A stretch of 64,000 bases of DNA from Candidatus Bathyarchaeota archaeon (GTDB lineage Archaea > Thermoproteota > Bathyarchaeia > Bathyarchaeales > Bathycorpusculaceae). A program made the position numbers and the translations under genes. The stretch covers positions 1 through 64,000 of the forward strand of contig CAVZKL010000013.1 in the NCBI GenBank assembly GCA_963775895.1. The letters run 5' to 3'. The notes beneath the pieces were generated by a model. The model was not told where the DNA came from and made no database searches. It saw nothing but the letters and a program-made list of their open reading frames with translations. Shown here piece after piece: positions 1 through 64,000 of this stretch (positions within the stretch are counted from its first letter, which is position 1; each line of letters starts with the position of its first letter).

Positions 1-444
1 GCCAACGACGAGAACACCTTTTTCCACGCTTACCTTTCGTTTTTCCAGGGGTTCAAGAAGTCGAGCGCGAGCTACGCCCATTCGCACGAGTGTCTTGGCC
101 TTTTCTGTTGCTTTCTCAGGCTCATTTGTGTGCGCCCAAGAAACGTGTTCCCTGAGGTTGACTATTTCGGTCAGGTACGGGTTGAGTCCTGCTTCTGCAA
201 TCGCTTTCCTGAATGTATCCTCGTGCATACGTGGAGAACAGGTTGCGATAACTATTCTGTCAAGTTTGTTGAATTTTATATCATTTTGGATGAGTCTTTG
301 TCCTGGTTCAGAGCACATGTAAGTGTAATGTTTGACCGTTACCACTTCTGGCAGGGTCTTGGCGTATTCAGCCACTTTTGCGACGTCGACGACGCCGGCA
401 ATGTTTAATCCGCAGTGGCAGACGTATACGCCTATTCTTGCCAT
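1..444 (-). CDS. hdrA: Heterodisulfide reductase subunit A-like protein, N-terminal part (runs off the window edge)
   Basis: Hand translation from ATG at 444: [32 protein letters not shown]...YMCSEPGQ...[14 protein letters not shown]...[10 protein letters not shown]...VLVVG, the typical HdrA N-terminus; absent from the ORF track because it has no stop in the window. Confidence 0.9.
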
Positions 445-600
445 CAGTCAGCCATCCGAAACCGTGTTTTATTAAATTCGGCTTGACGGTCTCTATTATG
501 TTTTCTGCAAAGATTCCTGATGTTCTAATGTTGTTATTCACGTGTCCGATTTTGACGGTTAGACGAAGCTATATGCTGATAGGGTACTTTCATTTCCGTT

Positions 601-1104
601 CTAATACACCGAGACCTTCGCTACCCCTTTGATTTTGAGCAATTCCTGAATGAGCTCTCCAGGGATCTGTTTTTCCACAATCAAGGTGAGTCTGGGTTCG
701 GGGGAAAGTTCTGGATCATCCACTATGGCTTGTCTTACGCTCAGTCCATTGTCTGCAAGGATCGTTGCTGCACTCGACAGGATGCCGGTGGCTCTAGCAT
801 CTACGGGTGTTATTTCGGCAACTCCGAGGTTTAGATGTCTCGCAACCTCTTTGAGCGAGTATCCAGCAGATCTAATGCCCTCAAACAATAATCTGAGATC
901 ACGATTGGAGCTGATTGCAGCTATTGTTTCTTTGACCGTTCGTCTGTCTACGCTAGCGACGCGGCCTATACGGACCGGTGGAATCTCGATTTCGTTGAGA
1001 TATATCTTGCCGTTTCTTAGGCTTAGCCCATTTTCTATGAGAACACGTGTTACTTTGAGTCTTTCTGGATGTCCCTCAAAGTATTCTTTTACGCTGTTCC
1101 ACAT
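601..1104 (-). CDS. trpY: ACT-domain amino-acid-responsive transcription regulator, TrpY-like
   Basis: N-terminal HTH-like segment (IGRVASVDRRTVKETI) and C-terminal ACT domain (GILSSAATILADNGLSVRQAIVDDPEL); divergent from trpB2 with TGTACA-like boxes between them. Confidence 0.75.
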   Translation of the reverse strand: MWNSVKEYFEGHPERLKVTRVLIENGLSLRNGKIYLNEIEIPPVRIGRVASVDRRTVKETIAAISSNRDLRLLFEGIRSAGYSLKEVARHLNLGVAEITPVDARATGILSSAATILADNGLSVRQAIVDDPELSPEPRLTLIVEKQIPGELIQELLKIKGVAKVSVY

Positions 1105-1119
1105 ATTCCGTTTCCTTTA

Positions 1120-1202
1120 TGTACATTTTTGTGCAATAAAGTATAAATATGTTCGTGTGATATTTTGTGTTCTTAACGTACATATATGTGCATAAAGGTA
1201 CA
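1120..1202. promoter_or_regulatory. TRP-box array (putative TrpY operator) in the divergent trpY/trpB2 promoter
   Basis: TGTACA-N4-TGTGCA (1120-1135) and CGTACA-N4-TGTGCA-N4-GGTACA (1177-1202); matches the TGTACA box known for Methanothermobacter TrpY. Confidence 0.7.
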
Positions 1203-1215
1203 TTGGTGAACTGAA

Positions 1216-2574
1216 TTGGCACAATTGAACGAGCGAAAATACTTCACAATGTTGGACCCGGATGACATGCCGACTTCATGGTACAACATTCAAGCAGACC
1301 TTCCCGATGCTCTGCCTCCTCCTCTAGACCCGACGACTCTCAAGCCAGTCGATCCTCGAATGCTTGAACGGATATTCGCAAAAGAGCTTGTAAGACAGGA
1401 AGCAAGTACGGAGAGACACATCAGGATTCCAGACGAGGTTTTTGACGCCTACTTGGCTCTTCCCCGGCCGACTCCATTATACCGTGCCAGAAGGCTCGAA
1501 AAACACCTCAAGACGCCCGCCCAAATCTATTTCAAGTGTGAAAACTTCAGCCCCACAGGAAGCCACAAGAACAACACAGCTCTTGCACAGGCTTATTACA
1601 ACAAGAAGCAGGGAATAGAAGGATTGGTCACTGAAACAGGAGCTGGACAATGGGGCACGTCTCTAGCTCTAGCCACTGCACTCTTCGAGTTAAAGTGTCG
1701 AATCTACATGGTTCGAATAAGCTATCAACAGAAGCCAGGTAGAAGAATTCTCGCCCAATTATACGGTGCAGAAATGTTTCCATCTCCAAGCGACAAAACT
1801 GATTTCGGCCGAAGACTACTGAATGCAGATCCAAATCATCCGGGAACACTCGGAATAGCCATAACCGAGGCAATTGAAGACACCTTAGCTCATGATGACA
1901 CGCGTTATTCGCTCGGTTCGGTCCTGAACCACGTTCTTATGCATCAGACGATCATTGGCTTAGAGGCAAAGAAACAGTTCGATCTTCTCGACGTAAAACC
2001 AGATGTGATCTGCGGCTGCATAGGCGGAGGCTCCAACTACGGTGGCTTCTGTTTCCCCTTCATGAAGGATAAATTGAAGGGCAAGACTGACACGGAATTC
2101 GTTGCCTGTGAATCAAGGGCGGTTCCACACACCACCAGAGGCATCTACCAGTACGATTTCGGCGACACAGGCAAGATGACTCCTCTCCTAAAGATGTTGA
2201 CAATAGGGCATGACTACGCATGTCCACCTGTCCATGCTGGTGGCTTGAGATACCATGGAATGGCTCCGTTGCTATCTTACTTGCTTTACAAAGGATATGC
2301 GCGTTCCGTCGCTTACGGTCAAAAGGAGGTTTTTGACGCTGCCAAGCTTCTAATCCAAACGGAGGGCTTGATTCCTGCTCCAGAAACAACACACAGCTTG
2401 AAGTTCGTCGTGGACGAGGCATTGAACTGCAGGAAGACCGGTGAAAAGAAGGTGATAGCCATGAACTACAGTGGACACGGTCTGCTTGACTTGTCCGCTT
2501 ATGAACAGTATTTGGCAGGAAGACTCGTGGAATATGAGCCTGCCAAAATAGAAGTTGCAAGCGTCGGCCATTAG
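1216..2574 (+). CDS. trpB2: TrpB2 (tryptophan synthase beta-like PLP enzyme)
   Basis: SPTGSHKNNTA, TETGAGQWG, GCIGGGSN, HAGGLRYHG, SGHGLLDL motifs; long TrpB2-type N-terminus. Confidence 0.92.
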   Translation: MAQLNERKYFTMLDPDDMPTSWYNIQADLPDALPPPLDPTTLKPVDPRMLERIFAKELVRQEASTERHIRIPDEVFDAYLALPRPTPLYRARRLEKHLKTPAQIYFKCENFSPTGSHKNNTALAQAYYNKKQGIEGLVTETGAGQWGTSLALATALFELKCRIYMVRISYQQKPGRRILAQLYGAEMFPSPSDKTDFGRRLLNADPNHPGTLGIAITEAIEDTLAHDDTRYSLGSVLNHVLMHQTIIGLEAKKQFDLLDVKPDVICGCIGGGSNYGGFCFPFMKDKLKGKTDTEFVACESRAVPHTTRGIYQYDFGDTGKMTPLLKMLTIGHDYACPPVHAGGLRYHGMAPLLSYLLYKGYARSVAYGQKEVFDAAKLLIQTEGLIPAPETTHSLKFVVDEALNCRKTGEKKVIAMNYSGHGLLDLSAYEQYLAGRLVEYEPAKIEVASVGH

Positions 2575-2589
2575 AAAGGTGGAGACCTG

Positions 2590-3231
2590 ATGACTACTGC
2601 GATGTTGAAAATGGATTCAAGGCTCAAGTTGGCGTTGCTGCCTATTGACGCGCTAAGGCCGCATGAAAGGGGTTTGTCTTTGTACCTGCAGGTTTTGAAA
2701 CGGGAGATTGTTCGAGACGGTGTACTTAGGTTTCCGATTATCGCTGATGAGAAATCCCACGTTATCCTAGATGGAATGCATCGTTGGCTTGTCCTGAAAA
2801 GCCTAGGCTACAAAGAAATTCCAGCGATACTAATTGATGCACAAGGAGACATTGGCATCCGCGTCGGGAGAAGAAGAATTCATCGGTACATGATTGATCC
2901 AACCGAAGAAATACACGTTGAAGAAGTTATCTCAGCAGGACTTAGTAGGCAATTGATGAAGCCACGTTCAACTAGGCACTTCTTTCCTTTCTCTAAGCGC
3001 CAAGAAATCAACTTTCCACTCAATCTTCTGAAGAAAGGATCCGAACAGGATGTTTCAGAATATCTCTCGGAAAATTCGCCTGAGAAATGTGGCGAGGTTA
3101 TGAATGAGTGGTTGCAGGAGATATGCGAAGAGCTGGAGTTCTTGGCTAAGAGAAAGGAAGAGGTTGAGAAAGAAAAACAAGAGTTGATCAACAGAGTAAC
3201 CAACTTGCGCGACTGCCCTGTAACGCGTTAG
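2590..3231 (+). CDS. ParB/Srx N-terminal-domain protein (SerK/SbnI-like candidate)
   Basis: LRPHE...PII...ILDGMHRW motif and later STRH; C-terminal coiled coil. Confidence 0.65.
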   Translation: MTTAMLKMDSRLKLALLPIDALRPHERGLSLYLQVLKREIVRDGVLRFPIIADEKSHVILDGMHRWLVLKSLGYKEIPAILIDAQGDIGIRVGRRRIHRYMIDPTEEIHVEEVISAGLSRQLMKPRSTRHFFPFSKRQEINFPLNLLKKGSEQDVSEYLSENSPEKCGEVMNEWLQEICEELEFLAKRKEEVEKEKQELINRVTNLRDCPVTR

Positions 3232-3305
3232 CAACCCTTTTTAAATCTCATTGGCCAATCTTATCAGTTGTTGCCCAAGAAAACAGATGCTGTTGACGAG
3301 GTCAT

Positions 3306-4412
3306 TTGATGATTCAGATTAATGCCCCTCAAATCGGAAAGGAGGAAATCAGGGCTGTTGTGAAAGTTCTGAAAAGTGGGATTCTGACTCATGGGATTGG
3401 CGCGGGCCCCAAGGTCATCGAATTTGAGAATCTCTTCTCGAAATATGCAAAGGCCAAATATGCCGTAGCTGTCAGCACTGGAACAGCTGCCTTACATTCG
3501 GCACTCGCAGCCGCAGGCGTGAAACAAGGCGATGAGGTGATTCTGCCGAGCTTTACATTTGTGGCGACTGCCGAGGTCATTGTCTTCAACAGAGCCAAAC
3601 CAGTCTTTGTGGACATCAATCCGATTACCTACACTATTTCACCTGAGAAAATCGAGAAAGCCATAACCCAAAAAACTGCGGCGATCATGCCCGTTGACCT
3701 TTATGGGATGCCTGTTGACATGAAACCGATCAGGGAAATTGCTGACAGACACGGATTGAAGATCATTGAAGATGCAGCTCAGGCTCATGGAGCTGTCTAC
3801 ATGGGAAAACCGCCCGGTGCTTTCGCTGATGCCGCATGTTGGAGTTTCTACGGGAGCAAGAACATGACGACGGGCGAAGGTGGAATGTTGACCACTAATA
3901 ACGGTGAACTCGCTGAGACAGTGAAAATCATTCGAAGTCACGGAGAGAAACAGAAATACATGTCCGTTATGTTGGGACATAACTATCACATGCCAGAAAT
4001 TGAAGCTGCCATAGGAAGCGTTCAGCTGAAGAAACTGCCGAAGTTCGTTGCCAAGAGACGTTCGAACGCGAAGAGACTGAGCGAGATTCTTGTAAAAACG
4101 GACAAGCTTGATCTTCCAATGGAGCCAGAGGGGTTCAAATGCAGTTATTATCTTTACACTGTGAGACTGAAAAACGCGAAAGCCGAGAGAAGAGACGCGC
4201 TGGTCGAAAAGCTGAAGCAGGAAGGGATAGGAGCTTTCGTTTGCTACGTTAATCCCATCCATCTAATGCCCTACTACAGAAGATTCGGAAAGTACAGACT
4301 TCCAGTAACAGAATCCCTTGCCAAGCAAGTCTTCTCATTGCCGGTCCATCCAGGTGTCACCCCAAGTCAAATCAGGTTCATAGGCGAAACAACGCTAAGA
4401 TTATTGCAATAG
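3306..4412 (+). CDS. DegT/DnrJ/EryC1/StrS family aminotransferase
   Basis: STGTAALH, IEDAAQAHG, SFYGSKNMTTGEGG motifs. Confidence 0.9.
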   Translation: MMIQINAPQIGKEEIRAVVKVLKSGILTHGIGAGPKVIEFENLFSKYAKAKYAVAVSTGTAALHSALAAAGVKQGDEVILPSFTFVATAEVIVFNRAKPVFVDINPITYTISPEKIEKAITQKTAAIMPVDLYGMPVDMKPIREIADRHGLKIIEDAAQAHGAVYMGKPPGAFADAACWSFYGSKNMTTGEGGMLTTNNGELAETVKIIRSHGEKQKYMSVMLGHNYHMPEIEAAIGSVQLKKLPKFVAKRRSNAKRLSEILVKTDKLDLPMEPEGFKCSYYLYTVRLKNAKAERRDALVEKLKQEGIGAFVCYVNPIHLMPYYRRFGKYRLPVTESLAKQVFSLPVHPGVTPSQIRFIGETTLRLLQ

Positions 4413-4475
4413 GTCTTGCACGCTAGGTTTAAATAGAATCGTTCCTTAGGTATTGAGCCCCACTGATCTGGGGTT

Positions 4476-5825
4476 TTGAGAGGAATCATTGTGAAAGTAT
4501 TAAAGACGATTATAATGGGCGCCGCTGGCAGGGATTTTCACAATTTCAACGTTTACTTCAGAAACAACGATGCTTACGAAGTTGTGGCCTTCACGGCGAC
4601 GCAGATCCCCGGGATTGAGAGTAGGAGTTATCCGCATGAACTCGCAGGTTCAAAATATCCGAATGGCATACCGATATTTCCTGAAGAAGAGCTGCCAAGA
4701 CTGATACGTGAACACGATGTCGATGAAGTAGTCTTTGCGTACAGTGATGTCTCGCACGAGTATGTTATGCACAAAGCCTCAATCGTACTTGCTAGCGGCG
4801 CGGATTTTCGTTTGATGGGCCCCAAGACAACTATGTTGAAGGCGAAGGTTCCTGTCGTTTCGGTTTGCGCAGTCAGAACAGGGTCAGGGAAGAGTCAGAC
4901 TTCAAGACAGGTTGCCAAAATATTGAAAAACAGAGGCTTAAGTGTTGCCGCAATAAGGCACCCGATGCCGTACGGAGACCTCAGGAAACAAATCTGCGAG
5001 CGATTCGCCACGTACGAAGACCTAGACAAGTACGAGTGTACAATAGAAGAAAGGGAAGAATATGAACCTCACATCGACAACGGCATAATTGTTTACGCTG
5101 GAGTTGATTACGAGGAAATAATGCACGAGGCAGAGAAAGAAGCCGATGTCATCGTGTGGGATGGAGGCAACAACGACTGGTCTTTTTACAAACCGGACCT
5201 GAACATAGTCGTGGCTGATCCGCACAGAGCCGGACATGAGCTGATATATCATCCGGGAGAGACAAATCTTCGCATGGCAGACGTAATAATAGTAAACAAA
5301 GTCGACACCGCTGATCCTCAAAAAGTCGCGCAAGTCAAGGCGAACATAAACATGGTGAATCCGAAAGCTCTGGTCTTGGATGCCGCTTCACCGATAACAG
5401 CGGACAAACCAGATTTAGTTAAGGGAAAACGCGTCCTAGTGATCGAAGATGGCCCGACCATAACCCATGGAAGCATGCCCTATGGCGCGGGAATCATTTT
5501 CGCGAAGCAGTCTGGAGCAAGCACAATCGTTGACCCGAGACCTTATGCTGTAGGATCAATTAAAGAAGCCTACAAGAAATATGGCCACTTAGGGGCAGTT
5601 CTCCCGGCCTTGGGTTACAGCGGGCAGCAGGTCGCTGAACTCAAGGAAACCATTGACCACACCCCGTGCGATGTCGTGGTCATCGGAACACCCATTGACT
5701 TGCGAAGGGTGTTGACTATTAAACAGCCGTCAGTCAGAGTGCGGTATGATCTGAAGGTCCTCGGACCGAAGTCGCTTGAGCAGATCTTGGACGAGTTTGT
5801 AAAAAGAAGTGTGAAAAAACAATGA
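4476..5825 (+). CDS. Cyclic 2,3-diphosphoglycerate synthase-like P-loop GTPase
   Basis: MGAAGRDFHNFN, AVRTGSGKSQTS, RHPMPYG, WDGGNND, NKVD motifs. Confidence 0.75.
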   Translation: MRGIIVKVLKTIIMGAAGRDFHNFNVYFRNNDAYEVVAFTATQIPGIESRSYPHELAGSKYPNGIPIFPEEELPRLIREHDVDEVVFAYSDVSHEYVMHKASIVLASGADFRLMGPKTTMLKAKVPVVSVCAVRTGSGKSQTSRQVAKILKNRGLSVAAIRHPMPYGDLRKQICERFATYEDLDKYECTIEEREEYEPHIDNGIIVYAGVDYEEIMHEAEKEADVIVWDGGNNDWSFYKPDLNIVVADPHRAGHELIYHPGETNLRMADVIIVNKVDTADPQKVAQVKANINMVNPKALVLDAASPITADKPDLVKGKRVLVIEDGPTITHGSMPYGAGIIFAKQSGASTIVDPRPYAVGSIKEAYKKYGHLGAVLPALGYSGQQVAELKETIDHTPCDVVVIGTPIDLRRVLTIKQPSVRVRYDLKVLGPKSLEQILDEFVKRSVKKQ

Positions 5826-6205
5826 GCGAAGAGAAAGTTGAAGTCTCACGCGTGAAGGTCAAGTTTATTGTTGAGGGTAATGGCGAGGTCGAGGGCGAGC
5901 TTGTGCGCTTCTTGGCTCCTAGGACTATCGACATGATCGTGAGGAAACTGCCAATTGAAGGAAGAGCAGCTGTGTGGAAAGAGGAGATATACTTCGAAAC
6001 ACCCATTAAAATGGGAGAAGAAAAGGCCAAGGCTAGCGTTGAAACCGGAGCGATAGCATTTTGGCCCATGGGTAGCGCAATATGCGTTTTCTACGGAACT
6101 TCACAACCTTACAGTCCGGTGAATGTCATAGGAAAAGTGACTGGAAACTTGGATTTGTTCAAGCAGATAAAGAGTGGAACAAAAATAAGGGTTGAAGGTG
6201 TCTAG
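5822..6205 (+). CDS. Cyclophilin-like fold protein (TM1367/DUF369 type)
   Basis: LPIEG..WKEEIYF..GAIAFWPMGSAICVFYG..SPVNVIGKV. Confidence 0.75.
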   Translation: MSEEKVEVSRVKVKFIVEGNGEVEGELVRFLAPRTIDMIVRKLPIEGRAAVWKEEIYFETPIKMGEEKAKASVETGAIAFWPMGSAICVFYGTSQPYSPVNVIGKVTGNLDLFKQIKSGTKIRVEGV

Positions 6206-6681
6206 TACACCAAGGAACCTTCTTTCCACATTTTTAGGATTCTTTTACACTCTTCCGTTACTTCTTTTTCATGGCTTTTTCTTATGAGCACTTCAAGAAA
6301 CTCTCTTCTTTTTTCGAATGAACGCCGTTCAGCTTCTCCTCCATAGTACAGTTTTCCTTCGAGATACTCTTTCATGTGATTAGCCTTCTGCACGAATAGG
6401 CTTGCAGCGTCAACCGAATTCTCAACAGCGTATGCGTTTGCCCATATTGCTGCTTCCGCTTGTCTCAGCTGGGTCAGTCCGTCGATCTCCTTAATGCTTC
6501 GAATGTAGGTTCTGAACAACTCGTAGAAGCCTGCAACTTTGAGAAGTTCGAGAGCCTTTTTCACGTTCGCCTTGAAGTCTGCGCTTCCTACGAGCTGCAC
6601 ATCATGCTTGTAGCCTTGATCAACAAACGCTTTGGCCTGTTTGACTTCCTCTTCCGTGTAAACCCTGTCTGGGAATTTCAA
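6202..6681 (-). CDS. Hypothetical protein
   Basis: 159-aa ORF with protein-like composition, fills the gap, co-oriented with rps25e. Confidence 0.6.
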   Translation of the reverse strand: MKFPDRVYTEEEVKQAKAFVDQGYKHDVQLVGSADFKANVKKALELLKVAGFYELFRTYIRSIKEIDGLTQLRQAEAAIWANAYAVENSVDAASLFVQKANHMKEYLEGKLYYGGEAERRSFEKRREFLEVLIRKSHEKEVTEECKRILKMWKEGSLVY

Positions 6682-6740
6682 AAAAAAGTCGCCCTTGGTC
6701 TTACGAAAAAAGGCACGACAGATCTAATTCGTTCAGAGAC

Positions 6741-7064
6741 CTAGTCTACTCTGTATATCTTGATGTTATGGCTACCCGAAACCAATTGGATCGTGCCGTT
6801 TCCCTGCAGCTGGTCGAGAAGATCCTTCGCCGCGCTTATCCGAATATTAAACCTCGTCGAAACACTGTAAGGCGTCAAGACGTGCATTTTCTTCAATTCT
6901 CCGATGATCTTATCACTCTTCGCATCAGGTGCGATGACTGACGAGGCTTTCTTTTCCTTTGGTTGCCCGCCTTTTTCCTTCTTCTTCTTATCCTTGTCCT
7001 CTACGTCCTTCTTATCCTGCATGCGTTCCATCTGTTTCAGGTTTAGCTTCTTTTTGCCTCCCAT
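6741..7064 (-). CDS. rps25e: 30S ribosomal protein S25e
   Basis: Lys-rich MGGKKK start; wHTH LTPYSVSTRFNIRISAAKDLL..IY. Confidence 0.85.
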   Translation of the reverse strand: MGGKKKLNLKQMERMQDKKDVEDKDKKKKEKGGQPKEKKASSVIAPDAKSDKIIGELKKMHVLTPYSVSTRFNIRISAAKDLLDQLQGNGTIQLVSGSHNIKIYRVD

Positions 7065-7218
7065 GATGATCGACTTCCACGTATGAAGTCCGTAGTCCTG
7101 TTCTTAAGGATTTTCCAGACTATTGAAAAACCTCTGCCTGAGGGCTACGCGGAAAAATCAAACAACGCTCGAATACTCTTGGCACTCACAAAAAAGAAAG
7201 GAAAAAAGGCAAAGCTTA

Positions 7219-7440
7219 CTATTTGCCCATGACTTTTTTAGCCGCGATCTCGATGTCCTCAGACTTGATTGTCTTTCTTCCAGCGTGCATTGCAAAGTCT
7301 AGAGCTTCTCTCGCAATTTTCACGCCGATCTCTTCTAATGCTTTTGCAAGTTCTTTTGCTGCTGCTTCGCTTACTCTGTCTGCTCCAGCCTTCTTGCATA
7401 GTCTATGCATCGGGGCCACAGCCAATTCTAAATCGGCCAT
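7219..7440 (-). CDS. Archaeal histone (HMf family)
   Basis: [19 protein letters not shown]...[14 protein letters not shown]. Confidence 0.93.
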
Positions 7441-7653
7441 AAACAGTCCTCCGTAGCTCCTTTTTCTCTTTAAAGCCGTATTTAACGTTTGTTGTTAATT
7501 ACCCGTCACAAACAGTAGTAATCTTCTTCAACGCTTGTTTTGTAAAGCAGATTTCAAGTAGCTCACGCCGCAACTGTCTCGAGCTCTTGGGTTCAACAGA
7601 AGAAGCCATAATAGGCGATAGAGGGTGAGTGGTGTCTTTGGAGTGACTGTTGA

Positions 7654-8430
7654 ATGAAATTTGTTGATGCGCACATTCATCTTTCGGACGAGGAGTATTC
7701 AGGTTGTGTTGATGATATCGTTCAGGAAGCCAAGGATTCGAATGTTGTCGCCTTGGTTTCAAATTCAATGGATCTGAAAACCTGTGTTGGGAGTCTGGAG
7801 CTGGCAGAGCGTTTTCCAGGTACGGTCTATGCTGCGTTGGGCATACATCCTTGGACCGTGAATGATCTCACTGATGAGCAGTTTCAGCAGATCGTGGACT
7901 TCATTTCTAGAACGCAAAACAAAAATCTTGTCGCAATCGGTGAAATTGGGTTAGACTTCAAGTATATGAAGATCTGGGACAAGCAACTAAGAGTCTTTGA
8001 CTCAATGCTTCATTTGGCTGAAAAACTCGAATTGCCAGTCATAATCCACTCGCGCGGGACCACAGCGCAAATTGTCGATATGCTTTCCTCTTACAAGATC
8101 AAGAGGGTGTTGCTGCATTGGTTCAGCAATCCGATAAGCGCGCTTGCCAAGGCCGTGGATAGAGGGTTCTACATTTCCGAGGGCGCTCCAGTGACTTTTT
8201 CAAGCGGAATACGTGACGTCGTCAAGAAGGTCCCTATGGAAAATTTGCTCACTGAAACTGATGGACCCGTGCGTTTCTTCAGGCCGCCCTTTGAAGGAAA
8301 AAGAACCAGCCCTGCCTTCGTTCCCACAATCGTGAAAGCCATAGCCGAAGTGCGAGGAATGGATCAGGAAAGCGTGGCAGAACGTATTGGAAAGAATTTT
8401 GAAGACTTTTTTGGGATAAGAGTTAATTAG
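7654..8430 (+). CDS. tatD: TatD family hydrolase
   Basis: DAHIH, GIHP, IGEIGLD, IHSR, ETDGP. Confidence 0.9.
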   Translation: MKFVDAHIHLSDEEYSGCVDDIVQEAKDSNVVALVSNSMDLKTCVGSLELAERFPGTVYAALGIHPWTVNDLTDEQFQQIVDFISRTQNKNLVAIGEIGLDFKYMKIWDKQLRVFDSMLHLAEKLELPVIIHSRGTTAQIVDMLSSYKIKRVLLHWFSNPISALAKAVDRGFYISEGAPVTFSSGIRDVVKKVPMENLLTETDGPVRFFRPPFEGKRTSPAFVPTIVKAIAEVRGMDQESVAERIGKNFEDFFGIRVN

Positions 8431-8518
8431 TCTAGCTCTGTTTATGAGATGTTGCTTTGAAAACGTCGGAGTTAATGATGGACGGTAAGAAAGAGTAGGT
8501 GCTTGGAGGAACATTTGC

Positions 8519-8749
8519 GTGGGGAGCGTTCGAACCGAACAGATCAAGCGTACGGCTAAAGAACTCGTCAGACGTTTCCCTGACAAGTTCTCTCATGATT
8601 TTGAGAAAAACAAGCATATGGTTTCGATTCTGGTTTCAGGTGGGACGCCGAAAGTCAGGAATCAGATTGCTGGGTACATTACACGGTTTCTTGCTCCCGA
8701 ACCAGAGGAAGCGCCGACTGAGTCCGAGGAAAGTGAAGAGACCGAATAG
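8519..8749 (+). CDS. rps17e: 30S ribosomal protein S17e
   Basis: MGSVRTEQIKRTA...DFEKNK...RNQIAGYIT. Confidence 0.93.
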   Translation: MGSVRTEQIKRTAKELVRRFPDKFSHDFEKNKHMVSILVSGGTPKVRNQIAGYITRFLAPEPEEAPTESEESEETE

Positions 8750-8773
8750 TCATTTAGGGAAGATCATCAAGAT

Positions 8774-9172
8774 TTGTGGAGAGACGAAATAAAATTGATG
8801 GATCAGTACAGAAAAGGCTGGGCGCTTCGTTATTTGCGGGAGGCAAAGGCCGAACTTGAGGCCGCTAAAAAAATGCCATATATGGCTTCAAGCCTAGTTT
8901 TGGAAGCCGTTAGAAAAGCTCGAAACGCCATCTACTACAGCTTAGGCGAGCCTGCTTTTGTTGAAATAGTTGTGAGGGAGACGGTCGAAAAGAAATCCCA
9001 AGACATCAACGATCCAGTGTTGAAGTGTCTTGTTGAAGTCGAAGAAACGGTCCAGCAGTTGGGACAACTTGAGGAAATGGACGGCGAGAGAGCGCTTAAA
9101 CAGGCGGATAGCCTAATACAACTGGCTTCTGAGATAGTCGAGACGTTGACGGAAGAAAAAATAGAAGATTGA
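8774..9172 (+). CDS. Hypothetical all-helical protein (HEPN-like start); likely start ATG near 8797
   Basis: WALRYLREAKAELEAA resembles HEPN helix 1; no RxxxxH motif. Confidence 0.55.
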   Translation: MWRDEIKLMDQYRKGWALRYLREAKAELEAAKKMPYMASSLVLEAVRKARNAIYYSLGEPAFVEIVVRETVEKKSQDINDPVLKCLVEVEETVQQLGQLEEMDGERALKQADSLIQLASEIVETLTEEKIED

Positions 9173-9178
9173 GGAAGC

Positions 9179-10429
9179 TTAGAGTTTCCTAAGGGCTTCT
9201 TCGATTTTGACTAGAGCTTTCTTGATGTTTTCCACCGAGTTGGCGTAAGAGAATCGCACGTAGCCTTCTCCGTATTTTCCGAAGTCCACTCCTGGGAGCG
9301 AAGCAACCCCAGCCTTTTCAAGGAGAAAGTCACGCATTTTGTGCCCTTCCATGCCGATTTTCTTGAAGTTTGGAAACACGTAGAATGCTCCTTTTGGTTG
9401 TGTGCAGCTCAAATTGCTAATTTTGTTTAGCCCAGAGACGATTACGTCCCTTCTCTTTTTGAATTCAGCAACCATCTTGGTTACTTCGCCTTGTGGGCCC
9501 TCTAACGCTTCGATTCCGGCCATTTGAGTGGCTGCGTTAGCGCATGATACGAAGTTTGTGTTCAGCCTTGCAATCTGCTTTGCCAGGTCTTTTCTCATCA
9601 CGCCGTAGCCTAGGCGCCAACCGGTCATTGCGTAGGTTTTGGAAAATCCGTCTAGGATCACTGTCTTGTCTTTCATACCTGGAAGTGAGGCTATGCTCTC
9701 GTGTTTTCCCTCATACAAGATTCTGCTGTAAATCTCGTCTGAAAGAATCATCAGATTATCTCTGTTCACAACGCTGTCGGCAATCGTTTTCAAGTCGTCT
9801 TTCGTGAGCAGCCCGCCTGTTGGATTGTTTGGGCTGTTCAGTATTATCAGCTTCGTCTTCTTCGTTAGTTTCTTTGTGATGTCAGCAGGGTTCAATCTGA
9901 AATCGTTCTTTTCCAGCAACGGAATCGGAATCGGCTTCCCCCCGATGAAGTTGATCATCGATTCATAGATGGGATAGCCAGGATTTGGATACATGACCTC
10001 GTCGCCAGGGTTGACGCAGGCCAGTATGACGAATGACATGACGGGTTTGCCTCCGGTCGTCACGACCACTTCGTCAGGGTCGACATTGATGCCCCTGCTT
10101 TTTGAAACGTGTTTAGCTATGGCTTCTCTTAGTTCCAAGATGCCTGCGGACGGTGTGTAGTGAGTGTAGCCGGCCTTGAGAGCTTTGATCGCTGCATCCT
10201 TTATGTTCTGGGGAGTGTCAAAGTCTGGTTCGCCTATTTCAAGATGCACAATTTCGTGTCCCTGTTTTTCAAGCGCTCTTGCTCTAGCAAGTACTTCGAA
10301 CGCGGTCTCCGTTCCAAGTTTGCTCATTCTGTCAGCAAGTATTGAACTCACTTTTTCCACCTTCTGAGGATTCATCATTAACAAAGAGAGGGTATTTATG
10401 TTTACCCGTGCCACAAAAATCTTCTTCAC
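9179..10429 (-). CDS. Class I/II PLP-dependent aminotransferase (aspartate aminotransferase-like); true start probably downstream
   Basis: GEPDFDTP, NSPNNPTG, SDEIY, GFSKTYAMTGWRLGY. Confidence 0.9.
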   Translation of the reverse strand: MKKIFVARVNINTLSLLMMNPQKVEKVSSILADRMSKLGTETAFEVLARARALEKQGHEIVHLEIGEPDFDTPQNIKDAAIKALKAGYTHYTPSAGILELREAIAKHVSKSRGINVDPDEVVVTTGGKPVMSFVILACVNPGDEVMYPNPGYPIYESMINFIGGKPIPIPLLEKNDFRLNPADITKKLTKKTKLIILNSPNNPTGGLLTKDDLKTIADSVVNRDNLMILSDEIYSRILYEGKHESIASLPGMKDKTVILDGFSKTYAMTGWRLGYGVMRKDLAKQIARLNTNFVSCANAATQMAGIEALEGPQGEVTKMVAEFKKRRDVIVSGLNKISNLSCTQPKGAFYVFPNFKKIGMEGHKMRDFLLEKAGVASLPGVDFGKYGEGYVRFSYANSVENIKKALVKIEEALRKL

Positions 10430-10512
10430 TTAGAGTGTTAATCTTCGGCGAGTGAGACTTTGTTCGCCTGTTATTGAGTCTTTTGAAAAAAAGAAGTGGA
10501 GAAAGTTGAAGG

Positions 10513-11514
10513 CTAGAAATGCTTTGCCAGGGGGCGCACTTTCAGTACGTCTTGGTTGACGAGGTTTGGGGGTTTCTTCCCTTCGAAGAAGTCTACCAGG
10601 TTTCCGGCAACCATTTCGGCCATTCTTGATCTGGTTTCAAGGCTTGCGCTCGATATGTGCGGGGCAACGACAATGTTGTCAAGTTTTAGGAGAGGATTGT
10701 CCATGGGTGTGGGTTCTTGTTCAAAAACGTCCAGTCCTGCGCCTGCGATCCATTTTTCTTTTAGGGCTTTGTACAAGGCTTTCTCGTCTACGACTGGGCC
10801 GCGAGAGTTGTTGATTATGTAGGCTGTTTTCTTCATCAGTTTCAGTCGTTGTTCGTTTATCAGGTGATGTGTTTCTTTCATCAATGGAACGTGAATTGTT
10901 ACGAAATCCGCTTGCTTCAAGAGTGTTTCAAGGTCGACGCTTTTTGCTCCGAGTTTCTGCATTTCTGGTCTCGGGATGACGTCGTAGAACAGGATTTTCA
11001 TGTCGAATCCGATTGCTCGTTTGGCCATGGCGTAGCCGATTCTGCCGGCGCCGACGATGCCTATGGTTGTGCCGAAGACGTCTCTTCCTGTGAGCATGGC
11101 GGGGTGCCATCCGACTTTCCACTGGCCGGTTCGGACGTATTTGTCTGCTTCAGCCACGCGTCTTGCGACTGCCATCAGAAGCGTCCACGCGAAGTCTGCG
11201 GTGGTGTCTGTGAGCACTTCGGGCGTGTTGGTGACATAGATTCCTCTTTTGGTTGCTTCCGGAATGTCTATGTTATCAAAGCCTACGGCTAATTGGGAAA
11301 CGATCTTCAGTTTTGGTGCTGCGTCAAAGACTTCGGCGTCGATCTTGTCAGATAGGAGCGTAGCGAGGGCGTCAACGTTCTTTGCTTTTTCTATTATCAC
11401 TTTTTTTGGTGGTGGAGCGTATTCTGGCCACACTTCAGTTTCGAAGTGTTCTTTTATTATCTTTAGACCTCTTTCTGGGAGTTCTCGAGTGACGTAGATC
11501 TTTGGTTTTGCCAT
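10513..11514 (-). CDS. gyaR: Glyoxylate reductase / D-glycerate dehydrogenase
   Basis: MAKPKIYVTRELP, NTPEVLT, GAGRIG, NNSRGPVVDE, PHISSAS. Confidence 0.85.
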   Translation of the reverse strand: MAKPKIYVTRELPERGLKIIKEHFETEVWPEYAPPPKKVIIEKAKNVDALATLLSDKIDAEVFDAAPKLKIVSQLAVGFDNIDIPEATKRGIYVTNTPEVLTDTTADFAWTLLMAVARRVAEADKYVRTGQWKVGWHPAMLTGRDVFGTTIGIVGAGRIGYAMAKRAIGFDMKILFYDVIPRPEMQKLGAKSVDLETLLKQADFVTIHVPLMKETHHLINEQRLKLMKKTAYIINNSRGPVVDEKALYKALKEKWIAGAGLDVFEQEPTPMDNPLLKLDNIVVAPHISSASLETRSRMAEMVAGNLVDFFEGKKPPNLVNQDVLKVRPLAKHF

Positions 11515-11611
11515 GTAAATCACTTCGTACAGGTTAGGTGGAATTCTTTATTAGCGTTTGACTTATTACAGTTACGCATCATCCTTGGCAACGGTCCGAG
11601 GAATTGTCGTC

Positions 11612-12988
11612 ATGATAGAGATAGAGAACAGGGAACAGTTGGTCAACAACGGTGGGACTCAGCTCGACAGGAAAGCGAGGGAACTTGCTTTGAGAGCTCT
11701 TGAAGCCGCGTTGAGAGCCGCTGACCCAAAGCAGATAGTTAAATCAAAGGTAGTGCTGAGAGACTCTGTCCTGAAAGTCGATGAGTATTCATTTGACCTG
11801 AAGAGGTTCAAGAGCGTCTATGTCGTGGGGGGCGGCAAAGCAAGCGGTTCTATGGCTGAGGCGTTGGAACAGGTTCTGGGCAGGCGCATAACCGCGGGAA
11901 TTGTGAATGTTTTGCATGGAAGTTCGAACAGGACTAGCGTTGTGAAGCTGCACGAGGCTAACCATCCTGTCCCCGATGAGGCAGGCGTGGAAGGAACGCG
12001 CAAAATGCTTGACCTTGCTGAAGCTGCCACAGCGGATGATTTGGTTATCTGTCTGATATCGGGTGGTGGCTCGAGTATGATGCCGCTGCCTCGCGGAGGA
12101 ATATCGCTGAGGGACAAGCGGCTGATGACTGACCTTTTGTTGAAGAGTGGAGCAACGATAACGGAGGTTAACACCGTGCGGAAGCACATTTCAGAGTTCA
12201 AGGGCGGTTGGCTTGCAAAGAAGGCTTATCCTGCCACTGTTTTGAACTTGATTCTGTCGGATGTTATGGGTGATCCGTTGGAATTCATCGCCTCAGGTCC
12301 AACGGTTCCTGATTCCACGTCGTTCAGTGATGCGATAGCCGTTTTGAGGAAGTATGGTCTGTGGGAGAGGGCTCCGTCATCAGTGGTCAAAGTGTTGTCG
12401 GATGGTGAGCGAGGGCTTATCGCCGAAACACCGAAGGCGAATGATGAGTGTTTTGAAAAAGTCTATAACGTTGTGATAGGGAACAATCGGCTTGCGAGTC
12501 AAGCGGTGTGCGCCGAGTTGAAGTCAGCGGGTTTGAACACGCTTCTGTTGACGTCGATGTTGGAGGGTGAGGCTAGGCACGTTGGAACGGTCTTGTCGTC
12601 GATAGTTCGCGAAGTCTCGGTTTCGGGCAATCCCGTTCATAAGCCTGGAGCCATAGTTGCTGGGGGAGAAACAACCGTGACGGTCACTGGGAAAGGGAGG
12701 GGGGGAAGAAATCAGGAGATCGTGTTGGCTGCAGCATTGAAACTTGCAGGTGCAGAGGGCGTGGTGGTTGCGTCCTTGACGACTGACGGCGTTGATGGAC
12801 CGACTGACGCTGCGGGAGCGTTGGTGGATGGAAAAACGCTTGTTAGAGCGAAGAAGATGGGGTTGGCCGTTGAGGGGTTTTTGGCGGATAATGATTCGTA
12901 CGATTTCTTTTTGAGGATGGGTGACCTTATTTTCACGGGGCCTACGGGTACAAACGTGAATGACATTTCGTTGGCTATTGTTCTGTGA
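11612..12988 (+). CDS. Glycerate 2-kinase (MOFRL family)
   Basis: GGGKASGSM, LISGGGSS, SDVMGD..IASGPT, GGETTV, GRGGRNQE, TGTNVND. Confidence 0.9.
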   Translation: MIEIENREQLVNNGGTQLDRKARELALRALEAALRAADPKQIVKSKVVLRDSVLKVDEYSFDLKRFKSVYVVGGGKASGSMAEALEQVLGRRITAGIVNVLHGSSNRTSVVKLHEANHPVPDEAGVEGTRKMLDLAEAATADDLVICLISGGGSSMMPLPRGGISLRDKRLMTDLLLKSGATITEVNTVRKHISEFKGGWLAKKAYPATVLNLILSDVMGDPLEFIASGPTVPDSTSFSDAIAVLRKYGLWERAPSSVVKVLSDGERGLIAETPKANDECFEKVYNVVIGNNRLASQAVCAELKSAGLNTLLLTSMLEGEARHVGTVLSSIVREVSVSGNPVHKPGAIVAGGETTVTVTGKGRGGRNQEIVLAAALKLAGAEGVVVASLTTDGVDGPTDAAGALVDGKTLVRAKKMGLAVEGFLADNDSYDFFLRMGDLIFTGPTGTNVNDISLAIVL

Positions 12989-13007
12989 GATTGGAAGGAA
13001 TGGCGTG

Positions 13008-13292
13008 ATGGTTGTCAGCGTCAAATTCGTGGGGTCTTTTCGCGGTTTTTCTGGAAGAAGTGGGTTGAGGATGAGGTTTGTGAAGTCGGTTTCGGTTGAG
13101 GTTGTGGTGAAGAAGGTTGTTGAAAAGCTGCCCGGGTTGGAGGCGGCTCTGATCGATTCCAGTTCGGGCGAGCCGAGGCGGAACGTGCTCGTGCTCGTGA
13201 ACGGTAGGGAGATCGGCGTTTTGGACGGTTTTGAGACGGTTGTTGCTGATGGGGATGAGGTGGTCTTCGTTCCCGTTGCGCATGGGGGCTGA
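13008..13292 (+). CDS. MoaD/ThiS ubiquitin-like (SAMP) protein
   Basis: VLVNGREI...DGDEVVFVPVAHGG with C-terminal diglycine. Confidence 0.85.
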   Translation: MVVSVKFVGSFRGFSGRSGLRMRFVKSVSVEVVVKKVVEKLPGLEAALIDSSSGEPRRNVLVLVNGREIGVLDGFETVVADGDEVVFVPVAHGG

Positions 13293-13296
13293 GGGT

Positions 13297-14050
13297 TTGA
13301 AGCTTTATCCGATTAAGACGCGGACCGTTAAAGTGGGTGATGGACTCGTTGAGCTGATTCTTGAGTCGTTGGAGGCTCAGGGATTAGCGTTGATGGATAA
13401 TGATGTTTTGGTTTTGACTTCGAAGGTTGTGTCTTTTTCGGAGGGGCGTGTTGTGAAGCTGAGTGGGGTGAAGCCTTCGGCGAAAGGCAGGAGGCTTGCT
13501 GTGCGGTATTGTTTGGAGCCGGAGTTTGCGGAATTGGTGGTGCGGGAGGCGGAGCGGGTTTGTGGTGGTGTTAAGAGGGCTGTTCTTACGTTGAAGCATG
13601 GGATCATGATTGCGAATGCGGGGATCGATAACAAGAATGCGCCTGCTGGGCACGTGGTTTTGTGGCCTGCGGACCCTGAGAAGATCGGTTGCAGACTTCA
13701 GAGAGGCTGTTCTGCGTGAGACTGGAAAGACTGTTGGTGTGATGGTGGTGGACAGTGGTTTGATACCGCTCAGGATAGGCACGATCGGTTTGGCGTTGGC
13801 TGTGGCTGGTTTCAGGCCGATCAGGGATGACCGGGGCCGGGCTGATATTTTCGGGAGAAAAGTGACGATTACGCGGCAGGCTGTGGCTGATGATCTTGCT
13901 TGTGCGGCACATTTGATGATGGGAGAATCATCGGAGAAGGTTCCTGCCGTGTTGATTCGTGATGCTCCCGTCGTTTTTGATGATGGTGTTTATGGTTCGA
14001 AGGATATGATGATGCCGTTTAAAGAGTGCTTGTTCATGAATGCGTTTTGA
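13297..14050 (+). CDS. cofE: Coenzyme F420-0:L-glutamate ligase (CofE-like), frameshifted near 13680
   Basis: SKVVS, ANAGIDNKN in the first frame; VVDS..RIGT.G, ADDLACAAHLMMGE in the second frame. Confidence 0.8.
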
Positions 14051-14282
14051 CAGACGCGTGCATTGTAGAGACACGGGAAGATTTTGGCGTCATCGCGGGT
14101 TGCGTCCGTTACGTTTTAATGGCTGTTTTTTCAGCCATTGTGTACCTCCCCTCCTCGGTTTCAATGTATCGTGAATATTAGGATCCAAATAGCCTTAACT
14201 TTTTTCTTCAAGGCTCTCAGACCCAAGAATCAAGGGGTCAAACTGGCTTAAAAAGAATATGTCGAAAGCGTAGAACAGCAAT

Positions 14283-14837
14283 TCATTTGGTTTTTGTCAG
14301 AACTCTTGGTTCTTTCCATTCTTCTAGGAGAATATCGTAGAGAGTTTTATCTCTCCATTCTCCTCTCACGAAACTTAGCTTTCGGATAGTTCCTTCTGCT
14401 TTAAAGCCTGCCTTCTCCAAAACCCTCTGTGCCACCTTGTTCTCCACATTCGCTTTTGCTTGTATGCGAACGATGTTTCTGTAGATGAACAGATTATCAA
14501 CCATTAACTGAACCGCTTCTACCCCGTATCCTTTCCCCCTTTCACTAGGAACCAAAAAGCAACCGAGTTCCATCGTCCCGTATGGTTGATTGGTAAATTG
14601 GAACATAAGCCCTATTTTGGTTCCGTCCTTCTTCTGAATTATGAACTTTTTCCACTCAATCAAATTTTCCAAGTAAGAACGAGGAGTATCAAACCATTTC
14701 ATCCATTCTGATTTCGACATCTGCCCAAAAAGAGGGTTGTTATATTCCGCCCAGAAATCTACGTCACCAAGACCAACTAGAAAATCAACATCCTCTTTCT
14801 CAATCACTCTCAGATTCACTAGTTTACCTTCAAGCAT
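14283..14837 (-). CDS. GNAT acetyltransferase, RimJ/RimL family
   Basis: MLEGKLVNLR, ERGKGYG, NKVAQRVLEKAGF.EG. Confidence 0.9.
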   Translation of the reverse strand: MLEGKLVNLRVIEKEDVDFLVGLGDVDFWAEYNNPLFGQMSKSEWMKWFDTPRSYLENLIEWKKFIIQKKDGTKIGLMFQFTNQPYGTMELGCFLVPSERGKGYGVEAVQLMVDNLFIYRNIVRIQAKANVENKVAQRVLEKAGFKAEGTIRKLSFVRGEWRDKTLYDILLEEWKEPRVLTKTK

Positions 14838-14855
14838 CTCAATTCACCAATCCTA

Positions 14856-15414
14856 TCAAGCGGTTTTCGTTAGTATTTTTGGTTCTTTCCATTCCTCTCT
14901 GAGGATGCTGAGGAGATAGACATCATTCCATACTCCTCTCACAAGCGCGGTTTTTCGCATAGTTCCTTCTATTTGGAAACCTACTTTCTTCAAAGTCTTC
15001 TGTGCCTCCTTGTTTCTTACATTTGTGGTTGTTTGTATACGAACAATGTCTTTGCTGAGAAACAGGTAATCAACCATTAGTTGAGTCGCTTCTGCTCCGT
15101 AATCCTTTTCCTCTCTCGCTGGGAACCAAGAAACAGCCAAATTCCATCGTCTCGTATGGCTGATTGGTAAATTGGCACATAAGCCCTATTTTGGTTCCGT
15201 CCTTCTTCTGAATTATGAACGGGTTGTCCATCACCGCTTTTTGAAAGTCGTTGGGATAATTATCAATCCATTGCGTCAAACCCCATTTTGGAATCTGCTC
15301 AAAAACAGGATGCGTGTATTCCCCCCAGAAATCTATCTGATTAAAACACGCAAATTGAAAATCAACGTCCTCTTTCTCTACCTTTCTCAAATTCACAAGT
15401 TTACCTTCAAGCAA
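14856..15414 (-). CDS. GNAT acetyltransferase, RimJ/RimL family; tandem paralog, frameshifted near 15100
   Basis: Two overlapping ORFs (15070-15414 and 14856-15140) join into a close paralog of 14283-14837. Confidence 0.8.
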
Positions 15415-15442
15415 CTCAACTCACCAATCATACGCTAACTTA

Positions 15443-15482
15443 CGGTTTGGCTATAACTTTTCCGCAAAACCAAAAACTGGCT
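15443..15482 (+). repeat. Cassette-junction repeat copy 1 (long form)
   Basis: CGGTTTGGCTATAACTTTTCCGCAAAACCAAAAACTGGCT. Confidence 0.9.
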
Positions 15483-15557
15483 ATATCCGTGTCAATGATT
15501 CTACCGAGAATTTTATCTGTCTGACGTGATAGACCTATCGAGAAGTGAGGGACGAAA

Positions 15558-16106
15558 ATGGGCTATCCAAGTGAATGGGAAAAAGTGTTCACGCTGAAGA
15601 ACGGCATGAAAGTTAACTTTCGACCTGAACAGTCTGGAGACACGGAAATGCTGTGGAGAATGTTCTCCACACTATCAGAGAAAAGCCTGTCGAACATGGT
15701 TGCTCCGTTCACTAGAGAACGAATAGAGGGATGGACAAGCAACATAGATTATGACAAAGTCCTAGCGATTGTTGCCGTAATTGAGGAGAAGAACGAGCAA
15801 CGAATTGTTGGCTCAGCATCACTTCTCTTTTACGAGCAGGAAACCTACAGACACAAGGGTGGGCTTGGGATTACTGTGCATGACGACTATCAAAACATGG
15901 GCATAGGCTCAGCAATGTTAAAACACCTGCTTAATATTGCCAGAATGAAAAAGCTCACAAAAATCTCTCTTATCGTAGATGCTGACAACGACAGAGCAAT
16001 TCACATTTACAAGAAAGCAGGTTTCGAAATAGAAGGAAAACTCCGCAACGAGAAATATCATAAAGGTCAATATAGTGACGAGTACAGAATGGCGATTTTC
16101 CTATAA
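15558..16106 (+). CDS. GNAT acetyltransferase
   Basis: GITVHDDYQNMGIGSAML, NDRAIHIYKKAGFEIEG. Confidence 0.9.
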   Translation: MGYPSEWEKVFTLKNGMKVNFRPEQSGDTEMLWRMFSTLSEKSLSNMVAPFTRERIEGWTSNIDYDKVLAIVAVIEEKNEQRIVGSASLLFYEQETYRHKGGLGITVHDDYQNMGIGSAMLKHLLNIARMKKLTKISLIVDADNDRAIHIYKKAGFEIEGKLRNEKYHKGQYSDEYRMAIFL

Positions 16107-16144
16107 ACAGCAACCGTCAGAAGCCACTAAGACTTGGTCCATTT

Positions 16145-16184
16145 CGGTTCGGCTATGACTTTTACGCAAAACCAAAAACTGGCT
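16145..16184 (+). repeat. Cassette-junction repeat copy 2 (long form)
   Basis: CGGTTCGGCTATGACTTTTACGCAAAACCAAAAACTGGCT, 37/40 identical to copy 1. Confidence 0.9.
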
Positions 16185-16210
16185 CATAAAGCCTTGATAG
16201 AGCAAAAAAA

Positions 16211-17197
16211 CTATGCGTATTTTCCGAGCTCACTAAGTGATGGCAAGATTACAGTATCACATATCTTATCCAATTTGGCTTGTCTAGCTATGGAAGTCCA
16301 CATCTTCTCTGTAACGACAATATCGCAATATGGTATAGCTAGAGTTAAGAACCATATGTCATTAAAGTCGTTCTTTGGTATAGGTCGTTGAAATTGCTGG
16401 TCACGTTGAAAGATTAGCGTGAAAAAACATAGAGCGGTCGGGATACTGCCAAGAAATTTATTTACGTCTCTCAGAGTCGGCTTTTCTGCAATGAAGAAAT
16501 GTTTAGGAAGATTGTATTCAATCGATATCTTTGCTAGTTCTGGCACAACGACAGCGAGGATATTTCTTGCCAAAAACACTCTTTTTCTCAGATTGTTGTC
16601 CTTTATTTCGCGTAGTTCCTGTCGAATTTTCTCCATCTCCTTGACTGGCTCCTCTAACCCTAGAATTAATGACTTGGGAAGACTCTGTTTTAGTAATAAC
16701 TCGATTGTTTTGGGTTCTTCCAATTTATCCAAGAGTTTCTTCTCAATCTCTTGGATAACCTCAGGACTTGCAAAGCCTTTCTTAAACACTAATTCGGGCT
16801 TTGCTCCGACTAAATGGGAAACCCCTTTTTTCAAAACAAAATCCCTTATGTTCACGGTAGGTAAAGCCACTTTCCTAAACACTATATTCTGAATTTCAGC
16901 TTCAATGACTTTCTCGACATATGGCTGTAATGCATAACCTTGTGATAGTTTTGCCATCAAGAAAGCTAGTTGGCTCTTACGTCTGCTACTTGCGATTTTC
17001 ATTGTCTCTTCGAAATGCGATATAGACAGAGGAAATATCAGTTGACCTTTCTCAGAGGATTGAAAGATTTTCCCTACTAGTTCTTTTTCTTCTTTTGTTG
17101 GTTGACCATAATACAATTTTGCGATATCAATCCAACATTTTTGGTCGAGGTAAACAATTTTGGTTGGTGCTCTTCCTTTTTCTGTTTTCTCCATCAC
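16211..17197 (-). CDS. Hypothetical protein with PIN-like nuclease signature
   Basis: IVYLDQKCWI...SISHFEE...NDFNDIWFL..AIPYCDIVVTEK: acidic residues in PIN-like order around a helical insert. Confidence 0.55.
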   Translation of the reverse strand: MMEKTEKGRAPTKIVYLDQKCWIDIAKLYYGQPTKEEKELVGKIFQSSEKGQLIFPLSISHFEETMKIASSRRKSQLAFLMAKLSQGYALQPYVEKVIEAEIQNIVFRKVALPTVNIRDFVLKKGVSHLVGAKPELVFKKGFASPEVIQEIEKKLLDKLEEPKTIELLLKQSLPKSLILGLEEPVKEMEKIRQELREIKDNNLRKRVFLARNILAVVVPELAKISIEYNLPKHFFIAEKPTLRDVNKFLGSIPTALCFFTLIFQRDQQFQRPIPKNDFNDIWFLTLAIPYCDIVVTEKMWTSIARQAKLDKICDTVILPSLSELGKYA

Positions 17198-17216
17198 AAT
17201 TTTAATTAGTTCTTTA

Positions 17217-17230
17217 GGTTCAGCTATAAC
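17217..17230 (+). repeat. Cassette-junction repeat copy 3 (left half only, overlaps the stop codon of 17224-17802)
   Basis: GGTTCAGCTATAAC. Confidence 0.75.
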
Positions 17231-17802
17231 CTAATCTCTTCTGAGCTGATAGTTCTTACAAGGTCTCTTGATTGAGCGTTGATGTTTATCTTGTCCAGAG
17301 ATAGTCTGTCGACAGTATCGAAACTGTTAATCTCTAGCGATTTTGCTTCTTTCAACGCTTGAGAAAACAATTTCGCATCGAAATTGTAAGTCTTAGGGTC
17401 CAGAACGTTGTACTCTGGCGTGTGCTTCACGAACAAACCCATCCCAATATGCGGAATGTACTCGATATCTCTCCTCAAGTGAGGTGAAAGGATGCCAGTA
17501 TAGAGGTCATCATGCAATGCGATGGCATTTCCATTTCCTTTTTTCAAAAGAAGAAATAGCCAGTAGTCCCAAGATTTCGCAAAGCCTTTCATTTGAATGG
17601 GGAAAGGTTTCCAATTCTTTAACACCGCTCTAATGTGTTTAACTAGCTTTGATTCTTCAACCTCGCTACATTGGACTGGAAACAAGAATGGTATGTGTGG
17701 TTTCAAAGAACCCACGTAAGGGTCATATTTCCTGCGAAACGCCTCGATACTTGCTTGTGTCTTCTTGTCAAACCTTGGATAATAAAGCAACACATAATGC
17801 AT
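17224..17802 (-). CDS. 2H phosphoesterase (2'-5' RNA ligase-like) protein
   Basis: RRKYDP..PHIPF and YIPHIGMG, degenerate HxT pair. Confidence 0.75.
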   Translation of the reverse strand: MHYVLLYYPRFDKKTQASIEAFRRKYDPYVGSLKPHIPFLFPVQCSEVEESKLVKHIRAVLKNWKPFPIQMKGFAKSWDYWLFLLLKKGNGNAIALHDDLYTGILSPHLRRDIEYIPHIGMGLFVKHTPEYNVLDPKTYNFDAKLFSQALKEAKSLEINSFDTVDRLSLDKININAQSRDLVRTISSEEIRL

Positions 17803-17877
17803 AATGAAAGAAGATAACGAGCTTTCTATTAAAACCTAATCCAGTCACTTTTGGTTCTCGATTCTGCCAAAACTTTG

Positions 17878-17916
17878 GGTTCAGCTATAACTTTTCTGCA
17901 AAACCAAAAACTGACT
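17878..17916 (+). repeat. Cassette-junction repeat copy 4 (long form)
   Basis: GGTTCAGCTATAACTTTTCTGCAAAACCAAAAACTGACT. Confidence 0.9.
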
Positions 17917-17970
17917 TAGAAGTGAATAGAAGAAAATTCTATTGTGGCTTGAGGCTCCCCAATTAAGCTG

Positions 17971-18639
17971 TTATTTTAACTCAAAAGTATGGATAGTCTT
18001 GAGTTTTGGATGTTTCTTGAATAAATGAGCGTTCACTAGCTCTATGGAATTAACAGTCATTTTTCCAAACTCTGTATCTCTCAGCTTTTCTAGGTAGCTG
18101 ATTAGTCTGGTGAAATCTTCGTTCTTCTGAAAATGCATTATGCTGATGTGAGGCAAAAAACTTGGATAGTCAAATTTCCTCTTTCTTATCTCGGGTATTG
18201 CTTGCAGTCTTCTATGTATCTCTTCAATTTTGTTCCCATCATGAACCTCCACAAATACAACATCTGGGAAAATGTTGAGTTTAGAAAGGAATACATCAAA
18301 TTTGCTGAATTGTTGTAAGACTTCTTTCGCTTGATTGATTATTCTCTGCAAGTTCTCAACCAAAATATCGTCTTCATATTCTTCTGATTTTGCCAAGAAT
18401 CCAAGCCCCATTACAGATATGTGAAAATAGTCTTTCGGGAAGGGAGCAACACAAGAAATAGTGGATACCCAACTCTGAATCTCAACTATCTTCTCAATCA
18501 GTCCCGCATCTCTAATCCTTACATGAAAAGTCAGATATTGATTTCTTCCTTTAGTCCATTCATTGTCAACCCAATATTTCGTTAGATTCAATTGGACGTT
18601 CTTTCTTCTTTCCCAAACATCTGTAAATCTGTCGCTCAT
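17971..18639 (-). CDS. 2H phosphoesterase (2'-5' RNA ligase-like) protein
   Basis: FHISV and PHISI (two HxS motifs). Confidence 0.8.
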   Translation of the reverse strand: MSDRFTDVWERRKNVQLNLTKYWVDNEWTKGRNQYLTFHVRIRDAGLIEKIVEIQSWVSTISCVAPFPKDYFHISVMGLGFLAKSEEYEDDILVENLQRIINQAKEVLQQFSKFDVFLSKLNIFPDVVFVEVHDGNKIEEIHRRLQAIPEIRKRKFDYPSFLPHISIMHFQKNEDFTRLISYLEKLRDTEFGKMTVNSIELVNAHLFKKHPKLKTIHTFELK

Positions 18640-18683
18640 ACATTCAATTGACAGTCTTTCTTACCTAAAGTCTTTTTGAACTA

Positions 18684-18717
18684 TGCGGTTCAGCTATAAC
18701 TTTTCCGCAAAACCGCA
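18684..18717 (+). repeat. Cassette-junction repeat copy 5 with extended inverted arms
   Basis: TGCGGTTCAGCTATAACTTTTCCGCAAAACCGCA (TGCGGTT/AACCGCA arms). Confidence 0.9.
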
Positions 18718-18777
18718 GGCGTGAAACCTAAAAACAAGAAGAAGAGACGGGAAAAGAAAGTGAGGTTGATATTTTTG

Positions 18778-19269
18778 CTACTCTTTGGTCTTTGCAGAAG
18801 GCTTCCTAAGCATTGAACCAGCGTAGAGCCCGATGAAAATGATGACGAAACCAATGATCGTAATAATGCTTACCATGACTGCCGAGTAGGCGGCATATTC
18901 ATAAGGTGTCCATCCACTCGTGGTGAACATGCTGTTTAAGTCCTGCGTGAACCAAGCACTTCCGTAGGCGTTGCATATCCAGACTGAATCGAATACCAAG
19001 ATCGTGAAGGCGGAGAGAACATCAATAACTCCTATTGCCTTGATTCTAGAGTCCTCTTGAATCTTCAGGGCAAAAACATAACCAACAACAAGTGAAGATA
19101 TGAGAACGGCAATAATGAAAGAAAGCATGTCAGCTAGCCTGTCATTATTCATTGATATTAATCCGACCATCAAGAATGCATTAAGGATTAACCCCAACAG
19201 AACCAAAGAAACCGTAGCTATAATCACGTTACCAAATTTCAACCAATCACCTCCCTCAGAATTAAACAA
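18778..19269 (-). CDS. Four-TM membrane protein; likely start TTG near 19242 after GGAGGTGA
   Basis: Four hydrophobic segments and a strong SD sequence. Confidence 0.7.
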   Translation of the reverse strand: MFNSEGGDWLKFGNVIIATVSLVLLGLILNAFLMVGLISMNNDRLADMLSFIIAVLISSLVVGYVFALKIQEDSRIKAIGVIDVLSAFTILVFDSVWICNAYGSAWFTQDLNSMFTTSGWTPYEYAAYSAVMVSIITIIGFVIIFIGLYAGSMLRKPSAKTKE

Positions 19270-19282
19270 TCAGATGTATTCT

Positions 19283-19310
19283 CGGTTCAGTTATAACTTT
19301 TCTGCAAAAC
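19283..19310 (+). repeat. Cassette-junction repeat copy 6
   Basis: CGGTTCAGTTATAACTTTTCTGCAAAAC. Confidence 0.85.
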
Positions 19311-19344
19311 TCCAATTATCACAATTTTGGTTTGAACGTAGAGC

Positions 19345-19770
19345 CTAGTTTTTCTTCTGGGTCTGGCTACAGGTGTAACATATTTTGTTGTGGACACAGA
19401 TTGTTCCGCCACAATTGGGGCATTTCCATCTTTCTTGTTCGTTTTTCAGGAATTGTTCGATACCGTTTGTCTGAATGTAATTGAGATTCTCAATCATACT
19501 CATTCCATACTTGTTTCTGTAACGCTTGTCAAGTGTTCTTAGATTTTCACATGGAAAGTCTGTGCATTCAAAACAATACTCAATCTGTTTAGTTGCCAAC
19601 TTATCGCACTTTTCCTTAATAAATGCACATTGGTTCTTCCTTGACCGACAGGTGTTACAGCGATGTTTTCTCTTTTTGCCTTTCATTGTATAGCCAAAAA
19701 AAGCTACACATATTCCACAGTTCATTCCGCACGGTGCGATTAATTCGGGCAGAAATTTCCCTTTTCGCAT
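19345..19770 (-). CDS. DUF3795 cysteine-rich protein
   Basis: APCGMNCGIC, CNTC, C..C, YCFEC.DFPC, W.CPNCG. Confidence 0.8.
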   Translation of the reverse strand: MRKGKFLPELIAPCGMNCGICVAFFGYTMKGKKRKHRCNTCRSRKNQCAFIKEKCDKLATKQIEYCFECTDFPCENLRTLDKRYRNKYGMSMIENLNYIQTNGIEQFLKNEQERWKCPNCGGTICVHNKICYTCSQTQKKN

Positions 19771-19837
19771 AAGATAGCCGAGTGATGAAACGCTATCTTA
19801 ACTATTTGGGTTTGGTGGGTAGAGTCTATCCGATTTC

Positions 19838-20383
19838 TCAAACGGTTTTTGTCAGTATTTTTGGTTCTTTCCATTCTTCTCTGAGGATGCTGTAGAGGTA
19901 GCTGTCTCTCCTCACTCCATTTACAGATTTTCTTATCGTTCCTTCCTTCGCAAAGCCTGCTTTTTCTAGCACTCTTTGTGAACCTGTATTCTTTATGGAG
20001 GTTTATGCTTGTATTCTGCTTACATCCATGGAAAGGAACAGATAATCCACCATTAGTTGAGCTGCTTCAGTGCCGTAGCCCTTACCCCTTTCGCTTTGAA
20101 CTACCATTTAACCTATTTCCAACAGTTTCGCTCCACCTATATACGAATTGTAGAAGGTTACATTCCCGATTCTAGTTCTATCTTTCTTCTCAATTATGAA
20201 CCCTCTTAATCCATCAGGAGCGCTGCGGTTTTTTTCAAACATCTTCTCCATATCTGTTCTTGAATCCTGTGTAGGGAAAGGCAAATACTCCCCTGTGAAT
20301 TTTGGGTCGTTCCACCATTCCGTAAGCAGTGGCAAGTCCTCTTTCTCCGTGACTCGGAGATTCACTTTCTTACCTTCAAGCAA
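19838..20383 (-). CDS. GNAT acetyltransferase, RimJ/RimL family, frameshifted near 20105
   Basis: MLEGKKVNLR N-half; the C-half in another frame ends YSILREEWKEPKILTKTV like its paralogs. Confidence 0.8.
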
Positions 20384-20411
20384 CCCAAATCACCACTAAG
20401 ATGATAGAAAT

Positions 20412-20440
20412 GGTTCAGCTATAACAATTCCGTAGCATCC
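20412..20440 (+). repeat. Cassette-junction repeat copy 7 (right arm degenerate)
   Basis: GGTTCAGCTATAACAATTCCGTAGCATCC. Confidence 0.75.
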
Positions 20441-20507
20441 TAACTTGGGTTGGATAGAGTTATATCAACGTTGATATCATTGTGAAAAAGTGTTGAAGGA
20501 AAACTAA

Positions 20508-20897
20508 ATGAGTCGAGTTGGAAAAGAAGACCCTGTTAAGGCTCACCGTGATGGAACAGCGCTATACGAGAGTGGAAACTACAAAGGCGCCATGGACAAG
20601 TTTCTGCAAGCCTATCCTTTGTACGAGAAGGTGGGTGATTTCTTCGATGCTTCATACGTGCTGTTTAAAGCGGCTGAATGCAGCTTCTTCTTAAAAAACT
20701 ATGAAATCGCCATAGAACGCTTCCTAAAAGCTGCTAACATAGCTTTAGAAAGAGGCTACGACCGCTTCAACCTAAGTGCGCTAGAGTATGCACAAGACTG
20801 CTACAGAGCAGCAGGAAAGGAAAGCGACAATGAAGTTGCAGAGTTGAAGAAGAGAATAGCTGAGGTGAAGAAGAAAATCGAAGCCCAAGCCGTCTGA
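20508..20897 (+). CDS. TPR/SNAP-like helical repeat protein
   Basis: GTALYESGNYKGAMDKFLQAY; AAECSFFLKNYEIAIERFLKA. Confidence 0.7.
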   Translation: MSRVGKEDPVKAHRDGTALYESGNYKGAMDKFLQAYPLYEKVGDFFDASYVLFKAAECSFFLKNYEIAIERFLKAANIALERGYDRFNLSALEYAQDCYRAAGKESDNEVAELKKRIAEVKKKIEAQAV

Positions 20898-20911
20898 TTT
20901 GTTGGTTGGTT

Positions 20912-20938
20912 GGTTGGATAAAACTTTACCCCCAAACC
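20912..20938 (+). repeat. Cassette-junction repeat, variant B
   Basis: GGTTGGATAAAACTTTACCCCCAAACC aligns with the consensus; followed by GCGTGAAAACCT as after copy 5 (GCGTGAAACCT). Confidence 0.65.
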
Positions 20939-20995
20939 CAAACGAATTGCGTGAAAACCTGCTAGAATCTGGCGTGCTGAGTTAACGGGAAACGT

Positions 20996-21277
20996 TCAGA
21001 GAGGTTTGTAGGCAATGTTCTTTCGGGTTTCTATTATGACGTATATTCTCAATGCTGCGTAGATCAGAAAAGCCGTCGTCCACGCGGCAAAAACCGTGAT
21101 TCCAAAGAGAAAATTCTTCAAGACTATTATCAACCAGAAACATGTTCCGCCAGCAACCCAAGGAAGCACGATCCCACAAATATCTAGCACCAGAATGAGG
21201 AATTGATCGTGAATCACAAGCCTAGGTCTTTTCCGAACCCAAGCCTCAGCCCAAGCCTCATAGTCCATGATAAACAC
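20996..21277 (-). CDS. Small membrane protein
   Basis: 93-aa ORF with two hydrophobic segments. Confidence 0.5.
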   Translation of the reverse strand: MFIMDYEAWAEAWVRKRPRLVIHDQFLILVLDICGIVLPWVAGGTCFWLIIVLKNFLFGITVFAAWTTAFLIYAALRIYVIIETRKNIAYKPL

Positions 21278-21333
21278 ACTTCCTCGAGGTCGCCATTATA
21301 TACACTGCGCGGTGTACTACTTATTCCTTTTGA

Positions 21334-21359
21334 GATAAAACTTTGCCCCCCAAAACCCC
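21334..21359 (+). repeat. Cassette-junction repeat, variant B, right end of the array
   Basis: GATAAAACTTTGCCCCCCAAAACCC. Confidence 0.6.
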
Positions 21360-21482
21360 AAAGCCCCAAAACGCGTACGCTTACATTTAAACCAATAACC
21401 AAAGTTCTTTAGCGCGCGCGTTAGCCTAACGTCTTAAGCTTGCTCTCCAAATATGCAGGTGCTTCTGGGTTGGAGGTGTTGA

Positions 21483-22535
21483 TCAGCCGAACCATTTTTC
21501 GAGCGTGGTCTTTCCTTTCTCTTTGGTGATGCCTTTCTGCATCTTTTCTAGTGCTTTGCGGACGCGGTCTTCTGAAAAGTCTCTTCCTCTGACGATGAAG
21601 TCCACGGTGTTTTCGACGTCGGGGGGTTTCCAGTCTAGGTTGTAGTTTTCGGTCACAGTTGGGTGGAGAAAAATCTCTCTGATTCTTTGAGGTTCAACGG
21701 GAAACTCTGCGTTTTTGGCGTATGGAATCGCTTGCTCCAGAGTGCCGTGCTCTTTTATGAGTTTCAAGGCAGTTTTCGGTCCTAAACCCTTGATGCCGTC
21801 AGGATTGAAGTCCGTTCCGATCAGAATCCCCACGTCAATCAGCTGCTCATAGGTTATTCCACATTCTTTGAGAACCTGATCCAGCTCGACGACTTCGGGA
21901 ATGACTTCGATGTAAATGTTCTTGCTGGGAAGCTTTCTTCGTCCCGAAATGGTTACGTTTCTAATGAACTTGGGAGCGCCGAAAAGAAGGCTGTCATAGT
22001 CTTGACTTGCACAGTAGTCAGCGTCGCCCTTTCTCGTCATGTGTGCGGCCTGGGCTTCTCCTTCGCTTGGCGCTTGAACCCAGGGAACACCCAGCAAGCG
22101 CAAAAGCGTCTTGCTGTCTTCAGCCATGTAATCTTTCAGGTGAGAAGTAGCTTGGGCGTAGACGCGGGCCTCCTCAACTTTTCCCTCCTTCAAAGCACGC
22201 TCATAGAGCACCAAGGCTTCTTCTTTGACTTTCCTGCGTCTTTTGATTTCAACTTCTTTTAGCACGGGAGGGGCTCCGTCAAAAACGTAGATTGGTCTAA
22301 TGCCCAACTCCACCAAATTGCTTGTCCGATAGAGCAAGCCGCTAAGGTGACTGGTAACCCTGCCTGAACTGTCCTTCAACGGAGTTCCATCGGGTTGACG
22401 AATTATGGCCAAGAACTGATAGAGGGCATTGTACGCGTCAATCGCGACGATCTTGCCGCTCAAATCCTCAAGCCTGACCAGCGTTTTCGGCACAAGATCG
22501 CGAAGGTCGACGCCCAAAAAGTAACCCCTTTTCAA
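21483..22535 (-). CDS. fen: Flap endonuclease 1
   Basis: AIDAYNALYQFLAIIRQPDG, APSEGEAQA, SQDYDSLLFG, GTDFN, C-terminal PIP-like TTLEKWF. Confidence 0.95.
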   Translation of the reverse strand: MKRGYFLGVDLRDLVPKTLVRLEDLSGKIVAIDAYNALYQFLAIIRQPDGTPLKDSSGRVTSHLSGLLYRTSNLVELGIRPIYVFDGAPPVLKEVEIKRRRKVKEEALVLYERALKEGKVEEARVYAQATSHLKDYMAEDSKTLLRLLGVPWVQAPSEGEAQAAHMTRKGDADYCASQDYDSLLFGAPKFIRNVTISGRRKLPSKNIYIEVIPEVVELDQVLKECGITYEQLIDVGILIGTDFNPDGIKGLGPKTALKLIKEHGTLEQAIPYAKNAEFPVEPQRIREIFLHPTVTENYNLDWKPPDVENTVDFIVRGRDFSEDRVRKALEKMQKGITKEKGKTTLEKWFG

Positions 22536-22629
22536 TATTGGCAGGCAACTGAAATAATAAAGTTGCGAAAATCAAAACATACAAGATATAAGTGAGTCTC
22601 GCAATTAGACAACCACTCGCGAGGTTCAT

Positions 22630-22819
22630 CATGACTGAAAAAGGTCCCACATTGATCATGATCACATGCTCAAGCTGCGGAAAACCTGTTCCGCCAGGAG
22701 CAGAGGCAACCAAGTTTCTCTGCCCGAACTGCGGAGAGATTCAAATAAGACGATGCCGCAAATGCCGCAAATTTGGACGCCCCTACAAGTGCCCCAAATG
22801 CGGTTTCATCGGTCCATGA
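22630..22819 (+). CDS. Zn-ribbon protein (DUF1610/HVO_2753-like)
   Basis: [29 protein letters not shown]; usual position upstream of EF-1beta. Confidence 0.85.
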
Positions 22820-22840
22820 AAATAAGATGGAGGATCCAAG

Positions 22841-23116
22841 ATGGGTTTTGTGGTAATAACGTACAAAGTGTTTCCAAGCGACATCGTTGAAGATTTTGGC
22901 CCGTTGAAGAAGAAGATCGAAAGCAACCTGCCAGAGTCTGCTACCATGCATGGATATGGTGAAGAACCTGTCGCTTATGGTTTAAAGGCCCTTCTTGTTC
23001 AGATCAAGTTCCCAGAAGACAAGACCGGGGTCCTTGACGAATTTGAGAAGAAAATCGAGTCAATGGAAGGAATAAGCCAAATCCAAACTCTGATGGTGCG
23101 CAGAACCAGCAGGTAA
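22841..23116 (+). CDS. ef1b: Elongation factor 1-beta
   Basis: EEPVAYGLKAL motif. Confidence 0.9.
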   Translation: MGFVVITYKVFPSDIVEDFGPLKKKIESNLPESATMHGYGEEPVAYGLKALLVQIKFPEDKTGVLDEFEKKIESMEGISQIQTLMVRRTSR

Positions 23117-23213
23117 CCCTCGACGAGTCGCTTAAAAGATTTATGCTCAAGACATTTATATTCAAGAACGTCTCTTTTTCGAGACGTGTTCAAACTGAAA
23201 GGAAGGATTCTCA

Positions 23214-25385
23214 TTGAGTGAAATACAGTTGCGTGTCGGAGACGCAAGACAAAGGGACGTGGGCAGAGGAATCGCCCGCATAGATCAAAAAACAATGCAG
23301 AGATTGGGCTTATCAGCAGGCGACGTAATAGAGATATGCGGAAAAAGAACAACATCAGCGATCGCCTGGCCAGCCTACAGTGAAGACCAGAACAGGGACC
23401 TTCTGCGCGTAGATGGGTTCACCCGCAAGAACGCTGGGGTGTCCATCAACGAGTACGTTATTGTGCGGGGAGCTAAAGTCAAACCAGCCCTGAGCATAAC
23501 TCTTGCGCCGGTTGACATGAGACTGAACGTCGATGAAGACTTCACCAATTTTGTCAGGAACCGTTTGATGGAAAGAACCCTCGTGGAAGGCGACACAACC
23601 CTTGTCATGATGCTGGGACACGCGATACCGTTCACCACAACAAAAACTCGCCCCCACGGAATAGTCAAGGTCACCGCAGAGACAAAACTCACGATACTTA
23701 ACGAGCCAGCGCCAGAAGGAAAAGGGTTGCCCAGAACAACCTACGAAGACGTCGGAGGATTACACGAGGAAATCCAAAGAGTTAGAGAAATGGTGGAACT
23801 GCCTCTCAGACATCCCGAGCTTTTCCAGAGACTGGGAATCGAACCGCCGAAAGGAGTGTTGCTGCACGGGCCCCCAGGCTGTGGCAAGACGCTGCTGGCG
23901 AGAGCAGTGGCCAACGAGTCTGAAGCCACCTTTTTCTCCATAAACGGGCCCGAGATAATGAGCAAGTTCTATGGGGAATCAGAGGCTAGACTCAGAGAGA
24001 TCTTCCAGCAGGCTCAGCAGAACGCGCCGAGCATAATATTCATAGACGAACTTGACGCAATCGCACCGAAGAGAGAAGAGGTAACCGGAGAAGTGGAAAG
24101 ACGCGTGGTTGCCCAGCTGCTGGCTCTAATGGATGGACTCTCCGGAAGAGGAAACGTCATAGTCATAGGGGCTACAAACAGGCCGAGTGCACTTGATCCT
24201 GCTCTTCGTAGGCCAGGGAGATTTGACAGAGAGATCGAGATAGGTGTGCCCGATAAGCAGGGAAGAAACGAAATCCTTCAGATTCACACTAGAGGCATGC
24301 CTTTAGCAGACGACTTTGACCTTAAGAAACTTGCCGACATGACTCACGGATACACGGGTGCTGACCTTTCGTCGTTAGGCAGAGAAACGGCGATGAAAGC
24401 GTTGCGCAGATATCTGCCACAGATAAATCTGGAAGAGGAACGGGTACCACCAAGCGTGCTGGAAAAGATGACAGTAACGATGGAAGACTTCGTTAATGCG
24501 TACAAGGAAATCACACCGACCGCCATGCGCGAAGTTTACATTGAAGTGCCGACCGTTCACTGGGAAGACATCGGAGGACTCGAAGAGGTCGAGGAAGACC
24601 TCAGAGAAGCAGTCGAGTGGCCACTCAAAACACCCGAAATCTTCACCAGACTTGGCATCAAACCGCCGAAAGGAATACTTCTCTACGGACCTCCGGGCGC
24701 TGGCAAAACACTGCTCGCCAAGGCAGTGGCGACGGAAAGTGCTGCAAACTTCATAACGATCAAAGGACCCGAAATCTTCTCAAAATGGGTCGGAGAATCG
24801 GAAAAAGCCATAAGAGAAGTCTTCAGAAAAGCCAGAATGGCAGCGCCCGCGGTCATATTCTTCGACGAGATCGACTCGCTCGTGCCCCGCAGAGGACTTG
24901 GGTTCTCAGACAGCGGCGTAAGCGAGAGAGTCATCAGCCAACTATTAACCGAGATGGACGGCATTGTTACTTTGGAAGACATAGTCATAATTGCAGCGAC
25001 CAACAGACCCGATATGGTTGATCCTGCAGTACTCCGTCCTGGAAGGTTTGACAGACTGATCTACGTGCCTGAACCTGATGACAAAAGCAAACTGCAGATC
25101 TTTAAGATCTACACCAAGAACATGCCTCTCAGTAAAGAAGTAGAGTTACCGCAACTGGTGACTGCTGCAAGGTATTATTCGGGGGCAGACATTGAAGCGT
25201 TGTGCCGCGAAGCCGCGATGGTCGCATTGAGAAAGGATGTTAACACCAAGGAAGTCACCCTGGCAGATTTCGCGGAAGCGAGAAAACGCATCGGACCCTC
25301 AATAACGCCCGACATGGAGAAATGGTACAAAAGCTTCATGCAGCAGGCAAGACAGGCGCAGAAACCGACAACCCCGGTTGCCTAG
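23214..25385 (+). CDS. cdc48: CDC48/VCP AAA ATPase
   Basis: [12 protein letters not shown]-domain; two AAA modules ([16 protein letters not shown]). Confidence 0.95.
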
Positions 25386-25397
25386 GCGAGTGCAAAC

Positions 25398-25631
25398 ATG
25401 CCTATGCCGACAAAAACTTGGAAAACGCATCCAGCTTACGCAACTATGCTGGATCTTCTGCAGAAGAAAGGAGCAATGGCAGAATCGGACCTTTTCGATT
25501 ACTTGACTGAACAATTCGAGGATCTGGGGTTCAAGGACTTCAATGAACTATTGATGCGACTGGAAGTCAGTGGGAAGATCCGAGTGACCTCCATGTCCCG
25601 CGGGAAAAGACGTGTTGAACCCATAGCGTAG
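25398..25631 (+). CDS. Small winged-helix hypothetical protein
   Basis: FNELLMRLEVSGKIRV; operonic with cdc48. Confidence 0.6.
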   Translation: MPMPTKTWKTHPAYATMLDLLQKKGAMAESDLFDYLTEQFEDLGFKDFNELLMRLEVSGKIRVTSMSRGKRRVEPIA

Positions 25632-25665
25632 GAGGCACAGCTCCGAAGCATCCGAGTGCTTTCTG

Positions 25666-26889
25666 ATGAGCCGAAACTCAGACGTCGTCGTCATCGGAGG
25701 CGGTCCAGCTGGTTCCTTCGCAGCTTTAAAACTTGCACAAATGAACGTTGACGTAACTCTCTATGAAGAGCACGGGGAGATTGGAATTCCATCTCACTGT
25801 GCAGGTCACTTGAACATTGGAGGCCTCAACCGTCTAGGAATATACCCGCTTCCAGAAGAAATCGTCGAGAACACTTTCAGTCGCGCCACTTTCTACTCTC
25901 CAAATTGCACACAGTTTTCCGTTCGCCTTGAAAGGCCAGCGACCTGTGCAGTGAACCGCGCCCTCTTTGACCAATACATTTCAAGACTAGCCCAAGATGC
26001 GGGAGCCAATGTTTGCTTGAATTCAAGAGTCGAAAGTCTGACCTTCGACAATAACATTGTGAAGGGAGTCACAGTCAAACACAACAACCAAACTGAGAAA
26101 ACAAGGGCCAGGATAGTCATAGACGCTGAAGGAATCTCCACGAGACTACTGAGAGAAGTGGGTCTGCAGGGGCTCAACCGACACATGCTCGTCAACGGCA
26201 TAGAGGCTGAGGTTGAAAACACGAAAGACATTGACCTAGACTCTGTCGAACTGTATTTCGGATCAGAATACGCTCCTGGTTTCTACGCATGGTTGATTCC
26301 TAAGAAAGACGGCACCGCCAAAGTCGGGCTTGCGACGAAAACAGGAAACCCCAAAACGTGCTTTGAGAAGCTGATGACTAGACACCCCATAGCCTCAGCA
26401 AAACTGAAGAATTCCAGAGTTGTCCGCACTGTTCTTCATCCGATAACGCTTGGCGGCCCAGTACCAAAATCCTTCTCGAACGGATTCCTAGCCGTAGGAG
26501 ATGCCGCATCACAGGTGAAGTCTACAACGGGAGGCGGCGTCATTTTTGGGATGACTTGCGCGGCAATAGCGGCTCAAGTCGCTTCGGAAGCAATTGAACG
26601 CGATGACTTTTCTTCGGAATTCCTGAGCACGTACAAAAGGCGCTGCAGCGAAGCATTCGGTTTCGACGCGAAAACCATGATAAGAATGAGAAAAACTCTC
26701 GATGCCATGTCCGACGAGAAACTCGACAGGCTGATCGACATGTGTGCGAGACTTGGTTTAGAGAAAACACTCAGGAGCGTTGATGACATAGATTTACAGG
26801 GAAGAGCACTTTTGCACGTTCTCAGAAGCCCCAGAATGCTGACTGCCCTAGGTTACTTTCTGCTGACCTACCTCATTGGGAACCCTTAA
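25666..26889 (+). CDS. Geranylgeranyl reductase family FAD oxidoreductase
   Basis: VIGGGPAG, PSHCAG, YAWLIPK, VGDAA..TGGG. Confidence 0.85.
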   Translation: MSRNSDVVVIGGGPAGSFAALKLAQMNVDVTLYEEHGEIGIPSHCAGHLNIGGLNRLGIYPLPEEIVENTFSRATFYSPNCTQFSVRLERPATCAVNRALFDQYISRLAQDAGANVCLNSRVESLTFDNNIVKGVTVKHNNQTEKTRARIVIDAEGISTRLLREVGLQGLNRHMLVNGIEAEVENTKDIDLDSVELYFGSEYAPGFYAWLIPKKDGTAKVGLATKTGNPKTCFEKLMTRHPIASAKLKNSRVVRTVLHPITLGGPVPKSFSNGFLAVGDAASQVKSTTGGGVIFGMTCAAIAAQVASEAIERDDFSSEFLSTYKRRCSEAFGFDAKTMIRMRKTLDAMSDEKLDRLIDMCARLGLEKTLRSVDDIDLQGRALLHVLRSPRMLTALGYFLLTYLIGNP

Positions 26890-26930
26890 AACCTCTGAGG
26901 AACAAACTCGTAAGACAGGTCTTAACCAAC

Positions 26931-27293
26931 ATGTCGGAATTCCTTTACAAACAAGTGATCGTTTTCAGATCTGATATAAAGCTCAGCAAGGGGAAAACTG
27001 CGGCGCAGGCTGGCCACGCAGCCGTTTCAGCAGCGGAAGACGCTCGCAGACATCGAAAAGAATGGTTTGAAGGTTGGTTCAGAGAGGGACAGTGCAAGAT
27101 AGCGGTCAAAGTACCGAATGAGAAAGCCTTGTCTGAACTCGAGAAACTGGCGAAGGAATTGGGATTACCGTGTGCGATGATAGTTGACAGAGGACTGACG
27201 GAGATCCCACCAGACACAGTGACATGTTTGGGAATCGGACCTGCACCAGCTGAAAAAGTTGACAGAATAACAGGAAAGCTTCGACTTCTATAA
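26931..27293 (+). CDS. pth2: Peptidyl-tRNA hydrolase Pth2
   Basis: KGKTAAQAGHA, DRGLTEIPPDT.TCLGIGP. Confidence 0.93.
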   Translation: MSEFLYKQVIVFRSDIKLSKGKTAAQAGHAAVSAAEDARRHRKEWFEGWFREGQCKIAVKVPNEKALSELEKLAKELGLPCAMIVDRGLTEIPPDTVTCLGIGPAPAEKVDRITGKLRLL

Positions 27294-27307
27294 CGCAGGC
27301 GCACGAG

Positions 27308-28692
27308 TTGCTCGTTTCCAAACTTGAGAAATCAATCGGATTAGAGGTCTACGCAACAAGCTCCGAGGGAATCGGAGGCAACATCAGACAAAGCATCGAG
27401 GATTTCGTTGTTGAAGAGATACTTGCGGACGGGTCCAAAGCAGAAACAAATCCTCGAGACAACGCAGAAACATCGGTGCTCGGGGCGGTCTTGACAAGAC
27501 ACAGATACCTATTGTGCGTGTTGGTCAAACGAAACTGGGACACCTTTATAGCGGTTGGGAACATCGCTCGAAAATTAGGAATCAGTCCCGTACAGGTTCA
27601 GATCGCTGGCATAAAAGATGCGAAGGCAATAACAGCCCAACACATCACGATCGAAAACAAATCGATTCAAGACGTTCAGAACATTAACCTGAAAGACATA
27701 GAAATACGACCGATAGGCTACGTGCGGAATAGAATGTCATCATACTACCTCCTAGGAAACTATTTTCACGTTTCAATCAGAAATATCGGTTATTCCAAAT
27801 CGACTATCTGCAAGCGAATCACAAAAACGATTGGAGACATCGAAGCATTGGGCGGAATTCCCAACTTCTTCGGACATCAAAGATTCGGCACAACTCGCCC
27901 GATAACGCATCTGGTCGGAGAGTCAATCGTTAAAGGACACTTGAAGAAAGCGGCAATGTTATTCCTCGCGAAACCGAGCAATTACGAACACCCATCCTCT
28001 AAGTACGCAAGACAGGAATTGTGGAAAACACAGGATTTCAAAAAGGCACTCGTGAATTTCCCCAAACAATTGCGATATGAGAGATCGATGATCAGGAGCC
28101 TGATCGAAACTCCCGATGATTTTTCCGCGGCGTTCAGGAGACTGCCTATGAGACTTCTGAGAATCTTTGTGCAGGCTTACCAATCCTATCTTTTCAACAG
28201 GTTTTTGAGCAGCAGAATGAGACACGGGCTGTCCTTGACAACCGCCCAACCGGGAGATTACGTCATGAGCGTCGAAAAGTCAGGGCTACCAGTGCCCTCG
28301 ATGCACAAGACAGCGAGCATAGAAAACCTTGAAGGAAATCAACCTGAGCAATTCAAAGCGGAAAATTGCGTTTGGCGCTTCCACTCATAGGCCTGAGACA
28401 GCATCCATCAGGAGGCGTCCAAGGTGATCTCGAACGTGAAATATTGCAGGAAGAAAGTATTTCCCCGCAGGACTTCAGGGTTGAGTCAATGCGAGAAATG
28501 AGTTCGAAAGGCGAACTTCGACCCATTATTTCACCAGTGAGAGATTTCCGTACGGTCGACCTCTTTGACGACCCAGCCGAATCGCAAAAACACGCGGTGA
28601 AGCTAGCTTTCAAGTTGTACCGCGGTTCTTACGCGACAGTGATTCTCAGAGAACTCATGAAGACTCGCAGACCCATACAAGCAGGATTCTGA
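27308..28692 (+). CDS. truD: tRNA pseudouridine(13) synthase TruD, frameshifted near 28340
   Basis: EDFVVEE, AGIKDAKAIT, PNFFGHQRFG, YQSYLFN; C-terminal GSYATVILRE in the second frame. Confidence 0.88.
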
Positions 28693-28760
28693 CCCAACGC
28701 ATAGAAGACTCGCTATATTGGTTGGAAGTAGGGCAATAGTAACCCACGAAAAGGAAGATG

Positions 28761-29927
28761 TTAGTCTAATATTCTCTTTTCCTCTCGGATTATAACTCTT
28801 TTTTTCTTAATCTCTTTGGTCAGTTTCTCAAAGAGCCCATCGTTCATTCCGAGTTTTTCAGGCGGGATCACGCCTTTCTCCGATATTTCCTTCTGTACCA
28901 ATAGCTGGGTTACAACAGACGCCGTGTATGCTGTTGTTCTCGCCATGGATGTAATTTGCCGTTCCTTGTCGTAGCGGTCGAGCAACCGAAAGACGTATTC
29001 AATTCGCTTGCCACCTTTTAATCCGCTCACTTTGATGAGTATGACCACGATATCGGGAACATCCAGTCTTTTCAGTTTCCTTTCGAACAATTTCGCAGCG
29101 ACTTCTCTCGGCTCAACCTTTGCTCCAGCAACTTCCACCATCTCTGGATCGAAGAAACCCAAAGTTTTAAGGAACCTTATCTTTTCAGCGTGCCCTGGGT
29201 ACCGAAGTGTTTTTTCCCACATTTCTTTGGCTTTCACCGTTTGAAGCAGTGTTCTTAAACCGTCAGTGTAGAAAGCCTCTAGCTTGCCGACACCTGGAAA
29301 ATCTATTTCTTCGAGCCCGCTCATGGCTTCCACTTGAACAACTTTGCCTCCGTTCACTATGCTTACTTTTCGAGAATACATGTCGATGAGGTCTTTTACA
29401 GACCAAGTTATCACATAGCCCAGTGGGGGCACAGGCTTTTCTGGAAGCCCTCCGTTGAGCATATGAGCCTTCTCTACCTCGTCAAGCTTGCTAACACCGT
29501 GACCTACCAGCATGCTGCATAGCCCTGGGCTCATTCCGCAGTCTGGGATGATACAAACATCAGCTTTCAAAGCAGCGTCATTCAACGTCATAACATCTTC
29601 CGGCATGTAGGAGACATCAACCATATCCACCTTCGCCGAAACTGAGGCCTTGCACGCTCGGTACCCCAAAACGCCTGGCAATGCACCCACAGCCACGTCA
29701 AAACCCTTTAGTTTAGACGAAAGTTCCGAGCGATCTGTCGCATTTACTTGAGTCCAGATGACGTTTTCTAGACCGATCCGCGACGCAGCTTCTCGAGCAC
29801 GTTTTTTGTCCACGTCAGCCATCACGACTTGAGAAGAGGGCAGATTTTCAGCCATGTCCCGGGCAATAACCGCCCCTATGTTGCCACACCCTAACACGAT
29901 AATTTTCATGCTGATGCCTAGATTCAA
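28761..29927 (-). CDS. Saccharopine/lysine 6-dehydrogenase family protein
   Basis: VLGCGNIG, DCGMSPG, GGLP, KTLRYPGH, SMARTTAY. Confidence 0.85.
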   Translation of the reverse strand: MNLGISMKIIVLGCGNIGAVIARDMAENLPSSQVVMADVDKKRAREAASRIGLENVIWTQVNATDRSELSSKLKGFDVAVGALPGVLGYRACKASVSAKVDMVDVSYMPEDVMTLNDAALKADVCIIPDCGMSPGLCSMLVGHGVSKLDEVEKAHMLNGGLPEKPVPPLGYVITWSVKDLIDMYSRKVSIVNGGKVVQVEAMSGLEEIDFPGVGKLEAFYTDGLRTLLQTVKAKEMWEKTLRYPGHAEKIRFLKTLGFFDPEMVEVAGAKVEPREVAAKLFERKLKRLDVPDIVVILIKVSGLKGGKRIEYVFRLLDRYDKERQITSMARTTAYTASVVTQLLVQKEISEKGVIPPEKLGMNDGLFEKLTKEIKKKRVIIREEKRILD

Positions 29928-30164
29928 GTTAGACTGAACGTGTTTAAAACTTACCCTCGATGTGCGTTAATGCTTCAACTAGATGTCAGACACAAAAAAA
30001 ACTTCAATAATCACGTCAAAGCTTGAATTCACGCGCGCGAATTATGCTATTGACATGTGATTAATCACTTCTCTGTCTTTGCCAAGAGTACAGGTACGAG
30101 ATGATGGCACGGTTGAAATGTTTAAATGTAGAAGATTAAACCTAGTGAGAGAGGTTAAGCCAAT

Positions 30165-30431
30165 ATGACTGAAAGTGCTGAGGAAAAACTGCCAATATCC
30201 GAGTTTTACAAAGTCGTTGAATACGTTACCATATTCAAGAGCCAGAAATGGTGGGAAGCCGTGGTCATCTTCGAGTCTTATGGAAAAAGGTCGATCGGAT
30301 TGTACCTTTGGCAGAAGACACAAGACGTATGGAAGAGAAAGCACAAGTTTAACGTTAGAAACCTAGATGAGTGGAACAAGCTTAAGAACGCAGTAGAGCA
30401 GCTTATTCCGAAGCTCGCAGCAAAACAGTAG
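30165..30431 (+). CDS. Small hypothetical protein (PC4/whirly-like pattern)
   Basis: 88 aa, Trp-rich beta segments followed by a C-terminal helix (EWNKLKNAV). Confidence 0.6.
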   Translation: MTESAEEKLPISEFYKVVEYVTIFKSQKWWEAVVIFESYGKRSIGLYLWQKTQDVWKRKHKFNVRNLDEWNKLKNAVEQLIPKLAAKQ

Positions 30432-30474
30432 ACCCCGCGTATTCTAGATATTTATTTTCTATCAAAATTCAGAG

Positions 30475-30948
30475 TTGAATAGTCTTATTAATTTACTATT
30501 CCCTACAAAATTCAAGGCGAACAGTATGGAGTCTAAAGAACACGAAGCCGAACAAGAACTGGCTGACGCAGAAGAACCATGGATGGTAGAGAGCGCAACG
30601 GCAGAGGATCAGGCAGAACCAAAATCGACCAGAGATGCCAAGACAACGCCTAAGGAGAAGGAAGAACCGAAGAAGAAAATCAACATGTTGTATTTCGGCC
30701 CAAGCAACGGGGCAGACAAAAAAGTCTTCGTGAACGGACTCTCGGTCGGTTTGGGAGTCGGATGTATCACCACGTTCATAGTAATGTGGATTGCAGTGTT
30801 CTTCACCCCGCAAATGCCTGTGGGTGCAACGTACCAAGACTTGCTTTCAATATTCATCTTCCCAATGATCTACTTGCTCGCGATCGGTCTGATCACGTTG
30901 ACAACGGGCCTAGTAAGAGAGTACTACATGGTAAAATTCAAGCCCTAG
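30475..30948 (+). CDS. Membrane protein with acidic N-terminus
   Basis: Two C-terminal TM segments; likely start at MESKE. Confidence 0.6.
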   Translation: MNSLINLLFPTKFKANSMESKEHEAEQELADAEEPWMVESATAEDQAEPKSTRDAKTTPKEKEEPKKKINMLYFGPSNGADKKVFVNGLSVGLGVGCITTFIVMWIAVFFTPQMPVGATYQDLLSIFIFPMIYLLAIGLITLTTGLVREYYMVKFKP

Positions 30949-31020
30949 AAAACGCCAATAGTCACACCTACTTTCTCACTCAACAAAGCATTTAACACGT
31001 AACAACGTGAAACTATAATT

Positions 31021-31654
31021 GTGGAACAGATGTCTTCGTTCAAACAGTCGCTTGAAAAATTAACAAAAGAGAAGGCGCCTGGACCCACAGCTTCATTCTC
31101 TGCAGTTCATTTGCTCTTGGCGATAGAGCGCGTTGCAGAGAAACCGATCGGACGAAATAGACTCGCAAAAGAGCTGAGGATTGGAGAAGGTGCAGTGAGA
31201 ACTCTTTTAGAAAGACTTAGGGAGGCAGGCTTGATTCGGACATCGAAGACAGGATGCTCACTCACTCGAGAAGGACTGAAACTGTTTGAGCAATATCGAT
31301 CTGCCATCAAGGAAAGCGAGGATTGAAAAGAACGAATTGACCTTAACGGACTACAACTACGCCGTTCTCGTCAAGAACAGCGCCCAAAAAGTAAAAACAG
31401 GAATCGAACAGCGGGACGCGGCGGTCATGGCAGGTGCGAAAAACGCGACTACGATAGTGTGCAAGAAGGGACGACTGGTATTTCCATTTGCCAACCGGGA
31501 AATGAACGATTTTCTGAAAGCCTCGTCCCAGATTGAGAGAATTCTGAAACCTGAAGAGAATGATGCAATAATAATCGTGGGCTCAGATAGACCTGAAAAA
31601 GCTGAATACGGCGCGCTGGCTGCCGCATGGACACTTCTGGACAACGACTGTTGA
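31021..31654 (+). CDS. wHTH + DUF4443-type regulator, frameshifted near 31310
   Basis: PIGRNRLAKELRIGEGAVRTL; second frame GIEQRDAAVMAGAKNATT. Confidence 0.7.
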
Positions 31655-31673
31655 TAAAAGCCGGTCAAATTGG

Positions 31674-32441
31674 TTAGAAGGTATACTTGTCTCCCTGGGC
31701 AAGAACGCGTTCCAGAGCAGTGTTGAAATTTATCATTCCCTCGCTAGTCTTCGCCGAGACAGGCAGCAAGGGGAATTTCAACCCAAGTTTCCAGATGACC
31801 TGCATCATGTTTCTGTTCAACAGTCGCTTCGTTCCTTCAAGCTTCTGATCTATCGCATCGGCCAAATCATCTTGACGGGCAGACCAGTCCACAATCCTGT
31901 CGACCTCTTCTCTCGGCAACAGGTCGCATTTGGAAAGCACGTGGAGTTGAGGAAGAGTGAAACGGTTGAAAACCGCTGTGGACAGGAAGAGATTTGAAAC
32001 ATAGTTCGACGGGTTCAGAGAGAAAACAGCATCATACAGGTACACAACGGCTTTCTGTTCCTTAGTAAGCTCATTAGCGATGAAAGGCCCGCTTTCCCTG
32101 AAGGCAAACAGTTCCATCTGCCCTGAAGTGTCAACCAGAACTATATCTGACCGCAACTCCTCAACCTCTTTTGTAATCTCCTCAATCTGATCAGCAACCA
32201 AATCAGCGGCCATGATCAGAGCCCCATTTGGACCTAACCGATACTTCTCCATTATTCCACCAATATCGACGTAATCTCGAACGTCCACATCCGGCGAATA
32301 CGGCAGCACGTCAACCCCAGGATCCAAATTCACCGTTGTAACATCCTGCTTGGATATCCTGAGCCAGTCTCCGAACGCCGCGGTAAGCCTAGACTTTCCA
32401 GAACCAGCGGTTCCGACTATAAAGACGACAAACACGTTCAA
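31674..32441 (-). CDS. GPN-loop GTPase
   Basis: GTAGSGKS, NLDPG, LGPNG, DTSGQMELF, SKCD. Confidence 0.9.
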   Translation of the reverse strand: MNVFVVFIVGTAGSGKSRLTAAFGDWLRISKQDVTTVNLDPGVDVLPYSPDVDVRDYVDIGGIMEKYRLGPNGALIMAADLVADQIEEITKEVEELRSDIVLVDTSGQMELFAFRESGPFIANELTKEQKAVVYLYDAVFSLNPSNYVSNLFLSTAVFNRFTLPQLHVLSKCDLLPREEVDRIVDWSARQDDLADAIDQKLEGTKRLLNRNMMQVIWKLGLKFPLLPVSAKTSEGMINFNTALERVLAQGDKYTF

Positions 32442-32539
32442 TCAATCTCCAACAAATCGTCAGGCACTTTTCAGAGTGTGAAACACGCCTTTCTTAAGTA
32501 ATAGCTCTTTCTCCTTTAATGCCGCATCCGACAGTTTAG

Positions 32540-33325
32540 TCAAATCTGAAAGAAGATCTTTTTTCGGCGTGTAAACGTGCAAGCCTCAGTGTATCCTGCC
32601 TTTTTCGCCAATTTCACTGCCTCGATAAGGTTAAGACCCAAATCGTCAGGGTTGTGGGCGTCTGAACCGAAAGTGATTGGAACGGAGCAGTCACGCAGTA
32701 TCTTGAGAAACTGCAGGCCTGGGTAGATTTCCCTGCATGGTCGTTCTAGCCCTTTCGCGTTTACTTCAGCACACATGTGTGAACCTGCAATCGCTTTGGC
32801 TGTTTCCTTGTAGATTTGCGAGATGTCACTTTCAGGCTTGAGGCCAAAAATCTTGACGAGATCTGGATGACCCACGATGTCGAATAAGCCCGTTGCACAC
32901 ATTTCCCTCACCAGTCCGAAGTACTCGTCATAAGACTTCAACGGATCTCTCTCGGAGTGTTCAAAAATTCGCCTAGGATCATCAACACCCCAATCGCCGA
33001 CGTAATGAACCGAGCCTATGACATAGTCAAACGGATAATTCTTGAGTAACTCTCGTATCTGACCGATTCTGTCTGGAAAATAGTCCACCTCGCAACCAAG
33101 CTTCACCTTGACATCTGACGTTTCCCTCGCAGTAACGAAATCTTCCACGTACTGGTCCATCATCTTTTTGAAGAAGTCTGAGGGTTCGTTCAGGCGATCC
33201 TTGTCAATATGGTCCGAAAAACCTATCTCAGCAATCTCCTTTTCCTTCGCTTTGCGAACGTATTCTTCCATAGTTCCCTTGCCATCGGATGAAGCTCTCG
33301 TGTGAATGTGATAATCTACGATCAT
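32540..33325 (-). CDS. Histidinol-phosphatase, PHP/HisJ family
   Basis: DYHIHT, SDH, GSVH, GHPDL, GSDAH. Confidence 0.85.
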   Translation of the reverse strand: MIVDYHIHTRASSDGKGTMEEYVRKAKEKEIAEIGFSDHIDKDRLNEPSDFFKKMMDQYVEDFVTARETSDVKVKLGCEVDYFPDRIGQIRELLKNYPFDYVIGSVHYVGDWGVDDPRRIFEHSERDPLKSYDEYFGLVREMCATGLFDIVGHPDLVKIFGLKPESDISQIYKETAKAIAGSHMCAEVNAKGLERPCREIYPGLQFLKILRDCSVPITFGSDAHNPDDLGLNLIEAVKLAKKAGYTEACTFTRRKKIFFQI

Positions 33326-34157
33326 TCAGTTTCGCCAGTTTCTATCTTGCTGACTGTTCCGCCGTTCCTGCGTACAAGGTCAGACAATTGAACGATTGCA
33401 CTGTTCAATCGATCCCTAGCGATGTTGCCGTCTTCCGCGGTTGTTGAGAAATGAAGCTCTATGTGCGATTTCTTCCCTTCAACTTGTGGGACAGTCTTGG
33501 TGTAGACGTGCGATTTCAAGTAAACACGCGGGTTGCTACGCATCACCTCGTCGATCAGCGGTGCCAAACTCGATTCCATGATTCCGTCCAAGTAAATACT
33601 AGCTTCAAAAAAGGCCAATTTGCCCGCTTGTTTTTTCATCATAGGCGCGATTGACTCTTCGAAAATCGCCTCCATTTCAGGAGGAACGCCTGGTAAAGCT
33701 ATCAACAAGGTTCTTTTCACTCTAACCAGCATTCCAGGAGCCGTTCCAACAGGGTTACGCAATGCTAGTGCGCCTTCAGGAAAAGTAGCCATCTTGACCC
33801 GTGCAGGCGTCATCTCAACTTTTTCGATTCGCCCTTCTCTCAGCAGAGCCTCGTACTTTGCTCGCACCAGTGGCAGCGCTTGGTCGTTGACTTCAAGTTT
33901 CACCCGCAATGCTTCGGCAATGCCTTCGAGCGTTTTGTCGTCAAAAGTCGGCCGAGACCGCCAGTAGTTATGATGAAGCGTGGATTTCGCCTCAGGACTT
34001 CACGGATCACCGCTGCAATTTCGCTGATGTCATCGCTAACAACCGTGATCCTTTGAACATTCATTCCCAAAGCGGTCGAGCGTTTCGCAAGCCAATGAGC
34101 GTTGGTGTTCAATGTTTTACCTATCAGCAGTTCATTTCCTATGCAGACCAGTTCCAT
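33322..34157 (-). CDS. CinA-like molybdopterin-binding-domain protein, frameshifted near 33950
   Basis: IGNELLIGKTLNTN, TTGGLG(PTFDDKT), NPVGTAPG, LPGVPPEM. Confidence 0.8.
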
Positions 34158-34260
34158 CTTTACGCTCGTTGCGAGACTCCTCCGTTTGAGCGATTAGTCA
34201 GAAGCCGTTCATTCTTTTATGCTGTTTGCTAGAGTTTCCTACAAAGCTGCGGCAAGGACC

Positions 34261-34467
34261 TTACTTTTTCTTGCTCAAATACCATTTCAGGTATTCTTTC
34301 TTCTTTTTCTGCTGCTCCTCTTCCGCAGACTCTGTTTTTGGCCTGAGCTTTTCTCTGAGCTCCATCAGTTCCTGCTGCGTAACAGACAGACCGCAACTCT
34401 TGCACACGTAATGCTTAGTGGCAAGCATGTACTGCATCTCGCCGCCACATTCTGGACAATACGGCAT
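34261..34467 (-). CDS. Small Zn-ribbon protein
   Basis: CPECGG..YVCKSCG plus charged tail. Confidence 0.7.
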   Translation of the reverse strand: MPYCPECGGEMQYMLATKHYVCKSCGLSVTQQELMELREKLRPKTESAEEEQQKKKKEYLKWYLSKKK

Positions 34468-34537
34468 TCTCGTTCACTTATTTCTCGGTCTAGAATGATT
34501 TCGGTTTGAGAAATAGCTTTCGCTCACCATTGCCGAT

Positions 34538-35650
34538 TCATGTCATAGAGTTTTCAAGACCAGCGTCTCTTGCGATTTGGAGCGCATCGTCCATCTCGGC
34601 GTTCGTTAGTCTTCTGCGTAACTCTGGAACTTCGAACGCCCGCCATTCTGGCCTGTACTGAAACATTATGTTTACCCGCGTGGATGTGCCAAGCTTCTTT
34701 GCGATCCAGTTGACTATTGGCCTCGTGCAACAGTCAAGATGTTCAGGCAGAACGAGCACCCGCACTATAGTTTCTCCGTACTTTTCAGCCTGTAAGTGAT
34801 TGTAGGTGCACACTTTCCAGTAACGCGGAGCATCAGAGATCTTCACCGCGCACATTTTGGGACCGTACTTGAAATCCAACAGGTAAACGTCTACAAAACC
34901 AGCCAACAGTCGAGCGGTTTCAGGACTGTAGTACGTGTTTGAATTCCAGACGATTGGTACGTTCACGTTAACCTGCTTGAACACGTTCAGCCACTGAAAC
35001 AGCCAGGGCGTCGGTTCTCCACCGACAAGGTTGACGTTCCTGCAGCCATTCAGACGCAATTGTTCAATCTTTCTTGCCAATTCCTCACGTTCATAAGTCA
35101 CACCCTCTTCTTCCCATTGAGAGATCGTCCAGTTCTGACAGTGCTTGCACCGGATAGTGCAGCCCATAGTAAAAATGGTTCCAGAGGGAATCAGTTCGGG
35201 CTCTTCACCCATGTGTTCGAAGATGCTTGAAACCTTCATCTCCACCCCGCATTTGCAGTAACCCAATCGCCCCTCTAGTCTGTTTACGGCACATCTACGC
35301 GCACATAGGTGACATGACAAAAGAATTCTGTGTGCAATTTCGATCTTCAAGTCAAAGTAGGACTTCTCTGGCGTCGAAACGGTTCCGAGACAAACTTCAT
35401 CATTATCAACTGACTTCTCAAACTCGTAGAACTTCCGTGTAAGAACGGCGTGTTTTCGCCATAGGGTACTGACCGTGTCCTGTTCATTGAAATCAGCCGG
35501 GAGCTTCCTAGCGATCAAAAACTTGGCTGCCTTCTCACCTTTCATCACGGAAAAGTATCTGCCAAGGCTTTTTCTCGCCAAGTAGTCCTCTGTTTTCGAG
35601 TTAGCGTCTGTTCGCAGAAATCTCCATCTCCAACTTTTCACTCTAGTCAA
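34538..35650 (-). CDS. Radical SAM protein, PflX-like
   Basis: CHLCARRC, GEEPEL, CTIRCKHCQN, VGGEPT. Confidence 0.85.
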   Translation of the reverse strand: MTRVKSWRWRFLRTDANSKTEDYLARKSLGRYFSVMKGEKAAKFLIARKLPADFNEQDTVSTLWRKHAVLTRKFYEFEKSVDNDEVCLGTVSTPEKSYFDLKIEIAHRILLSCHLCARRCAVNRLEGRLGYCKCGVEMKVSSIFEHMGEEPELIPSGTIFTMGCTIRCKHCQNWTISQWEEEGVTYEREELARKIEQLRLNGCRNVNLVGGEPTPWLFQWLNVFKQVNVNVPIVWNSNTYYSPETARLLAGFVDVYLLDFKYGPKMCAVKISDAPRYWKVCTYNHLQAEKYGETIVRVLVLPEHLDCCTRPIVNWIAKKLGTSTRVNIMFQYRPEWRAFEVPELRRRLTNAEMDDALQIARDAGLENSMT

Positions 35651-35657
35651 ACACAGG

Positions 35658-36713
35658 TCAAATTATAGCATAAGGATAGGAGTGTCCGCCAGGATGCAGC
35701 TTACCTTTTATTGGAATATCGTGTCCACAGACGGGACAACGCATATCCTTCGTCAAGTTCCAACGGGTAATCGTGAAGCTGTAACGCTTTATCACCATTT
35801 CATTACAGTTCGGACAATAAGTGCTCTCACACGGATGACCCGCCACGTTTCCAACGTAAACGTAGTCCAAGCCAGACTCTTTTGCGGCCACGTAGGCTTT
35901 TTCAAGAGTCTCAACAGGCGTCGATCCAGTTCCAGTTAGCTGATAATCAGGGTGAAAACGCAGCAGATGGAAGGGTGTTTCCTTCCCTATTCCATCTCTG
36001 ATCCAACTGGCAAGTTCTCTTATTCTTTCCAAGGAGTCTCCCGTCTTTGGTACAACCAGGTTAGTGATTTCGATGTGAATGTTGTTTCTTCTCATCTCTT
36101 TCAAAGCTTCGAAAATTGGCGCGACAGAAGGAACAGCTGAAAAGGTCTTGTAGAATTCAGGATCAGCGCCACCCTTGAAATCAACAGTGGCGGCGTCAAG
36201 ATAAGGAGCTATCGTCTTGACAGCCTCAGGTGTCATGTATCCGTTCGTTACAAACGTGTTGAAAAAACCAACTTGACGCGCAAGTTTGGACGTGTCATAA
36301 GCGTACTCGAAAAATATCGTCGGCTCAGTGTACGTGTAGCTTATTCCTTGGCAATCATTGTCTCTGGCAGCTTTCACGACTTCTTCAGGCGGGAAATGTT
36401 TGCCAGCAATTTTCTTCTCTTGACTTATCATCCAATTGTCACAGAATTGACAGCGAAAGTTGCACCCTATTGTGGCAACGGACATGACCATTGCTCCCGG
36501 ATTGAAGTGTGACAACGGCTTCTTCTCAATAGGGTCAATACCCGCCGAAACGGCTTTGGCATAGTTCAACGAATACAGGACGCCGCCCTCGTTCTTTCTT
36601 ACGAGGCAGAACCCTGTTCCGCCATCGTTTATCCGGCACTTTCTCGCACAGAGAAAACAGTTTACTCTTTTTTCGTCGATCTTCTCGTACAGCATCGCTT
36701 CATGAAGCGACAA
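35658..36713 (-). CDS. AmmeMemoRadiSam system radical SAM enzyme
   Basis: DPIEKKPL, GCNFRCQFCDN, YTYTEP, RFHPDY, TYCPNC. Confidence 0.88.
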   Translation of the reverse strand: MSLHEAMLYEKIDEKRVNCFLCARKCRINDGGTGFCLVRKNEGGVLYSLNYAKAVSAGIDPIEKKPLSHFNPGAMVMSVATIGCNFRCQFCDNWMISQEKKIAGKHFPPEEVVKAARDNDCQGISYTYTEPTIFFEYAYDTSKLARQVGFFNTFVTNGYMTPEAVKTIAPYLDAATVDFKGGADPEFYKTFSAVPSVAPIFEALKEMRRNNIHIEITNLVVPKTGDSLERIRELASWIRDGIGKETPFHLLRFHPDYQLTGTGSTPVETLEKAYVAAKESGLDYVYVGNVAGHPCESTYCPNCNEMVIKRYSFTITRWNLTKDMRCPVCGHDIPIKGKLHPGGHSYPYAII

Positions 36714-36756
36714 CCAACTACCCTCTTGAGTTCTCGTTCGGGTCTCAGCTTATAAA

Positions 36757-37378
36757 TTAAGCCCTCTCAGTTTTCTCTGCAGGCTGCTCTTTGAGCTCAA
36801 AGACTAATGGGGAAGATGTCGTTTTGATATCCAATTCGATGTCGAACAATCCTTCCAGCAGACCTGCCCATATGTCAGACTCGTCGATGAAGGGCGTTTT
36901 GATGAGTATATACTTGTCCTTCAAATAGAAATCACCGAACCCCTGAACTCGGAGCCGCTTGAAAACATCCGTGCCATTTTTCCCGTTCCTGAGTACTAAG
37001 TCCCAAGGTTGTCTCAAGAGAGACTTTGATGGCTTCGCCCATGTTTCTCCCGATTTCGCGCCACTTATCTTCAGGCGTGTTCTTTATCAGCACGTTGAGG
37101 AGTTCGACGTTGACAAAGGCAATGCGGCTTATTCCACAATAGTATTCCCCTGGAAAACGCCAGTCATAAATCATCATGCTGCGGTACACGTCAAGCATTT
37201 TGGAGATCAGAGGCTTAATTCCCGGCTCTTTTCCTTCACGGATTAAGGAGTCGATGAATTCTCTTTCATCTTTGTCAAGGATTATCGTCGTTCTTCTCGG
37301 TGAGCCTTGGTCTTTATCAATCATTTCTCGGAGTTTCTTTTCTTTGTCGTCCTGCATAGATGATATATCTTGCAGCAT
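36757..37378 (-). CDS. Hypothetical protein (RHH-like N-terminus), frameshifted near 36985
   Basis: Two overlapping ORFs (36932-37378 and 36757-37017) read as one protein. Confidence 0.55.
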
Positions 37379-37422
37379 ATTTTATATAATTTGCTCCTCA
37401 GCCGAAGCATATTCAAACATAA

Positions 37423-37767
37423 TCAGGATCGAACCATCACCAAGAGCATCTTGAACCGTTTAGTTGCTTTCAAAGCGTGCGGCTCGTTCGCCGGTATGAC
37501 AACCATTTCTCCTGCCTTCACAATCGAGGACTTGCCGCCGATCGTGACATTGGCTTCACCGTCGATGATTTGAATCAGTGCATCATAAGGAGCGGTGTGT
37601 TCACTCAAACTCTCAGTCTCGTCAAAAGCAAAAAGCGTAACCGTTCCAGCCTTCTTGTCAATGATGGTTCTGCTTACGACCGAGCCCTCCTGGTAGTCTA
37701 TTAAGCCAGTCATTTTTGTCGGTAATGAAAACTCTGATTTCGGAATCTTGTCCCTAGATCGCTTCAA
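37423..37767 (-). CDS. Cupin domain protein
   Basis: LFAFD..LSEHTAPYDA..PANEPHAL. Confidence 0.88.
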   Translation of the reverse strand: MKRSRDKIPKSEFSLPTKMTGLIDYQEGSVVSRTIIDKKAGTVTLFAFDETESLSEHTAPYDALIQIIDGEANVTIGGKSSIVKAGEMVVIPANEPHALKATKRFKMLLVMVRS

Positions 37768-37876
37768 ATGCTCACCCTCTTCACATGCTGAAACGATGAT
37801 TAACGATTAATGATATATAATCTTATCAGCTAGATTGACCGAACGATTTTTAATGCAGGCAAAGTACTGTTTAACT

Positions 37877-37933
37877 TGCCGATGACGAGCCATATCCTCT
37901 GAAAAAATGATGTACTCTAGGGTATCTGAGGCA
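37877..37933 (+). ncRNA. C/D box guide sRNA
   Basis: TGCC-GATGA(C)-13 nt-CTGA(D')-AAAA-ATGATG(C')-13 nt-CTGA(D)-GGCA, with TGCC/GGCA terminal stem, intergenic, TTTTAA about 25 nt upstream. Confidence 0.8.
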
Positions 37934-37947
37934 GAAATACCAACCGA

Positions 37948-38178
37948 CTAAACGAGTATCTTCTTTTTGATAAGATACCACATGAGCACTAGCCCAGCGA
38001 TTACCATTGCGACGCCGCCAATAGTGGCAGTACGGTAGCTCCGGTGAAGAATATCAGTCACAGCATATGTCGCATAGGGTCCTCCGAACAGCAGTACTGC
38101 CATGATAAGTATCAAGAGCATCTTCAAGTACTTCGAACGGTTTCCTGCGGCTCCTGTCTTTTGTTTGTCTTCCGACAT
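37948..38178 (-). CDS. Small two-TM membrane protein
   Basis: 76 aa, two hydrophobic helices. Confidence 0.6.
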   Translation of the reverse strand: MSEDKQKTGAAGNRSKYLKMLLILIMAVLLFGGPYATYAVTDILHRSYRTATIGGVAMVIAGLVLMWYLIKKKILV

Positions 38179-38220
38179 TTGTCCTGCGCCTCGGTGGTAC
38201 GTTAAAATTGACGCTTTCTC

Positions 38221-38877
38221 TTATAACCCTTCCTTAACTTCGTTGCCTAAAGCTTTCATCAGGAACTTGAACACGGCGAAACCAGCTCCACGATCTGCCC
38301 TGAAACCCGTCGTGGCTCCCAGCAGACAAACTCCTTCCAATCCGCGTTCCTTAGCAAGCCCTAATATTAGACCAGTGGCGCCAACGACTCTTCCTTTGCT
38401 GTAGATGACAGCGCCCTTTTCCATAAAATCCAAAGCCAGTCGCGATGAGGTGGCTGCAACGTACACCTGGGCCTTTTCCTCCTTGACAGGTGCTCCCCCG
38501 ATCGTGACGATAAAATTGCAGCCTCTTTTTTGAACAAAATCTAACGTTTCACTACAAAGCGAATAATGAGCTACGACATCGTCAAAAGACGGTTGGGTGT
38601 CCCCAGTCATTATTATGAAGTTGTTCTTCTCTGTGGTTGCGGAATAGAATTCGTACCGTGGCAAGTGGCAAATGCCTTTTCCGTTCACTGACACATAATC
38701 TGGAAATGAAGGGGCGTACAACTCTGCAAATAGCTTAGCCCCACAGAACTTCATCAACAGATAAGCGGCAATCTTGCCCACGTTTCCGAAGCCAGGAAGA
38801 CCCTGAACAAAGATTGGATTCTTCAGTTCAGGATTATAGAGTTCTCGAAGGTAAGGCCCGTTCAAACCCTTCAACAC
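38221..38877 (-). CDS. PAC2 family proteasome assembly chaperone
   Basis: GLPGFGNVGKIAA, GDTQP, VTIGG, VGATGLILG. Confidence 0.85.
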   Translation of the reverse strand: MLKGLNGPYLRELYNPELKNPIFVQGLPGFGNVGKIAAYLLMKFCGAKLFAELYAPSFPDYVSVNGKGICHLPRYEFYSATTEKNNFIIMTGDTQPSFDDVVAHYSLCSETLDFVQKRGCNFIVTIGGAPVKEEKAQVYVAATSSRLALDFMEKGAVIYSKGRVVGATGLILGLAKERGLEGVCLLGATTGFRADRGAGFAVFKFLMKALGNEVKEGL

Positions 38878-39109
38878 CAGACGGAATAGGTAATCATTGC
38901 AGGTCTAAAACGTTTCCGTATTCTTCGAAACCGCCACCAAAGGCCCTTCCAGGCAGGCTGTTGCATTGACCGATACTGTTAAGTTATTTGTGGTGACCGA
39001 AATTACTTGGAATAGAACATGCAGCCTCTGCTAGAGCCAGATTATCGCAAAATAGTTTAACCTGAACGAAGATATGAGTACAAGCAATATTTGTAAGAGA
39101 TGTGAATAG

Positions 39110-41095
39110 GTGCCAGAAGGCGAAAAGAACCCTGAATTAGATAGTTATTTTGGCACTGTCAAACACATACCTTACGGCAAAATACTCTGCTACATCACCT
39201 ATAAAATCAGAAAAAACACTCCTGAAGAGAACGTTAGGCAACGTATTGCAAAAAGTTTGGTTCAAGAATATCGTTATGGAAAAGAAGACATTGACGTAGA
39301 ATTTCCCATCAAGCTTGGCTCGTCAAACCCCAGAATTGATCTTCCGATTTTCTTAGAGGGTTCGTCTCACATACAAGAGAATATCTACATTGTCATCGAA
39401 ACAAAAAAAGAAAGCATTAAACCGACCGACAAAAAAGAAGGAGTAGATCAACTTAAGAGTTACATGGCAGCGTGCGTAAATTCTCAATTTGGAATGTGGA
39501 CAAACGGATTGGAAATACAATGTTTACAGAAGCTTGAAGAAAAAGGCAAGTACATCTTCAATGACATCATAGATATACCTTCAAAAGGAAAAACTATAGA
39601 CGAATTTGAAAAGCCCACTTTTGCTCGTTTGCGTCCTGCTGTAGACTTGCGTGCGGTCTTCAAGAGATGCCATAATTACATTTACGGAAATCAGGGATTA
39701 CCTAAAGACAAGGCGTTCCATGAACTCTTGAAACTTATCTTCAGCAAAGTGCGAGACGAACGAGAATCAAAGGAAGTTCAATTCTACACCACAAACAAAG
39801 AATTGCACTCGACAACTGGTCATCTTAAGGTTCGAAATAGAATCGGTAACTTGTTTGAAGAAGTTAAGTCCCAATATCCGCATATCTTCAGTGACCAAGA
39901 TGAAAAAATAGAACTAAACCCGATGGTATTAACCTACGTTGTTAACCAAATTCAACCATATTGCTTCCTTGAGACAGATGCGGATGTTAAAGGGGCTGCG
40001 TATGAAGAAATAGTCGGAGCTAATCTTAGAGGTGATCGAGGAGAGTTCTTTACTCCGAGAAATGTTTGTTCAATGGCTGTGGAGATGCTATTTTCAACTG
40101 TTCGTACAGAGTTGTGGAAAGATCTCAAAATAATTGATCCAGCGTGCGGTACTGGTGGTTTTCTGATAGCAATACTGAACTATGTCAAGGCCAAGTTCTA
40201 TGAAGAGGAATTTCTGAAATGGAATGGTGATGACCAGACTGCAACGCAACGAACCATGGACAGAATCAAACTATATTGCGAACACAGCCTCTATGGAATT
40301 GACATTAATCCTTTGCTCGTCAGAGCGACCCAAATGAACGAGGTAATGCATGGAAACGGTTCTGGAAATCTCTTCTCTGCAAATTCTCTCTTGTCGCCTA
40401 CAGAATGGCCAACCAACATGAGAGAAAAAATCGATCTGGCAAAATTTGATTTTGTGTTCACGAATCCTCCGTTTGGAACCAAGATCCCCATAGATGATCC
40501 GAATATCCTTTTGCAGTATGATTTGGGGCATATTTGGAGAAAGATTGGAGAACACGAATTTGAAATGACGGACAAATTGCGCAATTCAGTTGCTCCTGAG
40601 AAACTGTTTATTGAAAGATGCTTCCAGTTTGTTAAGCCAAAAGGCAGAATAGCTATAGTTTTGCCTGATAGTATTCTCTCTAATCCGAATTGCACATTCA
40701 TCCGTTATTGGATTTTAAAGCAGATGAAAGTAATAGCGAGTATAGATTTGCCAACAGAAACTTTCTTGCCCTTTGTTGGAACCCAAGCAAGTCTTCTCAT
40801 TTTACAGAAGAAAAAGGTTGATGAAATAGGCTTTGAAGATATAACAAAAGCCGCTCTTCAGTACGAGGTTTTCATGGCGACTCCAACAAAAGTTGGCCAT
40901 GATAGGAGAGGAAATCCAACTTATGTGCGAAGCCCAGAAGGCGATGAGTTATTCGTTGATATTGAAAAGCAAATTACACGAATTGATAAAGGACAGAAGA
41001 TTAAGGAAAACATTGTGCTTTCTGAAAGGGTAAGAGATGATGACCTTCCTGAAGTCAGTAGACTCTTTACATCTTGGTGGAGTGATAATAAGTGA
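39110..41095 (+). CDS. Restriction endonuclease-N6-adenine methyltransferase fusion (HsdR_N-like + HsdM-like)
   Basis: PEENVRQ, RID..IETKK PD-(D/E)xK core; GEFFTP, DPACGTGGF (motif I), NPPF (motif IV). Confidence 0.9.
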   Translation: MPEGEKNPELDSYFGTVKHIPYGKILCYITYKIRKNTPEENVRQRIAKSLVQEYRYGKEDIDVEFPIKLGSSNPRIDLPIFLEGSSHIQENIYIVIETKKESIKPTDKKEGVDQLKSYMAACVNSQFGMWTNGLEIQCLQKLEEKGKYIFNDIIDIPSKGKTIDEFEKPTFARLRPAVDLRAVFKRCHNYIYGNQGLPKDKAFHELLKLIFSKVRDERESKEVQFYTTNKELHSTTGHLKVRNRIGNLFEEVKSQYPHIFSDQDEKIELNPMVLTYVVNQIQPYCFLETDADVKGAAYEEIVGANLRGDRGEFFTPRNVCSMAVEMLFSTVRTELWKDLKIIDPACGTGGFLIAILNYVKAKFYEEEFLKWNGDDQTATQRTMDRIKLYCEHSLYGIDINPLLVRATQMNEVMHGNGSGNLFSANSLLSPTEWPTNMREKIDLAKFDFVFTNPPFGTKIPIDDPNILLQYDLGHIWRKIGEHEFEMTDKLRNSVAPEKLFIERCFQFVKPKGRIAIVLPDSILSNPNCTFIRYWILKQMKVIASIDLPTETFLPFVGTQASLLILQKKKVDEIGFEDITKAALQYEVFMATPTKVGHDRRGNPTYVRSPEGDELFVDIEKQITRIDKGQKIKENIVLSERVRDDDLPEVSRLFTSWWSDNK

Positions 41096-41814
41096 CTGAA
41101 CCGCGAGTCAAGTTAAAAGAAATCGCTCCTGCAAAAATAGGGCACACAATAATCAGCTCAAAGTGGTTGATGGAAGGTGAAGAAAGACTAGATGCAGAAC
41201 ATTACACGCAAGAAGGATTCAGATTTAAAAAAATACTCGAAGAAAGTGGTTATCCTCTTTGGCCTCTTGGAAAATGGAAGATTTTTAATCCTCCTCCTCT
41301 AAAGCGACATTTCATCGAAAAATCAGCTATGTCTGTTCCCTATATCATGCCATCAGAGATGTTTGATTTCAAAGTAACGCCAACAAAGTATGTGGCTCCA
41401 AAGAAAATCAAGAATGTAGAAGACTGGTATGTGAAAGAGGGCTGGATTATTCTTTCGCAATCAGGGAATGCAGGTCGCCCACTGTTTGTAACAAAGGAAT
41501 ACGAAAACATTGTTATCTCTCAAAACGCAATAAGAATTGTGCCAGATGAAGATTCTAAAGCTGGCTTTGTCTATGCTTACCTATCCACGAAGATGGGGCA
41601 ATCACTTTTAGGTCAAGAACAATTCGGCGTAACGGTAAAACACTTACGTCCTCATCATGTGGCTAATATTCCTGTTCCTGAGATTGACTCTGAAGCATCA
41701 AAACGAATCCACCGACAGATTGTTGAGGCTGCACGTTTAAGAAGTGAGGCAAATAGAATCGAGAATGAAGCTATAGCAGAATTGGATAGACTTTTGACCA
41801 AGGTGAAGTCCTAA
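41092..41814 (+). CDS. Half-size specificity subunit (single TRD, HsdS-like)
   Basis: ERLDAEHY, ILSQSGNAG, FVYAYLSTKMGQ, NIPVP and a terminal helix; overlaps the MTase stop (GTGA). Confidence 0.8.
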   Translation: MTEPRVKLKEIAPAKIGHTIISSKWLMEGEERLDAEHYTQEGFRFKKILEESGYPLWPLGKWKIFNPPPLKRHFIEKSAMSVPYIMPSEMFDFKVTPTKYVAPKKIKNVEDWYVKEGWIILSQSGNAGRPLFVTKEYENIVISQNAIRIVPDEDSKAGFVYAYLSTKMGQSLLGQEQFGVTVKHLRPHHVANIPVPEIDSEASKRIHRQIVEAARLRSEANRIENEAIAELDRLLTKVKS

Positions 41815-41908
41815 GCCCTTTACATGTTTTCGAATCTAGGTGGTATCCTGTGGGCATACCACAAGACATATATACTGTAAGGTATCTTATAGTATACCTG
41901 TGAGACGT

Positions 41909-42823
41909 ATGGCATGCAAATATTGTGGCTCTGAAAAAGTTCGAAAATGGGGCAAAGTCAAAGGCCAACAGGTCTACAAATGCAAGGACTGTGGACACCG
42001 ATTCTTCGAGAACGGCAACTTCTCAAAAATGAGAGTTGAAAAGAATCTAGTCGTTGCAGCACTGAACTTCTACTATGACGGTCTGAGCTTACGCAAGGCA
42101 CAGAGAAACCTAGAACAAATCTTCGGAGAAAGAATAAGCCAAGTCACGATTCTGAATTGGATAAAGAAGTATTCAAAGCTAGTCAAAGATTTCGTCACGA
42201 CCCTAACACCACAACTCTCAGGTTTATGGCATGAAGACGAAACCATGCTGTCATGCGAAGGGCGAAATGTTTGGTTCTGGGAAATGATAGACGAAGACAC
42301 AAGATTTCTAGTAACGTCTCACGTCTCAGGAACAAGAACCCTAGAAGACACAATAGCAGTATTCAAAAGAGGACTTGAACAGAGCAAGGTCAGACCTAGA
42401 GCCGTATTCGTGGATGGAAGCTTTGTGTATGAAACAGCTTTCAACAAAGTCTTCTACACGATGAGAAAAGACATAAGACCTGAGCTGGTGCAGAGAGTCG
42501 GAATACGAGCGAGAGAGACAAACAATATCGTTGAAAGGATGCATGGGACAGTCAAAGATCGCACAAGATGTATGAGAGGACTCAAAAGCTTCGAGTCTAC
42601 AAAGTCACTTCTCGAAGGTTTCACAATTCACTATAACTATGTTAGACCTCACCAAAGCCTAAACGGAAAGACACCTGCACAAGCAGCTAGAACACAAGCA
42701 CCTAGCACGTGGAAAGGTTTGATAGATGAAGCAACAAAGCACGAAGCACAAGTATTGGCAAAAGCAACAAGTCCTGAGACAAGAATAGAAGAAGGAAAAA
42801 AGGTGGAGGCGATTATAAAATGA
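41909..42823 (+). CDS. IS6/IS240-family DDE transposase with N-terminal Zn ribbon
   Basis: CKYCGS..YKCKDC; HTH SQVTILNWIKK; WHEDET, FVDG, NNIVERMHGTVK; YNYVRPHQSL. Confidence 0.9.
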   Translation: MACKYCGSEKVRKWGKVKGQQVYKCKDCGHRFFENGNFSKMRVEKNLVVAALNFYYDGLSLRKAQRNLEQIFGERISQVTILNWIKKYSKLVKDFVTTLTPQLSGLWHEDETMLSCEGRNVWFWEMIDEDTRFLVTSHVSGTRTLEDTIAVFKRGLEQSKVRPRAVFVDGSFVYETAFNKVFYTMRKDIRPELVQRVGIRARETNNIVERMHGTVKDRTRCMRGLKSFESTKSLLEGFTIHYNYVRPHQSLNGKTPAQAARTQAPSTWKGLIDEATKHEAQVLAKATSPETRIEEGKKVEAIIK

Positions 42824-42987
42824 GAAAAGTGTTAGTTGCACTTCCAGAGAATGTGGCTGATCTCCTGAACAAGGAGCTTGTCGGAACGATAGGAGAAACT
42901 TGCTCAGATACATTGCGAACAATCATAATGAGCTGGCTCTCAGAGAAAGGCTACTTGACAAAAGGTGGGAAACATGGCAAAGAATAA
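42820..42987 (+). CDS. Ribbon-helix-helix (CopG-like) small protein
   Basis: Hand translation MRKVLVALPENVADLLNKELVGTIGETCSDTLRTIIMSWLSEKGYLTKGGKHGKE; ATGA overlap with the transposase, GGAGG SD. Confidence 0.65.
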   Translation: MRKVLVALPENVADLLNKELVGTIGETCSDTLRTIIMSWLSEKGYLTKGGKHGKE

Positions 42988-43126
42988 ACCGAAACGAGAA
43001 CTTGCAGATGAAATTGATCTACTAGACACTATGCTTTCAAGCCTTGTAGAATTGCTTGAAGAAAAAGGCGTATTATCTCAAACGGAATGGGAAAAGCGAA
43101 TAAAAGAACGAATTACCGTCAAATAG
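42974..43126 (+). CDS. 50-aa hypothetical helical protein
   Basis: Hand translation MAKNKPKRELADEIDLLDTMLSSLVELLEEKGVLSQTEWEKRIKERITVK; AGGTGG SD. Confidence 0.6.
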   Translation: MAKNKPKRELADEIDLLDTMLSSLVELLEEKGVLSQTEWEKRIKERITVK

Positions 43127-43412
43127 ATGTTCAACAATAGATGTTCAAGTTGGCAAAGGTTAGCATGGGAAATTCTGCCAACTTTACCTTACCTTTACCA
43201 AATACCAATAAAATTCCTTATATGACGTAGCACCTAGACGTATAACCCGATGTTCAGGGCAGGTACGACTAAAGTATTCCACTTACCAACTTTGGTTTTT
43301 GCCTGCCCTGAACAATTTGCTTAAGCATGACGATATTGGAACGTCCACGCGTCGACCTTGCCCGCCTATGTATTGCAGGTACATAGCGTGGTCAATTTAT
43401 GGTCAATGGCCG

Positions 43413-44069
43413 TCATGCTTTCTGAGCTTGTTCAGGGCTGGCAACTATGGTCTGAGTCAGTTTGTCAGTGGCACGGAACCATTCTTTAATTCGCCCGCGT
43501 TTTCCCTCACTTTTTCCTTCCCTTCGCTCTAAATATCCTTCAATTGTCATTATGTCAAGAGCCGACTTCATCGTTTGACCAAAGCGGAGAGTTTGGGTCA
43601 TTAATGGTGTTAGAGAACGCTTAGAAAACTCGTTAACCCCAAAATGTTGAATTATAGTGCCTGCAAATTGGAATATGATGCTAGAGCGATCTCTAATATT
43701 CCCTAGACAGAAGGTTCGTCCTCTTGCTCCTCCCGAAACTTCTGCGAAGAGCGTTCCGTCTGGACGACGATAGTACCTATATTGACCGAAGTCCTTGCCT
43801 TGCCCTCTACTTTTGGATGCTTCAAAACCAATTTGCGTCCCTAAACCGAATACGTCACTTAATCTAGTAGCTTCTGATTTGGGTTCACGTATTGGTGGAT
43901 GAATTTGGATAGATGCAAAACCATCGTTGTCAACAGAGATTATGCTCACTTCACTGGCATCTTTGTCAGTTAATGTGAACAGACCATCACTTATCAAGCC
44001 ATTAGCCCCTAGCCTGAATCTCAAAGGAAGAGGTAGTTTTCTGATCTTAGTTTCACTTGGTTTTTGCAA
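43413..44069 (-). CDS. Hypothetical protein with possible C-terminal winged helix
   Basis: 218 aa; KSALDIMTIEGYLERREG..EWFRAT. Confidence 0.55.
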   Translation of the reverse strand: MQKPSETKIRKLPLPLRFRLGANGLISDGLFTLTDKDASEVSIISVDNDGFASIQIHPPIREPKSEATRLSDVFGLGTQIGFEASKSRGQGKDFGQYRYYRRPDGTLFAEVSGGARGRTFCLGNIRDRSSIIFQFAGTIIQHFGVNEFSKRSLTPLMTQTLRFGQTMKSALDIMTIEGYLERREGKSEGKRGRIKEWFRATDKLTQTIVASPEQAQKA

Positions 44070-44264
44070 TGTCTTTCACTGTATTCCACTTACCAATTCC
44101 TTTACTTGCAGCGCAAGTTGTATTTAAAATAATCTACTCATAAAGAACGCAACATTGCTCATCAGCCCATGCCGATGTCAGAAGCCTAGTCTACCACAAA
44201 TAACTTAACAGTATCGCTTTGACCAAAAAGATTTAAGAGGGCAACGCTCAGCTTTAGAGGCAGC

Positions 44265-44364
44265 AGCGGGGTGGGGTAGCCAGGATTAACCCGCTGGGCT
44301 CATAAGAGCAAGAATGCTCCGAGAAACCCAGAGATCAGTAGTTCAAATCTACTCCCCGCTACCA
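44265..44364 (+). tRNA. Initiator tRNA-Met(CAT) with a 21-nt intron at 37/38 (44305-44325) and encoded CCA
   Basis: AGCGGGG/CCCCGCT acceptor with A1:U72, GGG/CCC in anticodon stem, CAT at 44301-44303, GTTCAAATC T-loop, bulge-helix-bulge; upstream AAAAGATTTAA promoter. Confidence 0.95.
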
Positions 44365-44434
44365 CAAATAAAGTGTGCGTTATAACAAAAAAAGTCGCTA
44401 AAAAAATCGTGGCTTTTGCTGCAAGTTGGAGATG

Positions 44435-44629
44435 CTAACCTCTTCCTTTTTCTTCTTTTCCGAAGTACGCTGTCCACTTGAGTTTTCTTGCGTCTCTTCC
44501 GAAGAACGAACTCTTTCGGCATTTGCTTGAGCAGAACCACAGAATCGACCCGTCGTTCTTGATGTACATCATCCCTGTGCCCGCTGGGAACTCGTTACCG
44601 CAGAATGAACATTTTCTTGATCTTGGCAC
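44435..44629 (-). CDS. rpl24e: 50S ribosomal protein L24e
   Basis: CSFCG..GTG.MY..DG..FCSSKC..LKWT. Confidence 0.95.
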
Positions 44630-44660
44630 GGTCGATGTCGCCCCTCAATTGCTATCTAGC

Positions 44661-44891
44661 TTATCTGTTGATTTTCTTGGCTTCTCTTTCAGTTTCTCTA
44701 AGCATCAACGTGTCTTGAACTCTGACCGGCCCCTTAACGTTACGTGTTATGATGCGTCCTTTGTCCTTGCCTTCAAGGATCCTCACTCTGACTTGACTGA
44801 TCTCGCCCGTCACACCTGTGCGTCCTATCACCTGAATTACTTCCGCAGGTGTAAGCTCGACTTGTTGAGCTTCTCTGGCTTCCTTGCTCAT
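44661..44891 (-). CDS. rps28e: 30S ribosomal protein S28e
   Basis: [22 protein letters not shown]. Confidence 0.95.
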
Positions 44892-45280
44892 TACGTGGAT
44901 CCTCGTCTGACCTGCTCTACCCTAGCAACTATTTCTTTCACTAACCCCGTGGCTTCTCCTTCTTTGACGATGCACGCCGCGCCCGCTGGAACGTCAATTC
45001 CTATCGCAGTACCTATTTTGTCCTTGTTTGGCACGTATATGTAAGGGATTTTTCTTTCTTCACATAACAGGGGTAGATGTGCAACAACTTCTGGAGGTTC
45101 GACGTCTTCTGCAATGATCACAAGCTTTGCCTGAGCCCTTTCAATGGCTTTGGTTGTTTCGTTGGTTCCCTTTCTAACACTGCCTGTTTTGGCAGCTATT
45201 TGCAGGGCTTCATAGGCCGCATCCGCGAGCTCCTTTGAAACCTCAAACTTCACGAAGAATGGTTTAGACATAAGCCTCAC
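44891..45280 (-). CDS. rpl7ae: 50S ribosomal protein L7Ae
   Basis: [29 protein letters not shown]. Confidence 0.95.
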
Positions 45281-45414
45281 CCTTCAAATGCACAGTCTAA
45301 TCAATACTTCCTCTTTATCAAGGTTTCGACAACAAAAACACGAGTTTTGAGGACTGTAAGAACCACAATCTGTTGAGGCATATAGAAAGTAAGAAGAAAG
45401 GTTTTTGATGGGAG

Positions 45415-45654
45415 TTACGCCTTCTTGGCAATCGTAATCTTGACAACCAACAATCCAAGGCAGTGAGGACAGGATTTCCGTCCTCGCTTCAGATGGAAAG
45501 TCCCGCCACAGTTGATGCAAACTTGCAAGCTTTGGATGCATTTCTCGCCAAGTGCAGCGTATTTGAGCGACGCGCTACCTATCTTTTCCCGTTGCGATTG
45601 CCATTCTGTGTCACATTCCAAACAGTTTGATGATGTCTCAGGCATAATCTGCAC
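45415..45654 (-). CDS. Possible small Cys-rich protein
   Basis: Three CxxC pairs (CLEC, CINC, CPHC); start uncertain. Confidence 0.4.
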   Translation of the reverse strand: MQIMPETSSNCLECDTEWQSQREKIGSASLKYAALGEKCIQSLQVCINCGGTFHLKRGRKSCPHCLGLLVVKITIAKKA

Positions 45655-45788
45655 TCACGCGGTAAGTCGTTGCCGACTTTGCTGGCCGTGACGCCGGTCA
45701 GCTTTGCTTTTTGCAGATTTCTATCGATAATTGATATAAGATGGGTGAAGGGTTTAAAGCTACGCTTCAGAACATCACCGTTCTAAAT

Positions 45789-46082
45789 CTAGTACGGTGG
45801 AAACCTCACATGGGTAAAGCCGCGAGGAATCCTGCGTCTGACGAACAGGTACAGGGTGACAGCTATCACAAAACTGACCACAACAACAGTGAAGTCTGAG
45901 GCGTAAGACTCCGGCGAGTTAAATTGGTTGGATCCTCTTTCAAGAGAACCGAATTCGCCCAGAAACCTGGGCACGTTCCCACTGGTGTCTTGGCGGATTA
46001 AGGCAACAGCAATCAGAGGAGCCAGTGTCACCGCGATTCCAAGAATGATGGCGATCGTCAGATAGAGTAGGGATTTCCTCAC
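45789..46082 (-). CDS. Two-TM membrane protein
   Basis: Hydrophobic N- and C-terminal helices. Confidence 0.6.
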   Translation of the reverse strand: MRKSLLYLTIAIILGIAVTLAPLIAVALIRQDTSGNVPRFLGEFGSLERGSNQFNSPESYASDFTVVVVSFVIAVTLYLFVRRRIPRGFTHVRFPPY

Positions 46083-46155
46083 TGTGTTCGCTTCTCCAGT
46101 ATACGGAATATGTCATCACTATTAGTTCTACACTTTAGAACAGAATGTAAAACGC

Positions 46156-46614
46156 TCAGAATGGTCTCGCTCTCCACAATCTGATGGTTTCTATCCAGAA
46201 AATAAGCAATGCAATGGCGCCAAAAGCAACCGTGTAGAAGCTGGGCGGAACCTGCGTGATGAAGCTCACGGTCAGATAAGTAGCCAACATAGTTGTAAAC
46301 AGTACGGAATAGAAGAGATATCGAGGAACAAGGAAGTTGCCCATGCGCGTGAAGAATCGCAAGATTCCAACTTTGACTTCTTCCTCAAGAACATATTCCC
46401 CTGTGCCCTTCTTCTCTACTAGTCCTAGATCTTGCAGTTTCTGAAGATGATGCACCGCTATGCTCGGACTGGAAAAACCTAAGGCCCGTTGAACTTCACG
46501 GACGCCAACCGTGTGTGTGGACTGCTGCAATAAATACCAATAGACGAGCAGGGTTTTTCCTTTCAGTGCTGATTCTAGGAAAGCAGCATCGAATTCGTGC
46601 GGGTTTTTCGACAC
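46156..46614 (-). CDS. Membrane-anchored winged-helix regulator
   Basis: GVREVQRALGFSSPSIAVHHLQKL..GLV plus two C-terminal TM helices. Confidence 0.75.
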   Translation of the reverse strand: MSKNPHEFDAAFLESALKGKTLLVYWYLLQQSTHTVGVREVQRALGFSSPSIAVHHLQKLQDLGLVEKKGTGEYVLEEEVKVGILRFFTRMGNFLVPRYLFYSVLFTTMLATYLTVSFITQVPPSFYTVAFGAIALLIFWIETIRLWRARPF

Positions 46615-46865
46615 TTACCATCGCCAGTACAATTTATGGAGCAAGTTGTTAAAAGATTAATCATCCAACTTGTGAAGTCACTTCACTCATTCACGCTTAT
46701 CAGTTTCCACTTTCAGAGGACACTGCATAAGCAAATGAACCTGAATTGGGCTGAATTGACGCGATTTTCAAAAAGGAGACAGCTTCCCTCAGATTTGAGC
46801 GTAGAAAAGTTTAAATAGGCTGCTTCGTTGAAGAATTTTGCTTTTGCTGAGGGGAATCCGCAAGT

Positions 46866-47126
46866 TTGCAGAGATTAGGCCTGATACTTCACGTTAGTCC
46901 GAGCAAGAACATGATAATTAAAGTTGAAAAAATCCCGAGAATTGGCGAAACAGTCGTGGATGAAAATCTGAAACCGGTCGGAACGGTTTTTGATCTTCTT
47001 GGCCCGGTGTCTTCACCATACGTCTCTATAAGACCCACGGTACGTGACCCCGAAAAACTCGTGAACAAACCAGTGTATGCGATCCCCTCCCAGAAGAGAA
47101 AGGAGAAGAACAAGTATGGACGATAG
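46866..47126 (+). CDS. gar1: H/ACA RNP Gar1/Naf1 protein
   Basis: [25 protein letters not shown]; usual position upstream of tfb. Confidence 0.85.
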
Positions 47127-48090
47127 CGATGAAGTACAAACAGATGCAGATTCCGCCTCACCTACACACGCTCACGAGCCGGCGAAGGTTCAGAGCTGTC
47201 CAGAATGCCACAGTACAAGACTAATGCGCGATTATGAGAACGCCGAATTGGTCTGCATGAACTGCGGATTCGTCCTTGCAGCAAAGATAGCTGACAGAGG
47301 ACCTGAATGGAGAGCGTTTGACGATGAACAGAGAGCTAAGAGAACGAGAGTCGGCGCACCTCTTACCTATACGATTCATGACAAAGGACTGTCAACGATG
47401 ATTGACTGGCACGACAGAGACGTCTACGGTAAGAGCCTCTCACCTGGACAGAAAGCGCAGGTCTACAGACTCAGAAAATGGCAACGTCGTATACGAGTTT
47501 CGGACGCGACTGAACGGAACCTTGCCTTCGCGTTGTCTGAGATCACGAAGATCGCTAACAACTTGAACCTTCCAAAGAGCATTCTTGAAACGGCCTCAGT
47601 CATCTACCGGAAAGCTGTGAAAGAACGGTTGATAAGAGGAAGATCGATTCAAGGAGTAACGGCGGCAGCAATCTATCTTGCCTGTAGACAATGCGGCTTG
47701 GCCAGAACGTTGGAAGAAATAGCGCAATCATCAAGCGTACCCAAGAAAGAAGTTGGACGCAGTTACCGATTTTTGATAAAGGAACTGAACTACTCGATAC
47801 CGCCCTTAAAACCAAGCCAGTACATCACGAAATTCTCGAACCAATTGACGATGCAGGGAAAAGTCGAGGAAATAGCCCACAAGATCCTCGGCGCCGCAAA
47901 AGAACTCAAACTCACGTCTGGACGAGGGCCCACAGGCATAGCGGCCGCAGCAAGCTACATTGCGTCCGTGCTTACGGGTGAAAGAAAGACGCAGAGAGAA
48001 ATTGCTGAAATAGCACAGGTGACTGAAGTCACGATTCGTAACCGCTACAAGGAACTCGTGGAGCGATTAATGTTCCACATGACCATCTAA
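47116..48090 (+). CDS. tfb: Transcription initiation factor IIB
   Basis: CPEC Zn ribbon, GPEWRAF, HDKGLST, RLRKWQ, cyclin repeats, [11 protein letters not shown]. Confidence 0.96.
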
Positions 48091-48188
48091 CGACATCCCC
48101 CTCTTTTTCTTAACGTCGATTTTATCCGCTTCGGTTTTTGCAAAACAGATTTTAGACGCGCCATATTATGATTGCCTGAGGAGACTAA

Positions 48189-48614
48189 TTGCCAAACTGC
48201 CCGAAATGCGGCTATAGCGTTCAGAAACCCGTCAAGACGTGGCCTATCCCGTCGCGCAGACCTTTGAAAGAAGGGGAACAAGCGAGACTTGCCGGAATTT
48301 TCGAATGCCCTAACTGCAAGGCGAGGTTCAGAGCCGCCGTTGAAACCGAAGTAAAGGCCCAGCAGGCAGTAACTATTAAAGACATGGTCGGAAGGATAAA
48401 GGGCATTAGGGAAGAGCTCATGCTGACGTTGACGAACCTTCGCGAGAAGATAAAGACACTGGAGATTGAAAAAGCCAGTTTGATGACTGAAATAGAGAAC
48501 CTGAGAAAAGTGGCAGAAGCAAGGGCCAATACTCTGGAAAACGAAGTCGGTACGCTAAGAGAAGAAGTCAGATCTCTCAAGGACCTTCTCGGTTACGTGG
48601 AAGAACGGAAGTAA
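48189..48614 (+). CDS. Cren7-like Zn-ribbon domain fused to a coiled coil
   Basis: CPKCG..PVKTW..GIFECPNCKARFR followed by heptad repeats. Confidence 0.6.
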   Translation: MPNCPKCGYSVQKPVKTWPIPSRRPLKEGEQARLAGIFECPNCKARFRAAVETEVKAQQAVTIKDMVGRIKGIREELMLTLTNLREKIKTLEIEKASLMTEIENLRKVAEARANTLENEVGTLREEVRSLKDLLGYVEERK

Positions 48615-48648
48615 CGAAACCCTTCATTCGGCCCAGAGACTTTTTCGG

Positions 48649-49047
48649 TTAAGCAGGCAGGAATTTCTTGTAATATTCCTGAGCGACAGCCACAGCTTTT
48701 TCTGGCTTTTTCAGTATCTTGTAGTGTTTGCCCATGATCTTCTCCGCTTCGCTATAGTATTCCACGACTTTCTTCACGTTTCCTTCGTAGATCGACAACC
48801 CGCCAGCGACTGCGTACCACATCCCCGCTTTTGACTTATCGCCATCATCTTTAGATTTCTTAGCGTTTTCCAATGCCTCCTTCAATGAAAACTCGATGTT
48901 CTTAGGGTTAAGGAACATCGTCGCTGAAAGCGCTTCGTACGTCTCTTCATCGTCCCCCACTAGTTGTTGAAGTTCCGACAACATTTCTGCCTTTTGAACA
49001 ACAGGGTTCTCCGTTTTCGTCTTAACTTTTTTTGACTGTTTTGACAT
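48649..49047 (-). CDS. Hypothetical helical protein
   Basis: 132-aa ORF with upstream GGTGG SD. Confidence 0.6.
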   Translation of the reverse strand: MSKQSKKVKTKTENPVVQKAEMLSELQQLVGDDEETYEALSATMFLNPKNIEFSLKEALENAKKSKDDGDKSKAGMWYAVAGGLSIYEGNVKKVVEYYSEAEKIMGKHYKILKKPEKAVAVAQEYYKKFLPA

Positions 49048-49135
49048 ATCAAACCACCAGCTGCTTGAATTTTCAGCTTTTGAAGTAGTATTGAAACAGT
49101 TAATCTTAAAGGTTTGTCCGTCTAATCGGTAGGTT

Positions 49136-49751
49136 ATGCCCTACAAGTTCACGTTCGACCTTTCGAAGATTCCTCGGTTCGTGTTTACAGAGATAGCTAA
49201 GACCAGCTTTCAGAGAGGCATGCACAAACAAATTGGCAAGACTGCCAAAGACATGATAAAGAGATTCAGGATCCAAGAGTCCACAGGACTGAACCTTTGT
49301 GACGCCGTTACCCTTCTTCAGGACCTGATAGAGACTCAAACATTAAACTTGGTCGACCGGGAGAAGTTCATCAAAACCAAGAAAAGAGCCCTGTTTTTGC
49401 CTCACTGTGCAAGAAAGTACATGGACGGCAGATGCGGAGCATCCTTTGATTCGAGCATTCCATCCTACGTTTGTGCTCACTGTTCCCCGGACTGTCTGGT
49501 TGAAAACGCGACGACTCTTTGCGCAGGAAAAAGGTTACGATGTCTATATTCTGCCAGGCGGTTCATGTATCCCGAAAATCCTGAAAGCCAAACACTATGA
49601 AGGCGTGGTTGGAGTTGCCTGTGGGGAAGAAGTGAAGACTGGAGGAGAAGTCTTGAAGGCTATGAATGTTGTCGGTCAGAACGTTCCATTGATAAAGAAT
49701 GGGTGCGCAAACACCGCTTTCAACATGGAGACGCTGCACACTACTTTATGA
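49136..49751 (+). CDS. DUF116 protein, frameshifted near 49520
   Basis: LFLPHCAR..C..C; second frame YILPGGS..GVACGEE..NGCANT. Confidence 0.75.
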
Positions 49752-49769
49752 GAAATGAGAAAATTAGGA

Positions 49770-49931
49770 TTACTTGACGATTTCGCGTTTCTTCCAGCGC
49801 AGGTTCTTGGCGTGGCATTTCCTGCATTTAACTGCCGTTGCCGCGTTTCTTGCTCCACAGTCTCGGCATATTTTCAAGTAAAGCCTGTGCTTCTGCGCTA
49901 GCGCTTTCTTGAGTGGATCTAATATGGGCAT
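49770..49931 (-). CDS. rpl40e: 50S ribosomal protein L40e
   Basis: KICRDCGARN...KCRKC...LRWK. Confidence 0.92.
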   Translation of the reverse strand: MPILDPLKKALAQKHRLYLKICRDCGARNAATAVKCRKCHAKNLRWKKREIVK

Positions 49932-50007
49932 TGGCTCGTACCACGTTTGAGTGACTAACACTCACACGGTTCTGTCGTAGATATACTTTTTTGTCTGAAG
50001 GCGATCC

Positions 50008-50890
50008 TCATCTTCGAGCGTTAACGATTCTTCCCAGCAGATCAGGTATGTCGCTTGGTTTTTCGGCCACGCTCACACAGGCTCTTCCGAACGCTTCGAT
50101 CTTGCTTTCAGCTGTTCCTGCTTTCCCCATCACGATTGCGCCCGCGTGACCCATGCGTTTCCCCGGCGGTGCCGATCGCCCAGCAACATACGCCACGACA
50201 GGTTTCGCGTATTTCTCGGTGACGATGTAGTTCGCCGCCAATTCCTCAAGGTTGCCTCCGATTTCCCCTATCAGAACGACAGCTTCTGTCTGCGGATCTT
50301 TCTCGAACATCCGCAGGGCATCTATAAAGTTTAACCCGGTTATGGGGTCTCCTCCGAGACCAAGACACGTCGATTGGCCAAACTGTTTCTTCGACAAAGC
50401 AGCTGCTATCTCGTAGGTAAGAGTGCCACTCCTCGACGCCATTCCAATTCGCCCTGGCTTGAAAATGTGTGAAGGCATTATGCCAAGCTTGCAGGTTCCA
50501 GGCGTGATTATTCCAGGTGTGTTCGGGACCAATTATTGATGCCCCTTCCCGTTTTGCATAAGCCATGACCTCGATTGCGTCTTTTATCGGAATGTGCTCG
50601 GTTATTACCACCACAGTCTTTATTCCATTCTCGACTGCCTCAAACGCCGCATCCGCAGCAAAAGGCGCCGGAACAAAGATGATCGAGGCGTTCGCTGACA
50701 CTTTCTCTTGAGCCTCTGCCACGGTGTTATAGACAGGAACGCCGTTCACCTCCGTTCCGCCTTTCCCTGGCGAGGTGCCAGCCACGATTTTTGTTCCATA
50801 TTCGATCATCAGTCTCGTGTGAAACGCACCTTGAGAACCAGTTATGCCTTGGACGATTGCCCGCGTGTTCTGGTTCACTATTATTCCCAT
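50008..50890 (-). CDS. sucD: Succinyl-CoA synthetase alpha subunit, frameshifted near 50525
   Basis: QGITG, ITEHIP, GPNTPG (split), [15 protein letters not shown]. Confidence 0.9.
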
Positions 50891-50892
50891 GC

Positions 50893-52041
50893 TCAGACCC
50901 CTCCGCGTTTCGAGATCTCAACGGCGCGACGGGCCGCTTCTTCCATACTTTCAAGCACCTGAATCCCCGCGTCTGTCAATATCCGTTTTCCTTCCTCTTC
51001 ATTTGTGCCCACAAGTCTGATCACCATAGGGGTTTTAACACCGATTCTCTCTTTTGCTTCAAGTATCCCCTTGGCAACTTCATCACAGCGGGTGATACCG
51101 CCCATGATGTTTATGAAAAGAGTTTGGACCCGTGGATCTGAAAGCACTATCTTTAACGCTAACGCGTTCTTCTCTGAGGTGGCACCGCCCCCTACGTCCA
51201 AAAAGTTTGCTGGTCTGCCGCCATAATATTGGATTGTGTCGAGAGTTGCCATAACGAGTCCTGCACCGTTTCCGATAACCCCTATGTCTCCGTCAAGTCT
51301 GACGTAAGCCAAGTCGTTGTTCATTGCTTCGAGTTCCTGCGGGCTGAGGTCACTTCCACCCTCAAGAAGCCGTTTCTTGTACTCTTGATGTCTGAAAAGT
51401 GCATTATCATCAATGATTATTCGGGCGTCAGCCGCCATGAACTTGCCATCAGAAGTTTCCACAAGAGGGTTCATTTCGATGAGCTCAGCATCGTTTTCCA
51501 TACCTGCAAGATACAATCTTTCGATTATTTTGGCGAGATCCAAAATCTGGCTTCCGTTGTAACCCATTCTCCTTGCTATTTCCCGTGTCTCAAAAGTCCT
51601 TAGACCAAGTTCAGGTTTTATGGTGGTCTTTATGACTTTCTCAGGAGTTTTGGAAGCGACTTCTTCTATGTCAACTCCCCCGACGGGAGAGGCAATCGCC
51701 ACGTAGCACTGGTTGAACCTGTCAGTGGTTACTCCGAAATAGAGTTCTTTGCTAACTTGGATCTTTTCTTCGATCCACACGCTTTTGACGGGTATGTCTT
51801 TGATTTTCATGTTAAGCAGTTTTTCAGCGACTTTTTCTGCTTCCTCAGCGGATTGGGCGAATACTATGCCACCTGCCTTCCCTCTTCCTGCGACCAGAAC
51901 CTGAGCCTTCACGACAACGGGCATTCTAAGCTTAAGTGCAATTTCATGAGCTTGGCTCGGGCTTGTCGCTAATCCTCCTTGGGGTGTGGCGACGCCATGC
52001 TTTGCAAGAATGCTTTTTGCTTCATATTCGTACAGTTTCAA
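50893..52041 (-). CDS. sucC: Succinyl-CoA synthetase beta subunit
   Basis: [36 protein letters not shown]. Confidence 0.93.
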
Positions 52042-52054
52042 AACGTCACTCTCC

Positions 52055-52519
52055 TCATCTTATCGTTTCTATCGTGACATAGGATTTTGTGTCCATTACG
52101 CCTTCAATGGAGGACAGCTTGCTCAGAACCTCATCCAGTTTTTCTCTTTCAACCATCGCAAGCGCGTCCATGTCCCCTGCGACTCTGAACGCCCTTTGGA
52201 TCGTGAGTTCTTTAATTTTCTGGTAAGCGAAGCTTCTTTTGAGCGGTGAGACCTTGATCAGTATGAAGGCTGGCACAGAGTATACCCCAAGAGCATTCAA
52301 TCCTTGTTCGGTAACGTCTATGAAACCTCTGCCCGTGCGGATGTAGTTCAAGTCCCTCAGCTTTCTCAGGTGAACATTCAGAGCCTGTCTGCTGATGCCC
52401 AACTGTCTTGCCAAAGCATCCTGCTTCAAATGCAAAGTGTACGCGTTTGTCGATTCACTCTTCTGATAGAGCAGACTGAGCAACTGCATAGATCGGCGCG
52501 TAAGAGTTTCCAAATCCAA
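52055..52519 (-). CDS. Lrp/AsnC-type transcription regulator
   Basis: QDALARQLGISRQALNVHLRKL HTH and RAM-like C-domain. Confidence 0.8.
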   Translation of the reverse strand: MDLETLTRRSMQLLSLLYQKSESTNAYTLHLKQDALARQLGISRQALNVHLRKLRDLNYIRTGRGFIDVTEQGLNALGVYSVPAFILIKVSPLKRSFAYQKIKELTIQRAFRVAGDMDALAMVEREKLDEVLSKLSSIEGVMDTKSYVTIETIR

Positions 52520-52730
52520 CTCCTCAACGGTTGCTGTTTGTTAAGTTAAAGTTTTACGTTGTTACCGGTCTTTTAAATTTTTACCAAAGCAAAAGCAAAT
52601 TGTATGAAAGACACACACCGGTGCTTCAGGGTTTTTGCAACCGAAAATCTCACCGTAATGTATTTATTTGCCGACAAGGAAGGTTATCGAGCCTACAGAA
52701 AAAATCAAAACTAGGAGTAAGGCGGTACAA

Positions 52731-53009
52731 ATGTCTGAAAGCAACGCAGTGTTGATCGGAAACAAGCCAGTAATGAACTACGTACTGGCATGCATAACCC
52801 TCTTTCACGGCGGAGCGAAGGAAGTTAACGTGAAAGCACGAGGGAGATCCATAAGCAGGGCAGTTGATGTCGTCGAGGTTGTCAGACGCAGATTCCTACC
52901 AGACGTGAAAGTCAAACAAATCGGCATTGGAACACAGCAGATGGCACCCAGAGAAGAGGGTGGCTCGCCTTCAAACGTCAGCACAATCGAGATTCGGCTT
53001 GAACGCTAG
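52731..53009 (+). CDS. albA: DNA/RNA-binding protein Alba
   Basis: [31 protein letters not shown]. Confidence 0.95.
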
Positions 53010-53078
53010 AACAGCGTTTCCGCAAGAAAGGTACAAGGCTCCGCCGCCCCTCCTTTGTTTGTGGAGGGCGATTGGTAG

Positions 53079-53588
53079 TTGAAGATGGGACTTTGCAGTT
53101 TCTGTCTCAAGAGCGGTATACTTTGCCAAAAGTGTTTAGCTAAAGTTAAGTCTGGAGAGATCAGCGAACTTGACCTGAAAATCGCTCGTCTCTTGATGTC
53201 CCTGGAAGAAAAGTATCCCTCTCTTCAAAACGTCTATTTTCACAAGGCGATAGACGCCGACGGAACTCTGGCGATAGTTGTAGGTCCCGGAGACGTTCCG
53301 CGATTGTTGGGCTATGGTGGAAGAATTGTTCGCGCGATAGGCGACGAGACGGGAAAGAACGTTCGTGTTCTGGAATCCGGGGTCGATGATAGAAAATTCT
53401 TAGAAGACTTGTTTGCCCCAGTGAGTATAATGACGATTAACACGATTTGGCTTCCGGATGGAAGCACTGAAACTCGTGTCATACTTCGAAGAAGACGTGG
53501 TGGGCGCGGGTCTTTTGATGTAAAGGCTTTGAAGGACATTGCCGGCAAAGTTCGCAACATCACGCTGCGAGTTGAGTACGCGGACTGA
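53079..53588 (+). CDS. NusA-like KH-domain protein with N-terminal Cys motif
   Basis: LCSFCLKSGILCQKC, LLGYGG, FLEDLFAP..INTIWLPDG. Confidence 0.75.
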   Translation: MKMGLCSFCLKSGILCQKCLAKVKSGEISELDLKIARLLMSLEEKYPSLQNVYFHKAIDADGTLAIVVGPGDVPRLLGYGGRIVRAIGDETGKNVRVLESGVDDRKFLEDLFAPVSIMTINTIWLPDGSTETRVILRRRRGGRGSFDVKALKDIAGKVRNITLRVEYAD

Positions 53589-54927
53589 ATGAAACGAGGA
53601 ACACCTCTCATGAAGTTGGATCTCATTGGTGATTGGAACAGAACGCATTATTCTGACGAAGTAAAGCCAGAAGATGACGGCAAAGAAGTAACCCTGTTCG
53701 GCTGGGTTCAAGAGATCAGAGACCTAGGTGGCATCCGCTTCATAATACTGCAAGATCGCGAAGGCACGATTCAAATCACCGTTTTACGAAAAAAAGCAAA
53801 CAGCGAAGTGCTTTCGAAGTCAGACTCTTTACAAAAACGGTACAGCATAGGTGTCAGAGGAACAGTAAAGAAGACCAAGATGACGCCGAGAGGAATCGAA
53901 GTCATTCCGAACGAAATCAGAATCTTCAACACAGCCGAACAATTACCAATAGACATCTGCGGGAGGACTCCTGCAAATCTGGAAGTCTGTCTAGACTCAC
54001 GCGCGCTAGACCTGTCTCTTGAAAAGAACGTAGCGGTCTTCAAGATTCAACACAACGCCGTCGTGGCAGTCCGAGACTTTCTCTTCGAAAGAGGCTTCTT
54101 GGAAGTGCACACTCCACGCATAATCGCCTCGGCAACCGAAGGCGGAGCAGCACTTTTTCAACTTGATTACTTCGAAAGAAAAGCGTACCTCGCCCAGAGC
54201 CCGCAGCTCTACAAAGAAGAGCTCGTCATGAGCCTCGAAAAGGTCTTCGAAATAGGACCCTTCTTCAGAGCTGAAGAATCGCATACACGACATCACCTGA
54301 GTGAATTCGTATCGATAGACATCGAACAAGCCTTTGCCACACAAGAGGACGTCATGCAAATTCTTGAACAGCTGATTCAGCATATCTGCAAGAGCCGTGG
54401 CGGAAAAGTGCAAGAAGGAACTGATGACGCTTAAGTACAGTCTGAAAGTGCCTGACGTTCCTTTCAAACGTTTGACTTACGATCAGATACTGGAAGAATT
54501 GAAAAAAGAAGGAATCGATGTTTCATGGGGCGAAGACATTCCGACCCCGGCGTTCAGAACGATAGGCAAACTTCACCCATACTTCTATTTCATAGTCGAC
54601 TGGCCCACTGAATCAAAAGCATTCTACATAAAACCACGCGATGACAACCCAGAGATTTCCGAAGGATTTGACTTGATGTGGCGATGGATGGAGCTCGTTT
54701 CAGGCGGAACAAGAATCGCATCCAAAGAACTGCTGATAAAACGACTGAAAGAAAAGGGCCTCAACCCGGAATCCTTCAAACATCATCTGCAAGCTTTCGA
54801 CTACGGCATGCCACCACACGCAGGCTGGGCAATAGGGTTAGAAAGATTGACGATGATGCTGACCGGAAAGAAAAACATACGAGAAGTCATGCTGTACCCA
54901 CGCGACAAGTTCAGACTCACCCCATAG
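53589..54927 (+). CDS. aspS: Aspartate--tRNA ligase, archaeal type, frameshifted near 54395
   Basis: GWVQEIRDLG, LAQSPQLYK, FRAEES; GMPPHAG..GLERL, YPRD. Confidence 0.9.
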
Positions 54928-55020
54928 CTTTGTTTAGCACTGTTCTTGTAAAAATCATCATCCTTTTTAGCTGAAAATGTGCTAAAAACTGATAAATACC
55001 ACTTGCGTTATTCCCAAGCC

Positions 55021-56538
55021 ATGGGAGACGAACCAGGGATCGAATGCGGCGTATTCGGTGCGATAAGCCGCAATAGCCAACACGTGTTTCCATACATATA
55101 CTGGGGCATGAGAGCTCAAAACCACAGAGGACACCAATCACACGGTTTTCTCACTTATCTTGACGGAAAATTCTACGCAAACAGAAGCCTCGACCTCGTG
55201 CCGAAAATCAAGACAAACGCGATCCAAGAATGGTTTGGACGATTGCCAGGAAACATCGGCATCGGAAACGTCAGGTACACCACCTCAGGAAAATGCGACG
55301 AAAAATCGCTTGTGAAGGGAACACAACCCGTAACGGCCTCCAAGAAACGGTTCAAACTGGCTGTATCATTCAACGGTAACATCGTGAACACTTTTCAGCT
55401 CAAGAGAGACATTCTCAAACAGTTTCCACACTTCTCTTATGAGTGCGACGCAAACCTGGTCTGCTACAAACTGTTGATAGAATACTTGAAAAGTCAAGAC
55501 ATTACCTCGGCCGCGGAAGCTTGTATGAAAGAGATTGATGGAGCGTTCTCAGTGGCCGCCGTAACGCAGGACGGTGATTTCTTCGCATTCAAAGACCCAC
55601 ATGGAATAAGACCACTCTGCGCAGGACACAGCGAAGACAATTCAATCTACGCCTTCTCCTCAGAAACTGCGAGCCTCGACATAAACGGCTTTCAAAGAGA
55701 CTTTGAGCTGGAACCCGGAGAACTTGTCAAAGTCACAGAAAACGGTTTTGAAAGAAAAAGACTGGTCAGAGAGCAGAGAAAAGCGTTCTGCTCCTTTGAA
55801 TTCGCGTACTTCGCCAGACCAGATTCACGGTTCGACGACAAATATGTTTACGAAGTTCGAGAGGAATTTGGAAGGAACCTTGTCAGGGAAAACCCAGACG
55901 TCGTGAAGGATGCAGACATAGTCATTTCTGTACCTGAGACTGCAGACGACGCAGCTATGGGAGTTCATGAGGCTTCCGGATTAAGATGGGAAAGAGCCTC
56001 GCGAAGACATCGCTACGTAACCGAAAGGGCTTTCATCCTCCTAAGCAGAGATCGAAACCAAACGATTGACAGAAAAATAAACATCCTAGAGCCCAAGATT
56101 GAGGGCAAACGCATAGTCGTGACAGACGATAGCATCGTCAGAGGAGACACAACAAAGATTATCGTTGCGAAACTCCGCAAGATGAGGGCCAAGAAGGTGT
56201 ACTTGTTCGTCACCTTTCCACGCATAATCGGACCATGCTTCTACGGAGTGGACATGGCCACGTACGGCCAACTCTTGGGTGCAAAACACAATCCCGAAGA
56301 AATAAGCGAGATAATAGGCGCAGACAAGGTTTGCTACCAGTCTATCGAAGGCCTTGTCAAGGCAACAGGATTCAAAAAAGAAGAATTGTGCACGGGTTGC
56401 ATAACAGGCGAGTATCCAACACCCTTAGCCCAGAGAATAGCGGATGACGTGAAGAAACGGCTCCTTCAAGGTTACGAAGAGAAAGAAAGATTGTACGAGA
56501 TAGAAGAGCCAATTGAAGCTACCTGTGGGACTGATTAG
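55021..56538 (+). CDS. purF: Amidophosphoribosyltransferase
   Basis: ECGVFG, QNHRG, RYTTSG, NGNIVN, FEFAYFARPDS, DDSIVRG. Confidence 0.92.
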   Translation: MGDEPGIECGVFGAISRNSQHVFPYIYWGMRAQNHRGHQSHGFLTYLDGKFYANRSLDLVPKIKTNAIQEWFGRLPGNIGIGNVRYTTSGKCDEKSLVKGTQPVTASKKRFKLAVSFNGNIVNTFQLKRDILKQFPHFSYECDANLVCYKLLIEYLKSQDITSAAEACMKEIDGAFSVAAVTQDGDFFAFKDPHGIRPLCAGHSEDNSIYAFSSETASLDINGFQRDFELEPGELVKVTENGFERKRLVREQRKAFCSFEFAYFARPDSRFDDKYVYEVREEFGRNLVRENPDVVKDADIVISVPETADDAAMGVHEASGLRWERASRRHRYVTERAFILLSRDRNQTIDRKINILEPKIEGKRIVVTDDSIVRGDTTKIIVAKLRKMRAKKVYLFVTFPRIIGPCFYGVDMATYGQLLGAKHNPEEISEIIGADKVCYQSIEGLVKATGFKKEELCTGCITGEYPTPLAQRIADDVKKRLLQGYEEKERLYEIEEPIEATCGTD

Positions 56539-56576
56539 GTCTTTCACGATCATTTCAACAGTATGAGGGGGCTCCG

Positions 56577-57986
56577 ATGGAAAAAGTAGGCATACTCGTG
56601 GTTTCATACGGTTCAAGAGAAGCAGCGATGATTGATGCCTTCACGCGCAGTACGAAGTACAATGCAGAAATTTATGTGGTGGACAAACAGCACAACCCGT
56701 TCAACGTGGAAAAGGCGGCCAAACACGTTGTCATACCCGATTTGAACATTGAAAAGATCTGCAAATTCGCAGATGCAAACAAGAACCGCGTTGATTTCGG
56801 CATTGTAGGTCCAGAGAAGCCGATAGTTGAAGGAATACGCGACCTTGTAGAGAAACGTACGAAAATACCGATGATTTGCCCCACAAAAAAGTATGCTATT
56901 GAGGAGAGCAAAGTAGAGCAACGACTGTTGTTTGACAGAATCGTGCCCGAAGCAAATCCTCGCTTCAAAATCTTCAACCCAGAGGATTACGAGGACGTTT
57001 CAGAAGTCAAGAGAGATGTTTACAGTTGGCTTGACGTATTGGAAAACCAAGCCGTCGTCAAACCTGACAAGCCCGCAGCTGGAAAAGGAGTAGGCGTTTG
57101 GGGAGACCACTTCAACACGCGAGAACAGCTTTTCGAGCACTTTCTATCGAATTATCGTCACGGTCCTGTGATTATCGAAGAGAGAATTGAAGGGGAAGAA
57201 TCAAGCTTTCAAGCGTTCTGCGACGGAAAACACCTGGTCCCCTTACCTGACACGAGAGACTACAAGCGAGCGTTCGACCAAGATAAAGGACCAAATACTG
57301 GAGGAATGGGTTCTTACAAAGACACAGGTGACATACTACCATTCCTGACAAAGACAGACCGAGCCAAAGAACTGGAAGTTGCCGACAGAATCTTTCAGAA
57401 ATGGAAAGGAAAAGACAATTCTTCTTTGAGAGGTGTACCCTTATACCTTGCCTTTATGCACTCAAACAAAGGATTGAAAATCCTTGAAAACAACAGCCGC
57501 CCAGGAGACCCCGAGATAATCAACATCTTACCCGTGCTAGAGGACGATTTTGTCGATGTCTGCTTCAGAATGCTTGAAGGAAGCCTCACTCAGATTGAGC
57601 TTCGGAAAGCAGCCACGGTAGTAACCTATAAGGCTCCACCTTCCTATGCAGGATTCTGTGAAAACTTCCCCAAGCGCGTAGACAAAGCTCACGTTGACAA
57701 ACCGGTTGATCTCACGGGAGCCTATGAACTCAGCAGAAGACACCCTGACCAAGTGCGAGTTTATCCCGGCTCAATGGAAAAACGCGACGGCAAGAACTTC
57801 ACCTTGAGGTCCAGAACAGTCTGCACGGTGGGAATCGCGGACAACATTGAGGATGCCCGATCAATATCGCTCGATGCCTTAAAAGCAATCAAAGGCGGAG
57901 CTCTTTGGTACAGGACCGACATAGCGTCAACGGCTCACATAAAGAAAAGCGTTAGTCATTTGGAGAGCTTGAGGCGCAACCCGTGA
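56577..57986 (+). CDS. purD: Phosphoribosylamine--glycine ligase
   Basis: GSREAA, VGPE, AAGKGV, DYKRAFDQDKGPNTGGMG, NSRPGDPE. Confidence 0.9.
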   Translation: MEKVGILVVSYGSREAAMIDAFTRSTKYNAEIYVVDKQHNPFNVEKAAKHVVIPDLNIEKICKFADANKNRVDFGIVGPEKPIVEGIRDLVEKRTKIPMICPTKKYAIEESKVEQRLLFDRIVPEANPRFKIFNPEDYEDVSEVKRDVYSWLDVLENQAVVKPDKPAAGKGVGVWGDHFNTREQLFEHFLSNYRHGPVIIEERIEGEESSFQAFCDGKHLVPLPDTRDYKRAFDQDKGPNTGGMGSYKDTGDILPFLTKTDRAKELEVADRIFQKWKGKDNSSLRGVPLYLAFMHSNKGLKILENNSRPGDPEIINILPVLEDDFVDVCFRMLEGSLTQIELRKAATVVTYKAPPSYAGFCENFPKRVDKAHVDKPVDLTGAYELSRRHPDQVRVYPGSMEKRDGKNFTLRSRTVCTVGIADNIEDARSISLDALKAIKGGALWYRTDIASTAHIKKSVSHLESLRRNP

Positions 57987-59066
57987 AAGGGGTCTTCGTA
58001 TCAGACTGTGAAGGACCGATCTCAAAAAACGACAACGCCTTTGAAATAACTGCACAATTTGTTCCCTCTGGAGACAAGATTTTCACGTTGATAAGCAGGT
58101 ATGACGATGTGCTTGCAGAATTGGTCAAGAAACCTGGCTACAAGGCAGGCGACACGCTGAAGCTAATCCTACCCTTTCTGAAAGCCTATGGAGTAACAGA
58201 TCTATTGATCAGGGAATTGTCGGCAAGAAAGTTGGCCTTGATGCCTCTCGTGAAAATCACTCTGGATTATATCACGAAGATTGCGCCAGCCTATGTTATC
58301 AGCACAAGCTACGAACACTATATTGAAGCTCTATGCAAAGCAATCGGTTTTCCTTTCGAAAACACGTACTGCACCAAACTGCGTTTAGACAGATACGAGT
58401 TGGGATGGCAGGAAAGGGATCAGCTTAGGCGAATCGCTTCGGAGATAACGGTGATGCCGACCTTCGAAATTCCACTGCGGAGCTACCAGTCTGAAAGACC
58501 TTCCTGTGAAGGCACAAGCAACGGTTCGAAAGTTAGACGAGATTTTCTGGGACACAATAGAGAAAATGCAAATTGGAAGAATCTATTCAGAAGTGAATCC
58601 GATCGGCGGAATTGAAAAAGCTCAAGCCATCGAGGAGATCGTCAACAGACTATCCACAAGGCTTGCAGACGTCATGTATGTTGGCGATAGCATCACCGAT
58701 GAGGAAGCGTTGAAACTAGTGAAAGAAAACGATGGCCTCGCAGTTTCCTTCAACGGAAACCAGCACGCAGTTGAAAATGCAGACATCGCATTAATGTCTC
58801 CAGATTGTACAGTCACCGCCATAATCGCTGAAACTTTTCTCCGATTTGGAAAGAAAGAGACACTAGCCCTAGTGGCGAATTGGAATAGACAAACGCTAGA
58901 AAAGAGTCCATTGAACAATGATTTGATCAAGCTGTTTCTCAGATTACATCCGCGCAATTTGCCTAAAGCTAAAATAATAAAGAAAGAAGATAGGGCAAAG
59001 CTGTCGAAAGAAAGCAGCGAATTCAGAAAAAAGGTTAGAGGAGAACGAGTTGGCAGGTTAGGATGA
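57983..59066 (+). CDS. HAD-superfamily hydrolase (EhaR-like), frameshifted near 58490
   Basis: [40 protein letters not shown]. Confidence 0.75.
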
Positions 59067-59980
59067 ACTTGGTTAACAAAAACTTGATTCAAGATACTTT
59101 CGCTGAGGCTTTTGATGGATTCTACACCCGATTGATCGTAACTGCAGACGACTCGGAAACGCTGAGACGTGCAGTGGAAGACGCAACAGCTACGCCTTCC
59201 ACCGTGATCGACAGGATCGAAGGCGGAACAGAGAAGTGGCTTACGGAGAAAGAGACTCCGGACAAACGGAAAGGCGCAATTCTGCAGTTTTGGGGAGCAC
59301 ATCATAAGAAGAAACCGTTCTCGGACAGTTTGAAGAAGTTTGAGACTGAACTCTCTTACAGAATACGGCAAGACATATTGGTCAAGCCGTTTACAGCCGT
59401 TTTTGACGCTTTGCCAAATGCTGAAGGAAAGATTGACATGATGGAACGGGTTGGCCATTGCGGCGATGGATATGAATGGATGGAAAAAAGACACGAAAGA
59501 GAAGTAATAGTTGTGCCAATAATGGTTCCTGACTTCGTGATCGAACGTTACTTGGGTTATGCCCGCGGCGTCATGGGGGCCAACTTTTGGATAATGTGCA
59601 AAACCAAAGAGGCATTGAGGGAAGCTGGGAAAAAAGCGCTGGCAGCTATACACGGAGTGGAAGGTGTAATAACACCGTTTGACGTCTGCTCTGCAGGTTC
59701 GAAGCCGGAAACGAACTTTCCATGGATTGGACCGACAACGAACCAACTTTACTGTCCATCTCTAAAAGGGAAGCTCGACGGGGATTCAAGGGTGCCCGAA
59801 GGCGTCAACTACATACCTGAAATTGTCATCGATGGAATTTCAATGAACGCAGTGAAGGAAGCAATGAAGAAGGGAATATCGGCCGCATCGAAAATCAAAG
59901 GTGTCGTCGGAATATCCGCTGGCAACTACGACGGCAAACTGGGCGAGTACAAGATCTACTTGAGAGAGCTGTTCAGATGA
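59063..59980 (+). CDS. ftr: Formylmethanofuran--tetrahydromethanopterin formyltransferase homolog
   Basis: [49 protein letters not shown]. Confidence 0.85.
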
Positions 59981-60897
59981 GCCAGTTCGACGCAGTTGGG
60001 TTCGGAGCTCTTAACGTCGACAAGCTTTTCAAAGTTGAAAAAATAGCTGCGGCAGAAGAGGAAACTTCAGTAATCGACTACTCGGAGACGTGTGGCGGTT
60101 CAGCCGCAAACACAATGGTTGGCTTGGCAAGACTCGGCTGCAAAGTGGGTTTCATCGGAAAAATCGCCTGGGATCCTGAAGGAAAAATGCTCTTGCAAGA
60201 TTTCAGACGAGAAAGAGTCGACACTAAAGGAATGGTCATCACCAAAGATGGCAGAAGTGGCAAAGTCATGGGTTTCGTGGATAAAAATGGTCAGCGAGCC
60301 CTGTACGTTGATGCAGGCGTGAACGATGCGATGAGACCAGAAGACGTGAACTTGACCTACGCTTCGAACGCAAAGCTAGTGCACCTAACGTCCTTCGTCG
60401 GACAACAGTCATTTCAAACTCAGAAATGGCTTCTCAATAAGCTGCCCTTGAGGGTTAAGGTGAGCTTTGACCCAGGAGCTCTCTATGCAAGAACTGGAAT
60501 GGCGAAACTCCAACCGATAATAGAGAGAACTTCTATAATGCTGCCGAACGCAGATGAACTTGCACTAATAACGGGTAAAAATGATTACAGAGAAGGAGCG
60601 AAACTGCTACTTGACAACGGCGTAAAGATAATAGCCGTCAAGCTTGGAAACCATGGATGTTATGTGACGGATGGAAGGGAAAGCCATATTGTAGCTCCGT
60701 TCAAGGTCAAAGTAATCGACACGACAGGGGCCGGAGACGCGTTTGACGCTGGTTTTCTCTACGGTTTGCTAAGAGACAGGAGTCTCGAAGAAGCTTCTAG
60801 AATTGGCAACTTCGTTGCTTCAAAGTGCATAATGGCAATGGGCGCGAGACTTGGGTTGCCAACGCTCAAAACCCTAACAACCGAGATGCAGATGTGA
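59977..60897 (+). CDS. PfkB family carbohydrate/nucleoside kinase
   Basis: [19 protein letters not shown]. Confidence 0.9.
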
Positions 60898-60955
60898 CCA
60901 GAGACAACGCATCCAGCCGCAGGATTCTAAGCCTATGAAAAGATCATAAAGTTCC

Positions 60956-61776
60956 TTAACGTTCTCTCTCCAAATAGTTAATCAGGCTTTCAAAAATGAG
61001 ACTTCCATCTGAGAATTCTGGCATTTTCAGTTGCCGTGTCCAATCCGGTCGCTGCCACCAGTAGAAGGCTCTTTCAGGATGCGGCATCAGACCGAAAATG
61101 GTGCCCTCTGGGTTGCATATACCTGCTATGTCGTGAAATGCACCGTTCGGGTTGGCCGGATAAGAACCTTTGGCGTATTCGCCATCTTTCTTGCAGTAGC
61201 GGAATACCAGCTGATCGTTTTCAACAAGTTTTTCCAAATAGCGCTTCTCTCTCTCTTTTGCGAAGATAAATCTTCCTTCAGCGTGCGCAACAGGTACGTG
61301 GATTGTTTTCCCCTTTCTGCATCTTCGAAGTGAACACGCATTTTCCACTGTTCTCGTGTTTGAGGCTGATCCATCTGCAATTGTAACCCGGCGGAACATT
61401 CGTTGCTAATGCAGCCTCAGGCACTTGGCTGGTACCCTCAAACCCTGGAAGCAGACCGGCCTCAACAAGCACTTGGAAACCGTTGCAGATCCCGAGGATC
61501 GGACGATTCTCATCCACGAAAGCCTTGAGCTCTTTGCCCAACTTCGCAAGTACCCATTTCGCCCATATGGCCCCAGCCCGAACGTAGTCTCCGTAAGAGA
61601 AACCGCCGGGGAAAACGAGTGCATCATAATCCAGCATGTTCTTTCGCTTGATCATTTCGTTGACGTGAACAATTTCGGCCTTGACCCCAAGTTCTCTTGA
61701 ATGAACGCCCCGTTTCGGCGTCACAGTTGGTTCCACCGACGCGCAAAACGCAGATCCTGATCTCTTCCCTTTTCAT
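60956..61776 (-). CDS. purQ: FGAM synthase glutaminase subunit PurQ, frameshifted near 61700 and 61315
   Basis: GTNCDAET; [15 protein letters not shown]; AHAEG, NPNG, MPHPER across three frames. Confidence 0.88.
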
Positions 61777-61778
61777 AT

Positions 61779-64000
61779 TCAAACCCCCGCGCTGAGCGAC
61801 CCCTTCCAAGCTGCCAGAAGGTCGTTAATTGAAGCGTCAATCACAATTTCACGCGTCAACCCCCGGATGCGCAGGCTTGTCGTTTTTGTAACCCTTCCTA
61901 TTTCGGATAAGACTTGCCCCTTCATCAGAGTTTCAAAGTGATCTTTTGCTTTCTGTGAAACTTCAACTAAGAAGCGGCTGTTCGACTCTGAGAACAGAAC
62001 CAAATCATTGCGGCTCAAATTACGCCTCGGAACGTCTAACAAGTTCATTTCGATGCCGTACCCACCTGCAAATGCCATCTCAGCTGCTGCAACCGCCAGA
62101 CCTCCTTCTGACAGGTCGTGACAAGCCTTGACTAGGCCCAAATCGATGGCCTTTGTCAACGCGCGGTAAGTCTTCTTTGCCTGTTTCCCGCGCACTTTGG
62201 GCACGGTTTTACCGATAAAGCCGTTCAGTCTATAGTACTCCGAGCCACCAAGTTCGAAGAAAGTCTCCCCAACAATATACATTGAGTCGCCGTTTGACTT
62301 CACGTCCATTGAAACCGCGGAACGCACGTCTGGAATGATGCCTAATGCGGTTATAAGAAGTGTCGGAGTCACTGGCCCCAAGGGCGATTCGTTGTAAAGG
62401 CTGTCTTTGCCCGAAATGAAGGGTGTTTCATAAGCAACTGCAAAATCATAACAGGCTTCACATGCTCTTACAAGGCTACCCAGTCGTTCTGGTCGTTCAG
62501 GGTTCCCCCACGTGAAGTTGTCCAGCAATGCGATACGTCGGCCACCCACGGCCACGTTGTTTCTTATCGCCTCATCAATCACGGAGGCTGCCATCCAATA
62601 AGTGTCGATCTTACCATAGTTCGGGTTCATCCCGCATGAGATCACGATACCTTTCCAAGAATCGTTCAGTGGTTTCAGTACCGCAGCGTCATTTGGTCCC
62701 GCGTTTTCTCCCTGGAATGGTTTCAGCACAGTGTTTCCTTTCACTTCGTGGTCGTACGTTCGAACAACGCTCTCTTTGCTGGCGATGTTGGGTGACGCAA
62801 GAAGTTTCAACAACGTTTCCGTAAGTCGTTTTGAATCTGGCAAATTTGGCTCCTCAAACTGCGTATGCTCAAGTACCGCAGTTTTCGTCGTCTTTGGCGG
62901 CCCAAACAGAAAGGCGAGATCCATCCTTGCGACTTTCTGACCTTGATAGCTGAGTTCCAGAGTTCTCTCAGAAACGAGTGTTCCGATTGCGGTAGCCTGA
63001 ACGTCTTCCTCTTTGAAAACGTTCAATGCTCTTTCAAGGTTTTCAGGTGGCACGGTCAGGAGCATTCTCTCTTGGGATTCAGAAATGTAGATCTCCCATG
63101 GAGCTAATCCAGCGTATTTCAGGGGGACTTTCTCGAGGTTCACCTTAGCACCGACTGCAAACCTGTTTGCGGTTTCGCCCACTGCAGAGGATAAACCGCC
63201 TCCGCCCAGATCAGTGATCGAGGATGCAAGCTCCAAGTCTCGGATCGCGATTATCGCTCTTTTCAGTTTCTCTTCTTCTATGGGGTTTGCAATTTGCACG
63301 GATGGACGTGACACTTCTTCAGATTTCTCCGTCAGTTCTGCTGATGCAAAGGTCACGCCGTGAATGCCGTCTCGGCCGGTCTTGCCGCCTGCGATTACGA
63401 TTATGTCGTTTGGTTTGGCGGCTTTCTTGAACTTCCTAAGAGGAAGTAATCCGACGCATCCGCAGTAGACAACGACGTTTCCGACATAGGTTTCGTCGAA
63501 GTATATGGCGCCGTTCACCGTCGGAATTCCCATGTTGTTTCCGTAGCTTCCTATGCCCGCCACTACGCCCATGTACACGTATTTGGGATGCTTGACACCG
63601 GCTGGAAGCTTTGTGTAGTCGAAGTCCAAAGGGCCGAAGCCCAGTACGTCAGTGCAAGCGATTGGGTCAGCCCAGACGCCCAATATGTCGCGGATGACTC
63701 CGCCTGTTCCTGTGGCTGCCCCTCCGAAGGGTTCCACTGCGCTTGGATGGTTGTGTGTTTCCACTTTCATCGCTATTCCGTGATTTTTGTCAAAATCCAC
63801 GATTCCAGCGTTGTCTTCGAAAACAGAGAAACACCATTTTGGTTTGATCTTCTTGACAGTTTCAGAGATGTATGTCTTGAATAGACTGTTGATTTCTTTT
63901 CCTTTGAATTTTATCTTGCCCTTGAAGGTTTTATGGTAGCAGTGTTCAGACCATGTTTGGCCTAGGGTTTGGAGTTCCACGTCGGTTGGATTTCGACGTT
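61779..64000 (-). CDS. purL: FGAM synthase subunit PurL (5' end beyond the window)
   Basis: WSEHCYHK, ETHNHPSAVEP, DLGGGG, SESQERM, GKDSLYN, HDLSEGG. Confidence 0.93.
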   Translation of the reverse strand, partial: RRNPTDVELQTLGQTWSEHCYHKTFKGKIKFKGKEINSLFKTYISETVKKIKPKWCFSVFEDNAGIVDFDKNHGIAMKVETHNHPSAVEPFGGAATGTGGVIRDILGVWADPIACTDVLGFGPLDFDYTKLPAGVKHPKYVYMGVVAGIGSYGNNMGIPTVNGAIYFDETYVGNVVVYCGCVGLLPLRKFKKAAKPNDIIVIAGGKTGRDGIHGVTFASAELTEKSEEVSRPSVQIANPIEEEKLKRAIIAIRDLELASSITDLGGGGLSSAVGETANRFAVGAKVNLEKVPLKYAGLAPWEIYISESQERMLLTVPPENLERALNVFKEEDVQATAIGTLVSERTLELSYQGQKVARMDLAFLFGPPKTTKTAVLEHTQFEEPNLPDSKRLTETLLKLLASPNIASKESVVRTYDHEVKGNTVLKPFQGENAGPNDAAVLKPLNDSWKGIVISCGMNPNYGKIDTYWMAASVIDEAIRNNVAVGGRRIALLDNFTWGNPERPERLGSLVRACEACYDFAVAYETPFISGKDSLYNESPLGPVTPTLLITALGIIPDVRSAVSMDVKSNGDSMYIVGETFFELGGSEYYRLNGFIGKTVPKVRGKQAKKTYRALTKAIDLGLVKACHDLSEGGLAVAAAEMAFAGGYGIEMNLLDVPRRNLSRNDLVLFSESNSRFLVEVSQKAKDHFETLMKGQVLSEIGRVTKTTSLRIRGLTREIVIDASINDLLAAWKGSLSAGV

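Follow-up and report, generated by a model that had tools for sequence, protein, structure and literature searches.

An array of small genes occupies positions 14240 to 21354 of the window, the 64-kb stretch of DNA that was analysed, and most of its gene junctions carry a recurring motif in one of two variants, A and B (Table 1). The original prediction of a modular array, mostly with one gene per unit and a common junction sequence, was borne out, whereas its count of eleven mostly unrelated genes needs qualifying: the GNATs comprise three close paralogues, two with frameshifts, and a more distant fourth, and two other genes encode 2H phosphoesterases. The frameshifted paralogue at 14856–15414 aligns over its full length with the intact one in repeat families D1, D3, D4, D5, D7 and D8, and this GNAT pair (14283–15414 region) is 89% identical in DNA to a related locus, L043, where a full tail and motif lie 3 nt after the stop of the same pair. 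Here, the lone tail remnant marks the downstream end of the array and the motif A copy at 20412 its upstream end. The 2H phosphoesterase inside the single-gene unit (17971–18639) matches Pfam 2_5_RNA_ligase2 (E 5.9e-16), while Pfam, NCBIfam and PADLOC searches with the 328-aa protein gave no match and defence-system profiles had no match above a weak level to the array cargo. Start positions are approximate because the genes were called with a purpose-made, codon-usage-based ORF caller.

Table 1. Genes and motif copies of the array; for motif copies the strand is that of the promoter sense
Feature	Position	Strand	Remarks
Lone tail remnant AAACTGGCT (AGCCAGTTT in promoter sense)	14240..14248	-	35 nt past stop of last GNAT
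GNAT acetyltransferase, intact, 184 aa	14283..14837	-	Pfam Acetyltransf_3, E 6.8e-15
GNAT paralogue, frameshifted (ORFs 14856-15140, 15070-15414)	14856..15414	-	ORF list
Motif A with tail	15444..15482	-	Promoter sense toward GNAT start TTG 15414, 29 nt
Distant GNAT, 182 aa	15558..16106	+	Pfam Acetyltransf_1, E 2.7e-16
Motif A with tail, orphan (no gene to drive)	16146..16184	-	Followed only by a 13-codon ORF
328-aa protein	16211..17197	-	ORF
Half motif, TATA-side half only	17217..17231	-	19 nt upstream of 328-aa gene start
2H phosphoesterase superfamily, 192 aa	17224..17802	-	Pfam 2_5_RNA_ligase2, E 1.1e-14
Motif A with tail	17878..17916	-	75 nt upstream of start 17802
Single-gene unit	17949..18714	-	Motif A 18687-18714, 47-nt leader, 2H phosphoesterase 17971-18639, 22 nt 3' flank
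Membrane-like protein, 163 aa	18778..19269	-	No family match
Motif A	19284..19311	-	14 nt before TTG 19269; 41 nt before next candidate start 19242
DUF3795 protein, 141 aa	19345..19770	-	Pfam DUF3795, E 1.4e-6
Third GNAT paralogue, frameshifted (ORF 20108-20383)	19838..20383	-	Repeat families D1, D3, D4, D7
Motif A, TATA-side half conserved	20412..20439	-	28 nt upstream of TTG 20383
TPR-like protein, 129 aa	20508..20897	+	Pfam TPR matches weak, below cut-off
Variant B	20912..20938	-	Between converging ends of TPR gene and 93-aa gene
Membrane-like protein, 93 aa	20996..21277	-	No family match
Variant B	21334..21354	-	56 nt upstream of 93-aa gene

When the window was searched with the 28-mer allowing up to three mismatches, we found matches at 15444, 16146, 17878, 18687 and 19284, and none of 100 shuffled sequences gave any. 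The first 14 bases alone (up to two mismatches) occur at seven sites against 0.22 expected, adding 17217 and 20412, a number reached in none of 100 shuffles. All of these matches lie on the + strand, confirming that the copies are real, share one orientation and are far above chance; the positions originally given for them are correct to 0–3 bases, and no further variant A copy was found in the window at either threshold. Neighbouring copies are 597–1732 nt apart with whole genes between them, and the tail AAAAACTGGCT directly follows three A copies (at 15472, 16174 and 17906). Between the two copies bracketing the + strand GNAT, 37 of 40 positions are identical, the same figure as first reported. 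The further claim that motif orientation ignores gene orientation applies to one of seven A copies (16146) and one of the two variant B copies (20912) but not to the rest, the other six A copies lying 14–75 nt upstream of minus-strand starts.

Low in GC, the array forms an island of highly variable content. Mean GC around motif copies is 0.42 for variant A and 0.44 for variant B, compared with 0.48 in random 2-kb windows. Downstream of fen, ten loci from the same genus or family, followed for up to 18 kb, contain none of the array's genes and no motif, and the array maps differ from genome to genome. Gene content thus differs completely between relatives at this locus, as opposed to the invariance that was to count against a capture system. 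This accessory island was probably built through GNAT duplication, with single genes being gained and lost.

The motif also occurs outside this locus, as the proposed scan of this genome and its relatives revealed. Both variants are present on other contigs of this genome, in same-genus genomes and in at least 120 metagenome stretches, and the exact 28-mer recurs in four other species of the genus. A-like copies precede genes on contigs C10, C16 and C18, and single A copies stand upstream of unclustered genes both here (for example C10:46745, C16:47182 and C18:103579) and in relatives. Genome-wide placement before unclustered housekeeping genes had been named as grounds for rejecting a capture system; copies do stand before unclustered genes, which counts in part against such a system, but these genes are accessory rather than housekeeping. 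The near-identical extended sequence precedes non-homologous genes, with 18 families among 33 downstream proteins in the genus set and 38 among 73 at the metagenome loci, GNAT being the largest family in each (14 and 17 members). Judged outside the 22 bases that served as search anchor, conservation reaches only TGAACC downstream and the T-run and tail upstream, with the tail present in 41 of 83 copies, giving a conserved block of 28–45 nt whose downstream end is about 30 nt from the start codon. The exact A 22-mer occurs in one IMG/VR contig and the B 21-mer in none, and the window copies sit between chromosomal genes instead of in a viral or plasmid context.

We consider it probable that the motif is a shared archaeal promoter, often joined to the terminator of the previous gene, that stands before small accessory genes of many unrelated kinds. 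Variant A, read on the minus strand, is GGTTTTGCGGAAAAGTTATAGCTGAACC, a purine-rich BRE followed by a TATA-like box, and the division between them falls, as read from the sequence, at GCGGAAAAG before TTATAG in variant A and GGGGTAAAG before TTTTAT in variant B. Strong BREs carry G at -6 and A at -3 according to PMC11065993. Both variants have these two bases (counted from TTATAG) in a purine-rich stretch directly upstream of a T/A-rich box, while the opposite sense has T at -6. Half-sites GGTTTTGC and GCTGAACC flank the BRE/TATA and are imperfectly symmetric, with 6 of 8 positions agreeing after one is reverse-complemented. Of the 58 genome copies of the 9-mer core AAAGTTWTA, 42 are intergenic, against an intergenic share of only ~16% of the genome.

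Orientation and spacing point the same way. A co-oriented start lies downstream in the promoter sense of six of seven A copies in the window, within 150 nt of 37 of 49 copies in the genus set (opposite sense 8 of 49, six of which also have one in promoter sense), and within 120 nt of 70 of the 96 metagenome copies with enough contig, which come from 80 independent loci; of the 26 misses, 7 are at convergent stops, 14 have no feature nearby and 5 fall within a called gene. The commonest gap between motif and start is 29–32 nt (18 of the 70 metagenome copies; 29–30 nt in a separate count), which places the box ~43–45 nt before the start codon. Upstream of 831 genes of this genome, the medians for TATA-like 7-mers fall between -43 and -58, and AGTTATA among them is enriched 7-fold (16 occurrences versus 2.2 expected; median -48.5), so both the orientation of the motif and its distance from the start agree with the other promoters of the genome. 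Among individual copies, a Shine-Dalgarno-like GGTGA lies between the motif at 15444..15482 and TTG 15414, and the half motif at 17217..17231 contains the stop codon of the preceding gene. The + strand GNAT has a TATA-like AATTTTATC of its own upstream, and the DUF3795 gene is without an A copy in front.

We propose that the motif forms the core of a conserved intergenic transcription module in a Bathyarchaeia genus. TBP and TFB would bind the BRE/TATA, and transcription would begin, judging from the sequence, ~13–17 nt past the motif, giving a short leader with a GGTGA-type ribosome site and a start codon ~29–32 nt after the motif. A search for RNA runs that contain this stretch found no such run. 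The symmetric half-sites could be bound by a putative dimeric regulator. The tail AGCCAGTTTTT just upstream resembles an oligo-T terminator and may form the end of the preceding gene, so that neighbouring units would have one compact terminator-promoter junction in common. With a T-run terminator and its own promoter, each gene would therefore be an insulated transcription unit, and the window copies would all be co-oriented because the genes that they serve are all on the minus strand.

Several observations count against a promoter. Orphan copies without a gene to drive occur at 16146 in the window, where both the TATA-like box (GTCATAG) and the BRE (GCGTAAAAG) are altered, and at the array ends of three other loci (L023 5208, L024 3316 and L043 4337). 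Motif-to-start spacing in the metagenome copies ranges from 10 to 116 nt, identity at 28 of 28 positions across species exceeds what a core promoter needs, and a plain promoter does not predict exchanged units that end at motif edges. Variant B, a related and more widespread intergenic motif, fits a promoter poorly and its role is less certain than that of variant A. Of 66 B copies, only 18 precede a start in promoter sense at a distance of up to 100 nt; in the opposite sense this is true of 9, and 7 are located where two genes converge. In the window, the copy at 20912..20938 has no gene to drive in either sense, and a second TATA-like word at 21295–21302 is nearer to ATG 21268 than is the copy at 21334..21354.

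The exchanged units suggest a further role, to which we give a low probability: that the module is both a promoter and a preferred crossover point, at which homologous or homology-facilitated recombination swaps, deletes, duplicates and imports mostly one-gene units, leaving a promoter-bounded cassette array without a dedicated integrase. Recombination would fall between module copies because, apart from the module, no stretch remains identical between species that are otherwise ~75% alike. Four segments, few as independent events, have 89–97% identity to congeners, far above the baseline of ~70–78% for this genome, although the compared loci had been picked for carrying the motif. Window 17949–18712 is 97.3% identical to L032 from another species of the genus, with the similarity ending only a few bases from the upstream edge of the motif; the 3' end of this unit, however, lies 22 nt past the stop codon, with no motif there. 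Window 14289–15469 is 89% identical to L043, where motif copies flank the segment on either side; for C16:39327-40371, which runs exactly from one B copy to an inverted one, the identity to L064 is 93%; and C7:792-1562 is 96% identical to L042, beginning ~30 nt beyond a B copy of that locus. By comparison, the 10 motif-free loci beside fen (~183 kb) contain no segment above ~82%. The arrays of two genomes, G001 and G002, have GNAT-HD pairs in common whose neighbours switch at motif positions, and in contigs from four metagenomes the match to window genes breaks off at motif edges (15450, 15482, 17878, 18688/18709 and 20906–20943), though assembly from 31-base words is prone to contig ends or false joins at a repeat of 28–39 nt. 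Moreover, the spacers are short and largely motif, and therefore any gain or loss of a whole gene would break near a motif. At the same low probability, the terminator-promoter module would double as the swap junction for ready-to-express, mostly one-gene units within and between Bathyarchaeia species. If true, promoter-bounded cassettes would take over the function of an integron with neither attC hairpins nor IntI, either by recombining at the regulatory sequence that they have in common or through an unknown enzyme specific for that sequence.

That the motif is instead a repeat unrelated to promoters, with a middle part that is AT-rich by chance, seems to us very improbable, whether it be a miniature mobile element, a solo terminal repeat or the place where a chromatin or insulator protein binds. 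It would accommodate the low GC around the copies and the placement of variant B, often in long spacers or between converging genes beside low-complexity GGTTGG/CCAACC runs, as well as the C16 gene flanked by inverted B copies. By eye, however, that gene has ferredoxin-type cysteine motifs and does not resemble a transposase. The orientation of variant A and its spacing to start codons are strongly non-random, the motif has neither a hairpin nor terminal inverted repeats, even weak ones, and no Rfam family reached threshold. A miniature inverted-repeat or REP-type element was rejected, as nothing folds beyond shuffles and only the GGTT...AACC ends are symmetric, and so was a CRISPR array, given the gene-sized spacing and a CRISPR-DR21 Rfam score of 26.9 bits against a threshold of 48.

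Least probable, and very much so, is the interpretation first put forward, an attachment site of an unrecognised integron-like capture system with its recombinase acting in trans. One-gene units with co-oriented sites, cassette content and order that vary between relatives, cargo typical of integrons (GNAT, DinB-like, SnoaL-like, glyoxalase-like and membrane proteins, named by eye from their sequences) and the one motif in excess of genes in the L023, L024 and L043 arrays would all suit it. The site itself does not: in twelve 66-nt stretches covering 8 window copies on either strand, single-stranded folding was no better than in shuffles (z -0.79 to +0.73), so the imperfect hairpin of an attC site is absent. 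Nor does the motif behave as a site at a cassette's 3' end, since its 28–45 conserved nucleotides lie 5' of co-oriented genes at promoter distance and in BRE/TATA form, and many copies are single, before unclustered genes. The suggested look for tyrosine recombinases near other copies gave a divided answer. PF00589 genes adjoin the 97% unit in L032 and the A copy at C18:103579, whereas this family has no match on the 98.6-kb contig that holds the array (C13) or less than 50 kb from any of the four A-motif sites of a closed genome (G001). The recombinase-like genes beside the arrays in L032 and L034 share 21% identity and lack relatives in this genome, and the L034 gene has no Pfam match.

A shared promoter before many accessory genes has partial counterparts in several known systems. 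In some archaeal regulons, repressors bound at symmetric half-sites of operator-bearing promoters block TBP/TFB binding. Similar to these operators, the candidate half-sites here straddle the BRE/TATA and unrelated genes would be co-regulated, but a regulon would seldom be so strict as to keep all 28 positions identical between species and before more than 38 gene families. Integrons, including the archaeal integrons and integrase-less attC clusters described in PMC9668308, likewise have co-oriented single genes, a repeated junction, accessory cargo and variable content. In that paper's account, their attC sites work by folding as single strands and IntI recombines them, unlike the motif here, which is much shorter, without a fold, 5' of its genes in promoter form and with no integrase nearby. 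Putative mobile promoters are highly similar upstream sequences found before non-homologous genes within and between species, their mode of spread being unknown, and the survey that described them found no domain-level events between Archaea and Bacteria (PMC3575422). The idea fits the near-identical sequences seen here within and between species, but the survey set a minimum of 80% identity over a minimum of 50 nt located at -150 to -50 (PMC3575422), and our module of 28–45 nt falls outside this definition, being nearer to the start codon (ending ~30 nt before it), arranged in tandem arrays and equipped with a terminator-like tail. In SIRV2 and other archaeal viruses, early and anti-defence genes have a regulatory sequence in common, and some such sequences have inverted repeats over the BRE that were taken as repressor sites, according to PMC11065993. 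The genes described here belong to cellular chromosomes of a Bathyarchaeia genus rather than to viruses, yet they resemble that system in comprising many small, unrelated, putatively singly transcribed genes with a near-identical extended sequence around a core of strong BRE and TATA box.

Pfam agrees with the original prediction that the array of small accessory genes is framed by cofE and fen, and eleven genes do lie between these flanks (see table), but not all are unrelated to one another: three are close GNAT paralogues, and these are joined by a further distant GNAT and two 2H phosphoesterases. Both frameshifted GNAT paralogues consist of two ORFs each and align over their full length with the intact copy. 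At cofE, the ORF at 13231-13719 covers profile positions 2-132 and the ORF at 13610-14050 covers positions 125-218, a split that is a frameshift or assembly error. The 2H phosphoesterase genes are neighbours that are distantly related, one of them with an AKAP7-like match. Enzymes of the 2H fold include some that break down signals made of 2',5'- or cyclic oligonucleotides; we looked for a defence or anti-defence match for this pair and found none. Of nine proteins put to PADLOC, the + strand GNAT alone had a match, a weak one (PDC-M38B, E 6e-4), and NCBIfam gave no more than generic hits to GNAT and 2H families, all under curated cut-offs. The array forms an island in base composition: its GC content is 0.37-0.43, whereas the flanks have 0.47-0.54. 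Low-GC DNA also surrounds motif copies elsewhere in the genome.

Array genes, flanking genes and segments of unusually high identity to related genomes (window coordinates unless a contig of the same genome is named)
Feature	Position	Strand	Remarks
cofE (F420_ligase; F420-0:gamma-glutamyl ligase)	13231-14050		Pfam; two overlapping frames, end at 14050
GNAT, close paralogue	14283-14837		intact
GNAT, close paralogue	14856-15414		frameshifted
GNAT, close paralogue	19838-20383		frameshifted
GNAT, distant		+	
2H phosphoesterase	17224-17802		
2H phosphoesterase	17971-18639		
DUF3795 protein			one gene
TPR-like protein			one gene
Family-less proteins			three genes, no family match
fen (XPG_N / XPG_I)	21483-22535	-	Pfam
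Single-gene-sized segment	17949-18712		97.3% identical to locus L032 of genome G002
GNAT pair	14289-15469		89% identical to locus L043, where motif copies lie on both sides
Segment on contig C16	C16:39327-40371		93% identical to locus L064 of genome G009 vs ~75% baseline; bounded by a B copy and, at the other end, an inverted B copy
Segment on contig C7	C7:792-1562		96% identical to locus L042 of genome G005; begins ~30 nt beyond the B copy of L042

As originally described, the 28-bp junction motif (variant A, GGTTCAGCTATAACTTTTCCGCAAAACC) occurs with at most three mismatches at 15444, 16146, 17878, 18687 and 19284, and two further sites, 17217 and 20412, match its first half. Every one of these seven copies lies on the + strand, bearing out the reported co-orientation, and no shuffle of the window matched the observed A-copy counts. 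A tail, AAAAACTGGCT, continues three of the A copies, and AAACTGGCT stands by itself at 14240. The related variant B (GGTTGGATAAAACTTTACCCCCAAACC) was likewise recovered at 20912, with a second, looser copy at 21334. Separately, a degenerate motif-like word is found at 14185-14209, and on the minus strand at 14109-14138, 60-90 nt past the cofE stop, lies an ORF of nine codons that has a strong ribosome site of the GGAGG type. It overlaps a 7-bp inverted repeat without mismatches (ATGGCTG...CAGCCAT) whose loop is an A/T run; this may be a hairpin of terminator type or a relic.

The orientation and spacing of variant A point to a promoter read on the minus strand. In this promoter sense the motif is GGTTTTGCGGAAAAGTTATAGCTGAACC, a purine run with G at -6 and A at -3 counted back from TTATAG, and variant B has a BRE form like that of A (GGGGTAAAG followed by TTTTAT), whereas the opposite sense of the motif has a pyrimidine-rich stretch in place of the purine run. 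G at -6 and A at -3 is the strong-BRE pattern given in one study of archaeal viruses (PMC11065993). Genes were called from codon usage with a simple ORF finder trained on the genome itself, which makes start positions approximate. On these calls, six of the seven A copies in the window have a co-oriented promoter-sense start 14-75 nt downstream, leaving one orphan (16146). Across the same genome, loci of five congeners and locus L043, 37 of 49 copies have a promoter-sense start within 150 nt; an opposite-sense start was found in eight, six of which have both. For 80 metagenome loci, 96 of 106 copies have at least 250 nt of contig, and 70 of these are followed by a co-oriented start within 120 nt, the others facing convergent stops (7), having nothing near (14) or lying inside a called gene (5).

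The most frequent gap between motif and start, seen in 18 of the 70 metagenome copies, is 29-32 nt (29-30 nt in a separate count), which places the box ~43-45 nt before the start codon. Ahead of the 831 genes of this genome whose upstream spacer is 90 nt or longer, enriched 7-mers such as TTAAATA and TTTATAA have median positions of -43 to -58, and AGTTATA occurs 16 times vs 2.2 expected, with a median of -48.5. Judged by position, the putative box of the motif is located where this genome keeps its TATA-like words. As the archaeal box-to-transcription-start distance is usually ~25 nt, transcription is predicted to start 13-17 nt beyond the motif and to give a short leader; the leader behind the 15444 copy contains GGTGA 9-13 nt ahead of the TTG. 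A search for RNA runs covering 14000-21600 of the window listed none.

In the promoter sense the tail is AGCCAGTTTTT and abuts the motif upstream, after the stop codon of the gene before it; archaeal transcription is known to terminate at oligo-T tracts. When 83 metagenome copies were profiled using the 22-mer alone as anchor, conservation extended downstream to TGAACC and upstream through a T-run and the tail (carried by 41 of the 83) and stopped after that. Because it stops at these limits, the repeated unit appears to be a sharply delimited terminator-promoter junction of 28-45 nt. Its flanking leaders and genes are unrelated: proteins downstream of the motif fall into 18 families among 33 in the genus set and 38 among 73 in the metagenome set. 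GNATs are the largest family in both (14 and 17 members), and the other metagenome proteins include, by eye, DinB-like, SRPBCC-like, SnoaL-like, glyoxalase-like, methyltransferase, HAD and alpha/beta-hydrolase proteins and many membrane proteins.

Pattern searches in this and related genomes established that the motif recurs outside the array and is not private to the locus. Elsewhere in the same genome there are A-like copies on contigs C10 (four), C16 and C18, and about 20 B-like copies on eight contigs and both strands. In a search of 31 related genomes (A 28-mer with at most three mismatches, B 21-mer with at most two), variant A was present in seven of ten other genomes of the genus, exactly in four of them, and as a single copy in each of two other genera of the family, with none in 12 genomes of other families. 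Variant B was present in all ten other genomes of the genus and rare outside it, and the reversed control pattern gave 0-1 matches. The exact A 22-mer also occurs in at least 120 stretches of JGI metagenome contigs. Nothing in Rfam fitted the motif; two sub-threshold matches, CRISPR-DR21 (26.9 of 48 bits) and sR30 (17.9 of 38 bits), were taken as chance.

Variants A and B have the core GGWAAAGTTWTA in common, and a hybrid of the two lies at C10:110770. Among 66 B copies whose context was counted, a promoter-sense start lies within 100 nt in 18 and an opposite-sense start in 9, while 7, including the copy at 20912, are between converging gene ends and many sit in long spacers. The context of B is looser than that of A, and B is best described as an intergenic motif of the genus with promoter-like character. 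GGTTGG / CCAACC-type runs flank B copies, and at C9:210, C20:39984 and C27:38072 low-complexity CGACGA / GTCGTG-rich runs lie past these repeats. We also considered GCGCGC words as a B feature, but their excess within 60 nt (promoter-sense downstream of 12 of 66 copies vs upstream of 4) was too weak.

Array content varies between relatives: within 18 kb downstream of fen, ten relatives have no array gene and no motif. In four relatives (G001, G005, G008 and G009) the array flanks are 49-73 kb apart, which places the array at a rearrangement point or at an assembly join. The comparison spans 11558-22535 of the window, where the flank opposite fen comprises glycerate-kinase-like, ThiS and cofE genes; in G001 the relative orientation of the cofE and fen sides is unlike that in the window, and the genes beside fen in G005 and G009 are located on contig C7 of the genome studied here.

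Recombination at the conserved module, the main candidate reading beside the promoter one, would fit several observations. Where this genome and its congeners share DNA, identity is mostly 70-78%, and four single-gene-sized segments are far above this (see table). The 97.3% segment spans the motif, the gene and 22 nt past its stop codon, and ends a few bases from the upstream edge of the motif. Matches to window genes in contigs of four unrelated metagenomes end at motif edges, and motifs without a gene stand at the downstream array end in L023 (5208), L024 (3316) and L043 (4337), with a truncated tail at 14240 in the window. However, short, motif-filled spacers and repeat-broken assemblies would yield an equal pattern, and the comparison loci were chosen for carrying the motif. 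Summed metagenome depth is highest on motifs and on the conserved GNAT 3' end (19842-20095, conserved at the DNA level), reaching ~700-3700 over the latter in four unrelated metagenomes, so such communities contain very many copies of this GNAT family. The segment on C16 encodes a product with 4Fe-4S-type cysteine motifs (by eye), and its flanking inverted B copies face outward, toward the neighbours. An HD-domain gene behind an A copy in G001 (L024 3999-4650) has GNAT-like first codons (LLEGRN...) and 81% DNA identity over 81 nt to the window GNAT leader, which suggests that it captured a GNAT promoter and 5' end and that such pieces may be reused. The L036 homologue of the + strand GNAT is co-oriented with the motifs, yet the window and L036 genes have no DNA similarity outside the motif by which an inversion could be followed.

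The original prediction of an integron-like recombination site fares less well than the promoter reading. Folded as single strands, 66-nt pieces surrounding eight window copies did no better than shuffles on either strand (z -0.79 to +0.73), and the motif lies 5', not 3', of genes. As originally noted for the window, no integrase is found locally: there are ten PF00589 matches in the genome and none on the 98.6-kb contig holding the window, nor is there one within 50 kb of any of four A-motif sites in the closed genome G001. Recombinases do occur beside other copies: in L032 a PF00589 gene adjoins the 2H unit, the A copy at C18:103579 has as its neighbour an integrase gene that itself sits beside a tRNA gene, and a recombinase-like gene, whose protein has no Pfam match, adjoins the array in L034. 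A conserved array-linked recombinase was rejected, the L032 and L034 proteins being just 21% identical to each other with no relative in this genome. At C18:102887-104727, the tRNA gene, the tyrosine recombinase (PF00589) and an A copy before a 219-aa gene follow one another, an arrangement that resembles the border of an integrated element employing the putative A promoter. Excision in this genome, as a reading of contig skips (such as 15482 to 19844 or 15482 to 18687) and "goes back" joints, was rejected because the joint sides are 20-40 nt long and fall, at 90% likeness, on repeats of the motif or of GNAT sequence; we read these joints as GNAT-motif junctions of other organisms or repeat ambiguity. 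A viral origin of the motif was rejected, with one IMG/VR contig for the A 22-mer and none for the B 21-mer.

Bathyarchaeia are an uncultured, abundant lineage of sediment and peat. A full-text literature search found no paper on their promoters, which are essentially undescribed, and further searches found no description of this motif. As a 28-45-nt module marking at least 38 unrelated accessory gene families, the probable shared promoter offers a sequence handle for tracing, in metagenomes, accessory genes under common regulation, a strong-promoter candidate on which genetic tools could draw, and a place to test conserved regulatory DNA as a recombination anchor in gene exchange between diverged species. 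Reading it as a promoter also takes a tempting false positive out of searches for new integron-like systems. Compared with integrons as defined in PMC9668308, the array has variable content in common; without a fold or a contig integrase, and with the motif 5' of genes, it lacks the other defining features given there. Promoter reuse ahead of non-homologous genes is on record in bacteria (PMC3575422). The closest described case is the shared regulatory sequence of archaeal-virus early genes, in which unrelated small genes each have a near-identical BRE/TATA region with extra conserved flanks (PMC11065993).

Follow-up and report, generated by a model that had tools for sequence, protein, structure and literature searches.

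The locus examined here raises a question about the nature of some 5.2 kb of DNA, bounded by inverted repeats and lodged between two divergent genes of a Bathyarchaeia chromosome: is it a transposon in its own right, of which kind, and by what route would it move? The window, that is the whole stretch of 64,000 nucleotides analysed (GCA_963775895.1 CAVZKL010000013.1:1-64000), very probably contains a 5,244-bp unit transposon, or "transporter IS", made of a single transposase plus cargo and belonging to an archaeal branch of IS6 in the broad sense. This high confidence concerns what the element is: a cargo transposon of this lineage with a single transposase.

Boundaries of the element and its empty site

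The element spans positions 38972-44215 (5,244 bp), between the PAC2 and tRNA-Met genes, and contains six ORFs, three of them cargo. Its limits and neighbours are the following:

38221-38877, minus strand: PAC2 (proteasome assembly chaperone family) gene, left neighbour, outside the element (Pfam PF09754, E 4.8e-29)
38963-38971, no strand: left copy of the target duplication, 9 bp, GCATTGACC, from flank comparison
38972-38994, plus strand: left TIR, 23 nt, GATACTGTTAAGTTATTTGTGGT, from sequence search and repeat search
44193-44215, minus strand: right TIR, 23 nt, identical to the left one at 23/23 positions
44216-44224, no strand: right copy of the target duplication, 9 bp, GCTTTGACC, differing from the left copy at the third base
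44265-44364, plus strand: intron-bearing tRNA gene, right neighbour, outside the element (ARAGORN, gene without a name)

Both perfect 23-bp TIRs about 5.2 kb apart and flanking repeats identical at 8 out of 9 positions, as claimed in an earlier note on this DNA, were confirmed at these coordinates. The 23-nt end sequence has exactly two matches in the window, a number reached in none of 100 dinucleotide shuffles, and the pair is unique in the 1.77-Mb genome, even with up to 6 mismatches. The start of the TIR, GATACTGTTAAGT, is common to both ends of related elements. Repeat search stretches the inverted repeat to 24 nt by one extra C/G pair. As its two bases close the left 9-mer and open the right one, the consistent reading is 23-nt ends with a 9-bp duplication. 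Because the duplication holds one mismatch, the insertion is not brand new. G+C content is lower within the element (40.8%) than in the 10-kb flanks (46.8% and 47.5%), which was counted in favour of a foreign origin.

PAC2 orthologues are found in 41 out of 41 related genomes. On the opposite side, the anticodon loop of the tRNA, CTCATAA, contains CAT and assigns the gene to Met, and its sequence can be read as that of an initiator; no Rfam match at gathering threshold was found in the region 36000-47000.

An unoccupied allele between the two genes, whose absence from relatives the earlier note had named as evidence against its own reading, was indeed found. PAC2 adjoins the tRNA gene, with a single 9-mer region and no insertion, in 13 of the 16 related genomes examined (7 out of 10 within the same genus); the other three show another neighbour or reach the end of the contig, and none of them holds an insertion. 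The closest empty allele, from L006, reads GCTGTTGCGTTGACCAAAAAC. Empty alleles were also detected among metagenome runs, in two of the four examined (X3 and X4, from two studies), where contigs join position 38969 directly to 44224, and skip 5,254 nt; exact absence would give 5,253, and the additional base lies in the CC run. The PAC2 flank of these strains is about 97% identical to the window (19 and 24 differences in 670 nt); since strains so close lack the element, its insertion is recent on the species scale. The left 9-mer looks ancestral, because the same contigs cross 38963-38969 without a listed difference. Pieces of the element are present, with 0-1 differences, in the X1 and X2 runs.

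Transposase, small genes and related elements

Three overlapping genes occupy the middle of the element:

41840-42823, plus strand: IS6-type DDE transposase whose N-terminus carries a four-cysteine zinc ribbon (NF033587, PF13610)
42820-42987, plus strand: ORF A, 55 aa, ribbon-helix-helix-like (HMM of family elements)
42965-43126, plus strand: ORF B, 50-53 aa, helical (HMM of family elements)

Between the transposase and the element's ends there are 2,868 bp on the left and 1,392 bp on the right, and it has other ORFs on both sides, in agreement with the single mid-element gene previously described. The protein matches the NCBIfam model for the IS6 family, NF033587, with 134.6 bits (E 3.6e-39), above the cutoff of 125, and Pfam PF13610 (DDE_Tnp_IS240; E 5.7e-20), while zinc-ribbon models match residues 25-57. 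Its start and DDE residues were taken from an alignment of 12 sequences: translation probably begins at the ATG at 41909, for a product of 304 aa, and D133, D192 and E232, invariant in 12/12 aligned transposases and followed by K239 seven residues past E232, are by their position the putative catalytic residues.

The assignment of this enzyme to IS6 holds in part. Membership in the broad ISfinder/NCBIfam sense is supported by the sequence, and the strict IS6/IS26 family of Harmer & Hall 2019, defined by short bacterial-type transposases close to Tnp26, no zinc finger and GG ends, is ruled out by the zinc ribbon, by an identity to annotated IS6 transposases of just 22-30%, by the GA ends and by a separate branch. 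Among annotated proteins, its closest relatives are IS6 transposases of the clostridial ISCpe7 type, with 27-29% identity (E around 1e-24, 80-86% coverage). In a quick transposase tree, short bacterial IS6 transposases form a branch apart, with SH-aLRT 99, and ISCpe7 joins the archaeal group at its base by a long, unresolved branch, so that the tree does not establish the two as sisters. As regards the ends, the IS6 consensus reported by Harmer & Hall 2019 (PMC6807381) has GG as the first two bases and G as the seventh, many of the archaeal members which it covers being without the initial GG; window ends read GATACTG, with G1 and G7 present and A at position 2, and sister-clade elements read GGTTCTG. 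The same account argues for splitting off archaeal and long zinc-finger groups from IS6. Size and content differ too: IS6 insertion sequences measure about 0.7-1.8 kb, according to Varani 2021 (PMC7986276), and contain transposition genes only, against the 5,244 bp and six ORFs found here. An IS6 pseudo-compound transposon is ruled out, the region having one transposase gene and one end pair.

A and B are coupled to the transposase and to each other: the ATG of A overlaps the transposase stop (ATGA), and B, which probably starts at the ATG at 42974, overlaps the 3' end of A. In L116, L119 and L123, three related elements, the two are joined as a single ORF. HMMs of A and B match 46 and 45 of 57 elements, respectively, and both are found in 44. 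Transposase and the two small, translationally coupled genes make up a conserved three-gene core. A has no Pfam match, and a profile search of solved structures returned just leucine-rich-repeat low-complexity matches; 1,611 protein clusters match it at E<=0.001, some of them named CopG/Arc/MetJ regulator by JGI. By conjecture, A and B would act jointly, probably either as a DNA-binding regulator or as a transposition helper.

Homologous transposases bracketed by distant inverted ends, without which the proposal of the earlier note would have been in difficulty, turned out to be common, and to enclose different cargo. Clear end pairs, with 19-22 of 22 positions matching and 1,870-7,988 bp apart, were identified at 52 of 80 related loci. 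Two of the 80 are from Dehalococcoidia, and a manual check covered 12 elements from kin genomes. No end pair at 19/22 or better was found in the remaining 28 loci, many of which have too little flank, and which include two real elements (L115 and L117) with imperfect tips missed by the motif scan. Among the 52 elements, 32 feature a perfect 9-bp duplication, 15 a perfect 8-bp one and 5 neither. Within the clade of the window transposase 18 out of 20 members have a 9-bp duplication, and two have none: the 9-bp length, which had been called atypical, does depart from the 8 bp of IS6, but is typical of its own clade. Ends track the transposase tree as well, being GATACTGT in the window's clade and GGTTCTGT in the long-transposase clade.

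Even the closest relatives carry different cargo on both sides. L076 and L077, whose transposases are 90% and 87% identical to that of the window, match the element only at the ends and over 41842-43132, with 84-85% nucleotide identity; ends and this 1.3-kb core are likewise all that the element shares with L076, L077, L079, L085 and L092. DNA methylase or restriction domains are found in 24 of 57 elements, other cargo including HicAB, PIN, NYN, SocA and GHKL-ATPase genes. The only other copy in the genome under study is a distant element of a sister type (contig C17), which is decayed, with its transposase in three pieces.

Cargo genes

Cargo features of the window element are:

39110-41095, plus strand: nuclease-like domain fused to an N6-adenine DNA methyltransferase, 661 aa (Pfam HSDR_N_2, N6_Mtase)
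41092-41814, plus strand: specificity subunit, 240 aa, one target-recognition domain (Pfam Methylase_S, 1.3e-5)
43274-43289, plus strand: first copy of the direct-repeat motif GTATTCCACTTACCAA, on the downstream side of orf218 (repeat search)
43299-43444, minus strand: long hairpin over the 3' end of orf218, with 34-nt inverted arms
43413-44069, minus strand: orf218, a 218-aa cargo protein without a named function (ORF)
44081-44096, plus strand: second copy of the direct-repeat motif GTATTCCACTTACCAA, lying 12 nt upstream of where orf218 starts (repeat search)

The restriction-modification cargo previously proposed was recognized, in a form other than the classical separate R and M pair, the two being fused. 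The 661-aa protein matches HSDR_N_2 (1.2e-24) and N6_Mtase (2.6e-32) in Pfam and MTase_II in PADLOC (2.3e-158). Among solved structures it is closest to RM.BsaXI (8w0p, E 3.7e-34); the match covers residues 178-573, the N-terminal nuclease domain giving no alignment to BsaXI. A D...ExK pattern (IDLP...IVIETK) was read by eye in the translation; together with the Pfam domain it points to a putative nuclease activity. The specificity gene overlaps the stop of the fusion gene by 4 nt, and its product is matched by PADLOC specificity models and by NCBIfam MAD5 (7.6e-60, over profile positions 5-221 of 461 only). A methylation-associated defence system (MADS) was considered and rejected: MAD2 scored 636 bits, below the cutoff of 720, and MAD5 203, below 400 and over half the profile, and NCBIfam and PADLOC detected no other mad genes inside the element.

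A nuclease-methylase fusion with the specificity subunit in the next gene is the architecture of type IIB systems such as BsaXI and BcgI, which likewise pair a restriction/methylase fusion with a separate specificity subunit. The latter has two recognition domains in BsaXI/BcgI, in contrast to the single one found here. The cargo would be a type IIB enzyme similar to BsaXI, in which the specificity subunit, with its one domain, would work as a dimer.

No match for orf218 was found in Pfam, NCBIfam or PADLOC, and its 24 homologues are all unnamed or "hypothetical". One of them, 49% identical, occupies the same place in the L104 element, where it is also bracketed by the GTATTCCACTTACCAA motif. 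The RNA of the region 43285-43455 (minus strand) is predicted to fold with -66.3 kcal/mol (z -6.15), none of 200 shuffles folding as well.

Transposition route, rival readings and significance

The transposase would bind both ends, nick their 3' ends and join them to a target cut with a 9-bp stagger. By analogy with IS26 and IS257, donor and target replicons would most likely fuse into a cointegrate with two copies of the element, which host homologous recombination would then resolve, so that a single copy remains, with the duplication on either side. To such a copy-in route through a cointegrate, carried over from these two insertion sequences of only 22-30% identity, we give about even credence. 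Archaeal or long IS6-like elements are presented as lacking experimental studies in the account of Harmer & Hall 2019 (PMC6807381). No resolvase was found in the element, and the 5 elements out of 52 devoid of a duplication, though compatible with a cointegrate pathway, prove nothing.

The same element might instead move by conservative cut-and-paste, with double-strand cuts at both ends, excision and no replicative cointegrate, a reading that we consider rather unlikely. In its favour, single copies with intact duplications predominate (47 of 52), the lack of an encoded resolvase would make a 5-kb element rely wholly on host recombination, and the 9-bp stagger marks the enzyme as different from classical IS6. 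However, IS26 and IS257, the nearest characterised relatives, make cointegrates, as described by Varani 2021 (PMC7986276), the 5 elements without duplication are expected after intramolecular replicative events or inter-copy recombination, and neither a second nuclease nor a hairpin-forming feature was identified.

That the element was inserted once and is now immobile, as a stranded relic and merely a defence island, is improbable: only one intact copy is present in the genome, its duplication bears a mismatch and the sister-type element on C17 is clearly decayed, but transposase, A and B ORFs are intact, the ends are identical at 23/23 positions, and the strains with flanks about 97% identical and no element point to a recent insertion on the species scale.

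Far less credible is that the 23-bp ends come from a different mobile element, transposase, A and B being a passenger or nested insertion sequence. A mid-element transposase, far from both ends, is unusual for an insertion sequence; against this, the genome, searched with up to 6 mismatches, contains no inner end copy, the ends begin in an IS6-like fashion, with G at 1 and 7 and CTGTT (consensus as given by Harmer & Hall 2019, PMC6807381), end sequences follow the transposase tree over 52 elements with unrelated cargo, and Pfam and NCBIfam detected no other recombinase inside. A tRNA-targeting genomic island moved by a site-specific integrase, suggested by an end 49 bp upstream of the tRNA gene and by 12 nt of the right end (TACCACAAATAA) recurring at the tRNA 3' end, can practically be dismissed, as can a chance inverted repeat around ordinary genes: no integrase was found (Pfam, NCBIfam), the repeats are inverted and not direct, the insertion lies upstream of the tRNA promoter region and not in the 3' end of the gene, the 12-nt match is not conserved in the tRNA trailers of relatives, the pair is seen in 0/100 shuffles and empty alleles exist.

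The unit, or transporter, transposon proposed by the earlier note is supported by one end pair, passengers, duplication, empty site and cargo varying among relatives. The element resembles IS26, IS257/IS431, IS1216 and IS240 in its IS240-type DDE transposase and in ends with G1/G7 and CTGTT, and shares with IS26-type elements a single transposase and no resolvase. The latter, in the description of Varani 2021 (PMC7986276), are 0.8 kb long, with one gene, 14-bp ends starting with GG and 8-bp duplications, and their cargo moves only when it lies between two direct copies, in a pseudo-compound structure. In contrast, the window element is a single copy with 5.2 kb of content; its 23-bp ends start with GA, its duplication is of 9 bp, it encodes two further conserved small genes, and its transposase has a zinc ribbon and an identity of 22-27%. 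The N-terminal zinc-binding transposase extension is shared with the ISCpe7 group (clade VII in Harmer & Hall 2019, clade h in Varani 2021), made up, in the former account (PMC6807381), of 1.2-1.3-kb bacterial insertion sequences without cargo. Varani 2021 (PMC7986276) lists a single IS6 element as a transporter IS, ISDsp3 from Dehalococcoides, which has a passenger gene, as the window element does; compared here by description only, it is a 1,456-bp element carrying a single hypothetical passenger and lacking an intact zinc finger (Harmer & Hall 2019, PMC6807381). Among bacterial unit transposons with defence or resistance cargo, the Tn3 and Tn7 families likewise feature one inverted-end pair around transposition genes and variable passengers, defence cargo being common. 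Their transposases are unrelated, Tn3 encodes a resolvase and Tn7 several Tns proteins, and duplications are of 5 bp.

The window element is a member of a large archaeal family of cargo carriers. Krupovic et al. 2019 (PMC6563490) described cargo-carrying DNA transposons as undetected in archaea at that date, and our literature search found no published description of this family. For the host, the cargo enzyme would provide a restriction-type defence, and may stabilise the element. Quite tentatively, and with less than even confidence, these elements might form a separate transposon family rather than aberrant insertion sequences, defined by a three-gene transposition module in which a zinc-ribbon IS6-like transposase is joined by the coupled A/B ribbon-helix-helix pair, as a new transposition helper or switch. 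Such a family would make 9-bp staggered cuts and act as a main vehicle of restriction-modification and toxin-antitoxin genes in Bathyarchaeia, Nitrososphaeria and other uncultured archaea. If this were true, no widespread family of DDE transposons with cargo would have been described in archaea before it.

Boundaries and insertion site of the element

The 5,244 bp element found at 38972-44215 is genuine and has clear boundaries: it is a unit transposon of an archaeal IS6-like lineage, with a type IIB-like restriction-modification system as cargo. A unit transposon was the reading proposed in an earlier note, based on the sequence only, and is borne out by boundaries, duplication, empty allele, conserved core and variable cargo, as detailed below.

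Features of the element and of its neighbours, from left to right
38221-38877 (-): PAC2-family gene, left neighbour of the element
Leftmost in the element: gene for a 661-aa protein with a HSDR_N_2 nuclease-like N-terminal domain and a N6-adenine methylase domain
After the 661-aa gene, with a 4-nt overlap: gene for a 240-aa specificity subunit with one recognition domain
41840-42823 (+): IS6-type transposase ORF
42820-42987 (+): small ORF, A
42965-43126 (+): small ORF, B
Between B and orf218: spacer of 285 nt with a strong hairpin
43413-44069 (-): orf218, 218 aa, the rightmost gene, on the strand opposite to the others
44265-44364: tRNA gene containing an intron, with CAT in its anticodon loop, right neighbour of the element

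The window contains two exact copies of the 23-nt sequence GATACTGTTAAGTTATTTGTGGT, one at 38972-38994 (+) and the other at 44193-44215 (-), a result matched by none of 100 shuffles, and the pair is the only one of its kind in the 28 contigs (1.77 Mb) of the genome, with up to 6 mismatches allowed. The element is flanked by the 9-mers GCATTGACC and GCTTTGACC; a repeat search lengthens the ends by one complementary C/G pair, which was not counted, because these bases belong to the two 9-mers. The single transposase ORF is separated by 2,868 bp from the left end of the element, and by 1,392 bp from its right end: ends, flanks and transposase position had thus been accurately described from the sequence. 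G+C content is 40.8% within the element, versus 46.8% and 47.5% in the 10 kb on either side. A pseudo-compound transposon was rejected, as the region features one transposase gene and one end pair, and so was a nested insertion sequence, the genome having no inner copy of the end at up to 6 mismatches. An integrase island was dismissed, since the element contains no integrase and its repeats are inverted, not direct.

The PAC2 locus was taken from 40 relatives, 29 loci were compared by BLAST and the junction was inspected in 16. The empty allele between PAC2 and the tRNA gene, which the earlier note had proposed to look for, is present in 13 of these 16 junctions (7 of 10 within the same genus), where nothing is inserted between the two genes, which are neighbours separated by about 130-170 nt; the other three loci (L008, L013 and L014) have a different neighbour or end at the PAC2 junction. 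In the closest relative, L006, the junction GCTGTTGCGTTGACCAAAAAC contains a single copy of the 9-mer region. The empty allele was also found in two of the four public metagenome runs examined (X3 and X4, from two studies), where contigs running through the PAC2 flank jump from 38969 to 44224, and differ from the window at 19 and 24 positions in 670 nt of this flank. The jump is of 5,254 nt versus the 5,253 of an exact absence, the odd base falling in the CC run which ends the 9-mer; reads of these two runs give no cover over the cargo, and inference is confined to the bridging contigs. The other two runs, X1 and X2, contain pieces of the element with 0-1 differences. The element is therefore polymorphic for presence and absence. 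Empty-allele contigs agree with the left 9-mer at its third base, so that the T found in the right copy looks like a later change.

As read from the sequence, the insertion point lies immediately upstream of a TTTAAG box preceding the tRNA gene, and a conserved block upstream of PAC2 is left intact. The tRNA gene was found, but not named, by ARAGORN, and was missed by Rfam, which at gathering threshold reported no family within 36000-47000; its anticodon loop, CTCATAA, and gene start, AGCGGGG, suggest an initiator tRNA-Met. Twelve nt of the inner right end, TACCACAAATAA (44192-44203), are repeated at the tRNA 3' end and trailer (44359-44370). The match was set aside as probably due to chance, because the trailers of four relatives differ and do not conserve it.

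Related elements: ends, duplications and cargo

A relative of the transposase was found in 14 of 41 kin genomes, the window's own included. The 12 elements from kin genomes resolved by hand have ends starting with G(A/G)T(A/T)CTGT, 2.9-8.0 kb apart, and hand-checking revealed unambiguous 9-bp duplications in five (L063, L064, L066, L067 and L068). A wider scan, based on one genome per species, produced 290 relatives, the best 80 of which were kept as loci. These 80 are mostly from Bathyarchaeia, the other hosts being Nitrososphaerales, Woesearchaeota, Archaeoglobus, Hadarchaeota, Methanomethylicus, Thermoplasmatota, Methanothrix and two Dehalococcoidia.

A motif-anchored search for ends was run on the best 80 loci, 10 of which are contigs of the hand-checked set. 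As anticipated for a unit transposon, relatives of the transposase are bracketed by distant inverted ends: pairs matching at 19-22 of 22 positions were detected in 52 loci, with spans of 1,870-7,988 bp, and no element shorter than 1.87 kb was found among the loci searched. Perfect duplications of 9 bp accompany 32 of these pairs and perfect 8-bp ones another 15, while 5 have neither. Many of the 28 loci with no such pair are short of flank, and two are real elements, whose imperfect tips were missed by the motif; L086, L141 and L151 feature lower-scoring end pairs, yet perfect duplications. A weak C-N7-G symmetry is seen in 35 perfect 9-bp target sites, 19 of them having C at the first position and 18 having G at the ninth.

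The window's genome contains, on another contig (C17, 103663-106857), one more element, of a sister type, 3,195 bp long and decayed: the two ends (GGTTCTGT...) agree at 19 of 22 positions, the 8-bp duplication CGATTCCT is perfect, and the transposase is broken into three pieces. Three elements of the long-transposase clade, found in same-genus genomes (L069, L070 and L072), have the common flanks AACCCTTTATCA / CTTTATCA..., and differ in length (4,147, 4,259 and 6,570 bp) and, for L072, also in end sequence; they represent either an old shared insertion with remodelled content or a preferred target site.

Elements of this type combine a conserved core with variable cargo. Compared with its closest relatives (transposase identity 90% and 87%), the window element matches solely at the ends and over the 41842-43132 region, at 84-85% nucleotide identity, and is unrelated elsewhere. 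Cargo was surveyed in 57 elements (the window one, 12 from kin genomes and 44 new), with a domain threshold of E 1e-3 for the 13 window and kin elements, and of 1e-5 for the new ones; the domain search took 126 of 171 ORFs of at least 100 aa, the other 45 being transposase ORFs. DNA methylase or restriction domains were detected in 24 of the 57: N6_N4 methylase-Mrr fusions, Eco57I/MmeI-like type IIG, GmrSD, N6 methylases with a S subunit, and D12 methylase with a SacI-type nuclease. Other cargo includes HicAB, PIN, NYN, SocA/Panacea, UPF0175, GHKL ATPases and ParA or ParB, and many elements contain unknown genes only.

In the window element, a D...ExK pattern is visible by eye in the 661-aa methylase fusion, for which the best solved structure is the type IIB RM.BsaXI (E 3.7e-34), and which is matched by the PADLOC type II methylase model (2.3e-158). 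The cargo also resembles MAD2 and MAD5 of MADS; this identity was rejected, since both scores fall short of their curated thresholds and no other mad gene is present. No family match was found for orf218 in Pfam, NCBIfam or PADLOC, and a protein atlas returned only unnamed clusters, with a best score of 0.87. A long hairpin (43285-43455, -), unique in the genome, covers the last ~30 nt of orf218; its predicted fold (-66.3 kcal/mol, z -6.15) is equalled by none of 200 shuffles, with terminator, small RNA and recombination site as possible roles. On the two sides of orf218 (43274-43289 and 44081-44096) lie the copies of a perfect 16-nt direct repeat, GTATTCCACTTACCAA, and in L104 the near-identical motif GTATTCCACTAACC (element coordinates 2221 and 3005) brackets a 49%-identical homologue; in both elements the downstream copy is enclosed by a short pair of inverted arms, which differ in sequence. 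Possible readings are that the gene forms a self-contained cassette, or that the motif serves for binding.

Transposase, A/B pair and mode of transposition

On the IS6 family model of NCBIfam (NF033587), which has a cutoff of 125 bits, the transposase reaches 134.6 bits, and it also matches PF13610, in agreement with its initial assignment to the IS6 type. Residues 25-57, near the N-terminus, correspond to a zinc ribbon with four cysteines (NF048018 and NF050000). Alignment with 11 relatives indicates the ATG at 41909 as the likely start, for a 304-aa protein, and shows D133, D192 and E232 to be invariant. Searching 72,556 plasmids returned 1,142 matching records, all below 60% identity; among the matches listed, identity is 22-30%, annotation is IS6 family, and the best are clostridial ISCpe7-type elements, where the zinc ribbon is also covered. 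Viral contigs contributed one distant relative, L156 (35% identity), whose ends are not convincing (16 of 22 positions).

In a quick maximum-likelihood tree (59 rows, SH-aLRT support only, several long branches), the outgroup, made up of four short IS6 transposases from bacteria, is split from the rest (99). Archaeal transposases of ~300 aa form a 43-row group (98), with 33 9-bp and 6 8-bp duplications and 4 with none; the long transposases of SWIM type group together in 10 rows (90), with 8-bp duplications in 8; ISCpe7 and one haloarchaeal IS6 are basal, on long unresolved branches. The window transposase falls within a 20-row clade (100), with 18 9-bp duplications and 2 elements with none. 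Its 9-bp duplication, originally regarded as atypical, is so with respect to the 8 bp of IS6, but not within its own clade. The tree shows at least 5 changes in duplication length, which is thus typical of clades, not fixed.

A begins within an ATGA shared with the stop codon of the transposase, and its own end is overlapped by B. With HMMs trained on 29 sequences of A and 28 of B, A was detected in 46 and B in 45 of the 57 elements, and both in 44; of the 13 elements lacking a match to A or B, 10 fall in the clade whose SWIM-type transposases are 380-440 aa long. In three loci from Nitrososphaerota or unclassified hosts (L116, L119 and L123) A and B are a single ORF, which argues that the two work together. 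Neither matches Pfam, and profile searches against solved structures gave only leucine-rich-repeat low-complexity matches and MazE6 (E 1.6) for A, and nothing meaningful for B. A profile search with A retrieved 1,611 metagenome clusters, some named by JGI as CopG/Arc/MetJ regulators; for a natural A-B fusion the protein atlas proposed, as leads only, a 'putative Arc-type ribbon-helix-helix' (0.90) and, at 0.89, a cluster in which 29% of the members have RHH_1. On these grounds A looks like a ribbon-helix-helix protein, and the pair may be a DNA-binding regulator or helper of transposition. An alignment of A and B to the natural fusion was discarded, as MAFFT placed B over the second helix of A (SDTLRTIIMNWLSEKGYL vs LDTMLSSLVELLEEKGVL); from this overlay, A and B may be distant duplicates of each other.

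Extrapolating from IS26 and IS257, as treated in the review by Varani et al. (2021, PMC7986276), the 3' ends of the element would be nicked and transferred to a staggered target, to form a cointegrate, which host recombination would then resolve. The 5 of 52 elements with no duplication are compatible with a replicative element, but are not proof of it, and cut-and-paste transposition is a live alternative.

Relation to known elements and significance

In bacteria, the spread of resistance and defence genes is driven by cargo-carrying DNA transposons. For archaea, the survey by Krupovic et al. (2019, PMC6563490) states that none had been detected. IS6 elements are described by Varani et al. 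(2021, PMC7986276) as 0.7-1.8 kb long, with 8-bp repeats, ISDsp3, with one passenger, being the sole transporter IS named there. Long zinc-finger groups are described by Harmer and Hall (2019, PMC6807381), where it is argued that these and the archaeal members should leave the IS6 family. Whereas known IS6 relatives move genes only as paired copies, here 1-6 kb of varied defence cargo travels in one unit. No description of such elements was found in the full-text literature covered, although supplementary tables, such as that of insertion sequences in PMC6563490, might list some, and the window element appears to be one more member of a large, undescribed family.

Units moved by a single IS6-type enzyme are spread over many uncultured archaea, with 290 relatives in the representative genomes scanned and the 1,611 metagenome clusters of A. 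In Bathyarchaeia, for which a 2025 census (PMC12669027) reports zero CRISPR-Cas loci in 23 complete genomes, they offer a concrete way for restriction-modification systems to be exchanged horizontally. The element ends are natural cargo boundaries for the discovery of new archaeal defence genes, and the compact set of transposase, ends and helpers is a testable candidate genetic tool for archaea.

Follow-up and report, generated by a model that had tools for sequence, protein, structure and literature searches.

The formylation of GAR to FGAR in a Bathyarchaeia purine operon that lacks PurN and PurT may be catalysed by Ftr2, a paralog within the family of formylmethanofuran:H4MPT formyltransferase (Ftr). 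Ftr2 is a strong candidate because it is found where both known enzymes of this third step are missing and, judging from sequence comparisons, we lean modestly towards the assignment. If true, Ftr2 would constitute a third route from GAR to FGAR, dependent on methanofuran/H4MPT, and would close a gap in the pathway that publications have pointed out since 2011. What is described below on gene content and order, on clade structure and on phyletic patterns was observed directly.

The window, a 64,000-nucleotide stretch of a 1.77-Mb Bathyarchaeia metagenome-assembled genome (88.8% complete), contains the operon purF-purD-HAD-ftr-pfkB, on which purQ and purL converge. Open reading frames and family scans agree with the sequence-only reading in this layout and in the 4-nt overlaps at the purD/HAD, HAD/ftr and ftr/pfkB junctions; the gap between purF and purD is 38 nt. 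The first gene, purF (54979..56538, + strand), encodes amidophosphoribosyltransferase with GATase_6/7 domains (TIGR01134, 318.9 bits; cut-off 350) and is upstream of purD in related loci too. The product of purD (56577..57986, +), GAR synthetase, provides the substrate of the missing step (GARS_N, GARS_A and GARS_C domains; TIGR00877, 245.6 bits). The HAD-superfamily gene (57983..59066, +) encodes about 360 amino acids when intact, with an N-terminal DCEGP motif and weak HAD-IB/IIB matches confined to its C-terminal half; no family model in our scans backed the label 'EhaR-like' given to it earlier. Ftr2 (59063..59980, +) matches PF01913 (148 bits), PF02741 (189 bits) and NF002554 (345 bits; cut-off 297), and directly 3′ of it lies a ribokinase-like kinase of the PfkB family (59977..60897, +; PF00294, 185 bits), with a DTTGAGD motif and ribokinase as its top named model (161 bits, under the cut-off of 299.65). 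Of the convergent genes, purQ (60956..61736, −), the FGAM synthase glutaminase subunit, appears as two half-ORFs, each matching one half of NF002252 PurQ, and purL (61779..63980, −) encodes FGAM synthase II (TIGR01736, 660.5 bits; cut-off 525.75), which consumes the FGAR made in the missing step.

Single extra bases split the frames of the HAD gene (at around 58476), purQ (around 61305) and aspS, upstream of the operon (around 54394). The comparison sequences, a metagenome contig with 95% identity or contigs from four public runs in two studies, do not have these bases; those in HAD and purQ are both missing in the four runs. The HAD gene is intact in another locus (L006), and purQ occupies a single frame in relatives. 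Because the extra bases are missing in these contigs, the three frame breaks are most likely errors of this assembly.

Profile searches revealed neither PurN nor PurT in the window, as had been noted, nor in the rest of the 1.77-Mb genome, with no match to PF00551 (PurN-type) anywhere. The top PurT score, 38.9 bits, falls on an ORF of the size of carbamoyl-phosphate synthase and was not counted as PurT. All eight same-family relatives surveyed (95–100% complete) likewise have no PF00551 match and no PurT. The genome contains purF, purD, purQ and purL, PurP was found in every Ftr2-bearing family sampled, and FwdA (799 bits) indicates that a source of formyl-methanofuran is present. A second, canonical Ftr (Ftr1), the presence of which had been raised as a check, is encoded on contig C12. 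Similar gaps have been described: passages of PMC3261824 list GAR formyltransferase as 'missing' in Archaeoglobi, Methanobacteriales and M. kandleri, and passages of PMC9012536 do so for ANME-1 and mention that ANME-1, Archaeoglobales, M. kandleri and M. marburgensis have uncharacterised Ftr2 paralogs.

By its placement in trees, Ftr2 is a distinct paralog rather than the housekeeping Ftr. Ftr2 sequences of Bathyarchaeia and Hydrothermarchaeota group apart from the Ftr1 that those genomes also encode, with the split supported by an SH-aLRT value of 100 in one tree and the two clades by 96 and 100 in another; the Ftr of the window, for which a phylogeny had been suggested, falls within the Ftr2 clade. 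The catalytic Glu253, the role of which in FhcD and Ftr is described in part of PMC6926001, is invariant in the alignment across both clades. Fixed differences in Ftr2 include C133 (a phenylalanine in 28/28 Ftr1 sequences), R51, R102 and G223-P224, and the PFPGG motif shows a two-residue deletion. Matches to solved Ftr chains extend over the full length (E-values of 4e-54 to 1e-27), and Ftr2 has very probably remained a formyl-amide transferase.

The cluster is kept in essentially all of the Bathyarchaeia loci examined, 145 Bathyarchaeia-type loci drawn from a metagenome set and a genome set, with counts taken over those loci that have sufficient flanking sequence. HAD lies upstream of Ftr2 in 71/71 and 62/62 loci, PfkB lies downstream in 72/72 and 63/63, purD is located at most 3 kb upstream in 53 of the 54 metagenome loci and in all 56 genome loci, and a convergent purQ-purL pair is found within 6 kb in 50/53 and 54/57. 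Conservation of Ftr2 equals that of PurL and exceeds that of HAD or PfkB. General synteny in Bathyarchaeia is also high, with even aspS keeping its upstream place, which weakens the argument from linkage.

The distribution of Ftr2 is complementary to that of PurN and PurT. Across 201 Thermoproteota genomes, none of the 21 Ftr2 carriers (defined by a long Ftr2-type match with at least 57% identity) has a PF00551 match or a PurT-type match (E ≤ 1e-40), and 24 of 29 genomes with Ftr1 alone have one or the other (14 PF00551, 10 PurT-type), counts in which related genomes are not independent and which amount to about five independent contrasts. The other five Ftr1-only genomes have neither, which counts against a role in GAR formylation, and exclusivity is imperfect in one genome (G110; 4% contamination) that has a 150-residue Ftr2-like piece together with a PurT-type gene.

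Individual lineages illustrate this exchange. Two genomes of the Bathyarchaeia family f7 (G074 and G042) have neither Ftr2 nor PurP, and the slot directly after purF-purD, taken elsewhere by HAD-Ftr2-PfkB, is filled by a gene encoding a 278-residue Formyl_trans_N protein with PurN as its top model; both genomes also encode FolD and a PurH-type AICARFT. HAD is retained in this family near FolD and a PfkB paralog, and is therefore not strictly tied to Ftr2. In family f6, sister genera differ: g17 encodes a divergent PurT (NF006766, 258.6 bits) and lacks orthologs of Ftr2, HAD and PfkB, and in g18 Ftr2 and HAD are present and PurT is absent. A further genome (G026) has lost Ftr2, HAD and purD together; its purQ-purL pair is still present, and no part of the block adjoins it. 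For PfkB, three Bathyarchaeia without Ftr2 gave matches of only 32–36% identity, or none.

Outside Thermoproteota the picture is mixed. Among 38 Hydrothermarchaeota genomes, purD is present in 36 and Ftr2-type matches in 31, with Ftr1 also present; PurT-type genes occur in 0/38, and PF00551 matches in three are weak (58–83 bits), two of these genomes (G223 and G228) carrying Ftr2 as well, again an imperfect exclusivity. Probable PfkB orthologs (46–49% identity) occur in two genomes of the phylum, and Ftr2, HAD and PfkB are scattered amid unrelated genes. Linkage to pur genes was thus observed only in Bathyarchaeia, so that the conservation on which the sequence-only reading depended holds across that class and does not extend to Hydrothermarchaeota. 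Two Aenigmatarchaeota genomes, both small MAGs of 0.7–1.0 Mb, carry an Ftr2-type gene, with neither purD (E ≤ 1e-20) nor FwdA detected; in one of them HAD and PfkB adjoin the Ftr2-type gene and a PurL-like gene is also present.

We propose that Ftr2 retains the Ftr fold with its dimer-interface active site and a protonated glutamate that stabilizes the oxyanion, and that it would transfer a formyl group from a Wood–Ljungdahl carrier, either formyl-methanofuran or N5-formyl-H4MPT, to GAR at its primary amine. From the observed patterns we infer the substrate, the donor of the formyl group and the chemistry. The reactive group of GAR (H2N-CH2- beside an sp2 carbon) resembles the aminomethylfuran head of methanofuran. 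FGAR would then be taken by PurL/PurQ, encoded next door. PurP, present in relatives, probably handles AICAR formylation as a separate step. The HAD protein, which looks like a phosphatase, and the ribokinase-like kinase of the PfkB family belong to the same module as Ftr2; they may, as suggested earlier, interconvert riboside and ribotide forms, and the gene order purD-HAD-Ftr2-PfkB is compatible, speculatively, with a sequence of dephosphorylation, formylation and rephosphorylation. Both substrates known for Ftr are bulky coenzymes, and we know of no precedent for formyl transfer to GAR by an Ftr fold.

The earlier suggestion that this paralog acts in GAR formylation is partly supported. The missing purN and purT, the second ftr and the linkage kept across Bathyarchaeia speak for it, as do phyletic complementarity, the PurN-like gene in the f7 slot and co-loss with purD; it sits less easily with the retention of HAD in f7 and with the Aenigmatarchaeota and Hydrothermarchaeota contexts. 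The latter, in which Ftr2 has no pur linkage, would suit an ordinary formyl-methanofuran:H4MPT isoenzyme that supplies C1 units for anabolism under co-regulation with purines while another enzyme formylates GAR from formyl-H4MPT or formate. The full matches to both Ftr domains, the NF002554 score over its cut-off and the catalytic glutamate and many core residues common to Ftr2 and Ftr1 are consistent with this, as is the constitutive expression of both ftr genes in A. fulgidus described in part of PMC3949148. However, an isoenzyme would not be expected to vanish precisely in those genomes that have PurN- or PurT-type genes, or to be lost along with purD; the f7 slot is taken by a PurN-like gene and not by another Ftr, the fixed changes of the clade include two arginines specific to it and the replacement of Phe by Cys at position 133, and no other candidate gene is consistently found in the operon. 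We consider this explanation unlikely.

Less probable still, in our view, is that HAD-Ftr2-PfkB constitutes a ribose, nucleoside or cofactor module, acting for example in the synthesis or salvage of methanopterin or methanofuran, with no direct part in GAR formylation and a pur-operon position that reflects inherited synteny. The three genes do occur together in one Aenigmatarchaeota genome with no detected purD or FwdA, family f7 has kept HAD in the absence of Ftr2, the kinase resembles ribokinase or ribose-1-phosphate kinase, and part of PMC3087415 places the Ftr-like and kinase genes of Methanothermobacter in the eha rather than the pur operon. Archaea with Ftr1 are taken to be users of methanofuran and H4MPT, and such a module therefore predicts Ftr2 in all of them, yet the 24 Ftr1-only genomes noted above have PurT- or PurN-type genes instead; the loss with purD and the in-place replacement by a PurN-like gene also speak against it. 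That an unrecognised ATP-grasp enzyme, such as a PurP-family paralog, formylates GAR from free formate, rendering Ftr2 irrelevant, we regard as highly improbable. Most Ftr2-bearing relatives have two PF06973 (PurP family) matches, and part of PMC3261824 deals with purP duplicates that have no known role, but paired matches are equally common in PurN/PurT lineages, so that the number of PurP copies does not follow the gap, and the Ftr2 pattern and operon would be left unexplained.

GAR formylation by Ftr2, the reading that we prefer, would be the same reaction at the same pathway and operon position as those of PurN and PurT, to which Ftr2 is related in neither sequence nor fold; the proposed donor is formyl-methanofuran or formyl-H4MPT, as opposed to 10-formyl-tetrahydrofolate (PurN) or formate and ATP (PurT). 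According to passages of PMC3087415, the Ftr-like EhaS and ribokinase-like EhaT, side by side in Methanothermobacter, form the same gene pair, a likeness drawn from published description rather than from sequence; its authors took both for hydrogenase subunits, whereas no hydrogenase genes lie near the Ftr2-PfkB pair of the window. Passages of PMC3261824 indicate that Methanobacteriales also lack PurN and PurT, although the literature correlation on euryarchaeal EhaS/Ftr2 may concern a different paralog from the clade described here. The sole solved relative of the HAD protein (E = 1.1e-24, residues 4–288) is AF1437 from Archaeoglobus fulgidus (PDB 1Y8A), a hypothetical HAD-fold protein with no assigned function; its lineage, too, reportedly has neither PurN nor PurT. 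The bacterial Fhc complex includes a formyltransferase subunit, FhcD (PDB 6S6Y; E = 1.2e-27), which belongs to the family of Ftr2 and provides an Ftr homolog in another context, with transfer from formyl-H4MPT to a furan-amine described in part of PMC6926001; unlike Ftr2, FhcD (P0149, Planctomycetota) clusters in the tree with sequences of the Ftr1 type, and it is one of four subunits of its complex. Close known relatives are the Ftr enzymes of M. kandleri (1FTR/2FHJ), A. fulgidus (1M5H) and M. barkeri (1M5S), which are homologous to Ftr2 in both lobes (E-values of 4e-54 to 3e-47) and share its oxyanion-stabilizing glutamate. Ftr2 differs from them in its own clade, fixed substitutions and two small deletions, in its purine operon setting and complementarity to PurN/PurT and, as we propose, in its acceptor, which would be GAR in place of H4MPT.

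In the window, purF (54979–56538), purD (56577–57986), a HAD-type gene (57983–59066), the Ftr homolog (59063–59980) and a PfkB kinase gene (59977–60897) follow one another on the forward strand, as identified from the ORF list together with Pfam and NCBIfam scans, and converge on reverse-strand purQ (60956–61736) and purL (61779–63980). The purD/HAD, HAD/ftr and ftr/pfkB junctions each overlap by 4 nt (59977–59980 at the last), in agreement with the sequence-only reading, which had described a purF-purD-HAD-ftr-pfkB operon with such overlaps from purD onward, converging on purQ-purL. Upstream lie aspS and genes for a KH-domain protein, Alba and a regulator; none of the genes seen around the Ftr homolog–PfkB pair encodes a hydrogenase, the neighbours being purF, purD, purQ, purL, aspS and the KH-domain and Alba genes. 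The host genome is a 1.77-Mb metagenome-assembled genome of 28 contigs (88.8% complete), and close homologs of the window Ftr bear Bathyarchaeia names.

Three of these genes, aspS (53589–54927), HAD and purQ, are each split into two ORFs in the window assembly. A 95%-identical metagenome contig lacks single bases that the window has at about 58476 (HAD) and about 54394 (aspS); in contigs from four public runs (two studies), a base is missing at each of three sites, 54395, 58475 or 58477, and 61305. These single-base insertions fall within 8 kb and break three genes, one encoding an essential tRNA synthetase. True pseudogenization of HAD, purQ and aspS was rejected because the extra bases are absent from the related contig or the public-run contigs; the three breaks are read as errors of an assembly that seems prone to indels, with the genes intact in the population. 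A succinyl-CoA synthetase pair on the reverse strand (50246–52041) combines a complete β-subunit (382 amino acids) with an α-like ORF of 214 amino acids that contains the CoA-binding domain alone, which may be another frame break of this kind.

The textbook pathway of de novo purine synthesis has two known GAR formyltransferases, PurN and PurT. The sequence-only reading had proposed searching the genome for both and for a second ftr; the second ftr was found on contig C12, and neither purN nor purT was recovered. Formyl_trans_N (PF00551) has no match among the operon proteins or elsewhere in the genome, and the best PurT score (TIGR01142, NF006766) is 38.9 bits, to a 1,007-amino-acid ORF of carbamoyl-phosphate-synthase size. 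PurH-type AICARFT was not found in the genome, nor was PurP, whose absence is best explained by the 11% of the genome not recovered. As PurP occurs in every sampled Bathyarchaeia family that bears the window's type of Ftr (f1, 8/8; f2, 6/6; f3, 2/2; f4, 1/1; f5, 3/3; f6, 3/3; f8, 1/1), the conversion of GAR to FGAR is the step left with no known enzyme. An intact fwdA on contig C17 (799 bits for FwdA) indicates that formyl-methanofuran can be made. Outside the window, a second fwdA-like gene (contig C11, 64739–66356) contains one in-frame TGA and reads as two pieces scoring 337 and 243 bits.

The window Ftr belongs to the Ftr family (PF01913, 148.1 bits; PF02741, 189.4 bits; NF002554, 345.2 bits against a cut-off of 297) and falls short of the canonical-Ftr equivalog TIGR03119 (229.6 bits against 292.6); its Protein Atlas entry reads 'Ftr family', with coarse taxa only. 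It lies in a clade, here termed Ftr2, apart from the canonical copies (Ftr1) of the same genomes (SH-aLRT 96–100), in two trees: one of 56 full-length representatives drawn from 1.84 billion searched proteins, and one of 59 sequences in which Bathyarchaeia and named Hydrothermarchaeota are represented by both copies. In the latter, the window Ftr joins, at SH-aLRT 96, the Hydrothermarchaeota second copies, Aenigmatarchaeota and a single copy from Helarchaeota; all 'first' copies cluster with bacterial FhcD-type sequences (SH-aLRT 100), and a single change suffices for the Ftr1/Ftr2 labels. The best 150 cluster representatives and the name look-ups yielded only Thermoproteota, Aenigmarchaeota, Promethearchaeota, Planctomycetota and one bacterial label; the genome-contig scan reached Aenigmatarchaeota, Hydrothermarchaeota and Helarchaeota, with Methanobacteriales and Archaeoglobi outside its reach. 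One Helarchaeota contig (L153) carries three Ftr-family genes (3865–4803, 10318–11262 and 11289–12152), of which one is Ftr2-type, one Ftr1-type and one very divergent (branch length 1.9).

Glu253 is invariant in 24/24 Ftr2-type and 28/28 Ftr1-type sequences and is matched in 1FTR by the Glu of 'YEIVING'; in M. kandleri Ftr numbering the active-site residue is Glu245. In the FhcD study (PMC6926001), the active-site Glu, there Glu252, is described as the oxyanion stabilizer. Fixed differences set Ftr2 apart: C133, where 28/28 Ftr1 sequences have Phe; R51 and R102, mostly Pro and Gly in Ftr1; and, further, G223-P224, W77, P252, a one-residue deletion and a two-residue deletion. Given the invariant Glu and these clade-specific changes, Ftr2, whose fold is clear from its sequence, appears to be an active transferase of the formyl-amide type whose pocket has been remodelled.

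We compared 80 metagenome loci (Ftr2 71–95% identical) and 65 Bathyarchaeia-type genome loci, counting those with enough flank and leaving L109 (Hydrothermarchaeota) and L153 out of the genome counts. HAD lies just upstream of Ftr2 in 71/71 metagenome and 62/62 genome loci, PfkB just downstream in 72/72 and 63/63, purD upstream in 53/54 and 56/56, and a convergent purQ within 6 kb in 50/53 and 54/57. Synteny is generally high in Bathyarchaeia, to the point that even aspS stays upstream, so the conservation of the cluster is by itself weak evidence of function. HAD and Ftr2 are not adjacent in 11 of 133 loci, the intervening stretch measuring about 1.0–1.2 kb in ten (L012, L018, L019, L023, L026, L027, L034, L048, L070 and L077) and 0.6 kb in L152; that of L018 encodes a protein of about 330 amino acids with a hydrophobic N-terminal segment. 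In L112 (CAWJGR010000005.1), an inverted copy of purF-purD-HAD-Ftr2-PfkB, with many frame breaks, comes after the cluster itself; this looks like a palindromic artefact of long-read assembly. Two records titled as bacteria (L121, Candidatus Acidoferrum; L143, Limnocylindrales) contain the typical Bathyarchaeia cluster (Ftr2 74% identical) and are probably mis-binned contigs.

The distribution of Ftr2 was assessed in one evenly drawn sample of 201 Thermoproteota genomes queried for Ftr2, PF00551, PurT and HAD. The Ftr2 query matched 52 genomes: 21, all Bathyarchaeia, have a long match of at least 57% identity, two (G110 and G114) have short Ftr2 pieces and 29 have Ftr1-type matches only (at most 42% identity). 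PF00551 was found in 0/21 Ftr2 genomes versus 14/29 Ftr1-only genomes, and PurT-type genes (E ≤ 1e-40) in 0/21 versus 10/29. Relatedness among the sampled genomes leaves about five independent contrasts, which counts against the GAR reading. One PurT-type gene checked scored 258.6 bits with NF006766 and only 84 bits as PurK. Five Ftr1-only genomes (G026, G126, G134, G135 and G190), three of them 72–82% complete, have neither type, and G110 and, among the Hydrothermarchaeota, G223 and G228 break strict exclusivity between Ftr2 and PurN/PurT, a further point against that reading. HAD occurs in 24/201 genomes: all 21 with Ftr2, G114 and two of family f7.

Family f7 (G074 and G042) lacks both Ftr2 and PurP. 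Directly after purF-purD, in the slot filled elsewhere by HAD-Ftr2-PfkB, it encodes a 278-amino-acid Formyl_trans_N protein (PF00551, 62.5 bits; best NCBIfam model PurN, 76.6 bits), and it has a PurH-type AICARFT, FolD, a PfkB paralog (35–36% identical) and HAD about 12 kb from purF-purD; the family has thus exchanged both formyl steps for folate-type enzymes. The persistence of HAD without Ftr2 in this family counts against a role for Ftr2 in GAR formylation. At the f7 loci (L166 and L167, G074:C1:412000-445000; L168 and L169, G042), the folate-type set that replaces Ftr2 and PurP comprises the PurN-like gene after purD plus PurH-type AICARFT, FolD, the PfkB paralog, a flavodoxin and HAD within about 7 kb, which points to a folate-like carrier in the purine synthesis of this lineage. 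Within f6, genus g17 has a divergent PurT and lacks Ftr2 and HAD; the PfkB query, run on one g17 genome (G007), found no ortholog. In genus g18 the pattern is reversed, with Ftr2 and HAD present and PurT absent. G026 (98% complete) lacks Ftr2 and HAD, has no purD at E ≤ 1e-20, and keeps purQ-purL with nothing of the operon block within 9 kb.

Among 38 Hydrothermarchaeota genomes (the phylum of G208, including records titled Hydrothermarchaeum and Pyrohabitans), 31 have Ftr2-type matches (52–61% identity over at least 182 residues), usually alongside Ftr1; 36 have purD, three have PF00551 (58–83 bits) and none has a PurT-type gene at E ≤ 1e-30. Two genomes checked contain likely PfkB orthologs (46–49% identity) and HAD homologs (31–36%). 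The conserved linkage that the sequence-only reading had looked to holds at the Bathyarchaeia loci and fails here, where Ftr2, HAD and PfkB are scattered among unrelated neighbours whose contexts gave no functional hint. At one Hydrothermarchaeum locus (L176, G003:C9:584000-602000), the PfkB ortholog (8824–9723) adjoins NAD-synthesis genes and lies about 5 kb upstream of a polyferredoxin gene and fwdA (15015–16718), a loose link of the kinase to formyl-methanofuran genes. In two Aenigmatarchaeota genomes the Ftr2-type gene is the sole Ftr, adjoined in one by PfkB and HAD; neither genome has purD (E ≤ 1e-20) or FwdA, and one has a PurL-like gene, which again counts against the GAR assignment.

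Taking these comparative lines together, several of them independent, we think it slightly more likely than not that Ftr2 acts as the GAR formyltransferase in these organisms. The earlier idea that an Ftr paralog may serve GAR formylation thereby gains from the complementarity with PurN/PurT, the f7 replacement and the joint absence of Ftr2 and purD in G026. In the Ftr reaction, formyl is exchanged between methanofuran, at its primary amine, and H4MPT, at N5; a protonated Glu holds the tetrahedral intermediate. GAR presents a primary amine on a methylene beside an sp2 carbon, much like the aminomethylfuran head, and so could take the place of methanofuran, with N5-formyl-H4MPT as donor; alternatively, it would occupy the place of H4MPT and formyl-methanofuran would be the donor. 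Either transfer would be near thermoneutral and drawn forward by the ATP-driven PurL step, with the two clade-specific arginines, R51 and R102, as candidate phosphate holders.

A broader proposal gives the neighbours catalytic roles. The gene order HAD, Ftr2, kinase would fit dephosphorylation, formylation and rephosphorylation, a correspondence to which we give low odds. HAD would remove the 5′-phosphate of GAR, Ftr2 would formylate the riboside with formyl-methanofuran or N5-formyl-H4MPT, and PfkB would restore the phosphate with ATP, delivering FGAR to PurL. The kinase is a PfkB-family member (PF00294, 185.4 bits) with 'DTTGAGD' in its translation (DTxGAGD, with the catalytic Asp) and reaches no equivalog cut-off (ribokinase, 161 bits against 299.65); as it keeps the ribokinase-like sugar-binding and catalytic motifs, it probably phosphorylates a ribofuranose 5′-OH. 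The HAD N terminus reads 'SDCEGP', with an Asp that may be the motif I nucleophile and Glu at +2, where Asp is usual, and HAD models match only the C-terminal part, at 24–25 bits, below or near their cut-offs. Extended to EhaS and EhaT, the Ftr-like and ribokinase-like proteins of the Methanothermobacter eha operon, the proposal would cover the missing enzyme of Methanobacteriales, Archaeoglobi, Methanopyrus and ANME-1, and co-transcription with the anaplerotic hydrogenase Eha would serve to refill a formyl-methanofuran pool drained by purine synthesis. That HAD-Ftr2-PfkB is a complete three-enzyme bypass of PurN/PurT, and EhaS/EhaT the same module, the GAR formyltransferase reported missing since 2011, we regard as improbable.

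If Ftr2 does formylate GAR, it would constitute a third, unrelated class of GAR formyltransferase and a new pathway variant closing a gap acknowledged in print since 2011. Formyl groups bound to methanofuran or H4MPT would thereby have their first biosynthetic role beyond C1 energy metabolism, and thousands of 'Ftr' genes would have their annotation corrected, in Bathyarchaeia and Hydrothermarchaeota and probably also in methanogens. Purine C8 would then derive from the Wood–Ljungdahl pool rather than free formate, which would change carbon-flow models.

The third purine step lacks a known enzyme in several purine-making archaeal lineages, according to two papers (PMC3261824, 2011; PMC9012536, 2022). 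The first reports no purN or purT in two Archaeoglobi, four 'Methanomicrobiales' (the species listed there are Methanobacteriales) and M. kandleri, and describes M. thermautotrophicus as a purine prototroph (PMC3261824). The second describes ANME-1 as likewise without purN or purT and, in a separate section, uncharacterized Ftr2 paralogs in ANME-1, ANME-2a/b, Archaeoglobales, M. kandleri and M. marburgensis; the passages available leave the two unconnected (PMC9012536). A search of literature covering few subscription journals turned up no paper that assigns GAR formylation to an Ftr paralog, and the A. fulgidus papers retrieved by locus tag merely list both ftr genes. Purine C2 takes formate through PurP, according to PMC3087415, where two Methanothermobacter genes with former annotations of formyltransferase and ribokinase are named EhaS and EhaT, co-transcribed with ehaA-R. 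That the euryarchaeal Ftr2 and EhaS proteins belong to the same clade as the window Ftr2 is suggested by a single feature, the shared Ftr-like/PfkB gene pair. As described there, EhaS and EhaT resemble the window pair in the order of an Ftr-like gene followed by a PfkB-type kinase gene (PMC3087415), but theirs lies within the eha hydrogenase operon, whereas the window pair stands among pur genes.
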